From NCBI GenBank assembly GCA_965112155.1, contig OZ218107.1: 64,000 nt of DNA, one strand, 5' to 3'. The position numbers were made by a program, and so were the translations under genes. Origin of the DNA: Podarcis liolepis. Taxonomy: Eukaryota. The notes below the pieces were generated by a model. That model saw only the letters and a list, made by a program, of their open reading frames with translations, made no database searches and was not told where the DNA came from. This document shows, in pieces, positions 1 to 64,000 of the stretch. How positions within the stretch are numbered: the first letter of the stretch is position 1; each line of letters starts with the position of its first letter.

Positions 1-510
1 GGAGCCAGTGTTTGTCCACAGACAGCTTTCCGGGTCATGTGGCCAGCTTGACTAAACTGCTTCTGGCGCAACGGAACACTGTGACGGAAGCTAGAGCACG
101 CGGAAATGCCGTTTACTTAATTTTATTATATTATTATTTTTTAATTTCTATACCGCTTTATATTTTTAATAAAAACCTCAAAGCGGTTTACAGCATACTA
201 TATCAATAAATCAATAAAACAATAGTCGGGTGATGTTCCTCTGGCCTCATGAGGAGCCTCTTTTGTGGGGCTGGTAGGTGTGGGCCCCGCTCCCTAGGCC
301 AGGTGGAAAGGGCCTTGCAGGGAGCGGCCTTCCCGCCGCAGTGGTACCTGTTTATCTACTTGCACTGGTGTGCTTTCGAACTGCTAGGTTGGCAGAAGCT
401 GGGAAATAGCAACGGGAGTTCACCCCTTTGCATGGATTCGAACTTCTGACCTTTCGATCAGCAAGCCCAAGAGGCTCAGTGGTTTAAACCACAGTGCCAC
501 CCACGTCCCT
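1..510 (-). mobile_element. Sauria SINE, truncated by the window edge and interrupted by a ~210-bp insert at ~118-328
   Basis: Shares diagnostic blocks (gggtcatgtggccagc, ggtacct.tttatctacttgcact, gctttcgaactgctagg, gattcgaac) with the copy at 44491. Confidence 0.9.
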
Positions 511-2309
511 TACTCCTTCATAGTATCTCTGTATGGTGAAGAGTAAAAAGCAGTGTGATTTGTCCTGAACTCTGAAATATGAGAGGAACTCATTTTTGTT
601 TAACCGAAGCAAAATGGTTGCTTAATGGGGTAAAACCTATTTATCTGGTTCACAAACAGTATATACTGCTTGATTGTATTTTTTTTAAAAAAAAAAACAA
701 CAACCCTCAAAGCGTATGAGTATGAGCTATGGGAGTCAAAGCAGTGTGCTTTGCAGCTGAGCAATCCTGAGACATTAAGTTTGGCATTGTCTCTTTTCTG
801 TTCAAACATTTATCTGCGAAATGATTTGGCCTGAAAATAGAAGCTGCATATTGCTACAGGCCTCCCGGTCTCTCAGCTTATTGTGGGAGCTGCCGCATGC
901 CATGCTGGAGTTGTTATGAAGAGTCAGTTTACTGTTTGGCAAAGGAGATGTAAATGTCCTCCTGGAATTTCCCTTTGCCACTTGGTTGCTAAGTGATCAT
1001 CTTTATGGGCATAGGAATTCTGCTCTCCACCTTCATGATAGGGTAGTGGAGCTCCTAGAAATGGGATATCGTGAATATGTGACATATATACAAAGTACTT
1101 CCTTTCACATAGCATATGGGATGCCTTCTTGGAATGACTGCTTAACATTATTGCCACAAAGTACCTCTGTGATTTGGTACTCTGATTCATTGCCCAATTA
1201 ACACATGACAGCCTCTCATTCTTACCTTTCTGTTTGTCTTGATAAACTGGAAAGCTTGATTTTCAGTAATTCCAAAGAAGCCCAAGGCTGTAACAGGGCT
1301 ACCTTAATTAGTAGCCTTTCCAGTAGTTTATCCAAAGGGGTGATATCGTTTATTGGTAATATTATCTTCCTTAAAGCTAGTTCCTGTTTTTATCAGTAAT
1401 ATTTTTTCATTAATTACAGTAATAAATTTAATTGCTCATTTATGAAGCATTGCTGACTTTGATCTGTGATAGTGTGAAAAATTTAACATCTAATATTTCA
1501 GCAGTTATTTGTATTGAAAATGCAGTGGAAGCTATGCTGCATACTATAGCCACAATGTAGGAGTTTTGTCAGAAATAATTACTTTTTGACTTTCCCACAT
1601 TTACTCGCATTGTTACTGCTTCCATTATAACAGTTTGAATGGATTTGTGGGGTACGACTCCAAAGACACCATGTTTAATCATGTATTTAACTTGTTTGCA
1701 GCACTCAAATCAAGCTTGCGCATTGTAGTTTCTTGGGTCATTTTGAAGCCCATAAGGGACTGGCTTTAAATAAACTATAGTAGTGAGAAAAACAAGCAGC
1801 CATGTCTTCTTTACTCAAATTATTTGACCACTAGGGCAGCTTATTTCTGAATTATCTGTAACAGGTTGGCCCAACTTTTCATACCAAGTGGACTGCAAGA
1901 GTACTTTGATACAGAATTTGTGATTTTTAAGGAAAGGGGAGTAACATTATTGCCAGGTAACAGAGAAGGTTATATTATGGTAACTTTCCTTTGTGTGAGA
2001 CTGTTGGATATCATTTTTAGATTTCTGTTTTTCGTATGTGTTGTTTAAAAGCTCAGTAAAAAACATTTTAAAAATGGAAGATTGTGAATAGAGAAGCAAC
2101 TTTTGTTTGAAAACTACTCTGAGTAAATGAGCTTATATGTCTCATCTGAGCGAATGAGAAACATTGTAATTATGCAGACTTCCGTAGTACTAAATGGAGA
2201 AGATGACCATGCAAGTTTCATAAATGTGGTAAGCCATGGGATTCACAGTAAATACATATTGCTACATATTTCAACCTCTGGTTGACAAAAGGTGTTTTTA
2301 CTATGGTGT

Positions 2310-2653
2310 TAGGAATTTGCCTAATGGTTAGGTATGGGCTGAATAGGGAAAGAATTCAAATATCTGTTCCTCTGCTTCTGAAGATACAATATGACAATTT
2401 GCATTTTCATGTTTTGGGACTGAATGATTATGCAGGTTAATTATAAACAGTATATAGAAATAACAGGGTTACACAAGAAGCAGAATATATAGCAAATATA
2501 TAGGAATTTGCCTAATGGTTAGGTATGGGCTGAATAGGGAAATAATTCAAATATCTGTTCCTCTGCTTCTGAAGATACAATATGACAATTTGCATTTTCA
2601 TGTTTTGGGACTGAATGATTATGCAGGTTAATTATAAACAGTATATAGAAATA
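2310..2653. repeat. 153-bp direct duplication (2310-2462 and 2501-2653) with a 38-bp spacer
   Basis: The copies are identical except for one substitution (aagaattc vs aataattc). Confidence 0.95.
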
Positions 2654-5434
2654 GGTGGCAGTTGCATGTTGAAAGCGTTGGAGGTGTTACTTCATTTTCT
2701 TCTCACTTAAGCCTTAATTGCTGAATGAGGAAAATACTTGTAAATGCCCATCTGTTGGATGAGTGAGTGTAGTATCCCCCCCCCATTTATAAATTTGAAT
2801 TTTACATTTCTAAGTGAAGTTAAGCATAAATATATTTGGCTAAGAGAACATGCATCATTGTTTAGAACTGTCTTTTTTTAAAAAGAATATACAGCCAACA
2901 TTTTTGCCTGCAGAATCTTCTCTCTGTAATTGATTGGAGAAGAAATATGTGTTACATGACCCAGCAGTGACTATTTTGAAGTCCTTTGCTGGGGATGGTG
3001 GAGACTTTGTTTGACCCACATTTTAAGCAAACTGACTTAAATCACAGCCCCTGGACTAATACACTGATTGGAATATAAGTATCTGCAGGTTTTGCACTTC
3101 TTGAAATTTTGTGATACAGTTCTCAGCTTTATAAAGTGTAAACATATTTTATAAATGCATATTTTAGGATAAAATATGTTTAGAATGCATACATTGAGAT
3201 TAAATACATTTTAAAACACATATTTTGGTATAGATTTTGTTGTTTAAATGTGCGGCTGGAATAAACCAATGAATCCCTACCCTTTGCTGTCCCCAAATGT
3301 GTAAGTCCTGTGTTCTAAGCAAATGACTAAACTTAAAACTTTGAAATAACATGAAATTTGGCCGTTCTATTTTAGTATGTATATATTAATTCAAATTTCA
3401 TTTTGGTGGCCATGTAGATTTGGTATATTCCAGAAGGCAATATCAAATTCACCCCCCCCCCCTTCTTCTTTTACATAGATAACCTATGGGGGTAGATCCT
3501 GTGGTTGAACTGTGGTGGAGTTGCAGCAAAATGCATGGATGCATGAACTTGTAGCCTTACACATTGCTGGGTGGGGTGGGGGAATTGCTAACATTACCAT
3601 GGCTTCCACTGCTGTTCGGAACAAAATAATCAGGGCTTTGCCTGTTCTGTGCAGTAAGTATGAGGCCTTACCCCTAAAAGTTAAATTCAGCTGAAGTTTT
3701 CTTTAGGCCCAGTGCAGACATTAGTATCTTCATCTGATAATGATAGTGTTCACATATTTTTCCTAACGCTTCCCTCTCCCTTTGTGTGTCCTCCATTGAT
3801 GGAATCTTCCTGGTTTCTTTAATCCACAGTTTTCTAGGAAGTTTGAACCAAAAAAAAACCAAAAAAACAACTCATTTCAAACCAGGATCTGAATCTACTT
3901 TCAGGTCTTGATTTGGGGGAAGCCTTAAAACTACTGTTTCATGGTTCAGACAACACAAGAAACTGTGGCTTCACAAACCAGGTATCTTAATCAATGTTGA
4001 GTGTATGATGGGAGGTGGGAAGGAATAACTAGAAAGGTACAAGGCTTGTTCCTGAATTGATAAACAGTGGTTCATTGGAGTGGGATCTTTATACTGCAAC
4101 TGGACCTCGATCTGCAATGCTATGTGCACTGGCACCTCGGAAGTAAATTACTTCAGAGTAAATATACATATGATTGGGTTGTTAGTTGCGTAGATTTTTA
4201 TTGATTTGTTTTTGTCCTGGCATTGCTCAAATACATTGATGCAAACAAGCTTTTGATATCTGTCTCTATTTAGAAGTTTGTGTGTTATTAGAGAGAATGA
4301 AAGAAACATTTCCTGCTGGGATGTTTCTTTCACCATCTTGCTGCTTTGATCTTAAGGATTTAAAGAATCTTATTTCTGTTATGGCACTTCTGTTGTTGCT
4401 AACATCAATAACAAAATTATTTTGGCTTCTTTTATAGGGGAAGGGTGGATTTATAAACTTTTTCCAGCACTAGTCACTGTCAGTAGTTCTTGTACAACGG
4501 CGAAAAATTTCTGTGTGTTGTGCTTTCAGAGCTATTGGATAGTACTGTTTATATTCAATACAGAGAATTTAGTGGAAACCACAATTTCTGCAAGCAGTTC
4601 ACATCATGGCTCAGATACTGTAGACCAGTTGTTGAGGATGGCATATACAGGATTGTGGGAATTTAATTGGCATTGATAATGATGATGAAATGGTACTTCG
4701 AAACTTCTTAAACAGAAGTGATTTATATGCAAATTGGTTACAGTAGATATGGGAATCCTTTTTCAGCCTGGGGGCCACATGCCTGTTTTAGACGCACCCA
4801 ATGCAAAAAGTCGATGGGGTCATTCCCTCTCTTGTGCACACACATGCATTCATACAACCCCCCCCCCAGCACCCATTCACCCCTCCTCTCTTTCACTTAC
4901 CACACCACATGGAGCTTTAGCTTTTTAAAAAAACCATAATTGCTGGAGGGCTGTGTTATTTTCATGGAGGTTGCATCAGATGAAGAAGGGTTGACCTTTC
5001 CTTCCTCAGTTGTAACCCCCAACTTCCCAGTGCACCAATTATGGTTAAAACAGCTTTCTATGTTTCCCCCCATTTTTGCTCCTATAACATCTTGAGGAGA
5101 GGTCCTTTCATGATTTCCCAAAAGCTAATAACATCAACTACAATAGTGGTTTTCAAACTTTTTTCTCTGGGCCACGCTTTCAGAAAAAAAAATTTGCTCG
5201 TGCAACACCAAGTTTTTTATGGATAAGAAATACATTGGAAAGCAAAAAGAAACAGCTCCTAACAGTGCTTGATTTATAACACTGGACACAATTACTTTGT
5301 AATATCCTGGGACACCTAGAAAGTATAAAGCATGAATCATTCCCAAAATATAATTATAAATGAGCCTCTTACATATGTACCTTAAGTATTTATACAAACT
5401 CAATGAGAGATGTGAGCTTGTAGCATCACTTGGT

Positions 5435-5634
5435 TAGGGTTGCCATATTTCAAAAAGTTAAAATCCAGACACAAAAATTGCTGAGGTTTTTTTGAGTTAT
5501 TTTTTAGGAAATTCACCCCCCCCCAAAAAAGGGCTGCCACGTGCCCAGATTTTCCTGGACATTTTAATCGCTTTCTGAGAAATCTGCCCGGACGCACTTT
5601 TCGGAGGATGAATCCCAAATGTATGGCAGCCCTG
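5435..5634. mobile_element. Non-autonomous hAT-type MITE (200 bp)
   Basis: TIRs TAGGGTTGCCATA / TATGGCAGCCCTG; 8-bp TSD cacttggt / cacttgat. Confidence 0.85.
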
Positions 5635-6135
5635 CACTTGATGTTCTTGCTCTCATTTTGATACTATATGCTATATTAAATATTTCTTTGATTGTCCTTC
5701 AATTTTCCCGCCACACTTGCCATCCCCTCCTGCCACACCATTGTGGCTTGCCACACTCTTTGACAACCACTGAACTGCAAAGAATTCTGAAATCAATTCT
5801 AATTGGTTCATTGTATCATCAGCTTATTGTCATCAACTTACTGATTTAAATTGAGAGTCAAATAATCTTCACATAGCCTATTACTGAATAGCGATCTGTA
5901 TCCAGTTAGCTATTGTGTAAATACTTTGGAGAACAAAATTTGCTCACCTATCTACCTTTTCTTTATTTTCTAACAAAGTCAGCAGTATATCATCTACAAA
6001 TACTGCTTTCTTATTTATTTTTAGAAATAAATTGTATTGGTGGTGAACAATATGTCAAAGGTAATTCGTTCAGTTGCAATATGTTACCTATATTCACAGT
6101 TAATTTTAGGTGTTTTTTTTCTTGATAGATACAGA

Positions 6136-6150
6136 ATGGAAGGACTTTAA
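6136..6150 (+). promoter_or_regulatory. Upstream ORF MEGL* in the 5'UTR
   Basis: agaATGGAAGGACTTTAA, ends 24 nt before the main ATG. Confidence 0.6.
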
Positions 6151-6174
6151 GTGAAAGACAAGTTCTGCTTCATT

Positions 6175-6216
6175 ATGGAGACAACTAGCTTTGAAGGGGA
6201 GCCGGATAGAACTTCG
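6175..6216 (+). CDS. OSBPL8: Coding exon 1 (exon begins ~6129 in 5'UTR): [14 protein letters not shown]
   Basis: Acceptor ttttcttgatag at 6128 and donor TCG|gtaagt. Resembles recalled human MEGGLADGEPDRTS. Confidence 0.9.
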
Positions 6217-9200
6217 GTAAGTAATTTTGTACATTGTGACTGGCAATGGTTAAATCTTAAACAAAGGGCATTTCCTCAGACAGCCATCTAGCTTCACAAC
6301 CAACTAATACTGCAATCCTAAACATGTCTACTCAGAAGTAATTCCATTGAGTTCAGGAGGACTTAATCACAGGTAAGTGGTAATAGGAGTGCCCCTTCGC
6401 TTTTACAATAAACATCAACAATTTTCCCCACTGGGAAGGTGTGTAAAAGAGAGTTACTTGAGGTTTGAGCACATATCGTCAGAAGAATTCCCTATCCTCA
6501 AAAAAGAAAAAAAAGGGAGATGCTTTGATGGTTTTGTTCTTTTGGTAGCACCTAATTTAAACCACAAGAGCAGTTGAATTTTAGTAGAAAGTGTAGAGTA
6601 GAGCCTTGCAGTGTTTCATAACTTGCGTGTCTACAATGTAAAAACTTCCCAACAAATTGAATATCAAATATACTTTTTATAAACTCTTGCAGTTTGCTTG
6701 CTTTTTCCCTTTTCACACTTCTGATTTCATTTAAACCAGCCGCTACCAACCTGGTGCCCTCCAGATCTCTTGGGCTAAAACTCTCATCAGCATGGCTGGG
6801 CTGGCAGGAGCTGTAGTCCCAAACTTCTGGAGGGCCCCAGGTTGGTGACAGCTGGTTTAAACTGGTCCAGTAGAAAACTCATGTTGAACCTGGTAGGAAA
6901 TAAGAAATAACAGGGTTACACAAGAAGCAGAATATATAGCAACTGCAACAGGAAATGGTAGTGGTAGATAAAGAATTGTGAAAGCAACCGCCTTCCATCA
7001 TGTGGTAGTTTGCAAAGATTTGGAATATTGTTAGAACAGAAAAAGCATAGAAGAAGCATAGAAGATTTCAGTGTTAAACAAAATGCCATTCTGAAAATGG
7101 GGCTGCTTTTCCTGAACTATGTGGAAGGTAAGAGTGTGAGATAACACAACCAAATTGGAATATACTTCTTAATTTCAAGCTTCAATTTAATGATATTGTG
7201 GCCAGGACAAAAAAAATCAAAGTTAAATAGATGCCATTGACTAGTGAAATTATTCATTTTTCCTGTCTCTAATGGATGTGCCTGTATTCTAGGCTCACCA
7301 GAATCAGCTTGAGATTTAGAAAAAAGTTTAAATGAACAAGTGAAAGAAATAACTAAATCTCTAATTAGGTAAGCAACATGATAGAAAATGTTGAATCTCA
7401 GTTTTTGAAAAAGTCCTTTTCTTCTATATAAATTGTTATATTCAACAAGTAAACTGCTACATTGTAAGAGTTTGAAAAACTAAATTCTAGCTTATTTCCT
7501 ACATAATATGAACTGTGATTTTTATATGTCAAATTGTATAGCTCTTTTAATTAGTTTGAGGCAGTACAGTATATATAGGGATTTTTTCCACGAGTACAAT
7601 ATAGCAGTAGCAGATCTCAGTAGACTTGTGTGTTAGCCTGTTGCTTAGGAGCTCCTTGAAAGTAATTAGCTATGCAGTGCTGAAATATTTACATACTGGC
7701 CATTACAATAATCTTGGACGATCAGCTTTTATCTGCTTCACTCAGCTTTCCCATTTCAGTGCTTCTCTTGTTGGCATTTGCTCAGTTGTACAGGCTTGTG
7801 GAGGTCTTAGTGGCTAGACTATCCTCTGCTCTATTTTATCATGTAAGTACTGATAATATAGTTGCTCCATTGTAAGACTCATCTGAGTCATTTATACTTA
7901 AGATGCTATTTCTGTCTTTCTCCTCTTTCCTTCAAAGCGTTGCATGAGAGATGACATGTAGTTTTCACAATGAGCTTGGAAGACATTCATTTAGCAAGTG
8001 ATTATTCTAGTTGATTTGGAACACTTGATCTATTGTTTCATGACAGTTTGACTTACCATTATTATTATTATTTAAATCTATAACTGTAAAATAAAAGTCC
8101 GTTAAAATGTGTAGCATTGCTCTCAGATGTGTTATGCTAACTTCAAACAGTCCCAAAGTGCCTCCATAACATTATCAACGCAAACATATTCCATAATCTT
8201 GAACATTGTTTAATTATGTTACCGCCAATGCAAGGCAAAAGTTCTCTTGTAGCGAGTTGTTTTTCAAACTTTTCAGTTACTGAACTTGCTTATAACCTTT
8301 TATCTGCAATACGGGACACGGTCCTGATTGTTATTTTTATTTTTGACTGTGTGCAGATCTTCCTACTTTTCTTAGCAAAAGTGGTGCTAGTTTAACCCAC
8401 TTCAGAGTGGGTCATGATCCACTCCCCATGTTTTTCAAACTAAGAACCACATAGCTCAGGAGTAACCAGTGTGGTTTCCTTTAGATGTTGAACCACAACT
8501 CCCCACTCCCCCAAGCCCTCACCAACAACTGGAAGGCTACCCCTGATCTAGCTCACTATTGTCTGCACTGACTGACAATAGCTTTCTAGGATTCCAGACA
8601 GAGATGTTTCTCATCCCTCTCTGGAGGTTTTAGGGATTGATCCTGAGACCAAAGCACACAGTCTGCCACTGAGCTATCCTAGCCCCCCACCCCACCCCAC
8701 CAACTTGATTTAATATGGTACATTTTCTTTTCCTTTAGTAGAGATAACAGACAGGAATCTTTAAACAGAGAAGGAAGTATTTTAATAGATTCGAGGTAAG
8801 GTTTTTAGTTAACACCATAGTTTAAGCATAATGAATTTCAGATGCATACTGAATATTATTATTATTATTATAGTAATTAACATTCATGTCATAGTGATGT
8901 TCATTGGTTGCTTCAAAGAACATGTAAATATTCAGTCATGCAACTATTTAGACAGTTGCTTATTAAGGTAGGTACGAATCAAGTTTAGACTACATAGCAG
9001 ATCTTTCACTTTTAACAAAAGAACGCCTCCAAAAGGATACTATTTTAAAAATCATACATTTCTGATTTTATCATGATTTTTTTTCTTTCTCCACTAAAGT
9101 GCTGAATGACAAAGAACTGTTAGACACATGTGTTTCTGGCTTTCCCATATCTGTAAGGGCCATAAGAGACATGGGTGATGGTCTGTGTTTCTTTTTATAT

Positions 9201-12200
9201 TAAAAGTAACCATGGAAGAAAGACTACACTACCCTCCCTTCAGAATGTATTGTTCAAAATCTCCCACAGCTAATTTTCTTCCTTAAGGAAGAACTCCCCC
9301 TACCCCTGTACTCATCTCTACTCCCCCTCCCAGTGGAAAAGCAGCTGGGGGAGACATGTTTGATCAAGGGGAGGAGAGGCGAAAATGAAGGCCAAGCAGC
9401 TCTTCCTCTGCTTAGACTGACAGCCTTTTACAGCAACTCTTGCTAACAGTTTTGATGTACTATTAGTAGTGGTTTGTGCCTGTCAGGTTTTAAATAATTT
9501 AAATGCATGGTGCAATTTTAAAACAATGCTTAATAATAACAAAGAATATTGTATAATTGTATCAGTATGTAATTTTATATCATTTAAGTGTGAACCCAAA
9601 GATTGTAGAATATCCCGTCTATGAGAGGAGTTCTATTCAGAGCTCTAGCTGAATGGAAATGGGAATCTTCTCATGATGTTCAGTTGCATTCTTCATCATG
9701 CTAAGACAACATGCCGGTTTAGAGGTATACCCAGGAGAGGTTGTGTAGCAACAAATGGAAATGGGAGTTGCACAGAAAGGACATTTGGTGGTGGTGGTGG
9801 TGGTGGTGGTACTGCTGCTTGGAGCAGTTGCCTCACTTTGCCTAATGTTGACTTGTCTCACTGTAGTTGAAGGAAGGGAGTATTTTTTAACCTTCATATT
9901 ATTCATCAAACGTTTTTCTCACCCACTTCCCCAAGGCTGCCTATGGACTACTCCCCCACTTCACCCCCCATTTTTTGGGTTACCCTGTTTTGCTTCCAAA
10001 CTGATATTCGTTCAGCTACCACAGTTTGCTATTGGAAGAAACTATTATGCTTAGTTGAAATCCATATTTTTAATAATATACTTGACAATATTGTATGCAT
10101 CTCCCTCATTAGAACAAGATTCCATTCTAACTCACTATATTTGATGTAGTATTATACAGTGTAATTTAGTTAGCTGTTGTCAACTGAAGGTAAAGACTTG
10201 ATTTTAAGTTCTGCAGCTACTTTCTACTATTAATAGATTGAATGAAAGTTAAACTTCCTTTATTGTAAAAGGCATCCCTTTTACAGTGGAAGTTGGTGTG
10301 TTATGTGATTGGATAAATGAAAAATAATTTTGAAAAGTATTTGTACTTCTGGAGAAATTAGTCATTCATTAACTGTAGCAAAGCTAATAATGGCCTGTTG
10401 CTAAGCGCACTTGTTTTGTTTTCTCTTGTTTTTTTTGGTGCTGTGTTGTTCTTAAGAAAATTAATCAGGAATGATGTGCATTTTTTATTTTTAGTTTCAA
10501 ACTAACATGCTGTTTCCCTTTCTCTCTCTTGCCTTTAATTGTGGCTGCCTCCTCTGCTATATTCTCCCTCTCCATTTTTGGCCTTGCTGCTTTTGTCTGC
10601 TGTTCTGCGTACTCAATTGCGCGTCACCTCAAGCATCATGATGAGATCAAAGACTGCCAGGGATCCTCAGGTAAGTAAATGATTTCTGCTACAACATGTG
10701 AAGAGCTATATTATCATATTCCCAGATCGTGACATGATTAGGTTCTTCCACGAGACACTGTCAAGTGCCGAGCTTTTAATGAATGATCAGACACAAAGTA
10801 GCAGAGGGAGGTGGAATAGCTGAACTACAGAAACTGTTCATTTGTGTGCAAGCACATGTGTGTGTACATGCGCACAAGCTTAAGTCTGCTGTGCCTTAAG
10901 AAAATAAACAAGAATGTGAAAATAGATGGGGCCTTAGGTTTTGTTTAAAGTTGGAAAACTAAATTTAAATCATTCTCAAAATGGAACACATATATATGGC
11001 TCTGTTGATTAGAGTATAATTTAGTCTGTACTATAGTGACTAGTAACCTTGTTCTGTTGGCGATAATCTCCCTGTTTTAATAGCAAAGTGGAAGCTAGTA
11101 GCCATCCATGTGATAGTAAACAGGTAAAAGATCTTGCAAATAGATAAAGCACAGAATTGTGTTGTTACATATTGACTTGCTGTCTTAAATATCTTTAGCT
11201 ATATTTGATTAGCTATTTTTTATTTAATTATTTAAATTTACTAAGGTTCTCTTGTGGGGTTATATCTCAGTATTCTGATTTTATTACAGCAGTGCTGTTG
11301 CTTGATGAAGGAAATCTTGTTCAATTAATCATCTGAGTTTTGCTTTAAATCTGCATAAGTTTGCATGTGAATAATGCAATAGTTCTGAAGAAAATTTCAT
11401 TGGCCTAGTTCACATGACCCAGTAAGCCGAACTATGGCTGTGGGTCACAGATGCTTTGCTTCTTCCAGCCTTTTTTATTCACATGTTTAGCATGCCACCG
11501 AAACCCAAGTGTGTGGTGAAGTTCTCTCCTAACTAGCCATGAGCTGTAGCCAGGGTTTATTCTTGTCTACAACTCAAAATTAACAAGATGAGAGCTTAAC
11601 TGTGAGCCCAGGTTTGAACACCACACTTTGCCAAACCGTGGATTAGCTCAGTGCAGTGTGGGAATAAAGAAGGACGAGAGAGAGAAGCAAAGAGGGATGA
11701 GCTCCTCTCCAGGAGCCTATGCAGTCCTGGTAAGCTCTAATTGGCTTACTGTGTAATGCAAAGAATCATGGCATTTTGGGGGGGCTAAACAGTGTGTTAC
11801 TTGATTTAAGCTTTTTTAAAAGTGTCCATAATGCTGCTGCTCCTATTTTGAAGAGAAAGCAGCTGAGAGGCCTTGATTCAGTAGCGTGTTCCTAATCCAG
11901 CCAGGGGTTCTTGCTAGAACCCAATATTGGAGAGATAAATGAAAAATATATAGGCAGCTATCAAATGTTTCTCTTGGGGCTATAAATAAGCAATATTTAG
12001 CACTACTCCTGTTGGAATACAATTAAAAGGAACTGCCTGCTAAAGTCTTCTCAGATAGCTGACACCATTCTGTTGAAGAGCTCTTCTCTTAACTAATTGT
12101 AACACACTACTATAGTGAGCAAGGTTGGCAAGCTCCTTTTTGTACTGGAAAAGTCTTGAGACATCATATGTAGAGAGTGAGATCCAAAGTTCCACACAAC

Positions 12201-15200
12201 TAGTTCCATTGTGTGAATTTCTGTATTGAATTTGTACTTCTTAAACAGTTCAGGCACTCTGTAGTCATTTTAAAAAAGCAAAGTGTATAGTTGCGGCAAT
12301 CAGTATATCTGCTCTTAACTGAATTTCTGCTGTGTGAACGTTGCGTTTACTCAACATTCAAACACCAGTATTTTGTCACTTGTTCTCGCCCAATCCCAGC
12401 TTCTCAGTTGAGATTGCCAGGGAAGTGCTTGAATGGAATGCAGTCATAAGTGCATTGTGGGGCTCTTGTTGGATAGTGTCTAGTCACAACCAGGTGGGAG
12501 GGTGGGGATGAGATACAAATTTTAGCCTTGCACAGGGTGCCATATTTTCAAAGTTTGCCCTGCTCGGATGTTGCTTCAGCAGCAGTTAGTCTTAGACTGA
12601 GCCCTATATAGGAGCAGCAGTTTTGTCTCACCTGGAAGTTCCACCTTCACTGAAAGGTGCCTCTTCAGTAAATCATGTTACTGGAATTGAAGGGTGAGAG
12701 TTTGGACTCCTATTTTTCTGGTTTATGTTAGTGACTGGGATCTCTTCTCAGTATCCACATTCAGTGTGTGTGACTGCAAGTTGAGAAGAGGATTTCCCTT
12801 CCTTGCCTAGCAGATTGTACCCCAAGGAATGGGGAACCTGTTAAACACCAACTCCCATCAACCCCAGCGAGCATAGCCAGTGGTCAGGTGTGATGGCAGT
12901 TGTATAGTCTAGCAACATCTGAAGGCCACAGATTTCCCACCAGTGCGGTAGCTCAGCTCACTTGTTCTTTGAACACAAGTGGGTTTCAAGCAACTAAAAG
13001 CTTTTATGGTTGCTTAATAACATATCCGAATTAACTCCTATCCAAGACTTTACCTCATAACTAGATACTTAATCCTTCTAGTGGGCTAAGCCTTCTCCTT
13101 TTAAGTATGAGACTAAACTAGGTGTATTTCTTATTATAATTACTGCCCACATTACGCTTATATTAAAGAATCATGGGAGTCATTCTGTAATTAAGGTGTG
13201 AGACAATCTATTAAAACCACAAATTCTGTTCCTTTATAAAAATCAATATGACTCATACTACCCGTATGAAATTTGAAATGGAGGATTCAGGGAGGGGGGT
13301 GGGCTGCAAGCCTTTCAAAGTTCAGAATGAAAAATCAGGAATATATTTTAATTAATTTCCCTTCCCTAAAGTCTTGTGTGCTGAGTGTTATAATGTTTTT
13401 CATTTGCCACGTTCAATCAATGAAGAAAAGTGTAGTTTGTGTCATATTTACAGAGTGGCAACTGCCACTAGGGGATGCAGTGGGTTTATATTGCTGTGTT
13501 TATAACTGGGACAGGGTTTGGTAGTTTAGTAAGAAGAGAACAGCTATGCAGGACCAGCTCAAGTCAACCTAGGCAAGATAAATCTCTACTGGCCCCCTGC
13601 TTTCCCAAAGGAAAGAGGTTGAACTGAGTGGGAAGCAAAGGATAGGTGGTTGCCGTGTGTAAAAAGAGGCTGAGGAAAAGAGATTTTGCTCAATCTCCTG
13701 GAAGAATAGGAGGTTCTGGCAAAGGGAGATCTGATGATTCTTTTTAAAATTCTGCAGATAAATCACTGGCTTAACCTGTCATGTCAGGATCTTCTCTACG
13801 GTAGAGTAGTCTTGGTAATTACGCCCTAATTATCATTGAGGGGGTAAAATCTCTGAGATGTTCTGTTTCTAAGTGCATGTGGTGAATTGCAGAATCAAAT
13901 GTTCCTCCATCTGAAAAATATTTAAAACCCCATGCAACCTTCTCCCTGATACCTGCTTTTCTATGTGGATGGGATTTATTTGTATCCTAAAATATTCAAC
14001 ACGCGAGTTTCCACTTGGAAGTGGTACATCTCAGATATTCTACTAACGCTTTGAGAACTAGGATGCTTTTATGCCTATGTGTGTTGGACAGCTGTATGTT
14101 GCAGTAATTTAATTAGATATTTTGTACATACATTAGATATTTTGGTGGGCTTGTGGAGGATCCAGCCTGTATGGTTGTATACCTATATGGTTGAAGCCTT
14201 TGGGATTTTATATCCCAGCAAGTATTTTATATAAAATGGAGCTGACCTTCTAGGTAGTTCAGCCAGTTTGGGCAATCATTTGCCAATAAGCTCCAGCATA
14301 AACATTACAAAAAGAAAAGGAAGATGTTCCACAGAGTCTACCTCTTGGTTATTATGAGTAAAAGCCACACTGTGTTTAAATACATGCATATTCCTAAAAT
14401 ACTCCTAAAATAAGCAGCTAACTGAAAAGGAGCATAATAAAAAAGTCTAAGGAACAAGATGAGCAGGTTGCGGATGGGTAAGCCAAAAGGTCTGGAAAAG
14501 AAATATCCCATAGAATTTGCTTTACCCAAACTTTTGCTTTGCATTTTGCCCTATACTTAAGAGTATGGTACATTATATGGCTTTATTTTGGTCTTATCTC
14601 TGGTCTGTTAACCACAATAAATTTATGGTGAATATTTTAATATTGAGAGTGTGATATTTTCCAAGAGCAGAACAGAATCACTACTGATGGAAAAACAGAA
14701 GAAATTTGCACTTTCACAGTGAAGTCTCTAGAGGGCAATGTAGCAGTATTGAAAGATTTAAAAAGTGGGGGCTTTGAAGCAACATGGCATGACATTTTAG
14801 AATGTGCAATTCTTATTAACAAAAAGACAGCAGTATCTCAAAAATAAACAGGTATGTTTTCTTAGATTGGAAGTTGATCCTCTATAAAAGCTATACTCTT
14901 TTGGGATTGAATCTATGAATGGGTGTTATGATGTTTTGGGTATTACTTAAGCTGTTAATTAAAACGTGTACAACTCTAAGACATAACTTTTTCAATTTTT
15001 GAACATGGAAGGATCTGTCCAGTTTGTTGGTACCACTATTTGGTTAGCTTTAGAAATTTAATATTGGGAATGTTTGGTCTAAAGGTTATAGGAAGATGTG
15101 ATTAATAGTATAGGAAGAACTGAAAATGCTGCACACAAAAAATTCTGAAATTGATATGGGAAGAAGTTTTATAGACCTCTGGATTGGGAAGCAGCTGTGT

Positions 15201-18200
15201 TCATAGGCTTGTGCCTGAAATGATATTTTAAAGTTATCAGAGTGGCATGGGATGACCACATGGGGCAGCAAATCCCATTTTACTCTTAATAACACTGGAA
15301 GACATTCATATGTCTTTACTCATGAAATGTTGTAGGGAGTGAGGAATAGCATGTCCATTTTGAAGACTAATGTGTCCACCCTGATCTTCCCCCTCTTATA
15401 TCCAGTGCATCCCTTCCCTCAAATCCCACCATTTGTGTGAAGCCATTGGTGTAAGCCTCTCATTCCCATGCCATGCTGTAACTTGGCCTAAGCTCAACAA
15501 CTCCGGGGCATCCTCCCCCCCCCCAAAAGCTCAACTCTGGTAGACCACTGCCAGCTTTTTTAAATTGGAAGTAGATCGCAGTGTCTTGGGAATTGGACTG
15601 GCCTCCTATATACCCTGCCTTCGGTTTGTTCCCCTCCTTTGCTTCTCCTCGTGCATGGACCTGTACTCTGTAAAACACCGTGTGCAGTGAATAATTAATT
15701 AATAATCCTCTTTGTTTTTCAGGTGTGGTAACAAACAATGATGAAGCTCATGTTCTGAGTCCAGGAAAGATGAGCCAGCGTCAAGGAAAAGAAGGCTATC
15801 TTACTCCAACCAAAGATCTACAGCAGCCATCATTTAGTCCAGGAACAGTCCATGGCCATGGTAAGAAGCATTTCATTAGATGACTGGAATGTCAAACTGG
15901 ATAAAGGGTGGAATTCAACCTAGCCCTAAATAGATTGTTTCATCAGCAGAAGCTTTTCTGCTTGTCTGATTGAATAATCCCCTCCTCTCCCATTGTCCCA
16001 TGCTATTCTGGGAGTTCTCCCAACCTTCCAGAGCAGATCTGGGATAAGAGGAGGGAGGAAAGCTTCATTGTACCAATGGGAGCCCATACACAGGCTTCCA
16101 CAGCCCATAATGTCTTCAATAGTTACTGCAGCTCTTGCAGCAAATGTGTTCATCTACATGTCAGTAAAAACTGTTTAAAAATGTGGAATCCTTTGGATGA
16201 GCTGAAAATTGTTCTGTGTTCTTTGTCTCTCATCTGGTTCAGAAAATAATTTCTTACCTTAATAAATGTGTAAGTTTATATCTTCCCTTTTCAGTCTGCT
16301 GTTTAAGGTTGCATTTGTATGCATGTTAAAAGCATTTGTAAGACAGTTTTGTACACCATTAATGGCTATTCAGATTTCTGATTTTAAAAAATAGAATGAA
16401 GAGTCAAAAGGTTAAAAATTGGAATTTGTGCTTTGTACTGCCTGAAATTCCTTGCAGTTTGTGAATAGTTTCCACTCTTGCAATTCAGATTTGAATTGAT
16501 TAGAATGATTCTTAATAACAGAGAACACCAATTGGTTGAATTAATACCCTCTACATAAATTAGGGGGTGGGACCAGATATTGGTGGATTACAAATATACT
16601 CATTCCTTACCATTGAACTACCATTGACTGGGATGATGGGAAATGTCATCCAGTAACATTTGGAGGCTTGCAGATTAGTCTGCCCTTTGCTAAATAGTGT
16701 TCTCCTGTTCGTGCTTGCATGATCTCTGTCAGAGTAAACATACTGTAGGCTGTAAGGCTGCTATTCTGTGCACACTTACCTAGGAACAAGCCTCACTGCC
16801 CAAAATAACACTTCTGAGAAAATGCTAAGGATTTGGGCTGTAAATGCAATTCTACTTTTGGGGAATCTTTTCAGCTTTCTGATGCACAGATTGATAAAGA
16901 GAGAAACCTTAACTTGTGCTGTTGTGCTGCTCATTTTTTGTAGCAGAGATTATGCTTGCCAGGTTTCCAGGCCAAATGCAAGCTGAATAAACTACCAAGA
17001 AAATGGAAATATTTCAAATTTTCTAATTCCAATTACTATAGTTTTTGTTTCTTATCAAAATCATAGTGAGATGGGTTGTAAAGCAGCATTATGACGATTT
17101 TAGAGAATACTAAGCTTGAATGTGTTTGGTGCCATTACTTGCCCTTTCTTCCTTTTATCAGTTGTCACTACTAGCCCCTATGGCTAGTTACCCGTGGCTT
17201 TTATGGCAAGTTGTCTGTAGAATAATGTGTGTGTGCATATTGTTGTAAACTTATGCAGCCTTTTGGGGCAAAACTTGAAGAGAATGGGCAGGTAAAGCAA
17301 GCTGAATTTGGTATATAGAAAGTTGCAAGTTGGTTGTTTCTTTCTTCCTGTAACATTTCAGATTACTTAGAACAGCGATAGTCAACATTGTGCTCTCCAG
17401 AGATTGTTAGACTCCAACTCCCAAAAGCAGCGTCCAGCATGACCAGTAGACAGGGATGATGAGTGTTGTAGTCCAACAACATCTGGAGGGTTCCATGTTG
17501 GCATCCCTGACCTGTATTATAATTTATTTGTAGCGTTCATCATGGTTCATTATTCTTAAATAACGACAACTGTTTTGTCCCAGCAACCTGGTCTGAAACT
17601 CATTGTGTTGCTTAAGCATTTCCTGAGTGAGGACACTTCCAGTCTGTTGCCATTTTCAGGTGACCCTTCCAAGTCTACAATTCCATGATTCTTCTTTTCA
17701 AAGCTGTTTCTTTCTTCTTCACTCTGCCTTGGCACAGCCCCATCCTCACAAAAACAGAGTATCAAACAAAAAGGAAATGCCTGTGAGTGATAGGTCGAAG
17801 TAGGGCTTGATATTTACTGAGCAAACCAGAACAATTTGTTTTCATGAGATGAAAATGAAATGCCTGTGTAAATATTAACATTTGAGAAGTGATCAAATTG
17901 GTTCATCACTTACATACAGACGCCTCCTTAAACTATGTCTCTGGCAGAGGTATTGATGAGTTGAGATGTAAACTATATAGTTAACATCCTTATACCATAT
18001 GATACCAAAATTTAATATTACCATACTTAATTAAAGGAAATTTAGTATTCACAACATTTTGTGAAAATGTCATTCTGACATAATTTTTTAAAAAATTCAT
18101 TGAAAAAATACTAATCATTTATTTTTATTCCCCCTGCTTTTGGTCCCTGGATCCTCTGGGACTGACTTAGAGCCGTAGGAAGGACACACAGCCATATACA

Positions 18201-21200
18201 TATGGATACTCAAGTTCATATGGAGAAACGTGGTTGCTTTATTAACAGGCTCTCACAGCTTAGAGATGAAGTAAACATCTGCCAATTTTGCAGAATTGTA
18301 TCCTCAATGTCATACAACTTTCCAAGTGGTACAGTCCAAGGGAAGATTACATCTATTCACCTTCCACTGCATTGTAACATTCCCAGATCCAGTGACATGT
18401 CTCATTTTTGTAACCACCCTCCCTGTGTTTCCCTCTTTAGATTGCAAATTCACTTGTGAGACCAATTATGTTCTCCTACCCAAAATGGCAGGGCCCCCCT
18501 TCCCCTCTATCCACGGTACTTTCATGGGATATCCTATAAGCTTTTTATTTGCCGCTGCTCTCAGAATAGGTCATTTTTGGATCCATGCATTATGGAAGAA
18601 CTAACTTTGCTCCTCCCCACAGTAGTGGGAGCCAAAGGGGAATGCTGTGTTCTCAGAGGGTAGTTTCATTTCAGTTCCTTCAACCATGCTAAGCTTATTC
18701 TTTGGTGAAATCCATGTTTACAGATAGCAGGACAACTGGGTTTACTGAGAACAGCTGTATTGGTGTTTATGTGCTGGAAGTTTTCATTTTCTGTTACATT
18801 CCTCTCAAGACGGTTTGGTATCTAGACACTCACAAGTGTCATTTGTGCATTGGTATTTTTGATTTGTTAAGTACAAGAAAGGCTGATCAAGTCCTCCAGG
18901 ATTGTTACAGACTCTGAGGCAGTACCATACTTTTTCAAATTCAAGTATTGCTAGCTTACTGTGGAAGGAAGGCTGAATGTAGTCTTGTAAGAGAAAAATA
19001 GAGCTGATGTTCATTGGTTCTTGTTTGCAAGCTTTTTTTCCTCTGACTACTTTATTATTTTTAATCAAATCAAAGCACATGCCACATTTTAAGGGCACTT
19101 TTTCTTTAGCGCCAGCATAATCAATTCAGCACCATATTGTGAAAACCATGGATTTCCCTGTCTGATAATCCAGCTGAGTCAAAACAACCTTGATCTGCAT
19201 CAGAAAAAAAATAATCAAGTGCAGGACCAAGCACTGTTCTGCAACCTTTTATGGATCACATGAATTGAGTTTGTGATTTATAGGGCACAGTTTGAGGACA
19301 TCTACATCAACTCTTGCCACTATCTGCTTTTCAGCATTGGACCTTTTGATTGCATTTAATACAACAAAAACTGATGTTTGGAACCGACTTGACACAATTC
19401 TGATTCTTCAGAACAATAAACAACTTGAAGTTAAAAGCTGGCAATGTGGATTCAACTCTGACTTATTGTTACACATGATGTGGCAATGCCAGTAGTGGCT
19501 TTCTTCTTAGAAGAGATGTGCTTTCAGATAAATCATGTGAAAACTGGTCTAAGATTCTCCTACATGAATCTCTCTCTAAAATATTGAGTGGTCTGAGGCC
19601 TTTCAGAAGCCCACAAGAGGTAGATGTTCATGCCCTGCTATAGTTAAAATGGCTAGCACTCCAATACTTGAAGAACAAATCCTCTGCATCTGCTTACCAA
19701 AGAGTAGAAGTCTTGAGTGCTGCATCCTTTTGAGTGCATGGCATACCACCACCCATTGTCTCATAGGTACCTCTTCAATTCTGTGAACAGTTTTTTTCTT
19801 GTTGTAACTATTTTTGGCTCCTTTCCCCTGATAAGTGAACTCTTACTCTTCTTCCTTCCTTCCTTTCTATTGGATTTGTTTATTTGTGTCCTGTTTGTTT
19901 TATAAAAATATTGGAAATAAATATGACAGTAAACTTAAATTCTAAAATGTTAATTTCTGTTGGTCTCCTGTTTAAGTTTTTCTTAGAGATTGTGGCTGCT
20001 CAACTAACCATTTTGACCTTCTCTAATACATTACGTAGGCAGGAACATTCATATCGCTACTGTACAGCTGATGTCCAACATTTTAGACAACTATGTTTGT
20101 AAAATGCCTGCGTATATATTGCTATTTTTAAATTGGTAAACATTTATCAAGCTAGCAGAAAGCCAGCTCCATCTACTATATGGAAATTAAGAACAGTTTA
20201 TAGTTGATTCACATGTCTTTGAATGTAGTGCAATGCCTTTGAGTCATTACATGTTGCCGCATTTTCAATCTCAACAACCTCTGTACATACATATCTGACT
20301 GGTCTATAATGTAACACAGCAGCTCATTGACTAAAGTGTATTTTGCATTCTAAGTGAAGAAAATGATTTTACTGTGAGTAGAATTGTGGGTGCCAAGGGA
20401 TAAGGGAACAGTCCTTTAACTGGTAGGAACAACAGACCTAAGGAATTCTTACAGTATTGTAGTTTTGGGTCAATCTGTCTAACAGTACTATAGGGGAATG
20501 GAATGGAATGTGTTTTTTGTCAAATGTAGGTATTTGGGGAAATTTTATTTAAGGACTTTGTATGCCACCATTTCATTAAAAATATCAGGCTGTCTACACT
20601 CTAAAACATAGAAGATCAGAATTTAAAATACATATGCAGATAATCATTCAGGTGACAGACTAATAAAAAGTAAACAACTGTAGGCACAAAACATCTCTGT
20701 TGGAACAGTGTTCCATGGACTAGCAACACTAAATGTTCTAACTGTAGTCAGTCAGTCCTTTGTAACATTGGGGACAATTAACAGTGCTCCTCCAGATGAT
20801 TTCAGTGGTTCTGATGGTACACTGGACCCAATTCTTTAAGGGCTTTGTACAGGCAACTCGCAACTTATGTGGGGGGGATCTTGTTCCAGGGATAGCACAT
20901 AAAGCCAAAATCACATGCAACTCAAAAGATTTTCACCAGTTCCTAGAAAAGTGTGAAAACTATTTTAAATACCTCCCTTTTTCCTTTCAACTTGATGTTT
21001 TATTTCCTCAAACCCCAGAACATTGGGGCAAAGCATTGGACTAGAATATTTTTCATTTTCCTTTCAAACCATTATATCTTACTTTGATTGGGGGAGGGGG
21101 ACATCCGTGTATTGTACCAGTACATGTTTCTGTGCTTGCACAGTGTAAAATCCATTCACCACTAAAACATATGAAGGTGGTATCCACACGTCCTGTGACA

Positions 21201-24200
21201 TGTACAGTTCATAAGCTTTCTGCAGCTCTAACTATTCCATTCTTCTCAGATGGGATCCCTTTCATATACGGCTCTTTAAAAGATTGCCACCTTATGGTTT
21301 TTTTTGTTGATAATGACGGGAGTGGAACCAAGTTACAGAGTAGTCATTTAGATGCTGTGCAATACAGAATGGAGCATTTCAGACACGGCACAGCAAGGAT
21401 CTTGGATTTCAGCTTTTTCTTAATTTTGTAATTAAGGTTACCAAGACCTGCACTTTAGTAGCAGTAGTACTATATATATATATATGAATCAAATCAAATC
21501 AGGCTGCAGTTTCCCTTGCCTCACTGGGTGACAGGGCAACGCAATGGTAGATGAGAAAAAACAGTGTAAGTACATTGTAACAAAAGTCTAAACTGAGTCA
21601 AACACAAGTTTATAGAATTACACATGGTTTGGAGGAAGTAGATAGAGAAAAGTTTTTCTCATTACTCTAGAACTCCTGGACATTCAGTGAAGCTGAATGT
21701 TGGAAGATTTGGGACAGACAAAAGAAAGTACTGCATGCAGCACACTATGGAACTAGCCCCTACAGGAGGCAGTGATGGACACCAACCTAACAGAAGATTA
21801 GACAAATTCATGGAGGAGAGGGCTATTAATAGCTGCTAGCTATGATGGCTACGCTTTGCCTCCACAGTTGGAGGTAGTAATGTTACTAAATACCAGTTGC
21901 TGGAAACTACCGGAGGGGAGAATCCTGCTTGCAGGTTTCCCACAGGCATCCGGTTGGCTGCTGTGAGAACATAATGCCATTGGCTTAATCCGGCAGGCTC
22001 TTCTTACGTTCTTATACCATGCCTCATATTCTATCTAACCCCCCCTTCATGGTAAGCAAGCTCTCTGTGGGTCATTTGGGGATTGTCTGTTTTGCTGAAA
22101 CGGTCTAAACTAGTTTTAAAGTATCTACCAGAATGCATTGAGCAGAATTGTGTGTGTTGTGTCCAACCATTTTGATTGGGTATTAGCAGAGGAACCCTAT
22201 GTGTTAAGAGGCATCTGAATATGCACAGAGCAGTGGCAAGGCTGCTGCTGAGATCCTGTTTTCCTCTCTATATGTATTTGTTCACCCTGGATATATAATT
22301 AGAATAGAGCTTTTTGTCTTGGCTTATTGTTCTCTTGTTGTAAAGAAAGGACCTGTCAACAAATCTTTCTTTAGGAATTTTTGGCCAGTTTGACCCATTT
22401 GAGCCTAATCTGTTGTCCTTGTAATTCAGAGGTCTTGCTTGGGATAAAATAACTGAAACCTGAGTAGTCAACAAGTGTGTGGGAGGAGCTGTGGAACAGA
22501 GCAGTTTGAGATGCAAGCTGCTTTTATAAAAAGTGCCTGAGCTGTAACCCGGTGTACAGAGAGGAACTGCTTCAGGAGAAATTTAGATTGCATTGATTCT
22601 GTCAACCTTGGGGATACTGGTTTTTGGGTTGTAAAACAGTTTGCCATTCTTGTAATATACAGTTGTTTTGTGTTTTGGATTTCCATTCATGTGAGTTGGA
22701 GACACATCTCTAAAGGCAAGTATATCTCTAAATATATTTTAAGTTGGATTGCATATTACACAGCAGTAGCTTGATAGCTACTAGCAGCTGACTTTGTTTT
22801 CCAAACAAACTCATTGCATGAGGAAGGTCACATGTTGCACATAGATGTAGGTAATGCAGATTTAATTACAGGTTTCTTTCTTATGGTAGGTTTGTTGATG
22901 TAATAAGTTTGTGTGTTGTAGTGTTTAATCATATTAACCAGAAAAGTGGCTTGACAGTAGTGGGACTAATAAGCTGACTCTCCACAACACCACCACCTCA
23001 GGATGAACACAGAGTCACAAATTGATTTTGTGAGCTGTCTTGGATATCTAACACATTCTAATATCTGTTGCTGTTACAGCAGCAAAAGGATTAATTTTGG
23101 GGGGCCGGTTTCAAAAAGCCCTTATATTTCAAGTTGAGCATATGTCAAAGTTATGTCCTATTTTGCTCTTATTTCAGCTTATGTTTATTATTTTGAAGTA
23201 GAAAATTTGCATTTTTAACATGCAATTGAATTTTAATGTATTTCTAGATTAAAATTCATTGATAGCCAAATTAATGAGTGCGGCATATGTATAGCAATAT
23301 GCCATGTTACAGTACAATTAGCGCTATATGTTAAAATAACTAGTACTGATAGAATTCAAACCCATCTGAATAGCTGTCGGGAACAGAGCACCAAATATAT
23401 TTTGAAAATGAGCAATGATGTTTAATTTCAATAGTTTAAAAGCATCAGTTATTGGGAAACAACTAGGAGGAAGAGTTGTTGTACTCACGACTTGTTTGTA
23501 GACTTCTAGTCAGCCGCCGTGAGAACAGAATACTGGATTAGGTAGACTTTTTATCTGTTCCAACAAGGCTCTTTAATTATTCCTGTAATAATAATAATGA
23601 CTAAAATCATGCTGAATATCAAAACTGGTAATGTTCAGTAATGACCCCCTAGGGAATAATTTTTGGAAGCTGTTCTTTTAGATACAAATAAGCAATGAAC
23701 CATAATATGTGAATGTTATTTCTGCGTAACTGAAAACCAAAAAAGTCTATAAATACATCAGAAACTCTCAACATTTTCAGCTACACTGATTTTTGTAATA
23801 CTTAAAGGGAGAAACAAAAGGACAAAGAAAGATCAGTTACTTAAGCTTAGTGTTCTAGCCAAATGGTTAAAGTGATTTTTGTGGCAAAGCTCATGCCAAG
23901 AGAGTGACTTAGCAATGCTGAATACCTTTGTAATAACCTTACTTTGTATATGACACCAAAATGACTCTTCTTGTTAGGTATTCTGCATCAGTGTTGCTCA
24001 CCCCCATAGCCAAGACTCTTGTTCTTGATCTTCTTAGCTACAGTCTTGTAGCGAAGAATCTCCATCAGTTCAATTTTTGTGCAAGTACCAGGCAGTGTTG
24101 GGTGGGCATTCCCAAAGCAGGACTTGCAGACATCAGGGTCTGCAGTTCCATGCCCTGATTACCTGCAACGGCTGTTTCCCAGTCACATAACTCCTCACCC

Positions 24201-27200
24201 AAGTGAGTGGTGGCACTTCTGTATGGGGGCTGCTTAGCTCCCATATCCTTTCAAAGTGGGCGTTATAGAATCACCCAAATTCATTGTGGTTCCAATACAG
24301 AAATGCCACTTCCACCTGCTCTGGCAAGGACATGGGGGCAGTGGGTTAAGACATGGGGGTAGGGGGAGGTGAAAGTAATGAGGGGGAGGGGAGGGAAAGT
24401 TGGAGGAGGGAAAGGAGTGACCATGATTGGTACAGTCATGATAGAGTTGATGGGGAAGATTCTGAGAGGGTTTTTTTTGGGGGGGGGGGAGTTAATCTGG
24501 AGAGGGTGATCTTAAGTGGGAGGCAGTCATTTTGTGAATGGTTATGCATCAATAGCAGTGATTTTGTGGTTGTACCCTTGTCAGTTTTTCAAAATTCTGA
24601 ATGTGTCCTCAGGCCCAAAAATGATTAGGGAACCCTGGTATAAGGCTTTGAAAGTAATGGCTAACACATTTTGATTATTTTCACTGATCGCCTTCTGTAT
24701 TCATAGTCTTAATGACCCTGCAATCCTTACAATTTCTTTGCTCTTTGGGCTTCATTAGAATCTTGTATGGTTTTGTCTCACTGGCTGAACAATACCATCT
24801 TAATAGTGAACCTGAATTTTCAAGGTAGTAGTCACCAGAGTGGTTGAAGGGTTCCCCCTCCCCTGTTTTCTTTTACCAACAACCACTACAAATGTTTTTT
24901 ACTTGAAACAGATTATTTCTGTGTATACAATAATTGACACCCATTTGTTTTTTCCAGTATCCTGTGCAGAAACTATACTGTCAATTGTGTTTTCTGTGGA
25001 GTTTAACCATGCCTCAGTTGCATTTTAACGAGGTTTTGGAACAGTAGCCTATTTTCTTATAGCACAATCCTAACCATGTCTACTTAAAAGTATGTCCTAT
25101 TGAATTTAAGGGGGCTTACTCCCAGATAAGTGTAGTTAGGATTGCAGCCTTAAATGATCCAATGGTAAGATAACTTGTTTTTTGGTTCCTGAAACTTTGC
25201 ATTGCTTAAGTCGCCATGTTTCAGTATTTAAATCTTGTACTTTTACTGGAGTAAACTGGTGCACATATAAATGTAACAAATAAAATAATAATTGTTAAGT
25301 AGCTATCATTGTTGATTACCTTCTTGAATTTACCTTGGAGGAGCATCGATGATTATTTTTGCTGCTCTGCATGCATCTCTGTCTCAAATTGCTGTTCTTC
25401 TGGCTCTTTCTTCAGTTTGTCCCCTGCCAGACCACAAGATGGAGGGTGCTTTATCTTTACTATTTGTAATGAAGATTTTTCAAAATACTAACCCTTTCCC
25501 TAAAACATTATATTTAATTGCATTGAACAGGCAGCATATAAATGTCAAAGAATGAAATAAGTTTTGTTGTGAAAGAGTGCTGAGCCCGTTTTCTCCTCTA
25601 GAATCTTATGACTGCTGTGAGGTTCTTATGCCTTTCAATGCACCATGCATGAGTAAGAAGTATGAATTAACAGAGGAAGTAGCAAAAATAATAATCAAAA
25701 AATCCCAAGAATGGATGTTTGCCAAAAGCTGTGTGTTGTGGGTTATGGGAAAGAATAATAGAATATTGTTGGCACTGAAATGTGTTTCCACAGTGTAAAA
25801 AACAGTCTGCAAAGAGAACCATCATATTGACATAGGAATATGCAGTGGAAACAAATCACATTGCACTTTGTTCCTGCTGCCTTCCTGATGTAGAGAGTGC
25901 TCAGGAGGGTGGGGCAGCAAAAGAGGAAGGGGAGATAGAGATCAATAAAGAGATCAGGAAGAAGAAAAAGATAGATAGTGAGGAAGTTAGGCCTGGGAAT
26001 TTGGAGCAGGGATATAAGGAAAGGGGGAAAGATATGTAGGATTTTGATATAAGGCTGATATAAAAAAGCCTAGACAATGGAAATTGATACAAGGAGGATA
26101 TATGTAAAAGTTCACCACTTTATACCTGACAAATTTATTTATTTATTTAATAAATAAATAAAAACTAAGTTTGGGCAGTAGTGTTCCACTATCAGCTTTG
26201 GCCTGGAGATTTAAAAGTGGCATATTTGTGTCCTTGATGAACTGTTTCAGACTTCAAGTGAGGGCTCACGTGGTGGGAAGTTGCTCAAGTTTAAAAAACA
26301 CACACACACCTTGCCTATAGAAAGTTAGATGTTGCAAAGAAGGATTACAGTATAGCTTTGCCCCTGGTATGGTGCCTTTCTGTGTGTCAGAATTTTTTGT
26401 CATAATGGAACATTCCATCTTGCAAGTAAGTCTGTTTCTACAGCTAAAAGCAGAACATCACAGGCATGTATATATCTCGGCAAAACTAGGTCCGAGTGCA
26501 AACTGCCTTTCCAAGCAGGCATGCCAAATCACCAAGTGATTAGAGACCTCTTTAAGCAGAAATAAGCTACAGTAATAGGGATTAGTATGAGTGTTCAACA
26601 TGTGATGCCTGGGGGAAAATCTGTAGAAAATATTGGTGCTGTAGCATAGATGTAAAAAAACAACCAAACCACAACAACCCTCTGCTTCAGAATATTGAAT
26701 CAAAATTACATTACTTAATAACGATTATGCTTTCTCACCAGATATCTTCTGATTCATGTTTATCTATAATAATAATAATAATTTATTACTTGTACCCCAC
26801 ATCTTGACTGGATTGGCCCAGCCACTCTGGGCAGCTTCCAATAGAATATAAAACATACACGATACACCAGACATGAAAAGCTTCCTGATAGAGGGCTGCC
26901 TTCAGGATATCTATTGGAGGTTGTACAATTTGTTATCTCTTTGACATCTGATAGGAGGGTATTCCATAGGGTGGGTGCCACTACCAAGAAGGTCCTCTGC
27001 CTGGTTCCCTGTAACTTCACTTCTCACAATGGGGGAACCGCCAGAAGGCCCTTGGAGCCTGGACCTAAGTGTCCGGGCTGAACCATGGGGGTGGAGACCC
27101 TGTTTTTTTGAGTAGTTAAACCATATGACAGATTTGGGGTGCACTCCTTGTTGAATGTTTACCATCCATTAGTTTTTGCATGGCTAACAAGCGTATTATA

Positions 27201-30200
27201 GGGTAAAAGGCACTTACCAAGAAGGGCCGGTGGCAAGAGGGAGGGGAGGGAGAGGTGCTTAATCCTCCCATACTGGGTGATTTATTTTCACAAAGTTTCT
27301 TGGTTTTCTCTCTGTTGAGTTTATTTCCAGTTTCATGGCCTGGCTGGGGAGATACAAATTTTAAATAGCCAGTTGGGGTGTGTGTGTGGATTTGTAGGGT
27401 AGAACTGGTGGATAGAGAACTAGATACTAAATACTACTGTTCCCCAACCCCACTGATTTTCTCCTTCAGGTGCCTCCATTTCCCACTTTGGTGTTGCTAT
27501 GGAAACCATTGTTTCTCTTGTAACCTCTAGTTCCGTCCTTAGATCCCTACGCTCAAGAACAGGTTCTGTGGGTGTGTTAATATTATAATATGTATCATTA
27601 TAATAAATAGTGAAACCGCACTTTTTTTTCTTTTTAAATAGCATGACATTTCCCATTATTAAAGTGAAAAAATATAATGTGAGCCTTTGTGGTACAAAGG
27701 TTGTAACAGATTGTACATATGAGAACTAAGTTCTGTCATAGCTTTCAGTTAACAGTTTTCTAGCTGTTAAGGGGATCTAAGCTGTGTCCGTATGTAGAGT
27801 TATATGGATTTCACATACAGCGTGAGAAATTGAGAGTGAGATGCATGAAGAGTATCCAAAGCAGAATATCTTATTGCGGAATGCTGGCACTTTCTCACTT
27901 CTATACTGGAAAAGCAGGCAGGAGGGAAAGGAGTCTAACAGGATGTGTGTGACCTTCTGTGTGAGCTCAGAGGATGAGGATTCCCCATCAGGTCAGGGAG
28001 GGATGTATTAGTGGTTTGTGTTCTGTTAATGGGTCAGTACATTTGGTATCTAGTAATGAAAAGCAGGAGATCCAAAAGAATATGAATAGGATGATGGTGG
28101 GCCCTTCTTTTACACATATGCATACTCTCTCTCTTTGCCATTTTGGGAGACAGTAATTGTGTGAAAAGCAGGGTAAGAATATAGTAAATTAAATTAATAT
28201 ATTTTTATTGTATAGCTTAAACCTGACAGTTGCCAGATTTAAACGGAATTTTTTTTTTAAAAAAAAGTCTGTTATATGGTACAAATAGTTGGATCCAAGT
28301 CATTTCTGTTTTGTTAGTCAATGAGATTAAATAGTTTGAAATCTTAAGAATTTTCTTGATCCCCCCCCCAACAAGCTTTTAGATTTCTTGCTATATTTCA
28401 TTTCGTGAATTCAGGCAAAATGATGGCTTAAAAAAACAACCTTGGATCTCAGCTATAGAATATCTGTTGGTTTTTTTAATGACTCATCAAAGGAAGGAGA
28501 AATTGACTTGAAAGGGGATTTTTTGAATTAAAAATGTTGTATAAAGTTAGACATTCCGAATGGAAAGCAGGCAAAACTGACCACCTAACTAATTTGCATG
28601 ATGAGCAAGTGAAGCAGTCAAATGCTTGCAAAATTTTGAATGAAATTTAATTTTAAGCGTAAATTCTGTTTCAGTTGTTTCTATCAAAAGAGTTAGCCTG
28701 TGGTTTCTGAAGATAACATTTTTACTTATATTTATTGAGTATTGTTGTTGTGTAGTGTTGAGCAAATACCACAGCTTGTATTTAAACATGTTGAAAACAT
28801 GTTAAACTATTTAATGAAAAAAGTGACCCCCTTTCTCTGGAGTTGTTAATTATGTTAAAAAGCAAAGTCATCAATAAACACTTTACACTTTTTTGATACT
28901 TGTTACTCTGTGCTAAATTCTGGAAATTGCTGACGGAAGTTCTGACTCCTGTATCAGAAATTATTTTGGCAAGGGTCTATTTGGTGGTATTGCTTAAATG
29001 ATATGAGTTAGTGCCTGCCTTCTAAAATGTACCCTAATACTGCATTCAGAAGCAGTGCTTTTTCTTTCAGAGCCATTTATGTGAGTTCTTGCCGGCTAAT
29101 GCTATTTAATCCACAATAAAAAGTACTGAAAATAAATGGGTTTCCATTTAATGGAAATTCCTTCTCTGATTGTCAGTAGTACTCTTAATTTTCTTGAGTG
29201 AATTTTAGAAGTATACTCATAATTGTTCTGTGTGCAATAAAATAGAGCTTGAATGATTAGGCAGCCAAGGAATTTCTTGAATAACTCCTCCATTCTGATG
29301 TACTTTGTCATGACAGTTGTCTGATGCCTGCAAAACAATGAAGAGTAACAGCTTGTCTCGGGGCATGCTGACTGAAATATGACATGTTATTGATGGAGGA
29401 ATGGTAGCAGCTTGGATTGAATTCATAAACATCTCTTAGCTTGGTTACAAAGTTCAACAGCCTCTGGCATCTCTCCTTGTTCAAAATATGCACATGGCAC
29501 TTGATCTTTGTGAGTCTTGCATGCTGCTAATCTGAATGTGAAGGGAAAAGACTTTCTGCAACGTTCTTATTCCCGTCATCCTTCTGAATGAAAATAATCA
29601 TTACACAGAGCATCTAACTCATGAAGGCAGAAGGTCCACAGCGACGTAGGTTTTCTTCATGTGCTGGAGTTTCGCTGCCTCCACGGGCTGATGGTCGGAA
29701 ACTTGTCCGGAATGCTTCATTCGGAGGATACAATGCACTTTCACCAGTCTTCCGAGGTTTGTTTTGTCTCACTTTTTAATGTTCTCATGAAAATATTTCT
29801 TGTAAAAGCTTCTACAAATACTAATTTTTTTTAAAAAAAGCAATTTTCTAAGCTGAAAAAGCACCTGGATTCACGTTGAATAAAATAAAATGAGATTTGG
29901 AAATAATGATTCATGGTTGGCATGTGTTCTCGGGCAGCGCTTTCTTTAAGTTCAGCATTAAGAACAGAGTGCTTCATTGTCAATTGCGTGTGATTGTACA
30001 TGATGATGATGATATTATATAATGAGAATGATACTTGACTGAATATGGGTGGTGTTTTTCTTACCTGCAATTTAAGAGAATTTTCAACATACTGGAATCT
30101 ACAACCAAATGATTTTCAAGTTACCGGAACATGGCTTCTAATTAGGTGCAGGTCCTTTTGAAATCTGGAGTAGACAACATAGCAGGACTTTTGACTGTTA

Positions 30201-33200
30201 GAAGTAATCTTAAAATGTAAAATTTGAGGCCATGTTAATCAGTGTTGTGTGCTTTAATCCTTACATTCCTTAATAATAACTTGGAAATACTCATGTTGTA
30301 TATCTAGTTTGCATTGGTTCTAATGGACTTGATCAGTCTTGAAAATGCACAATTGCAAGGTTACTGTAAATGTGTGAGTTAGTACTACTGTAAAAATTGA
30401 TTTATTTAAGACAATTGCAAACTTCAAGCTAATTTGATTTTAATGTACCTATTAGTTGTCTACCTCTTCTTTTGTAGTTAGTAGTTTCAACACAAACATG
30501 ATGTGAATCCCCTGGAAACTAGAAATAACGCTCCCTCTTTTCATGTTTTTTTGTGTAAGTAATAAACGTTTATACAACAAAACAAAGGACAAGTAGATTT
30601 GCTGTACTTGAATAACTGCAGCTTCAGTCACTTATTGCAGAGTTCTGAATGTAACCACAACATCGCATGTTTCCTTTTCATAGTTTGGTTTTCAGGATAT
30701 CTAAACCAAGCCAGTAAGTTGCATAACAACTCTTGTAAGGAAGTATGTTGTTATTTTTACTGAGTTTTTGCCATATCTTACTAAAAGTCCAGTTTGGCAT
30801 TTAGAGTGGTTTAATACTCACAGATGACAAAGTGAGATGTATGTGTGCTAGTTCTCAAATTCAAGACAGTGTAGTTAACTTAGGTACTGCAAACTTACCT
30901 TAATTATAGCCTTTTACATGAATTATCTGGGCGAGGGAAACACAATATCTGTCATTATGTACTTCATGCTGTTGAATATGTCAGTAGTTGGCATTTGATT
31001 CACATTCCTTCTTTCTTTTTTAAAACCAGTTTATGTGCGTGTAACTTGCTCACTGACTTTGTATGAAGAGTAGAGCACCCTAGACATTAATTGTGGTGTC
31101 ATGAGCCCCATTCTCTAGACATATCACAAGGTACATGAATGCTTGGAGCAGTAAGATGTTGCGCACTGGCCCTTGCCCCTTGGCCACACAAATGTCCAAA
31201 GAAAGGCTGTGCATGTAGAAGTTGCTGCCAAATCTCAGTTAATCCCAAATTGTTCTAGGGAGTTTACCAGGAAGATAACATTTGAAATTCCTGAGGAATT
31301 TCTGATTAAGATAAGTGAATTCACTTGCCGCTTTGAAGAATGTAGTTACTCCAATCTGCCTTTATTAACGCAATGAGTTGAAACGGCTTGTTAGCACTAC
31401 TCTCCTTACTTGGCTTTGCACAAGCTCTGCTTCATTCTGTTTTATGCTCCATTGATTAGTTCACATCCCTGGATGTGTGTGGTGGTATGGTGTGAATATG
31501 ATAATGCCTAATCCTAGTGGCTTACTCGATCATGAATTTATTATTAGATTCCACTTCCATCTTATTTTTCTGATGCCTGATGAGAAGGCTTTGCATTGTT
31601 GGAACTGCTGTAACCTGGGGATGGGCTGGCAAGCCAGTTCTCCTATGGACTGAAACTCTCTGTGCTTATCTATATTGTGCTACGTGCTACTAGTACTGTA
31701 GTTGGATATTTTCATATAACTGAGTAACTGAGGTACCTCTGAATGCCTGGAAGGTAAAATACAAATGTATTAAATTGGGACAGGGTTGATAACTACCATT
31801 CATGCTTTGAACTTTGTAGGTTGGGAACATAACCACTTTTGGACCCTAGGTCTCACACAACATGGCTTTAATATTAAACAAAAAAAATCCTAGTTGTAGA
31901 GGAATTACAGAAACATTTGGTGAACAAATGGTGACATATACACCATGTCCCTAAGTATATTTGGTCAGTTTTAATAGCTTTGTCTTATTTAGGATTAATG
32001 GCAAATGGGATACACTGATTTTTTGCAACCATTTCAATTTCTCTTCAAGGTTTTGACAGAGGGAAGGATGATGCCTCACAAAGTAAAGATGATTCTACGC
32101 AATCAATGTCAAAAAGCAAGGTGAGCACCTTAACCTTCAGACGGCATAGTTCAGTTTGATGCATCTAAGTGAGCTTGGATACGTAGTTGCAATTAATTTA
32201 ATCTTTTCCCTACCTATCTCATTTGTGGCTTAGTGTAAATAGTAAGGTGAATTATGTTTATGTGTAATCTTTGGTTATAGCACAAAAGCAGGCACTGATA
32301 TTTGTTTTTAAAGCCAGTTTGTGAAAAAAAGTGAGGGCTGCTCAGGAGATGCAGTGGGCCTTTGGTGAATTTTATTAGCTACTCGGTTAAGTATGAGGCA
32401 TATTATTTTAGATGAACTAGCCATAGCTGGCAATAGGCATTGGAGCCTCCAGTGACAAGGCAGAATCCACAAGTAAACCTGCAATTTATGTGCATTTCAC
32501 TTGTGCTCATTCAGCTTTACATGCATGTCAATTAAAAAATAGAAAGGGGGTGGGGTTCTGGGGAAAATGACTTTGGCAATCCTCTCTGCCGTTGAATCCA
32601 ATGAATTTTGACTATACATGATTTTGGTTTTAGGCGCAATCCCCAGAACATAGCCCCCAGGTAAGTTGCGGGTTCTACTGTACTACTACATGCTATATGT
32701 TTTATGGTGAGTGCAACTCACACTTGAACAAGATACAAACTACCAAGCCATAGAACCCTTCTCAGGGTTCAGGCTTGGTTTTTGGCTCCCATCCAGACCA
32801 CCCACTCGTCCCGTCCCCCCAGGCACAAGTTCAGCTTCTGAACAGCTTCATCTGCTTCTGTTGGAAAAGATATAGAGCAGAGTGCCTTGATGATGACTCA
32901 TCCTTTGATGATGGCACGCAATGACTTCACTTAGGTGTTAAACAGCATGGAAGACAGAATTGATCCCCACAATATAATTCCCATGGGAACAAACAGAAAT
33001 CTCCCAGAGCGGTTCTCTAAACTTGGGCCATCAAATAGGGACAGAACCACAGTAATACACTGCCTCCAACTTCTGTTGAATGGAGCCAGTCCATGAGGAT
33101 ACCATGGTCAATGGTATGAAAAGCCATTGAGAGCTCAAGGAGAATCAACAAGGTTGGAGTTCCTCTCCTCATACAAATAAAAAGCCAAGGTGACCAAAGC

Positions 33201-36200
33201 TTTCACTGTGCCAAATCCAGGTTAAGAAAGTATGTACTTTCGTATGTGTACATGTGACTCAGCTTGGTGGATTAGAGCTTTTGTCTCATTTTCTTGAGAT
33301 TGGTGGGTGTTTAGTGTGTGCTCTCTCTCTCTCTCTTTCCCTCCCTCCCTCCCTTCCTCTGTCTGTCTCTGAAAACTTAGTAAAATAGTTTTTTTTGGGG
33401 GGGGGTAGCCTTAATTTTAGCCAGCAGATTTGGCTGGTTCCTGGGCATCTCAGTATTAAACAATTTGTGTCAATAAAACGTGTTTTGCTATACAGGGTAA
33501 CAAATGCCTTTTAACTCATCCAAAGTTTATTTTTAGTCAGTACAAGATGCTGAGACGTTCCTAATGAGTTAACTTGGTTATATTATCAACCAATGTTGAG
33601 TGATGATAGACTGCTAGAATAGCTCTGCAACTCTGCAGGGTTCATCTGTCATTCTCAACCAGTCCCGTTTCCCCCCCCCCCCGCCAAGCTATTGGGTGGC
33701 ACATGCAGAGAAACCATTTTTAGAACTTTCAAGGCAGGATAAATAAAAGCCATGTGATGCCACAGCAGCATGTTTAATAAAGAAATATTTTCAGTAGTAA
33801 AGGCACTTAAGTGAGGTGAAGTTAGGGATCTCTAGAATTAGGGTGTTTTGGGGAAAGCAGGCTGTAATAATGTATTTGAATAACACCGATATAACAGATT
33901 CAGGGAGCATATCTTAGTCTGGAGAAATTCCATGTTTTCCTTGAGGGGCCAGGGGGTAAGTAAGTGCATAGGTGGCACTGGACAAGAAAAGCTATTTGTG
34001 TTTGCATGTGTAAAGCTCAGTGGACAATGCCAAGTTTTTGACTCCTTTCTTCAAACTGGGTTATTGTTAAATGATATGACAGAAGAAGCCAACGTTTTGA
34101 AGTACCACACGAAGGATTCATTTACAAGCTCTTTCTATGCCTTGATTAAATGAAGCGACATAAAGGGAGCAAGCAGCAATCTGAAAAACTTGTGGCTTCT
34201 ATGTTTCGCTTGAAGTTTGACTGAACAGCAACTGCTCTAATCCTTCATTAATTATTTCCTTGTGTTATGTATATTTTCAGTCAGAGTCTAAGCTTTATAA
34301 TGGCTCTGAGAAGGACATCACTGCCTCCTCCCCCAGCTCCTCTACTACCAAGCTCACAAAGAAGGAGTCTCTTAAGGTGAGTTGCTTTCCAGAATAGAAA
34401 ACCTACCATCTCCAGCCTTTTGGCTATGGAATACGACACCTTTCAGTGGCCTCAGAAGATAAATGTGAGAGACACAATAACTTTAAAGAAATGATAGAAC
34501 ATTCCAAGATGTGCTGCTGTTACTTCAACCAATGTCGTAATTTTCTCCAGAATTCATTGTGTTTTTCTAGCCCCAACATAGCTCTCTAGTTCTAGAGTGT
34601 GGGAGAGGACACAAAAGAAACTAAATTACTTTTTGCCCTCTGCAGGTCTGGTTCTCATTGAGTTTGTAAGCCTGTTTATGGGCTCACTTTCATGCAGGTA
34701 TTATTCAACCTTATTAACTCCCACCTGTGGTCTAAAATGGTATAGCCCAGACATGACTTCACCACCTTTGTAAAAACTAGGCTACAGATAAAGTATATAT
34801 GGTGTGCTGGTTGTTACTGCTAGGGATGCACAGAAGCTGTCCACCACTTTGAACGTGGCATGACTTGTTTCTGCTGGAAATATTAAATGTGTTACCAGCC
34901 CATTACTACTTTGCTGAGTGAAAAGCGTTCCATGGGTTCTTCCACCCCACTGCCTCTCATATTATTTTATTTATTTATTATATAACATATTTATATCCTG
35001 CCAAGTTGAAATTCAAGGCGGCTTACAACATTTAAAAACACCAGTCATGGTATAAAGAATAATAAAAACAAACTGCTTAAAAAACAATACTTAAAATGCA
35101 CCACTATATATCTACAACCAGCAATTAAAATTTGAACTGGCAGCAGCAGCCCAGTCATTAGCATCGTCCGCATCTTAGTTTCCAAATGCATAAAGCCTTT
35201 ACTGCAAAAGTAAATTGTTGCTTCCTTGCCTGTACAGAAACAGGAGCCAAGCCAAGCCACACTGATCGTATCAGGAAGAAGAAACTTTGTTTGCTGATTC
35301 TCTGTCCACAGCACTGCTGAGGACCAAAGATTCCAATAAGCAAGCAAATAAGATCCACGAGGCTCTTGCTAGGCAGAGTAGAGACTCTAATGTCGTGCTT
35401 AGCCTGATAATATGCTGGGTGTCTATTCTGCCATGTGGATTTTATGAGGGGGAAAGAAACATTGTTTGCTTATCAGATCAGCCAGGAAGCTGGGTCTCTA
35501 TTCTGCCTAGCAAGAGGTGAGGTGTGTGCCTTAAACCAACCTGCATAACAAAAGCAAGAGCAAATCCACATGGATATTTTGCTGATCAGAATCTCCCTGC
35601 CTTGGCAGGGAAGCTTATTGCTATTCTGGGTCTGTCTTACGCCTTACAGATTGTGCAGGCAGAAAGCAGCTTTTACTTCAAAGTAAAGCCTTTTACTCTG
35701 CAACACCAGCTGGGAGGTGGCATGGGCTTATGCCTTGCAGATTGGGCAGGCAAAAAACCTGGCCATTTACTTTGCAGTAAAGTGTTGCTTCCTGCCTGCA
35801 AGCTGGGCAGTGCATTCTCAATATATTACAGGATAAAAAAATATGAAACATTTATTGCGGTCTGGAGTTCATAGCAGTAAGAGACAAAATATCAATATAT
35901 CATAACCCACCCCTACTTCAAGTCTCCAGATGTTGCTGAACTCCCATCATCCCTGACCACTGGCCATGCTGGCTGGGGCTGATGGGGGCTGTAGAGTTAA
36001 TATCTGAAGGGTCTCAGGTTCCCCATTCCTGCTTTATATGAAATTAGTTTGAAGGCAATATTATGTAATGCCACTTCTTCTGATAGATAAACAGCTGTCC
36101 TAAAACTGTTTCGTTTCGTTTTCTTCATACTACTGTGGATTGAACTAAGCATGTTGCAGTTTGTTTTGACCTTTGCACTTATGGCTCCACGACTTCCATT

Positions 36201-39200
36201 TTCTTAAATTTCTTACCCTCTGAATTTATTGTTCGTTCATTATTTACAGGTTCAAAAGAAAAATTACAGGGAAGAGAAGAAAAGAGCCACAAAAGAACTA
36301 CTTAGCACAATCACAGACCCATCAGTCATTGTTATGGCTGACTGGCTGAAGGTCAGGAATTATGTGTAATATTGAGTGAAAGTTGTAGCTGTTGTTTATT
36401 TGTCAGAATGTAAAAGAATTCAGATCCTAGTTGGTTGCTGATTGATGTTTACCACTAGGATTAATTATATCCCAGAGGCTCAGTACTTGATGCATAGGGA
36501 ACCAATGGGGATACCTTGCCACTGCTTTACAGTGGTTGCCATGGCTACATCTGTCTGCAGTGACTAATTGAATTGGTGATCACTTTATATTCAATACAAT
36601 GTGAATTATGAGTGATTCCACTGGAAACAGGAAACTGTTACTTTAAAACAGATTCCTTCTTGCAGACTCACCAAGCCACATTTCATACATGATAGCATAA
36701 AGCTCTGGGAGTTTCAAATGTGTGAATTTCAATGATGATATGAATAGCTCCAGGAAGAGGACGTAAAAGTAGCACGGGTATCAAATAATCTAAGCTGCTT
36801 AATGTCAGTGTGTTTCTTGCACGTCACAGGAGAATTAAATTACTTCTGCTGATCAATAAATTATTCCACCTGAACTTGTTGTTTGTACCTTGTTTTCCTG
36901 TATTGGCTAAAGTGTAAGGGCTGTTAACATACTACTTTTTTTCATTGGTTGATTACATTTGTATCCTGCTGTTCTCAAAGGCAATGTTTTATCCTCACAA
37001 ACCCATGAAAGTTAAATTAGGTTGAGAGAGAGTGATTTGTTCAAGGCTACAAAGTGATCTTCGTTTCTGATTAGGGATTTGAACTTGCATTTCATATTTC
37101 AAGTACATTCCCTAACCGGTAGGCTCTACTGGTGTCCGTTGAGACATATTCTGCAGGCATGGGAATCATCCCAAGTTTCTGTATTTATTTACATATGTAA
37201 AATAACTTCTGACATAGTAAATTGGTTTTCATTTTAAAGGAATACTGTCTGCAGTTGATATCCTTTGGTAATTTGATTTACTAGTTACGCTCAATTAACA
37301 GTATACAAACATTAAGATGTGTTGTGCCTATAAGTATTTGCGTGAGATTTGAATAACTCTTATTCATTTTTGCAATTCTGAACTGGTTGTGTATATTGTA
37401 AGAAGGGTCTTACTGCTTGGCCAGGAGGGATTGGGACTGAAATGTACTTAAAATGTACTTAAAATTAAAAGCCTCTCTTTTTTCTGTTAAGATTCGAGGT
37501 ACACTGAAAAGCTGGACCAAACTTTGGTGTGTGTTGAAACCTGGAGTACTGCTTATTTACAAAACTCCCAAAAATGGCCAGTGGGTGGGAACAGTACTTC
37601 TGAACGCTTGTGAACTCATTGAGCGGCCTTCAAAAAAGGATGGATTTTGTTTCAAACTTTTCCATCCTTTGGAGCAATCCATCTGGGCTGTTAAGGTAAG
37701 TGAATATGTATTCTTAATGCAGGTGGCGTTGAATAGAACATTACACCAATGACACATTAAACCTATCTGCACTGTTAAATATTAATGCTCTCAGTGTGCT
37801 TTCAGTTGTCAGCTCAGCTATCCCTTTGCTAAATTTGCTTGATTTCCTGACATCCCAAAGCCCTGAGCAGTGTGGTTGCATTGGAGAAGTATTGGCCCTC
37901 TGCATAATCCTGTGTGGTCTTTATTGTGAAAGCAGCCACTAATCATAATCTTTGCCCATATAAAATGTGCACAGTAATGCTGTGTAACAGCTCCTGAATC
38001 CCTAATGGTACCTATTTTATTATCTTGCAGGCATTAGGATAATATATTTTCATTCTCTCAGGCCTTTTAATGATTTGTGCTTTAAAATTGTATTGGGAAG
38101 ATTCTCTTTTAAAACATCAAAAATTGCCACATTTTTACTTTGCTGTTTTAAGTTCCTATTTTAGCCTGTGTATTGTGAGAATTACGTTTGTTACTTTTTA
38201 TTGGTCTTATGTATATTTGTATTGTTTTGCTTAAAATTACATTGTAAACTTACTGGGATTACCAAGAGGTTATATAAGAGAGATTGGATCCAACAGGAGG
38301 ATAGAAGCTTGTACCTGGAGAGCACAAAGTGCCTCCATATCCCACCTAGAGTCCACTTAAAAATGGGTTAGCAGCAGAAATCAGCCCAGGATATTAGGAA
38401 CAAAGGCATCACCTGAATTACATGTACCTCCATCCCCAAGACAACCAAAAAGGGCCCAATACATTTGTGGATGCATCTCTTGTGAGAATCCATAATTACA
38501 CTTAATGATGTTTGGATCTCTTGATACACGAGGCAGTATAACTTCTATGCCTTTTGGCTCTGCTACTGAATATTCTGAATGCTAACCAGTAAACCCAACC
38601 AAAATGTTTGGGTGGTTGGCTGGGCAGCTCCCTTATGAGGAAAGGTTGACTTCTTCACACAGCGTATCATTAACTATGGAACTTGCTTCTACAGGATGAA
38701 GTGATGGTCATCAATTTAGATGGTTTTTAATGAAGATTAAATTAATTAATTAATTAATTAATTAATTAATTAATTGAGGAGAAGGCTGTCAGTAGCTACA
38801 TGATGGCTGTGTTCCACCTCCACTGCCAGACACAGCAGTTGTTGGGAGTCGCAGGTGGGGCAGCGTGCTCTTGTGCTCGGGTCCTGCTTGTGTGCTCCCC
38901 ACAGGTAGCTGGATTACCACTTTGAGAATAGGATACTAGATTAGACGGCCACTGACCTGATCCACAGACTCTTCTTATGTACTAAGTTGTAGCGTACTCT
39001 GTCCACCCCCTCTTGTTTATCTACACACATTTGGGAGTCCATGAGCTTCAAATGAGGATCATTCCAACTCTCCAGACCGAAATGTGTGATGCTTTTCTTG
39101 TAGCTGAGCTACCTTCCAATTTCTCAACAGTGATTGAAGAAAGGAAGCGTACAGATGGTGTTGGCTGTGCCTTTCTTCTTTGCCAGCTGCATGTTCTACT

Positions 39201-42200
39201 TAAATGTATTCTTGCTGTCATTTCTTTCTTGCTTCCCACCCCAACATGAATAATTCATGTTTTTAATGCCACCAATATTTTGGCCTCTACAATGTTTTTT
39301 TCTTAAAAAATAGTAATAATACAGGAGTGAGTGGGAGAAGCACCTGGAAATTTTTGTTCTAAAGACCTTTTAAGAAGAGGGGGATACAAAATAGGGGATA
39401 TTTTTAAAATTAATCTGAAGAGCAGATTCCGGTGAAGTATGACCATTGGTCACATAGAGTTATTGCAATAGCAATTGCTGATTGACAGAGAATCCTAGCT
39501 ATTTCATTAAAATTGTGCCTTCAAATTAATCTAAAACTTTTCCATCTATATTGTTTGTATTTTAAGGGTCCTAAAGGTGAAGCGGTTGGATCCATAACAC
39601 AACCATTACCCAGCAGCTACTTGATCATCCGAGCAGCTTCAGAATCAGATGGTAAATAAAAGCACATTCTGTAAATAACATTTTCTCCAAAGGGTAACAC
39701 AGTAAATCCTAATGTGATTGAACAGTTTCAGGAAATATTTTTTTACCAGCAACACCATGTGTAGCCCAGATGTTTTTTGTCCCCAGATTTTCTCAAAATA
39801 TTCACAGTAGGATAAATGTGGATTAAAAAATATGAAAACCAGAGTTTGGTAATACAAAGATAGTGCAATATAGGTACAGCTTCCCTGCAGAAGACTTCGG
39901 CCTTATAAGACTTATTAGGCACAGCTGGTCGAATGTACATGACTCATTGATTCTGTGGCTATATATTCAGACTCCCCCACCTGTGCAGTGAGACTTCCTC
40001 TTCTCCCACCTCTGCTCCATAGGGTATTTTTGCGGGGAGGGGAACCTTGAGAACAGATGGGAGAGGGGGTGTACAGAAAGAGAAGAGGGAGAGGAACGCC
40101 TTGTGCTAACGGGGGAATACTTTTTTTGGATACAGACCGAAGTTCAGTGCCTTTCCCACACCAGTATATCAGAAGCTACTGGTGCTGCAGTCCCAAGCAT
40201 ACATGAATAAAAACATGTCCTATTGAAGTAAATGAGACTTAACCAAAAATATGGTTCGAATCTGGCTATGTGTTGAAAGAGCACAGATAATCATTTCTGG
40301 TCTTAAGAGGTTAGATATAAAATCCCAGTTCTGCGCTTTAAAGGTACATCCATACGAAATGCAGATCTAGCATACTGTTCAAATGGTGAACTCAATAACA
40401 TGGGGTATTATACTAACCAAAAATATGTATTTTTAGGTAGGTGTTGGATGGATGCATTGGAGCTGGCTTTGAAGTGTTCAGGTTTGCTCAAGCGCACAAT
40501 GATTAGAGAAGGTAAAGAGCATGAAGTGACCTTAACAGATGGTGCACACGTGTCTTTCTATGGTCTGCTACGTGCAAACAACGTGCATAGTAGTGAAAGC
40601 TTCCCGTAAGTTGTTCAGATTTATAACCTTTATTGTGGTGGGGGTGGGGGTCATGAAGCCTGTTCCAAGGTTAAATTCTTACTGTCGTTTAAATAGTTTT
40701 CCAATGTTTTTCTTTTATTGGTTACTTTTTTCACTGTCTTGGCAAACCTGCTGCTTGCTATAATTACTGAAAATATCACTAGAATTTTTAAATAAGCACA
40801 CAAGAGGCACATGGTATGAAAATAATGGTATCTAAAAGTAACTTTTAGTTTCTTTATATATTCACATGTTAACCTGTTGAGTACAGATATGCTTAAGGAT
40901 GCAATTGTGTTCTTATATGTGCTAGTTTATGGTTGTGGAAGGACATAAGATGGAGGGAAGAGACGTTTTCATCCTTCCCTTTTTCTTTTACACCATCCAC
41001 CTCATAGACTTCTCGTAGGCTGGTGAAGACCTATGCTAGAGGGCAGTGTTTGAAACTCCCATTGTTCTGGGCACATTTTGTGACGGGGAAGTTCATTAAT
41101 GCTCAAGCAGTTTCTGAGCTCTGGGTGCAGTACTGCGCCTAAGATTTTGGATTAACACTGCAGAGTGAAAAGAAAGGAGGACCTTTTTCTGCCTCCCCAC
41201 TTCCAGCTACCCTCTGAAGACTGGAGAAGAGACCCTCTTAAGAATATTAGGGGCAGGGGAAGGTTACAAGACCATGTAAAAAATGAACAGAATATTTTAG
41301 CTGCAGTTCATTCATTTTCAGCTTTGTATTTTTAATTTTAAAAAATGTGCCTAGACATTCCGTTGTTGCACCCATAAGCTAGGTTTAAGGTGCTTCCATA
41401 TCTCAGTTTCTAACACTGCTAGAGGGTCCATGTAGACAAGGTAGATGGGCAAATGAATGACTTAAAAGCTGCCTCCGGCCCTGCACCCTTCATCAATGTT
41501 ACAATTCTTTTTTTGCTGTTCCCTGCAAACACAATAATGATTTCCTTAACCCCCCCCAAAAAAACACCAATTATCAATATAGAACTGACTTGTAGGGGGA
41601 CCTGGGAAATAGAATTTCCTGGCCATTTCCATCATACCTTGAGGCTATACAGGTAGCCCCCAGTTTACACAGGGGTTACGTACCGAGGCATCACACACGT
41701 TGGTGAAATCGTGTATATTTGAAAGCCATTGGAAAAGCCTGCAAACACCCCATTCTGCCCCCTGCCCTGCTTTTTTAGTGACATTTCAGTGATGTCTTTA
41801 TGACGTTTCCTGGTCACTTCCATATACACAGTTCCATATACACTTCCACATACACAGTTGGACACATATTGAACGTGCATAAATGGGGAGCTGCCTGTAA
41901 TCTTCTCCCTCCCAAAGACATTTAAATAGCTGAGTACCACCAGTTCTGGAATAGGGTTTGCACCTGTAGTAAACATTCATTATGATATGGAACTGGTTTG
42001 CTATTGTTTTGCCAGAAGTTATGAAACAGCTACAAATAGAAACTATTGCCACACACCTACTACTCCTCTTCAGCTCACTTGTTATGTTTCAGTCACTCAG
42101 TACAACTGCAGGAGCAACAAACTACAGGGCGGTGATTGGTTGAGTTAGCTGTGAGTCACAATGCTGGTACTTAACAGTGGCTTGAACTGCTAAAAGACCC

Positions 42201-45200
42201 CACACTGTGACTGTAGCACTCAATTCAAAGATAAATTATTGCAATGATTCCTTTAATTACAGTGTTGTAGCTGTACAAACATTTCTGTATTAACTCATAT
42301 TGATGTATTTTGCAAGAAATGCTATATATTTTAATACTAAAATGTTATCTACAATTTTAATTGGCAAGCTTAGTACATTCTTAATTTGATCACTATGTAT
42401 TTTTAAACAGCTAAAATGGAAAGTATGGATTGTTTCTCTGAGTCTATGGGGTAAGGTCTGCTATAAAACCTAAGCAAAAACATACAATTGCAGTCTAAGC
42501 TGTAGTAATTGCAGTTCTTTTTATATGCATAGTTACTTGGTTAGTGATAAAGTAATGATGCTATAGTATAAACAGAGGTAAAACCATATGAAAAAGTTTA
42601 GGAATTGATGTTGCATAAATTAAAACTTGGGATAGATCCCAGTCAAATTTAAGTGTTCCTGTGTCCCACTCATTTAAATGTGCTTTTAATTTTTCCGTTG
42701 AGACTGAAAAGTGCTTAAATTTGACTTTATCGTGCCTAATGTTTACTGAACTGACCAATCAAAAGCCATAAGCTGAGTTGAGTTGCTAAATTGTATAAAG
42801 GAAAGCCCCAGGATTGAAACCTATCTCTTCTTTTTTAAGGCTAAATGATAGTGAAATCGAAAGGCATCACTTCAAAGATCCAGATTTGTATTCTGATAAA
42901 TCAGATAGGGAAAATGATCATGATCGCGATGAATCGGATAATGATGGCTTGGGAGAAAGTGACACTGACACATCTGAGCGGCAGGATGACTCGTACATTG
43001 ACCCTGAACCTGATCATATCAAGGAAACAACGTATTTGGAAGAAGTTCATGAAGAGCTTGGAGAGGTTAAAAAAAAGGGGGGGGTTTATGCAGTAGTAAT
43101 GTTTAGGTTTTAATATTTTGAAACTAAAATTGTACCTTGGAAAGGCAGTCATTCTGGCAATATTTGAATTGCAAAATGGTTTCCTTTGCCTTTTTATCAC
43201 ACACTTTCTTGTCTTATGTCCCTCTAGCTGTAGGTCAGTTTTCAGACCACTGGTAGATTAATTGCTTTGGTAGGTTAATTTTTAAAGCATATCTAAGCAT
43301 AAGAGGCCACCATAAAAAGCAAAAGAAACTGGTAGGATTTGGCCAAGGGACTATGGTTGGCTAAAGTTGATGCAGATTTAGAAATAACTTGACAAATCGA
43401 AACGCTAAGAGCCAGACAGTCACCTGAACCGACCCAAAGGTAAACAGAGATTATTCTAGATTGACAACTGATAAGAGCAGCAAGGACATGCCCAAGGGCA
43501 TTAATCAAGGTGAAACAGAAATTTTGAATCTCATGGTTGAGTTGGAAGTTGTAGTGTGTTGCAGGTTATCTAGCCTTGGTTTGATAAATAGCTATTTGGT
43601 GTTTTTTTAAAAATAGTTCACATTTCCTAATTGCAGCATGTGAATTGCTTCACATGTTATATTTTGGCCCTTGCTCATTCAGGGTTGCAGGCTCCGGGTT
43701 TTAATTTAAAAAACCAAAACTGCTTAGGGATAAATTGCCCAGAGTTGAGTCAATTGGAGTGCTTTCTCTTAAGTTGTTCTTTGGAGCATTATGTATTTTT
43801 GATGGGTGGGTGAAGCAAGTTTACGGACAAACATGGGCTCTGACCAATTCAAAATAAATATTAATTCATCCCGTGTCATAGAGAAGGCATTGGCAATTTT
43901 GAACCACGGTGACTGAAACCAAATACCTTCTGCAAATGTGCTCTTTAAATTAGTATCATGTTTATGTTCTATTCTGCTTTGTTGTTGTTGAAGGCAGGAG
44001 AAGCTTCCCAAACAGAAACAGTATCAGAAGAGAACAAAAGCTTGATATGGACATTACTAAAACAAGTACGCCCAGGAATGGACCTCTCCAAGGTGGTGCT
44101 GCCCACGTTTATTTTGGAAACACGTTCTTTCTTGGATAAACTCTCTGATTACTACTATCATGCAGACTTCTTATCTGAGTGAGTTGATTTCATTCCTCTA
44201 CAATAAAAACTAACTGGATGTATCCGCTCAGTATTTTGTTTTCAGAAGCATTTTTTAACATTGCTTTCTGAATAAGTTGTAAAACATGTCAGGCCTGCAA
44301 TAAGTCATACTTCTAGCCCCTGGAATTTTCCCTTCTTTTGTGGGGCTTACCTTTAAAGTCCTAAGTACCTTGGGATTCATGTACCTGAAGGAGTGTCTGT
44401 ACCCACACCAACCTGTCCAGGTCTTGAGAGCACCAAGAAAGGTGCTGATCCAAGTACTGCCTTTAGTTAGGGGTTTGTTATGGTTTTTACAAGGTAAAAA
44501 GGTAAAGGTACCCCTGCCCGTACGGGCCAGTCATGTCCGACTCTGGGGTTGCATGCTCATCTCGCTCTAGAGGCCGTGAGCCAGCGCCGTCCGAAGACAC
44601 TTCTGGGTCACGTGGCCAGTGTGACGAAGCTGCTCTGGCGAGCCAGCACCAGTGCAGCACACGGAAACGCCGTTTACCATCCCGCGATAAAGCGGTACCT
44701 ATTTATCTACTTGCACTTAAGGGTGCTTTCGAACTGCTAGGTGGGCAGGAGCTGGGACCGAAGATGGGAGCTCACCCCGCCGCGGGGATTCGAACCGCCG
44801 ACCATACGATCGGCAAGTCCTAGGCACTGAGGTTTTACCCACAGCACCACCCGCAGAGGGCCTTTTATGCTTTAGACTTTGCCCTGACTTTAGAATTTCT
44901 TTCTAAAGGACTTCACATAGCAAATTTTTCAGTGTTGTGAGAAGGCTTTCTTATTTGCTCAGGCATTTTAGCGTTGTTATTATTTCTAGTTTGTACACAA
45001 GATTTTTTTTGAGTTTTAACTTGTTTTGTCTTCTGCCTTGTTATATATATTTACTGGCTTTAAATTTTATTTCCATCTTCTATTTGAATTAGTTCTTATT
45101 CACACTTTTGTACACTGCTCTTTATTGTGTACAGACAAGATCTGCTTTTTACTCTATCCACATGTTAATAGTTTTGAAATTTTATTGTACATTGTTCTTT

Positions 45201-48200
45201 AATTAAAATAAAGACTGTGTCCAAAAAAGTACTTAGATTTGCTTAACAAATCTTGTTTCTAGAGCTGCCCTTGAAGAGAATGCTTACAATCGTATGAAAC
45301 AAGTTGTGAAATGGTATTTGTCAGGATTCTACAAAAAGCCAAAGGTAACACTTTCCGAACACTTTTTGTGGTAGCAAATCCCTTCCCCTTTCACTCTTTT
45401 TCCTTGCCCCCACCCCCATACACTTTGGTGCAGATCAAAATTTGCCTATATACTATTTCTGGATACTAGTATAATAAGCCTGTAGGATGGTAGGGTGGTG
45501 GCTTTAATCATGGTGTTTGTTGGTTATATCTGTGGCTGGCAGGGTGGGTTAAAGAGGGCCCCTTTCTGCCACTCTTCACCTTCTTGAATTAAAAATTTAA
45601 TTTAATTATAAAGGTCTTCTGTGACCATGAACACTTTGGGCCATGACCATGCTCACTATACCATGTGGCTTCTGGAGGGTGGGCCATTGATCAGTTTTAC
45701 CCTCAGCCCCAAAATAGTGACAGCTCTTGTGGGAGCTTAAGGGTGAGAATAATGGTTGTGCAGTGTAAAATCTAGCACAATAGTTGTGTTAGCAGTAGCT
45801 TGCTGTGCAGCAAGTTGTACATCAGAAAGTATCAGGGCTTCAGCAGTCTGTTGCACAGCTACCTGCGAGAACCATCCTGGTTTTCTATCCTCCTGCGCAA
45901 ATCATTCTGCTAGCACAACTAATACACAGTAATCAATACATATAGTCCTCTGTGTTAAGAAAGGCATACTTTTTGCACATTATTTTTTCTCCCTAAACAC
46001 TTGTAATCAGTCATCTCTGTGTCTGGTTGACTGACTCCTCAGACACCAAATAGCAGCTATGACAAAGGTCCATGTGAAAGACATGCCATATGGAGAGTTG
46101 GCGTGGCATAGTGTTGAACTGAGACATGGGAGACCAGGATTCAATGCCCCACTCGGCCATGAAGCTCACTGGTGACCTTGGGCCAGCCACAGTGTCTCAG
46201 CCTAACCTACCTCACAGGGATGTTGTGATAATAATATGGGGAGAGGGAGAACCATGCACAACACTTCGAGCTCCTTGGAGGAAATGTGGATCAAAAAGGT
46301 AGCCAGTTAAATACTTAACTAGTATGTGGTCAAATAAACACACAGTGCTGCCTCTTCTGCTTTGGATGTGAGCACTGTGGTACTACAGTGCAAAGTTGGC
46401 AGGCAATGTTGTCTAGTGATTTGACTACTGGACTGGTTTAATAAAATGTAATGTGAATCACAGAAATACATTTCCATAGTTGCTGTGCCTCTATATGCCC
46501 TACAAATATGAAATTTACCATAGCTTATCCTGAGAGAGAATGTCACCGTAGGGCTTTCCTTTAAATACTTACAAATTGAAAACTATTAGGCCCTTCTTTT
46601 TTCAGTTGGAATGTATTTTCTTAGCAAAAATTGTCTCTCTTTTCAGGGACTCAAAAAACCCTACAACCCTATCCTCGGTGAGACCTTCCGTTGCTTGTGG
46701 GTTCATCCAGTAACAAATAGCAAGACTTACTATATAGCTGAACAGGTATTACCAAAGATGTAACAAATACGTGTGTTTTTTTTATAACTACCAGCATTTC
46801 TTCAAGTTTTGTTTTTATTTACAGTGTCATCAAATATATGAAGATGACCAGAGGAGAGCTTGGCATAATAGAACCATAACACTTCTATTTTAGCATGTTT
46901 TATTTTTCATTCTTTCCTTTCCTGTTTTAGGGATATCAGTTAGATTGCGGTTCTTATTATTTTAGGCCTAGGGCTCTTTCCTATGTTGAAGGAAACACCA
47001 AAAGGACAAGTGACTGGTTTCTCTTCAGATCATATAAATCTTTCATACAAAGGTTACAGGACTGCAGTTTTTATGGAGGAAGACCCATTAGACTTGGGAT
47101 ATACATTAAACATATTTTCCAAAAGAATCTTAACTGCAGAGATTAGACAGATTCCATTCCATTCCATAGACATTGATTCCAAAATACTCCATGTGACACT
47201 GTGGATATCTCCTTCAAATGTCAGCAGGAATCTCTCAGCCAACGTCATCCCAAGTCTTTGTTGAGGACTTGTCAGGAGTTCAGCCTACACTCAAGTAGGA
47301 CCCTGGCAGAGACACATGCCCGACTGGCATGTTCCTACCCTCCTGGTTGATCGTTCGTGAGCTTCAAAAGCTTTCTTCTGCCCGAACATCACAGCGACCG
47401 ATGCCAACCCGCACACTTAGGGGTCCGCAGAGTTTGCGCATCATGCGCGTGAAAGACCTCAGCAACTCAGCATTTCGGCTAATCTACCTTATTTACATAT
47501 AAACACACACAGAGCACTGCAACATGGCTCCCTCTCTCTCTGGCATCAGACAGCAAAGAGAAAAAGAACAAAGGACAATAGTCCCACTTCACGGAACACA
47601 GTAACACAAACATCCTGTCTCCGTCACTTCCCACTTTGTGGAGTCAAAACATATACCGTCATGTGAAAGACAAAAATCCCATTACTGCAATCATGCAGCT
47701 GGGAATTCTAACAAAATTTGAGCTTCTTTCTGATACGCTAGGTGATACTTCGAAACCCGTAAATTTGTTTCACAAAGTTTGATAATCTGAAGGCAAGCGT
47801 TGTGGTGATAATGTGTCTATATGCAGGACATGCATAATCAACTCATTTGAGAACTGACTAATGAAGTTTGAGAATGGTTCTCTATATTTGGATATGACTT
47901 GTTTGTACTTCCCACCTTAATTAAGAATAACATGTTACAGTTCTCAAATTTTCTAGCCCATGTGTAAATAGTCTTTTCGGAAATATGTTTGAGTATCTCA
48001 AGTTTGATGGGTTCTCCACAACAGAGAAACTCTACTCTGAGTGGAATGCTAATTTAAGGGCAAAATAATAAGTAATGGTTAAGAAAAGATGGTGGCTCTG
48101 TCTAGTAGTAAAACTGGTGCCTGAAATGCAATAGTGAAGTATGTGCATGTGTATCTCAGTTTGACTCACTTGTAACTATTACTTTCTCTTTAACAATAAG

Positions 48201-51200
48201 CCAGTTATCAGCAGTCATAACTACTGCAGGTTTCTGGTTAGTTCGTTAGTTTAATTATGTTGATGTCATGTTTTTGCACAAGTATCTTCAATAATACTTG
48301 GTGTGTAGCTACATACAGTGGTGCCTCGCAAGATGAAAAGAATCCGTTCTGTGATTCTCTTCGTCTAGCGGTTTTTTCGTCTTGCGAAGCAAGCCCATTG
48401 GCGGATTAGCGCTATTAGCGGCTTTTAGCAGCTTATCGGATCAGCTGATAAGCGGCTTAGCAGCTTAGAAAAAGGGGGGGAAAGGGAAAAAAACCCGCAG
48501 GAACTCGCAAGACATTTTCGTCTTGCGAAGCAACCCCATAGGAGATTCGTTTTGTGAAGCACCTCCAAAACGGAAAACTCTTTCATCTAGCGAGTTTTCC
48601 GTCTTGCGAGGCATTCGTCTTGTGGGGCACCACTGTATTTGGTGAATTACATCCACTTGCCTAGTGATTAGGATTCCAAATTATAATTCTTCTGCACCCT
48701 TTGTTGCCACAGATTTTCACAGCAACTCACCTTATATTGAATTATGTTGCTTTCAACAGGTATCTCATCATCCTCCAATATCTGCCTTCTATGTAAGCAA
48801 TCGAAAGGATGGATTTTGCCTTAGTGGTAATATCTTGGCGAAATCCAAATTTTACGGTAAGATCTTGTGTTACTTGTTTTCAGTGTCTACAAAAATGTGC
48901 CTATTTTTTAATGATGAAAGTGTGTTAAATAATAAGAATTTGATGAATGCAGTGATAAAAATGAATTGAAAGAGCTTTCTCTCCACAAAAAAGAGTGCCA
49001 TAGTTCTTTTAAATTAATATTAGTCTACAGAATTTTCTGTGAGGACACTATTTAGTCTTGTAAATCTTCTGTACGTTCTCCGGATGTGCTTCTTTGAATC
49101 TTAACATTTTATTTTCTTTCAGGAAATTCATTATCTGCCATTCTGGATGGTGAAGGACGACTGCTGTTCCTAAACAGAGGAGAGGAATATGTAATGACCA
49201 TGCCATATGCACATTGTAAAGGTAAAAATACCAGTTTGGCCAATCCAACCTACTTACTATCCATTCTTGTTACAAGTGCTTTCCCTGCCTTCTGGCAAGC
49301 ACAGATAGCTTGAGAATGAGACAAAGTCTGGGCCGACTTGTATGGAGGTGTGATTAAGTGAAGAAACTGGAGAAGAAATGACTACTGTTTCTTCGTTTCC
49401 TCATAACCATAACTCAGGGAGAAGAATGATTGCTAAAAAATAACTGTTGCTTGTTTTGGCCCGTGAGAAATCATGGACTAGAGTATGACCCAATTTTCAC
49501 ATACAAAAAATCATTTTTTTTGTGGGAATTTGGTCCTTCCCTAATTTGGAAGACACATTCTGTCTGCAAAAATCCTTCAATAAATATTTAGTTGTGCTGC
49601 ACAAAGGCCACTTCTTAATTCAGCGGTGTCCTTTATTTCATGTAAGATTGAATAATGGGGTATACATGATAGATGGAACTTAAAATATGCTAAAACCCTC
49701 CTACTCAATGCAAAAGTGAGCCCTCTCTGTGAAAGAACAGTCCAGATAGTTTGCATCATTTCTAAAAGAATATTAGGGTTGTGAGTCTCCAAGGGGAGAG
49801 AAATTGATAGCTGTAGGTCATACTGAGCTTTGCACAGTGCTGGGACATTTGGAGGGCATTCTCTGTATACCTAAGAACAGGACAATGAAGGACACAGTGC
49901 TACATACAGTGAATTATAGCAAACATTGGTCACACTCAGAGCAGACTCATTAAAATCAGCAGTTACTCCGTATATGGTGCTGTTGGTTATCACACAGTAG
50001 TTATGCATATTTGAACTTATAAACAATTTGAATCTCTGCAGAGAAGATAAAGCAGTAGAATAAATAATGTCTTCTAAATAATTACTTCCAATAAGTAATG
50101 TCTTCCAGTGAGGATTTTAGTATTTTTGAATTTAACCAGCTGAAGATTTCTGCTGACTTTGTTTGTTGCTTGAGGGCTTATGAGCCTTTGATAGACAGTG
50201 GCTTTTTAAAGAAAAGGATTAGCCATGTTGGTGGAATTTTCCTCTTGTTATGCATATTGCTGTCAGTTAATTTTTCTTGGAATGTAACAAAAGGCATGGG
50301 CTTTAGTATACCATCTTTAATTATACTGTAGGTAGAAATGGAAGTACAAAATGGAGGTAACTTTGTAACAGAATTAGAATTAAAACGAGTTCTTTCTTAA
50401 CAGGAATTCTGTATGGCACAATGACTTTAGAGCTTGGAGGAACTGTTAGCATCACATGTGAAAAAACTGGATACAGTGCAGCACTTGAATTCAAGCTAAA
50501 GGTTAGTCAAACCTGTTTATAGGCACCAGAGGATTTAGCGTTAGAAAATACAGAGTAGTGCATTCATTCTTTTGGTTCTGCAGAGGAAATGAGACCTCTT
50601 TTACTGAAAACACAAGAAAAAAGAAAACAACATAAATCCCAAATTACATATCTATAACTTCCATTTGCTTGTTTCATTGACCTCCTCACACCTCCCTTTT
50701 TGTATTCTAGTTTAATTAATTATTTCAGCAAATTCTTTCCATCTTTCTCAATTTTTGTTAAAAAATTTATCTTGACAGTTTAACTTAACAATTAGCTCAG
50801 CAAATCCTTACCATCTTTCCCCATATTCTATTATTTTTAAATTGCCTTAATTTAACCTTATCTTACCCTAAAATACCTTGAAGCTTAAATCTTAGTTTTC
50901 AAATATACATAACTCCTGATATCATTTCTGCTAGAGTCATATGGTTTCATTCCAACATTTTCCCTAATATTCATTAATTTTTAGCCAATTCCCTAAATAA
51001 AAAGTTTCCTTTATAAAGTTTCTTCCAATCTTCATCCAACGTCTCATCTTCCTGGTCTCGGATCGTGTCAGTCCTTACTGTCCAATCCATCTAGTCCATC
51101 AACCTGGAAGCCTTATGTCCGAGGCCCTTAAGTCTCTTCCATGTCCCTTCTGCATTTCTTCTTCTTCTTGTTTATACTTGCCCTTTTCCTTGTCTTTTGT

Positions 51201-54200
51201 TGATCTCTTCTTAAGTCCTTTCCTTTCTCATTGAGGAGTAGTTCTCTGGGGGGTTCCAACCCAGAATTGTCTCCATCTCCCTTCATCAAACCCACCCATT
51301 CCCCAAAGTCACACTCCCCACAGTCCTCGATAAAATCCAAAAAATATTTTAAAACATTTCAAGATCTCTCCAAAGTTAGGAACCTCCTCAACACCAGATT
51401 CCCCCTGGCCCATTCCAACTTCAATCTTCAATAACAGCGGCTTATGCTCCTGTAGGGTCTCGGGTATCTCCATTTGTATTATTTGAGGTGCAACCGCATC
51501 CTCCTCCATTATCTTCTGTTCTTAACCAGTCAGTACTGATTCTGAGTTGGTCCCTGAATAATTTCTGTATCAATGTTCTCTGTTTGTCCACAGTTACTAG
51601 CCACAACAGTCAAATCCATTTTTTCATTCATCAAGTCCATCTTCTCATGCATCTGTTCCAACAGGGCACTTGTCTTGCATAAGGCAAGCACCCAATCTTC
51701 CTCCCAGCTCATCTTTAGGCAAGGTCAGAAAAGACTGTTCCCACGGTCTTAATCTCACAGCTGTTGAGTCCTCATGTATACTGCTGCAACAATTTAACAA
51801 GCTCCCTCTAGAGGAGACAATTTCTATTTGTATCCATTTTTTTCCCTTTTTTTTTAAAGGCAAGTCCAACAAAGGAAAATTACTTTCGTTTTTCAGATAT
51901 TTTCCAGATATTTTGTTTCTTTAAGATGCAAAAGCCAACATTGGAATCAGCTTGATTCTCTTCTTTAACTATCTGTCAAAATATTCCATTCACAGTCAAT
52001 GAACCTACAATTTCTGTCTCTGACACCCCGTTCCCAGGTTAGAGACGGTGGAAACTTATCCTTCTCGCTCCCTCTCCTGCAGGGGTTAAACAAAATCCCC
52101 CCCCCCCTTTTCTCCTGCTTCCAAGGGGGTTTCAGTAGTTCTGAATGAAGGAAATTTAGACTTTTTTGACAGCTTTCCAGGCTTTAGCTTACAAAGTTTT
52201 TGCTTTATTGTTATTGTTATTGTTGTTTTCTTTTTTCTTTATAACTTTGAAACGACTAATAAATATTTTTTTTTTAAAAAAAGAGACCTCTTTTACTGGC
52301 CTAGTTTATATTTTAAATGCTGGAAGCAACCTTTGAATATTAGTGGTGATGGTGATAATCATCATAATAAACCCTCTAGTACCTTGCAGTTCTTTTCACA
52401 CTTACCTATTGAACTCAGTGAGACGTATTTCTCAGTAAACAGCACAACCCTAAGCATATTACAGTTTTGGGCAAAAAACTCGCTCTGTTTTTTTATAAAA
52501 ATCTGACCCAAAGTTAGCTGTATTTATTAATCAGTAGAATAGTTCATAATATTTATTTAGAAACTATGCAGAAAAACAAGACTTTTATATTAATCCATTC
52601 ATTTTACCCAGAGATGGGGAACCTGCTGCCTCCCAGATGGTGTTGGACACCAGGGATTATGGGAACCATAGTCCAACAGCATCCAGAGGCCATAGATTCC
52701 CCTAGCACTGATTTAAATAAAAATAAAGTAGTAAATTTAATACTTCTGTAGCTCAGATATAGTGCCATAGTTATTAGTTGCTCTAGTCATGATGTGTTCT
52801 TTGCACTTCCAGCATAATTTTTCTTTGTGGATAATTTTCTTCAGATATTTCTCAAGGAATGGAAGAAGAGTTCAGTATTTGATTCTACTTAGTTCTGGGG
52901 GAATGATGACAGATATTATCTTTGAAATACGTTAGGCTGACATTTCAGAAACCTCTTAGCAGCTTTTAGTAGCCTAATTTGCTTGTCACACAAAACCCTA
53001 CTTTAAATAAACAGTACATTGATGTGAATGAGCAGCATGCTGGTGCACAGTGTGGCTCAGAAGTTCCCAAAGAACTTGTCTCCTACTGCTGTCATTTTCT
53101 GCAGACCAAAGATGCCAGAATCTGGCTTGTTGTGTCCTCTGAACATGAGCTTTTGGTTTCCCACCAAACAAACCACAAGCAGTAGAACAAATACTGGTTT
53201 CCGCTCATGATTTGGGAATAAACAAACCACGTGCCTGGGTTCAGAAGACGTGGCAAGCCTCCCTTTGGCTTACTTCATCTGCAGCACAATAGGTGTAAGG
53301 AAGGAGCACTATGGGAACTTTTACGTTAAACCCATCATTTGTTTTAATCATTTGTTTTAAAATATTGGCATAATGCAATGTGTTAACTGAGACATTATCT
53401 TATAAAGTTCTACACAGCATTATCAAGCATCTAATCTTTTTTCTTTAATAGCCATTTTTGGGCAGCAATGACAGTGTTAATCAGATAATGGGGAAAATTA
53501 AACTTGGAAAAGAAGTGCTAGCTACTCTGGAAGGCCACTGGGTGAGTAGCATGTTTATTTTCAATTGTTGGGTAGCCCTTTAAAATTTCTCTTACATGCA
53601 TTGAATTATTGGTACATAATTCTGTTAAGAATGACACATTCCCCCCCATCCCCCTTTGATTACCCTAATTGCCATTCACATCAAATATTTATTGTACCTT
53701 TTCAGAGGCCTTTCGAAAATTTGAACTTTCACTTCAGATTCTTTGTTTACTAGATTCCATTGGTAGCAAAAAGTTTTGCAGAAGTACTGCATCTGAGGTC
53801 AAAACCTGACTGAAAGTAAATCAGGTTCCCTTAAATCATGTTCCTCTTGCTGAAATAAGAGATCTATTTTCAGATTTGACTTTAAATTGTCCCCAACCAC
53901 GTATGCCAAACTGGCAAAACAAACCTCATGGTTGCAAAAAGTGACTTTCTGAAGGAAGTCTTTGTTCTTATTGACTTTGTAAGATTGTTTACTCTTTGAC
54001 TACAAAGTAATCTAATATGTTAAACATTACAGGACAGTGAAGTTATTATTAGGGACAAAAAGACAGATGTTTCAGAGACATTCTGGAATCCAACACCCGA
54101 GATCAGACAGCGCAGATTAAGAAGATACACAGTGAAGTTTGAGGAGCAAGGTGACTTTGAGTCAGAGAAGTAAGTTCATATTAAACCTGTTTTCTTATAG

Positions 54201-57200
54201 ATTAATACATAGCAAGCATCATGCAGCTAATGGCTGGAAGCAGGAAGGGTGGAGGGTGAAAAACATAGTGCAGCAAAAAATACAGGAACTTGAGTTGGAG
54301 TAAATTGGAGAAATAATTTCTAAAATAGGTAACAAATTGAAATCAAGCTTATGTGGTAATTGTAAGTTTTGTTCAGATGATACAGCAGAAATAAACTTGC
54401 AATGAATATATTTGGACCAGTGTCTGATTCTTAACAGTTGTATTACTTGTATGTGCTAGACTTTGGCAACATGTGACCCGAGCTATAAATAACAAAGACC
54501 AATCAGAAGCAACTCAGGAGAAATGTATTCTTGAAGAAGCACAGAGAAAGGCTGCCAAAGAAAGGAAACTTGCAGATGAAGAGTGGGTATGCAAACTGTT
54601 TGAGCCAGATCCACTCACAGGGGAATGGAACTACAGATTTGCAGAGTAAGTTTTGGTTTGCTTTCCCTTTCTACTTGGGATACTAGCAAACAATTTTGAA
54701 ACAGGTTGTCACATACTACATACTTGGCTATAGTATGTAGTCTGACTGGTAATATGATCCTTCATGCAGATATATCAGATAATGTTTTTCTTTAGATGAA
54801 GAGACCCTCCAGATCAGACAAGATGCATATTCCATTCTTGATCTTCATGAAATGCTAGTACCTTGCATTTTGAAAAGAAGCAGGATGATTTTTTTCCTCT
54901 TTTTGAGTAGACTTACTTAACTTGCACTGTGTCCATTCTCTGTTGCCCACAGCACAAGACCTTGGGATCCACTGAATGATATGATACAGTTTGAAAAAGA
55001 TTGTGCTATCCAAACAAAAGTCAGACATCGGACACCAATGGTAAGCTCTTGTATGATATTACGTGGGCAAGTAAAAAACAGCAGATTATCCTTTAGAATG
55101 CAGAGTCCAATATTTGTCTCATGGCCAGTTGCCTTGGAGAGATTAAAACTGTAATGAAATCCATCCTTCTTACCTGAGGATAAGCAAGGAAAGTTCACTG
55201 TTAGCAGAACTGAAGAAGCTAAATGGCAGTCAGCATAACTCCTTCCCATCCTTACCTTGCATTTCAAACATGAAAGCTGGTTGTTGATTTCTCCTCCTTC
55301 TCCCTGGGTTTAATGGTATTGCAAGGCCAAAAGGAAAGGCCCCATTACTGGAAACAGTATTATTTCACTTCCTTCACAGTCTTTTATAAATCCTTGTATC
55401 TCTCAAAAATATCCATAGAATCTCCAACACCAAGCCCCAGAGGTTTTGGTCTCAAAGAGCAGCCCTTAAGAACAGATTAACAGTACCCAGATCACTAAAC
55501 CTATGAAACAGAGGCTCTCTTTCGTTCATATACCTCAAACAGTCTCATATAACATGGTCAGATGTTTCTTCCACCCCAAAGTTCACAACAACCAGAGTCA
55601 ATCCCTCCAGCCTTACAGAGACCACTCTAAAGAGCACAATGCCTCGTCAAAATTATGAACAGACTGAACCTTTTTCTAATATCAAAGCAGGTTGTCACAG
55701 CAAGTGCTTTATCTGTCTTGTTACTGAGCAGATAAGTCTTATGAATTGCAGGTTAGTGTTGCAAAAATAAAGAGGTCTGCAAAATCGAAGAAAGGGGAGA
55801 GTGGCTTCTCATCGCCAGAACCTGATAATCAGGACTCCTCTGGTAGTGAAGGTAAGTTCACACTATCCATTTTTCTTTTCGGATAGAATGCAGTAGTAGT
55901 TACATGCCTTTACTTCATTCTCCTTTAGACTAAAGAGGTTGTGTTGTAAAACGGTGCATTTATTTTAGGATTGGGAACAGTTTTTTTGTCCTGAGTTATG
56001 AAAGGCAGAAAAAGAGAAAAGTTGCGTGATTTTGTTTGGTGAACTAAAAGCGTTTACCACCTTTAAAGATTTCCATTCTTTAAACTATCTTGCATTATTT
56101 GAATTACTTCTGAAGGGCAACACAAACACAGTGCAAGAATCCGAAAGAAGACACTAGACCTTGGTGAACTGCAAAGTGCCATTGACTCTATAAGAGAGAC
56201 GCAAGAGGACATTAGAAGGTGTGTATTTTTGAAAGTTTTTCTGTCTGTTTTTACCGCAAGTGCTTTGTTCAAAATAAAAAACACCACTTATATATATGTG
56301 AATCAACTGCTAAATAAATACATTATATCAAATCATCCTTGTAGGTCATCAGTTCTCAAAGGTGTAAATCAGACTTCTTTAGTGAGGCATGACCGGTTTC
56401 TTAAATGGACGCAATATAATCTCCGAACTTTTTTTAACCAGTTTCTTTGTACTTGTGGGGTGGACCAGGAATTCACTAGTTTTATTGTGTCTCTACCCGT
56501 GTTTTGTTCAGTAGTAGGAAAATTCCATGTTTGTTTCATGGAGTACTTGTCTCAGGTGCCTCAGTGCATCCTTTAGATCTGCACAATATTCATCCTCTGT
56601 TTTGTTTCTTGTGTTTGTCTTGGCCAAAACAAGACAACATTCGATCATAAGATCTCTTACGTTCTTAAGAATAGTTATCAGGCATTTTTGTCTATGGCAT
56701 GAGAGTTAATATCTAGGTCTAATCTTCCACGTTGAAGAAGTGGATTACCAGAAATTTCTATATTATTATTATTATGGTAGATTAACTAAAACTTTAGTTG
56801 ATAGATCTCCTACTGAAACACATTAAAGATTCACAGACCAAAAATGTGACACTGTTTTAGCTTTCTAAATAAGGAGTCGACCTAATGTGTGTTTCTTGTC
56901 AAATCCCTTTGAAATTAATGGCAACTGTATAGGAGCATTTCTTAGAGGATAGTCATGTGGTATTTCTTTTTGTTCAGTTTTTACCATCCCTAAAACAGTT
57001 GTCTTTTGCTTTAATCATGCCCCAAATAGCCAAATATATGCCTTTGCAAAAGTTACTTTGGAGCAGAAATTTCCAAATATTTCACTGTTGGAGCTTGTGG
57101 AAGTTGGGCCCACATATTTGTGCCAGCTCTAAAGTGAACCCCACCCCCTTTGGTCCCCCATTTTTAGATCTTGGGGTTTCATCCCAAGGCTCTAATTGTG

Positions 57201-57506
57201 GCCTCTGATGCTGGTGAAAATCAGTACTGTAGTAGTTTTTAAAATAGCTGGAACAAATCCTGATCTAATTGCCATGTATTTAGTATGTGATATTTTAATA
57301 ACTTCTGTGGTGGTGATTTCAGAATTAGCAACCTTTTGAATTCACCTCTTTTGTTCATACATTTTTGCAGAGACATCACAGCTCTAAGAACCAGAATGAC
57401 TTCAAGCTCACAGACTCCAGATAATAATTTCTTTAACTTCAAGCACTATGTCTTCATTTTACTGATGATTCTCCTGCAGCTTGCAATCAATTACTGGTTT
57501 AAATAG
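6175..57506 (+). CDS. OSBPL8: Oxysterol-binding protein-related protein 8 (ORP8L form), spliced CDS of 23 exons, 2670 nt, 889 aa
   Basis: Manual exon chaining with consistent phases. The N-terminus [14 protein letters not shown] and internal MSQRQGKE are ORP8-type, not ORP5-type. PH domain ([18 protein letters not shown]), ORD fingerprint EQVSHHPP and C-terminal hydrophobic anchor are present. Confidence 0.97.
6730..6861. mobile_element. Short palindromic MITE-like repeat; related degenerate copies at ~12820-12940, ~16560-16690, ~17385-17510, ~35915-36035, ~52608-52705 and ~58956-59072
   Basis: Inverted termini tttaaaccagc / gctggtttaaa; recurring ctccagatgtt...actcccatca...gtagtcc core. Confidence 0.75.
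8556..8677 (-). mobile_element. Degenerate tRNA-derived SINE fragment (boundaries approximate)
   Basis: The reverse strand begins atagctcagtggcaga (A-box-like) with a B-box-like ggatcaatccc. Confidence 0.55.
9785..9810. repeat. (GGT)n microsatellite
   Basis: About 8 perfect units. Confidence 0.9.
10634..10670 (+). CDS. OSBPL8: Coding exon 2 (37 nt): [12 protein letters not shown](G)
   Basis: aag| acceptor after a long pyrimidine tract and CAG|gtaagt donor. Phase 0 to 1 bridges the flanking exons. Confidence 0.85.
15723..15860 (+). CDS. OSBPL8: Coding exon 3 (138 nt), contains ORP8S-type start MSQRQGKE at 15770
   Basis: tttttcag| ... ATG|gtaaga; translates (G)[45 protein letters not shown]. 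Confidence 0.95.
21613..22014 (+). mobile_element. CR1 LINE 3' fragment
   Basis: RT-tail-like gaagctgaatgttggaaga...agattagacaaattcatggagg, then a 3'UTR ending gctcttctta.gttctta. Confidence 0.8.
25064..25148. repeat. ~85-bp hairpin-like interspersed repeat (similar copies at ~6312-6395 and ~16750-16840)
   Basis: caatcctaac ... gttaggattg inverted termini. Confidence 0.65.
26760..27100 (-). mobile_element. L2 LINE 3' end fragment
   Basis: Minus-strand ORF has [14 protein letters not shown], the L2 ORF2 C-terminal motif; (TAA)n-type tail. Confidence 0.8.
29621..29756 (+). CDS. OSBPL8: Alternative ATG-containing exon encoding an ORP5-like basic N-terminus (predicted 862-aa isoform)
   Basis: [45 protein letters not shown](G). 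Donor GAG|gtttgt is phase 1 and in frame with exon 32050. Possible acceptor ttacacag at 29608. CpG retention against an AT-rich intron. Confidence 0.8.
32050..32120 (+). CDS. OSBPL8: Coding exon 4 (71 nt): (G)[23 protein letters not shown]
   Basis: ctcttcaag| ... AAG|gtgagc. Confidence 0.95.
34281..34376 (+). CDS. OSBPL8: Coding exon 5 (96 nt): [32 protein letters not shown]
   Basis: attttcag| ... AAG|gtgagt. Confidence 0.95.
36250..36351 (+). CDS. OSBPL8: Coding exon 6 (102 nt), polybasic pre-PH helix: [34 protein letters not shown]
   Basis: tttacag| ... AAG|gtcagg. Confidence 0.97.
37492..37695 (+). CDS. OSBPL8: Coding exon 7 (204 nt), PH domain core
   Basis: [18 protein letters not shown]...EQSIWAVK; gttaag| ... 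AAG|gtaagt. Confidence 0.98.
38645..38985 (+). mobile_element. CR1 LINE 3' fragment containing a (TTAA)n tract at 38737-38775
   Basis: Colinear with the 21613 copy; ends ctcttcttatgtacta. Confidence 0.75.
39567..39651 (+). CDS. OSBPL8: Coding exon 8 (85 nt): [28 protein letters not shown](G)
   Basis: ttttaag| ... ATG|gtaaat. Confidence 0.97.
40437..40605 (+). CDS. OSBPL8: Coding exon 9 (169 nt), end of PH domain: (G)[21 protein letters not shown]...
   Basis: tttttag| ... CC|gtaagt; TACTAAC branch point at 40411-40417. Confidence 0.97.
41650..41897. mobile_element. Tc1/mariner (Tigger-like) MITE, older copy
   Basis: TA flanks; imperfect TIRs CAGGTAGCCCCCAGTTTA / TAAATGGGGAGCTGCCTG. Confidence 0.7.
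42840..43065 (+). CDS. OSBPL8: Coding exon 10 (226 nt), acidic linker [13 protein letters not shown]...EELGE
   Basis: ttttttaag| ... GAG|gttaaa; phase 2 to 0. Confidence 0.95.
43994..44178 (+). CDS. OSBPL8: Coding exon 11 (185 nt), start of ORD: [42 protein letters not shown]...
   Basis: gttgaag| ... GA|gtgagt; LPTFILE motif of PS-transporting ORDs. Confidence 0.97.
44340..44970 (+). mobile_element. Old L2 3' fragment split by the Sauria SINE
   Basis: [18 protein letters not shown] resembles the L2 ORF2 tail; the remnant resumes at agagggcctttt after the SINE. Confidence 0.6.
44491..44854 (-). mobile_element. Near full-length, CpG-rich (young) Sauria SINE
   Basis: (ACCTTT)-type tail read as aaggtaaaaaggtaaaggta; tRNA-like head with B-box (gattcgaacc on +). 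Confidence 0.93.
45263..45344 (+). CDS. OSBPL8: Coding exon 12 (82 nt): [27 protein letters not shown]
   Basis: gtttctag| ... AAG|gtaaca. Confidence 0.97.
46100..46290 (+). mobile_element. tRNA-derived CORE/MIR-like SINE; related minus-strand copies at ~36950-37130 and ~63867-63960
   Basis: ggattcaatgcccc...gtgaccttgggcc...tctcagcctaacctacctcacaggg core. Confidence 0.75.
46647..46745 (+). CDS. OSBPL8: Coding exon 13 (99 nt): [33 protein letters not shown]
   Basis: [14 protein letters not shown] motif; ttttcag| ... CAG|gtatta. Confidence 0.98.
47270..47713 (-). mobile_element. Probable solo LTR (444 bp)
   Basis: TG...CA termini with imperfect inverted repeat (tgtcaggagttc / gaattctaaca); locally CpG-rich; AATAAG-like signal on the minus strand; no matching TSD. 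Confidence 0.55.
48316..48635. mobile_element. Tc1/mariner (Tigger-like) MITE, 320 bp
   Basis: TA TSD; TIRs CAGTGGTGCCTCGCAAGATGAA vs CAGTGGTGCCCCACAAGACGAA (19/22); internal tcgtcttgcga repeats. Confidence 0.92.
48760..48856 (+). CDS. OSBPL8: Coding exon 14 (97 nt): [32 protein letters not shown](G)
   Basis: Completes the EQ|VSHHPP OSBP fingerprint; caacag| ... ACG|gtaaga. Confidence 0.98.
49123..49221 (+). CDS. OSBPL8: Coding exon 15 (99 nt): (G)[32 protein letters not shown](G)
   Basis: ttctttcag| ... AAG|gtaaaa. Confidence 0.97.
50404..50501 (+). CDS. OSBPL8: Coding exon 16 (98 nt): (G)[32 protein letters not shown]
   Basis: ttaacag| ... AAG|gttagt. Confidence 0.97.
50607..52282. mobile_element. 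L1/Tx1-like non-autonomous retroelement insertion with 5' inversion
   Basis: Perfect 16-bp TSD gagacctcttttactg at 50591-50606 and 52283-52298; AATAAA and A-tail on + at the right end; degraded coding-like sequence on -. Confidence 0.85.
53452..53541 (+). CDS. OSBPL8: Coding exon 17 (90 nt): [30 protein letters not shown]
   Basis: tttaatag| ... TGG|gtgagt. Confidence 0.97.
54033..54169 (+). CDS. OSBPL8: Coding exon 18 (137 nt): [45 protein letters not shown](K)
   Basis: attacag| ... AA|gtaagt. Confidence 0.97.
54460..54645 (+). CDS. OSBPL8: Coding exon 19 (186 nt): [29 protein letters not shown]...WNYRFA(D)
   Basis: gtgctag| ... GA|gtaagt; conserved K..LEE.QR ORD helix. Confidence 0.97.
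54953..55040 (+). CDS. OSBPL8: Coding exon 20 (88 nt): [29 protein letters not shown]
   Basis: cccacag| ... ATG|gtaagc. Confidence 0.96.
55752..55851 (+). CDS. OSBPL8: Coding exon 21 (100 nt): [33 protein letters not shown](G)
   Basis: attgcag| ... AAG|gtaagt; SSPEPD.QDSSGSE matches recalled ORP8. Confidence 0.93.
56116..56218 (+). CDS. OSBPL8: Coding exon 22 (103 nt): (G)[33 protein letters not shown](R)
   Basis: ttctgaag| ... AG|gtgtgt; coiled-coil-like; phase 1 to 2 fits the neighbours. Confidence 0.92.
57371..57506 (+). CDS. OSBPL8: Coding exon 23, tail anchor: [44 protein letters not shown]
   Basis: tttttgcag| acceptor; hydrophobic C-terminal helix; TAG at 57504-57506. Confidence 0.95.
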
Positions 57507-60500
57507 AATGACTGGACAGATGAATATATGAAGTGGAAATATCATGTTCTTCGTGGGACCATATTTTCATCTTGGTTTGGCGTCAAATAAGGCAATATTA
57601 TCTAAAACACAGGGACACAGAAGATTTAAGTCTTGGCCTTAAAAGGCTGTGCTCACATGGAGCAATGTCCGTTATATTCCGTCCTATCCAGATGACATGG
57701 ACAATGCTTACATACCAGTACCTTTCTCTTTGCATCTTTAAAACGCTGGATAACCGCCTTGCATATTCTAAAGTGTTGTAGACTGCTCTGATAAATACCA
57801 GTACAGAATATAGCAGTCTGGGAATTCAAAAACACATATCTTCCTTCACTGTAATCATATAATCTCCAGTGGTCATATTAACAAAACAAGTGAATTCTAA
57901 CCTAAAACGTCTTCAGAGTTTAGTGGGAATTATGGTCTTCATACATTCATTAGGAAAATTATATCCAGTGATACTCATTTGGAAACTTAATAGTGGTAAA
58001 AAGATTAAACTACTCAGTTGTTCATTGCCATTAAAAGATGTTTACGCAGTTAGTCCAACATTTCATTAATCGCACATTTCTGTGATTGTTACTTATCTGC
58101 AGTTTTCCTTAGTTTATGAAAATGGAATTCCATTGATCACATTAGTGAATTTTGGAGAAATACCATTACAACAGTCCAAAGAGAGAGCTTTGTGTGCTCA
58201 GCAACATTCAATTCTTCCAAAACAGCATCGTCTGTTGGCAAATTGCAAGGTGCTGTATTATACAGTGAACAGTTTCAGAAACTCATTATGTTGAGGTGCA
58301 GACAGTGGAAGCCGTGGTTACTGTTGGGGTGGAAAAAACTCTTCTGTTTGATACCAGAAAAGACTTTCTAGGGTAATGAAGCATCAGCATGGTTTTCAAC
58401 AAACATTGGGTTTAATGGAGCCATTTGAGCCACCTGAATGTAATTGTGTCTGAACAGTTATGCTATAATATACAGTCTTGGGTAGCAACCTCAGCGTTTC
58501 AAGAATAAATCCCAGAAGCCAGGTAATTCCCACACAGTGCTGTTTATTAACATTCGCTTTGAGGGGGCCTAGATCCTAGCACTCATTGTAAATGAAAAAA
58601 ACCCAGTCTTCAAATCTTACTGGATGCATTCAAATTTCCAAAAGACAAATCTGTTCAAAACCAATTTTTAGTCCTGCTATTCTGCTTTTTTACATGACAT
58701 ATATAGTACGAATTTAAGATTCAAGGCAACATGCAGAAAAGTAGGATGTCCCAATTTTCAGTGATCTTAATTTACAGCAAATATAAATTCTTTCAGTAAG
58801 ACATGTGTATGTGGCACGCTGTCGATCGATTTAGCAGTCAAATGTTATATAAGAAGCTGTCAATTTACTACTTTTGTTATGTAGTCTAAAACAACTTAAG
58901 CAGAGGAAGATATCCTGGATTCAGCTCATTCTGGTTTAATATTTGCATATGTCCAGCCCAAGATGGACAACCTGTGGCCCTCCAGATGTTGTTGAACTCT
59001 TAACTCCCATCATTGCTGGCTGTAAAAGTGAAGAGTTAAGAGTCCAGCAATATTTGGACAGGCTTCCCATCCTGGTCTTGCCTGTCTTTCAGGTCTTTCC
59101 CTTTTGTTCTGCCTTGTGGACTTTTTGCCAAATCCAAATTTTAAAAATCATATTTAAATATGCATCAAATACTGCACACTTAACACACAATTCCATAACA
59201 GTGTATTAACAGGTTTCTAGTGCTGCAAATCAAAAGTTAAGATTTAATGTGGTTGTAGCAGGCAGTTTAGTCTGCCTAGCTGGATGCTTTACAGATTGCC
59301 TGGGATGCTGTCATAGTTACAAATACAAGTTGGTAAAAGATCTCCGTTGACAGTAGCACCACCAAATATTTATGCTGAGGTTGATGATCTATATGTATTA
59401 GTGAGCATTTGGGACAACTAACTGTTCATACACTGCAATACCCAGTGGTCAAAACTGTTAAGTTAACTTGCTTTCACTGGACTTTCGCCCCGTCTGCTTA
59501 ATGTGCATACCTAATATATTCTATTTCTGCCTGCTCGCACATGTTCTGTCCATGCATTTTTTTGGTAGAGCTAGAAAACGTATTCAATTGCTTTATTCTT
59601 TGGGGCATTTCTTTATTTATTTGCTTTTAAGAAAACTTTCTGTGGCAAAGTTAAATCACAAGAGTCCTGTCTTCTCCTGTCTCAAATATAAAAAGCACAG
59701 CTCTTAAAATTTAAATTCCTGCTTTGCTCCTTTACAGAATTCCTTGCGTGAGCAAAACAAAGGAATTTATTGCCTGATTCATTTTTTTTATACTATGTGG
59801 TTGATTATAGGCCTAGTTTGTTCATATATAATATTTAGCTATGTGTATACGACCTTAAATTCCTTCAGACCAAATGTTTTCTGGACATAGTTCTAAAAAC
59901 CCTGATTGTACAGTTTGTAGAACTCTGAAGGCAATGACGTCCCTGTTAATTTTTAGTATTTAAAGCAGAGCACTTGATTTCTCACTCAGTTGTGTATATT
60001 TTATGTACAGAAGTAGAAAATATTCAGAATTGCTTGTTACTGCCATATTTATGGCTGTTTGTTTAAAAGAAATGCACTATAAGCCTTTAATATGCCATGT
60101 AACCATTAACATACCTAAAAAGAAACTAAATGTGTTGGGTGTAAAGTAGTAAATAGAGTTCTGGCAATACACAAAAACTTGTAACTCATGTGTTAGGTTA
60201 GTTTTTAACTATTAAGCATCCCTTATAGGAGTACAGCATGCTTCCTTTTCATGAAAAGTTCATTCTAACAGCTAATCTGTATGTATCAAAGGATGTTACA
60301 GTTCACTGCCCTCCTGTGCCTTTGGGGAAAAACTTCTTGCCAATTCAATGTTAATGAAATGGAATGAGAGTTAAATACATTCATCTCATCTACCACGATG
60401 GTAGTTACTTACTTTAACAACTCTTTCTTCATGGTTTTTATCCTGTTGTAAATAGAATACTTAACTGCTAAACTCTTGTGACTGCTATGTTTCTACTGTA

Positions 60501-61655
60501 TCCTCAATTTTGGGGCATCTTTTGAGAGCAGGCCATCAGAAACTTGAGTATTGTAATAGTGCCTTGATGGAATTCACACAGAGATGAGGTGTGTTTATGA
60601 TAACAATGTTGTCAAGGTTGTGCCATATCTATTCATTAAACTTGGAAGTTGCTATATTTCCAATATTAACTTTCAGACAAACAATTTGAAAAAGATATGG
60701 TACATTTATTGAAGAACACATCAGATATTTTTTTCTTAGAATAATTAGTAATGACTAGGATCCAACAAGATCTCCAGATTTTGGAGTGTTGTCTTCTTAT
60801 ACAATGAAGCTGCAATGCTTTGTTTGTGATACTACAAAAATAGCCATAATAAAAATCATAATGTCACAGACAGATTATTTTGGCTTCACTTTGGTTTTCA
60901 TGGGTCAAAATATTCTGAGAAAATAAACTTGTGAACAAAAGTGTGTGTGGGATGTGAGGAGGAAAATTACTAAGAATTGAAAGAAAACTAGGTCTCCAAT
61001 TCTTGATGGAGCTTGTGGAAAAGAACACTTCTAATCAAATAGCTTCCTTGTGTGAACCAAAAAACACTTTTAGTGGATTTAAACTTTGGCTCAAATCTGG
61101 AAAGCACTTTTAAATATAAAGCATTCTGCTATTCTTGAACTCTTGTTCACATTCTTTAGTTTTTGAGCTTCACACAGTTCCCACCACATTTTTTTTTTTA
61201 CTTTAACACATTGCTTGGATTTTTATACTGTTACACTTTTTAAACTGAAAATGGGCTGTTTTACTAATGCTGTACAGACCAGTGGTTAATCCAGTGCATA
61301 CAATATATGTAAGGAAAAGTAAGAAGTTATGTCAGACAATGTGAATGTTAATGCACATATTTTATATATAGAGAGAGAAGAAAACCCTATTCATGAAAGT
61401 TTTTTGTTTCTACATATCATGTAAAGTAGCATTATTATTGCACTGTTTTCTTTTTTAAAAAAATCATGCTGCATGCAGTGTGATAAGAGAAGCAAGTAAT
61501 TCCTTTAAAAGAAGTGGAAATTGTGTGTTGCATGCTTAAATGTACAGCTGAGTTCCAACTTGTTCAAAAGGCCATTTGTAAATTTAAAGCTCTACCATTG
61601 GTCAATAGTTTTGTACACTTGAAGAAATAAAATAAAGAGCTGTGATCAAGAACAG
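57507..61655 (+). other. OSBPL8: Long 3'UTR of OSBPL8 (~4.1 kb, end approximate)
   Basis: AU-rich, repeat-poor sequence between the stop codon and the distal poly(A) signal. Confidence 0.7.
61626..61636 (+). terminator. Overlapping tandem polyadenylation signals AATAAAATAAA
   Basis: Several TGTA elements upstream and a GT-rich tract (ttgagttgttttgtatgg) ~25 nt downstream. Proximal AATAAA also at 58503, 60848 and 60922. Confidence 0.75.
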
Positions 61656-62777
61656 TACACTTGAGTTGTTTTGTATGGCTGAAACCAGCACCTAAAAGTC
61701 GTTGCTACTCTGGAGAAGACTCATTTATAATTCAAAGTTAAAATATTGAGTAAAAAACAAACAAACCTGCTACTACACATTCATATAAAAACTGAAAAGC
61801 TACAGTGAAATATTCCTCTTCATTAGACCTCTCCTCCTTGTGCACCCCTACATGAATTAGTCACTAAGCCACGCTTTAGTTTAGGGTTGATAATTGGCGA
61901 AAATGGGCTTCTCCTGCCTTTAAGAGCTGTGTGCCAGGCAGAAATTCAACAGATTAAGCCTTTTCTGATATGGAAGCACAATTATCGGTCAAGCTTCAGC
62001 CAGGTACTCTCTCATTGTATGTTGTGCCATGCCTTCCTTCTGGGCAGCCATGTTGCATCGAGCCATGCCATTTTGTGACTGGAGCCCACAGCAGTCTCAA
62101 AACTTGAAATGTCCCCACTAGCCCCCAGAAGCTGGCCCATACCTGTCCCAAAGCAAATGGCTCCCCCATTTCAAATAAGACCATTCTGGCATTTTTCAGC
62201 AGAACCATTTCAAAGCCTCCGAACGTGGATGCAATAGGTACCTCGAGGGGTAGAGGGGAAAACCCAGCATTAGAAGTTCCAGTTCTTCAGTGCAGGGCTT
62301 GGAGATAATGGCGCCATCTTGCCCACCTCCTCAGCGGCCCCTGGAACAGAAGTTAACTGGGCTGGAAGACGACAGTGTGGAAGCTCAAGAGCCTGGTTTG
62401 TTGTAAAAAGGTTGAAGAATAGGCAATTTGGAAATGTAGTACTCCGACCTGGCTGCTGCTTCTTTTTTTTTTTTAAGTAATTATTTTTATTCAGTTTTTA
62501 TAACAGCAGTACATTAAATAATAATAACCAACCTTTGTAACAAATTGGATCCCTGAGGAACCAAAAAAAGTCATGCTATTCTTATACAAGAAAGTAAATC
62601 ATTACTAACATTGCAAACATCCCTTTGCTTGCTGTTATATGATGAAAAACTCATAATACTAATCATTTTTTAAGTAAGTAAAATTTAATACAGCCTCCGA
62701 AAACAAACCCATAAGCATTCAATTATAGCATCATTTTACATAATATTAAAACAATAACGGTCAGAGAAACATATATA

Positions 62778-63193
62778 CAGTGCTTTTTTCTGGGGGGACG
62801 CAGAGGGGTGCATACCCCTAAACGTTTTTTGACTCTTAACAGGACAAGAAACTTTAAAAAAAAATTCGTTTCTTCGCTAGCACAGTGAATCATCACTTCC
62901 ATTGCTACCCCCGATGACAGCCTCATTCCCTGTCACGGTGTTTCCTGAGTCTCAGGCGGAAGCGAGCGTTTAATGTGTGAAGCAGTGTGGTATATGGATG
63001 TGTAGTGTTTTACTGATGAAAGTTTGGCCTCATTGAGGGGCCATATTTCAATATGAGTAATGCATGTTCTTTGTACTTTTGTCCATTTACTGTATTTATT
63101 TTCCCTGATTTGAACTATAAAATGGTGGCTTTCTTGAGTCAAAATGAAAGTACCCCTAAATATATTGTATCTTATTTTTAGAAAAAAGCACTG
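62778..63193. mobile_element. Non-autonomous hAT transposon (416 bp)
   Basis: Perfect 14-bp TIRs CAGTGCTTTTTTCT / AGAAAAAAGCACTG; perfect 8-bp TSD catatata. Confidence 0.93.
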
Positions 63194-63519
63194 CATATAT
63201 AGTACTAAGAAATAACAACAACAACAACAACAACATCAATAATATTTACAATAAATCACCAGTGCTCCCACCATTTTTCAACGCAAGTGCTGCAGTGCTG
63301 CTATCCAACCAGCAGGCTTTCAAAGCAAAGGCCTGGGGTGCAAATCCTGAAGAGACTCCACATTGTCACAGGACGGGAGTCTTGTCATCACCAGGCTTTT
63401 AAAGGCACAGGAATCTTGCAAAAGGGTGTGGGGTAAAGTTCCATGCTTGCCTTTCTTTCCATCCCTACCCCTCATTGTCGAGGGCAGGTGTCATTAATTT
63501 AATTTGTTGTAATTGAAAG

Positions 63520-63850
63520 GATCCTTGAACCCTGCCTGGTATTTTGGAGGGTGGCAACATGAGAACGGGCCTTTTGTGTGGTGGCTCCCCATCTGTGGAA
63601 TGCTCCTCGCAGAGAGAATTGCCTGGCTCCATTACATGTCTTTAGGCGCCAGGAAAACACATTCCTCTTTACCCAGACCTTCAGCCATTAAATAATCTAT
63701 GGTCTATTTAAGGGGACGTCGACGACTGTTATGATTATTTTATTATTATGCTCTTTATTATTATGCTATTATTATTATGTTCCTTAAAAGATGTTTCTAA
63801 TGTTGTCTACTGCCCTGGGAGCTTTTGATAAAGGGTGGTATATAAATCTA
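63520..63850 (+). mobile_element. L2 LINE 3' fragment
   Basis: cgggccttttgtgtggtggctccccatctgtggaatgc encodes RAFCVVAPHLWN; ends gggtggtatataaat. Confidence 0.7.
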
Positions 63851-64000
63851 AAAAACAACAGCAACAAAGTAGGTTAGGCTGAGAGGCAGTTACTGGCCCA
63901 GGGTCACCCAGTGAGTTTCATTGGGATTTGAACCCTAGATTCTCAGGTCTTGGTCCAACTGATGAAAATGTGCCCACTGAGCAAAACCTTATCTAGCCTG

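What the first reader, a model, noticed from the sequence alone, without database searches (positions are those of the whole stretch)
29609..29756. Hidden ORP5-like basic N-terminal exon inside OSBPL8
Seen: a 136-nt ATG-to-donor stretch, too short for the ORF track, encodes [45 protein letters not shown](G). It ends in phase 1 and joins exon 32050 in frame (predicted 862 aa). Recalled knowledge: the paralog ORP5 starts MKEEAFLRRRFSLCPPSSTPQKVDPRKLTRNLLLSGDNELYPLSPG, which aligns without gaps at about 22/46 identities. The N-terminus is known to tune plasma-membrane engagement of ORP5/ORP8, with the acidic ORP8L leader dampening it. Inference: OSBPL8 retains the ancestral pre-duplication start exon and can make a third, ORP5-like isoform with a basic leader. 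The leader carries RRxS (PKA), RxRxxS (Akt-type) and LxRxxS motifs, suggesting phospho-switchable ER-PM contact targeting. It may already exist as a predicted isoform in databases.
Basis: partly seen in the sequence, partly recalled or inferred. Interest (0 to 1): 0.85.

Follow-up and report, generated by a model that had tools for sequence, protein, structure and literature searches.

The report
ORP5-like alternative start exon of OSBPL8
A small, rarely used exon inside the lipid-transfer gene OSBPL8 gives the protein an arginine-rich start matching that of its sister gene ORP5; it is real and conserved from sharks to this reptile-like genome, but gene predictions in fish and shark already contain it.

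Summary
Window 29609-29756 (+) is a 148-nt exon: AG acceptor, in-frame TAA, ATG at 29621, GT donor at 29757, ending in phase 1. It joins the common OSBPL8 exon, which is 32050-32120, in frame.

RNA of a close relative (about 2-3% diverged) carries the 29756->32050 junction: one contig, plus 2 raw reads against 12 from the canonical exon. A second run shows 0 against 8. The isoform is real but minor.

The 45-residue leader matches ORF fragments and gene models from shark, sturgeon, teleosts and unnamed vertebrates at 61-79% identity. NCBI models in Sinocyclocheilus, Tachysurus and Rhincodon already join it to the ORP8 body.

It aligns without gaps to the first 46 residues of ORP5 from birds, fish and a mammal-like source: 19-24 of 46 identical, pairwise E about 1e-11. 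A start exon older than the ORP5/ORP8 split is well supported.

Leader charge is +7, against +1 for the ORP8S leader and -6 for the ORP8L-specific part.

Translation, membrane targeting and phosphorylation are untested inference. Reviews describe only ORP8L and ORP8S.

So this is known to annotation but undescribed functionally, and of moderate interest. Mammals were not checked.

The parts
22686..22715 (+). 3' end of an upstream non-coding exon that is spliced onto 29609 in the relative's RNA. Its 5' end and transcription start are unknown. The donor in this window reads AAG|GCAAGT, a GC donor.
   Evidence: in run X2, 28 loose letters lie before 29607; they match only 22686-22713, with 3 mismatches; sequence context.
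29424..29429 (+). TATA-like CATAAA, 23-28 nt upstream of where the unspliced X1 contig begins (29452). This may mark a second, exon-proximal start. Weak evidence.
   Evidence: sequence. X1 contig 29452-29756, depth 16.8, collinear with the genome. Contig ends are not mapped transcript starts.
29609..29756 (+). Alternative OSBPL8 exon: 12 nt of leader containing an in-frame TAA, then coding sequence from ATG 29621 to 29756 (45 codons plus 1 nt, phase 1).
29621..29755 (+). Coding part: a 45-residue ORP5-type leader with 9 basic and 2 acidic residues. It carries the RRRFS core and the [15 protein letters not shown] block.
32050..32120 (+). Common OSBPL8 exon (G)FDRGKDD...SKSK. It accepts either the canonical exon ending at 15860 or the alternative exon ending at 29756.
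   Evidence: joint 29756->32050, and loose ends before 32049 that read the end of the 15860 exon..

Best explanation
Window 29609-29756 is a genuine, evolutionarily old alternative 5' coding exon of OSBPL8 (ORP8). Transcripts start downstream of the ORP8L and ORP8S start codons. They begin either at an upstream non-coding exon near 22.7 kb or just upstream of the exon itself.

These transcripts open at ATG 29621 and splice in phase 1 onto the common exon 32050-32120. The acidic ORP8L leader and the near-neutral ORP8S leader are thereby replaced by a 45-residue arginine-rich leader. This leader is the orthologue of the first coding exon of the paralogue ORP5. The rest of the protein is unchanged: polybasic segment, PH domain, lipid-transfer domain and ER anchor.

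Shown here:
- the exon anatomy;
- the splice junction in RNA of a close relative;
- conservation of the peptide in ORP8 loci from shark to teleosts and tetrapod-like sequences;
- homology to the ORP5 start.

Inferred:
- The isoform is translated.
- With the ORP5-type arginine cluster in place of the acidic tract, it engages the plasma membrane more readily than ORP8L, and damps ORP5 less.
- The RRFS serine, invariant in all 20 aligned sequences, and the ORP8-specific RNAS serine are basophilic-kinase sites that could tune this.

In the tissues sampled it is a minor form, roughly 0-15% of junction reads.
For: - Anatomy and frame.
- Junction 29756->32050 with GT..AG ends: X2 contig at depth 10.9, and 2 raw reads with 2 distinct starts in X23. 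The X1 contig 29452-29756 stops exactly at the donor.
- Constraint between the two close species: 0 differences in 148 exon bases. The laid intronic pieces show about 2-3% (4 differences in the 157 bases just upstream, 5-17 per 200-300 bases elsewhere).
- Deep conservation: 18 phmmer hits at 61-79% identity, from Acipenser, Thunnus, Scophthalmus, Scleropages, Cynoglossus and Chaenocephalus, plus more unnamed clusters.
- In ORFs that run on into the intron, similarity stops right after the closing Gly, i.e. at the donor.
- The same architecture (leader, then the FDRGK/FERK/LDKGR exon, then the PH domain) occurs in NCBI models P0027, P0030 and P0060.
- ORP5 homology: BLASTP 21/43 at E 5e-11 (bird ORP5-like) and 23/43 at E 2e-11 (P0039). 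In a 20-sequence alignment R, R, S of RRFS, then R.L.RN, two G and the closing G are invariant.
- Charge: +7, against +1 (ORP8S leader) and -6 (ORP8L-specific part).
- Literature: the acidic ORP8 N-terminus reduces membrane binding and inhibits ORP5. ORP5 has 'a cluster of basic arginines' there instead (PMC5940310). Only ORP8L and ORP8S are described, though up to three ORP8 bands are seen on blots (PMC7356933).
Against: - Usage is low: 2 of 14 junction reads in X23, 0 of 8 in X24, and contig depth about 11-17 against 136-256 for the common exon. Depth over the exon is only about 3 times the intronic background.
- The RNA comes from a relative about 2-3% diverged, not demonstrably from the window's own species.
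- The ATG has a weak context (C at -3, A at +4). The unspliced long leader carries five upstream ATGs.
- The upstream non-coding exon has a GC donor and 3 mismatches in 28 bases in this window, so its use here is unproven.
- This lineage departs from the vertebrate consensus at otherwise conserved positions: MKAEG for MKEEG, NAL for NEL, FRG for xPG. A near relative's ORF (P0005/P0020) begins only at the residue before RRRFS. Constraint may be relaxed.
- There is no protein-level evidence.
- The exon that follows (32050-32120) is charge-neutral by count but rich in Asp. The net effect on membrane binding is not obvious.
Confidence: 0.85

Rival explanations
1. The exon is a relic. It was the ancestral ORP5/8 start exon and may still be used in fishes. 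In this lineage it is only spliced at noise level, with no functional protein made. Any remaining role would be regulatory, as an unproductive transcript.
For: - Low usage, only about 3 times the intronic background.
- Weak start context and upstream ATGs.
- Lineage-specific departures from the consensus, and loss of the first seven codons in P0005/P0020.
- If the exon were included after the canonical exon ending at 15860 (phase 1), the frame would reach a TAG after 13 codons. This is read from the sequence.
Against: - The open frame, start codon, splice sites and the RRRFS and [15 protein letters not shown] cores are all intact.
- There are 0 differences in 148 bases against the relative, where about 4 would be expected from the intronic rate.
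- No read joins 15860 to 29609.
Confidence: 0.12
2. The isoform is made, but the arginine cluster does not act through plasma-membrane lipids. Instead it acts as an arginine-based ER retention or partner-binding signal, possibly masked by phosphorylation of the adjacent serine.
For: Only the motif itself: RRRFS is invariant in both paralogues, and ORP5/8 are ER-anchored with a cytosolic N-terminus (PMC7356933). The analogy to arginine-based signals comes from general knowledge and was not tested.
Against: Published work ties ORP5/8 N-terminal charge to plasma-membrane association (PMC5940310). Nothing here points to COPI or 14-3-3.
Confidence: 0.1
3. A chance open frame in an intron, with a chance resemblance to ORP5.
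For: A 45-codon ATG-to-GT stretch is common in 64 kb of intron-rich DNA (one search lists 307 ORFs of 45 aa or more).
Against: - E 1e-11 against 1.84 billion proteins.
- Collinear tblastn hits.
- The splice junction in RNA.
- Annotated orthologous isoforms.
Confidence: 0.01

Closest known systems
First coding exon / N-terminal leader of ORP5 (OSBPL5)
   Same: - It starts at Met1 with MKEE-type residues.
- It has the RRRFS arginine cluster, the RKL.RN block and the GG.N block, and ends in a Gly.
- It has the same length as the window's leader, so the alignment is ungapped with 19-24/46 identities.
- It lies ahead of the polybasic segment and the PH domain.
   Different: - ORP8-lineage copies carry DGRKL[IV][11 protein letters not shown], including a conserved Ser absent from ORP5. 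Most have a 2-3 residue insertion that the window lacks.
- In ORP8 the leader is followed by the Asp/Ser-rich FDRGK exon. In ORP5 a Pro-rich segment follows.
- In ORP5 this is the main start. In OSBPL8 here it is a minor alternative.
ORP8L and ORP8S, the two described N-terminal variants of ORP8
   Same: The principle is the same: different 5' exons joined to a common body change the charge of the extreme N-terminus. That charge is known to set plasma-membrane engagement (PMC7356933, PMC5940310, PMC5624964).
   Different: The new leader shares no sequence with either variant and is far more basic: +7, against +1 for the ORP8S leader and -6 for the ORP8L-specific part. It needs its own transcription start downstream of both known start codons.
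Predicted ORP8 isoforms in public annotation: P0027 (ORP8-like, Sinocyclocheilus rhinocerous), P0030 (ORP8 isoform X5, partial, Tachysurus ichikawai), P0060 (ORP8-like, Rhincodon typus)
   Same: The same leader sits at residue 1 and is joined to the same next exon and then the PH domain. These are orthologues of the isoform predicted here.
   Different: They come from other species. They are computational models without functional study. The leaders are 50-65% identical to the window's.

Membership tests
Exon of OSBPL8 (alternative 5' coding exon) | Lies within the gene, on its strand, between known exons | tested here: met
   ORP8 fragments map collinearly to 15719-15860, 29621-29758, 32050-32120, 34281-, 36244-, 37486- and onward to 57503, all on the + strand.
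Exon of OSBPL8 (alternative 5' coding exon) | Canonical splice sites and a frame-preserving join to the next exon | tested here: met
   AG|exon|GT; 136 coding nt, so phase 1; the next exon starts in phase 1.
Exon of OSBPL8 (alternative 5' coding exon) | The spliced junction is present in RNA | tested here: met
   joint 29756->32050 in one X2 contig (depth 10.9) and 2 X23 reads. The source is a close relative, and usage is low.
Exon of OSBPL8 (alternative 5' coding exon) | Own transcription start (a true first exon or its own promoter) | tested here: inconclusive
   One search shows two leader forms. One is spliced from 22686-22715. The other is collinear back to at least 29452 (29315 at background depth). 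No start was mapped, and there is no CpG island.
ORP5-type N-terminal leader (shared ORP5/ORP8 start exon) | Significant alignment to ORP5 residues 1-46, anchored at the start Met | tested here: met
   E 5e-11. E 2e-11; tblastn on the window, E 3.5e-7; 19-24/46 identities, no gaps.
ORP5-type N-terminal leader (shared ORP5/ORP8 start exon) | Present in both paralogues across jawed vertebrates, so it predates the duplication | tested here: met
   ORP8 copies: whale shark, sturgeon, arowana and several teleosts. ORP5 copies: birds, teleosts and a mammal-like fragment. Among the fragments returned, invertebrate ORP5/8-like sequences lacked the motif, but many of them are N-terminally incomplete.
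ORP5-type N-terminal leader (shared ORP5/ORP8 start exon) | Same exon boundary and phase in the OSBPL5 gene | not testable with these tools
Expressed protein isoform of ORP8 | Translation from ATG 29621 and a detectable protein | not testable with these tools
   No ribosome-profiling or proteomic data were to hand.
Basophilic-kinase phospho-switch | Consensus motifs present and conserved | tested here: met
   - RR[FL]S is invariant in all 20 aligned leaders.
- L.R..S (RNAS) is conserved in all ORP8 copies and absent in ORP5.
- S13 of the Akt-type motif is not conserved.
Basophilic-kinase phospho-switch | Actual phosphorylation, with an effect on localisation | not testable with these tools
   This needs experiments.

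The most novel reading that the evidence does not exclude
The ORP5-type start exon is kept under purifying selection in OSBPL8 of all jawed vertebrates, mammals included. It encodes a third, regulated ORP8 isoform. This isoform engages ER-plasma membrane contacts constitutively, like ORP5, and is switched by phosphorylation of the invariant RRFS serine. It could account for the third ORP8 band noted on blots (PMC7356933). It would also mean that ORP8's 'reserve' behaviour is set by promoter choice.
Probability: 0.3. Interest if true: 0.6.

Novelty: already known. Interest (0 to 1): 0.35.

Why it matters
ORP5 and ORP8 exchange phosphatidylserine for PI4P or PI(4,5)P2 at ER-plasma membrane contacts. 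Their different behaviour is attributed largely to the charge of their N-termini. If OSBPL8 can make a conserved form with the ORP5-type arginine-rich start, the simple ORP8L/ORP8S picture is incomplete. Promoter choice could then convert ORP8 from a damped partner that needs high PI(4,5)P2 into an ORP5-like one.

The evolutionary point is solid: one ancestral start exon, kept as the main start in ORP5 and as a minor alternative in ORP8. It does not appear in the reviews I could read.

The exon is not new to sequence databases, however. Its function remains untested, and its presence in mammals was not examined here.

Tried and rejected
- **PDB and Pfam.** No match for the leader in either. 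It belongs to no described domain and is probably disordered.
- **Full-length isoforms.** The length rule of the search for homologous proteins (0.55-1.75 times the query) meant only fragments of 37-373 aa could be reached. Full-length isoforms of about 860 aa were therefore not retrieved, for this clade or for mammals.
- **DNA of other species.** I got no DNA for the unnamed Logan fragments, could not name their species, and could not compute dN/dS.
- **Unplaced loose ends.** Two other loose ends in run X2, before 29264 and before 29825, match nothing in the window. They are probably insertions or divergence in the relative. I left them unexplained.
- **Literature.** Searches for a third ORP8 isoform, for an OSBPL8 alternative first exon, and for the peptide strings found nothing relevant.
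- **P0021.** It is listed in the same 90% cluster as P0003 but is an unrelated bacterial enzyme. I ignored it.
- **Cassette use.** Inclusion of the exon after the canonical exon ending at 15860 was considered and rejected for this species. The frame hits a TAG after 13 codons, and no such junction was seen.
- Mammal-type ORP8 fragments turned up (P0034, P0049, P0101). I did not pursue them and looked up no human sequence.

Full report
**What is in the sequence**

The window carries most of a vertebrate OSBPL8 (ORP8) gene on the + strand. The named exons are:
- the ORP8L start, ATG at 6175 ([14 protein letters not shown]);
- a 37-nt exon ending at 10670;
- exon 15723-15860, which holds the ORP8S start (ATG at 15770);
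- the common exons from 32050 onward, down to the C-terminal anchor ending at 57506.

The candidate lies in the 16-kb intron between 15860 and 32050. It reads: AG acceptor at 29607-8, exon 29609-29756, in-frame TAA at 29615-17, ATG at 29621, 45 codons plus one G, donor GT at 29757-8 in a good GAG|GTTTGT context. The lone G joins GT of the next exon to make Gly, and the frame continues as FDRGKDD.... The next exon is 32050-32120, not 32121.

**Is it used?**

One call of read laying on 28600-32400 used two runs of assembled contigs (X1, X2) and two of raw RNA-seq reads (X23, X24), from three studies, all with one species label. That organism differs from the window by about 2-3% in the intronic pieces, so it is a close relative or a divergent individual.

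- The runs are RNA. Exon 32050-32120 has depth 136-256 against 2-7 in the intron. Its contigs continue into the neighbouring exons.
- The 29756->32050 junction (GT..AG) is present in an X2 contig (depth 10.9, 148 exon bases with no mismatch, then 31 bases of the next exon). It is also in two X23 reads with different starts.
- At the same acceptor, 12 X23 reads and 8 X24 reads come from the canonical exon ending at 15860. Usage of the alternative is therefore about 0-15%.
- An X1 contig (depth 16.8) runs collinear with the genome from 29452 and stops exactly at 29756.
- An X2 contig carries 28 foreign letters in front of 29607. They match only 22686-22713 of the window.

So two leader forms exist. 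One is spliced from a non-coding exon near 22.7 kb. The other is probably started close to the exon: a CATAAA sits 23-28 nt before 29452. Neither start is mapped. No read joins 15860 to 29609, and such a join would run into a TAG after 13 codons.

**Is it conserved?**

phmmer of the 45 residues against 1.84 billion proteins gave 18 hits at 61-79% identity, the best at E 1e-11. The named ones come from sturgeon, tuna, turbot, arowana, tongue sole and icefish.

Further searches added several unnamed clusters from sequencing-run assemblies. They also added three NCBI gene models in which the same leader sits at residue 1 and continues into the same next exon and the ORP8 PH domain:
- P0027, 'ORP8-like', Sinocyclocheilus;
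- P0030, 'ORP8 isoform X5, partial', Tachysurus;
- P0060, 'ORP8-like', whale shark.

In ORFs that read on from genomic DNA, similarity ends right after the closing Gly, where the donor lies. Between the window and the RNA source the exon has 0 differences in 148 bases. The intronic rate predicts about four. This is modest additional support for constraint.

**Is it ORP5-like?**

ORP5 N-terminal fragments came: two birds, three teleosts and one mammal-like sequence.
- BLASTP of the window's peptide gives 21/43 identities at E 5e-11 against Corvus ORP5-like.
- It gives 23/43 at E 2e-11 against P0039. Both alignments are ungapped and begin at the start Met.
- tblastn of P0039 on the whole window finds 29621-29758 for its residues 1-46, collinear with the PH-domain exons.
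- In a 20-sequence alignment the invariant positions are the RR.S of RRRFS, then R.L.RN, two G and the terminal G.
- ORP8 copies share an extra signature, DGRKL[IV][11 protein letters not shown].

An exon that starts both paralogues in cartilaginous and bony vertebrates is best explained as the start exon of their common ancestor. The invertebrate ORP5/8-like fragments returned lacked the motif. Many of them are incomplete at the N-terminus, so this says little.

**How it probably works**

The leader has 9 basic and 2 acidic residues (+7). The ORP8S leader is +1 and the ORP8L-specific 42 residues are -6.

Published work supports the link between N-terminal charge and localisation:
- The acidic N-terminus of ORP8 lowers liposome and plasma-membrane binding and lets ORP8 inhibit ORP5.
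- ORP5 has 'a cluster of basic arginines' in that place (PMC5940310).
- ORP8S is more cortical than ORP8L (PMC7356933; PMC5624964).

It is therefore reasonable, though unproven, that this isoform behaves more like ORP5. The invariant serine after the arginines is a plausible basophilic-kinase site in both paralogues. The RNAS serine is specific to ORP8. The Akt-type S13 is not conserved.

Points against strong expression:
- the weak start context (C at -3, A at +4);
- five upstream ATGs in the long leader;
- the GC donor of the 22.7-kb exon in this window;
- departures of this lineage from the vertebrate consensus, with a near relative's ORF (P0005/P0020) beginning only just before RRRFS.

**Novelty**

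A 2020 review lists two ORP8 variants only and remarks on occasional third bands. My literature searches found no description of this exon. Public gene predictions do contain the isoform in fish and shark.

I therefore rate it as already known to annotation. The evolutionary reading is correct but unpublished, and the functional reading is untested.

**Limits**

- Full-length isoforms lay beyond the length window of the protein search.
The new leader is 15 residues longer than the ORP8S leader.
- Mammalian and human sequence was not examined.

Noticed in passing
window 32634-32660 (+): A 27-nt in-frame microexon (TTAG|...|GTAAGT) encoding AQSPEHSPQ. It is inserted between exon 32050-32120 and the SESKLYNG exon in a sizeable share of reads: X23 6 against 9 without it, X24 3 against 8. 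It is also in X1 and X2 contigs. It adds two Ser-Pro sites just ahead of the polybasic segment.
   Followed up: partly
window 22686-22715 (+): Non-coding exon end spliced to 29609 in the relative's RNA. In this window its donor is GC (AAG|GCAAGT) and it differs at 3 of 28 bases. The window has an ATG-TGA mini-ORF at 22689 that the relative lacks.
   Followed up: partly
window 6175-6216, 10634-10670, 15723-15860 (+): Leader exons of ORP8L and ORP8S. The 37-nt exon ([12 protein letters not shown]) is needed to keep the ORP8L start in frame.
   Followed up: partly
window 29264 and 29825 (+): X2 contigs carry 255 foreign letters before each of these places. The letters match nothing in the window. 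They are probably insertions or rearrangements in the relative's intron.
   Followed up: partly
window 26760-27165 (-), also about 249-449 and 44533-44823 (+): ORF-like repeat copies (e.g. ...[11 protein letters not shown]...VKEI...). From memory they resemble a dispersed element common in squamate reptile genomes. If so, the window comes from a lizard or snake. Not tested.
   Followed up: no
P0002 (Acipenser), P0007 (Thunnus), P0029 (Caranx), P0016 (Scleropages): In these gene models the leader exon is read in frame after the MSQRQ exon, as an internal cassette with extra residues before the Met. They are ab initio models. In the window's species the same arrangement would be out of frame.
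   Followed up: no
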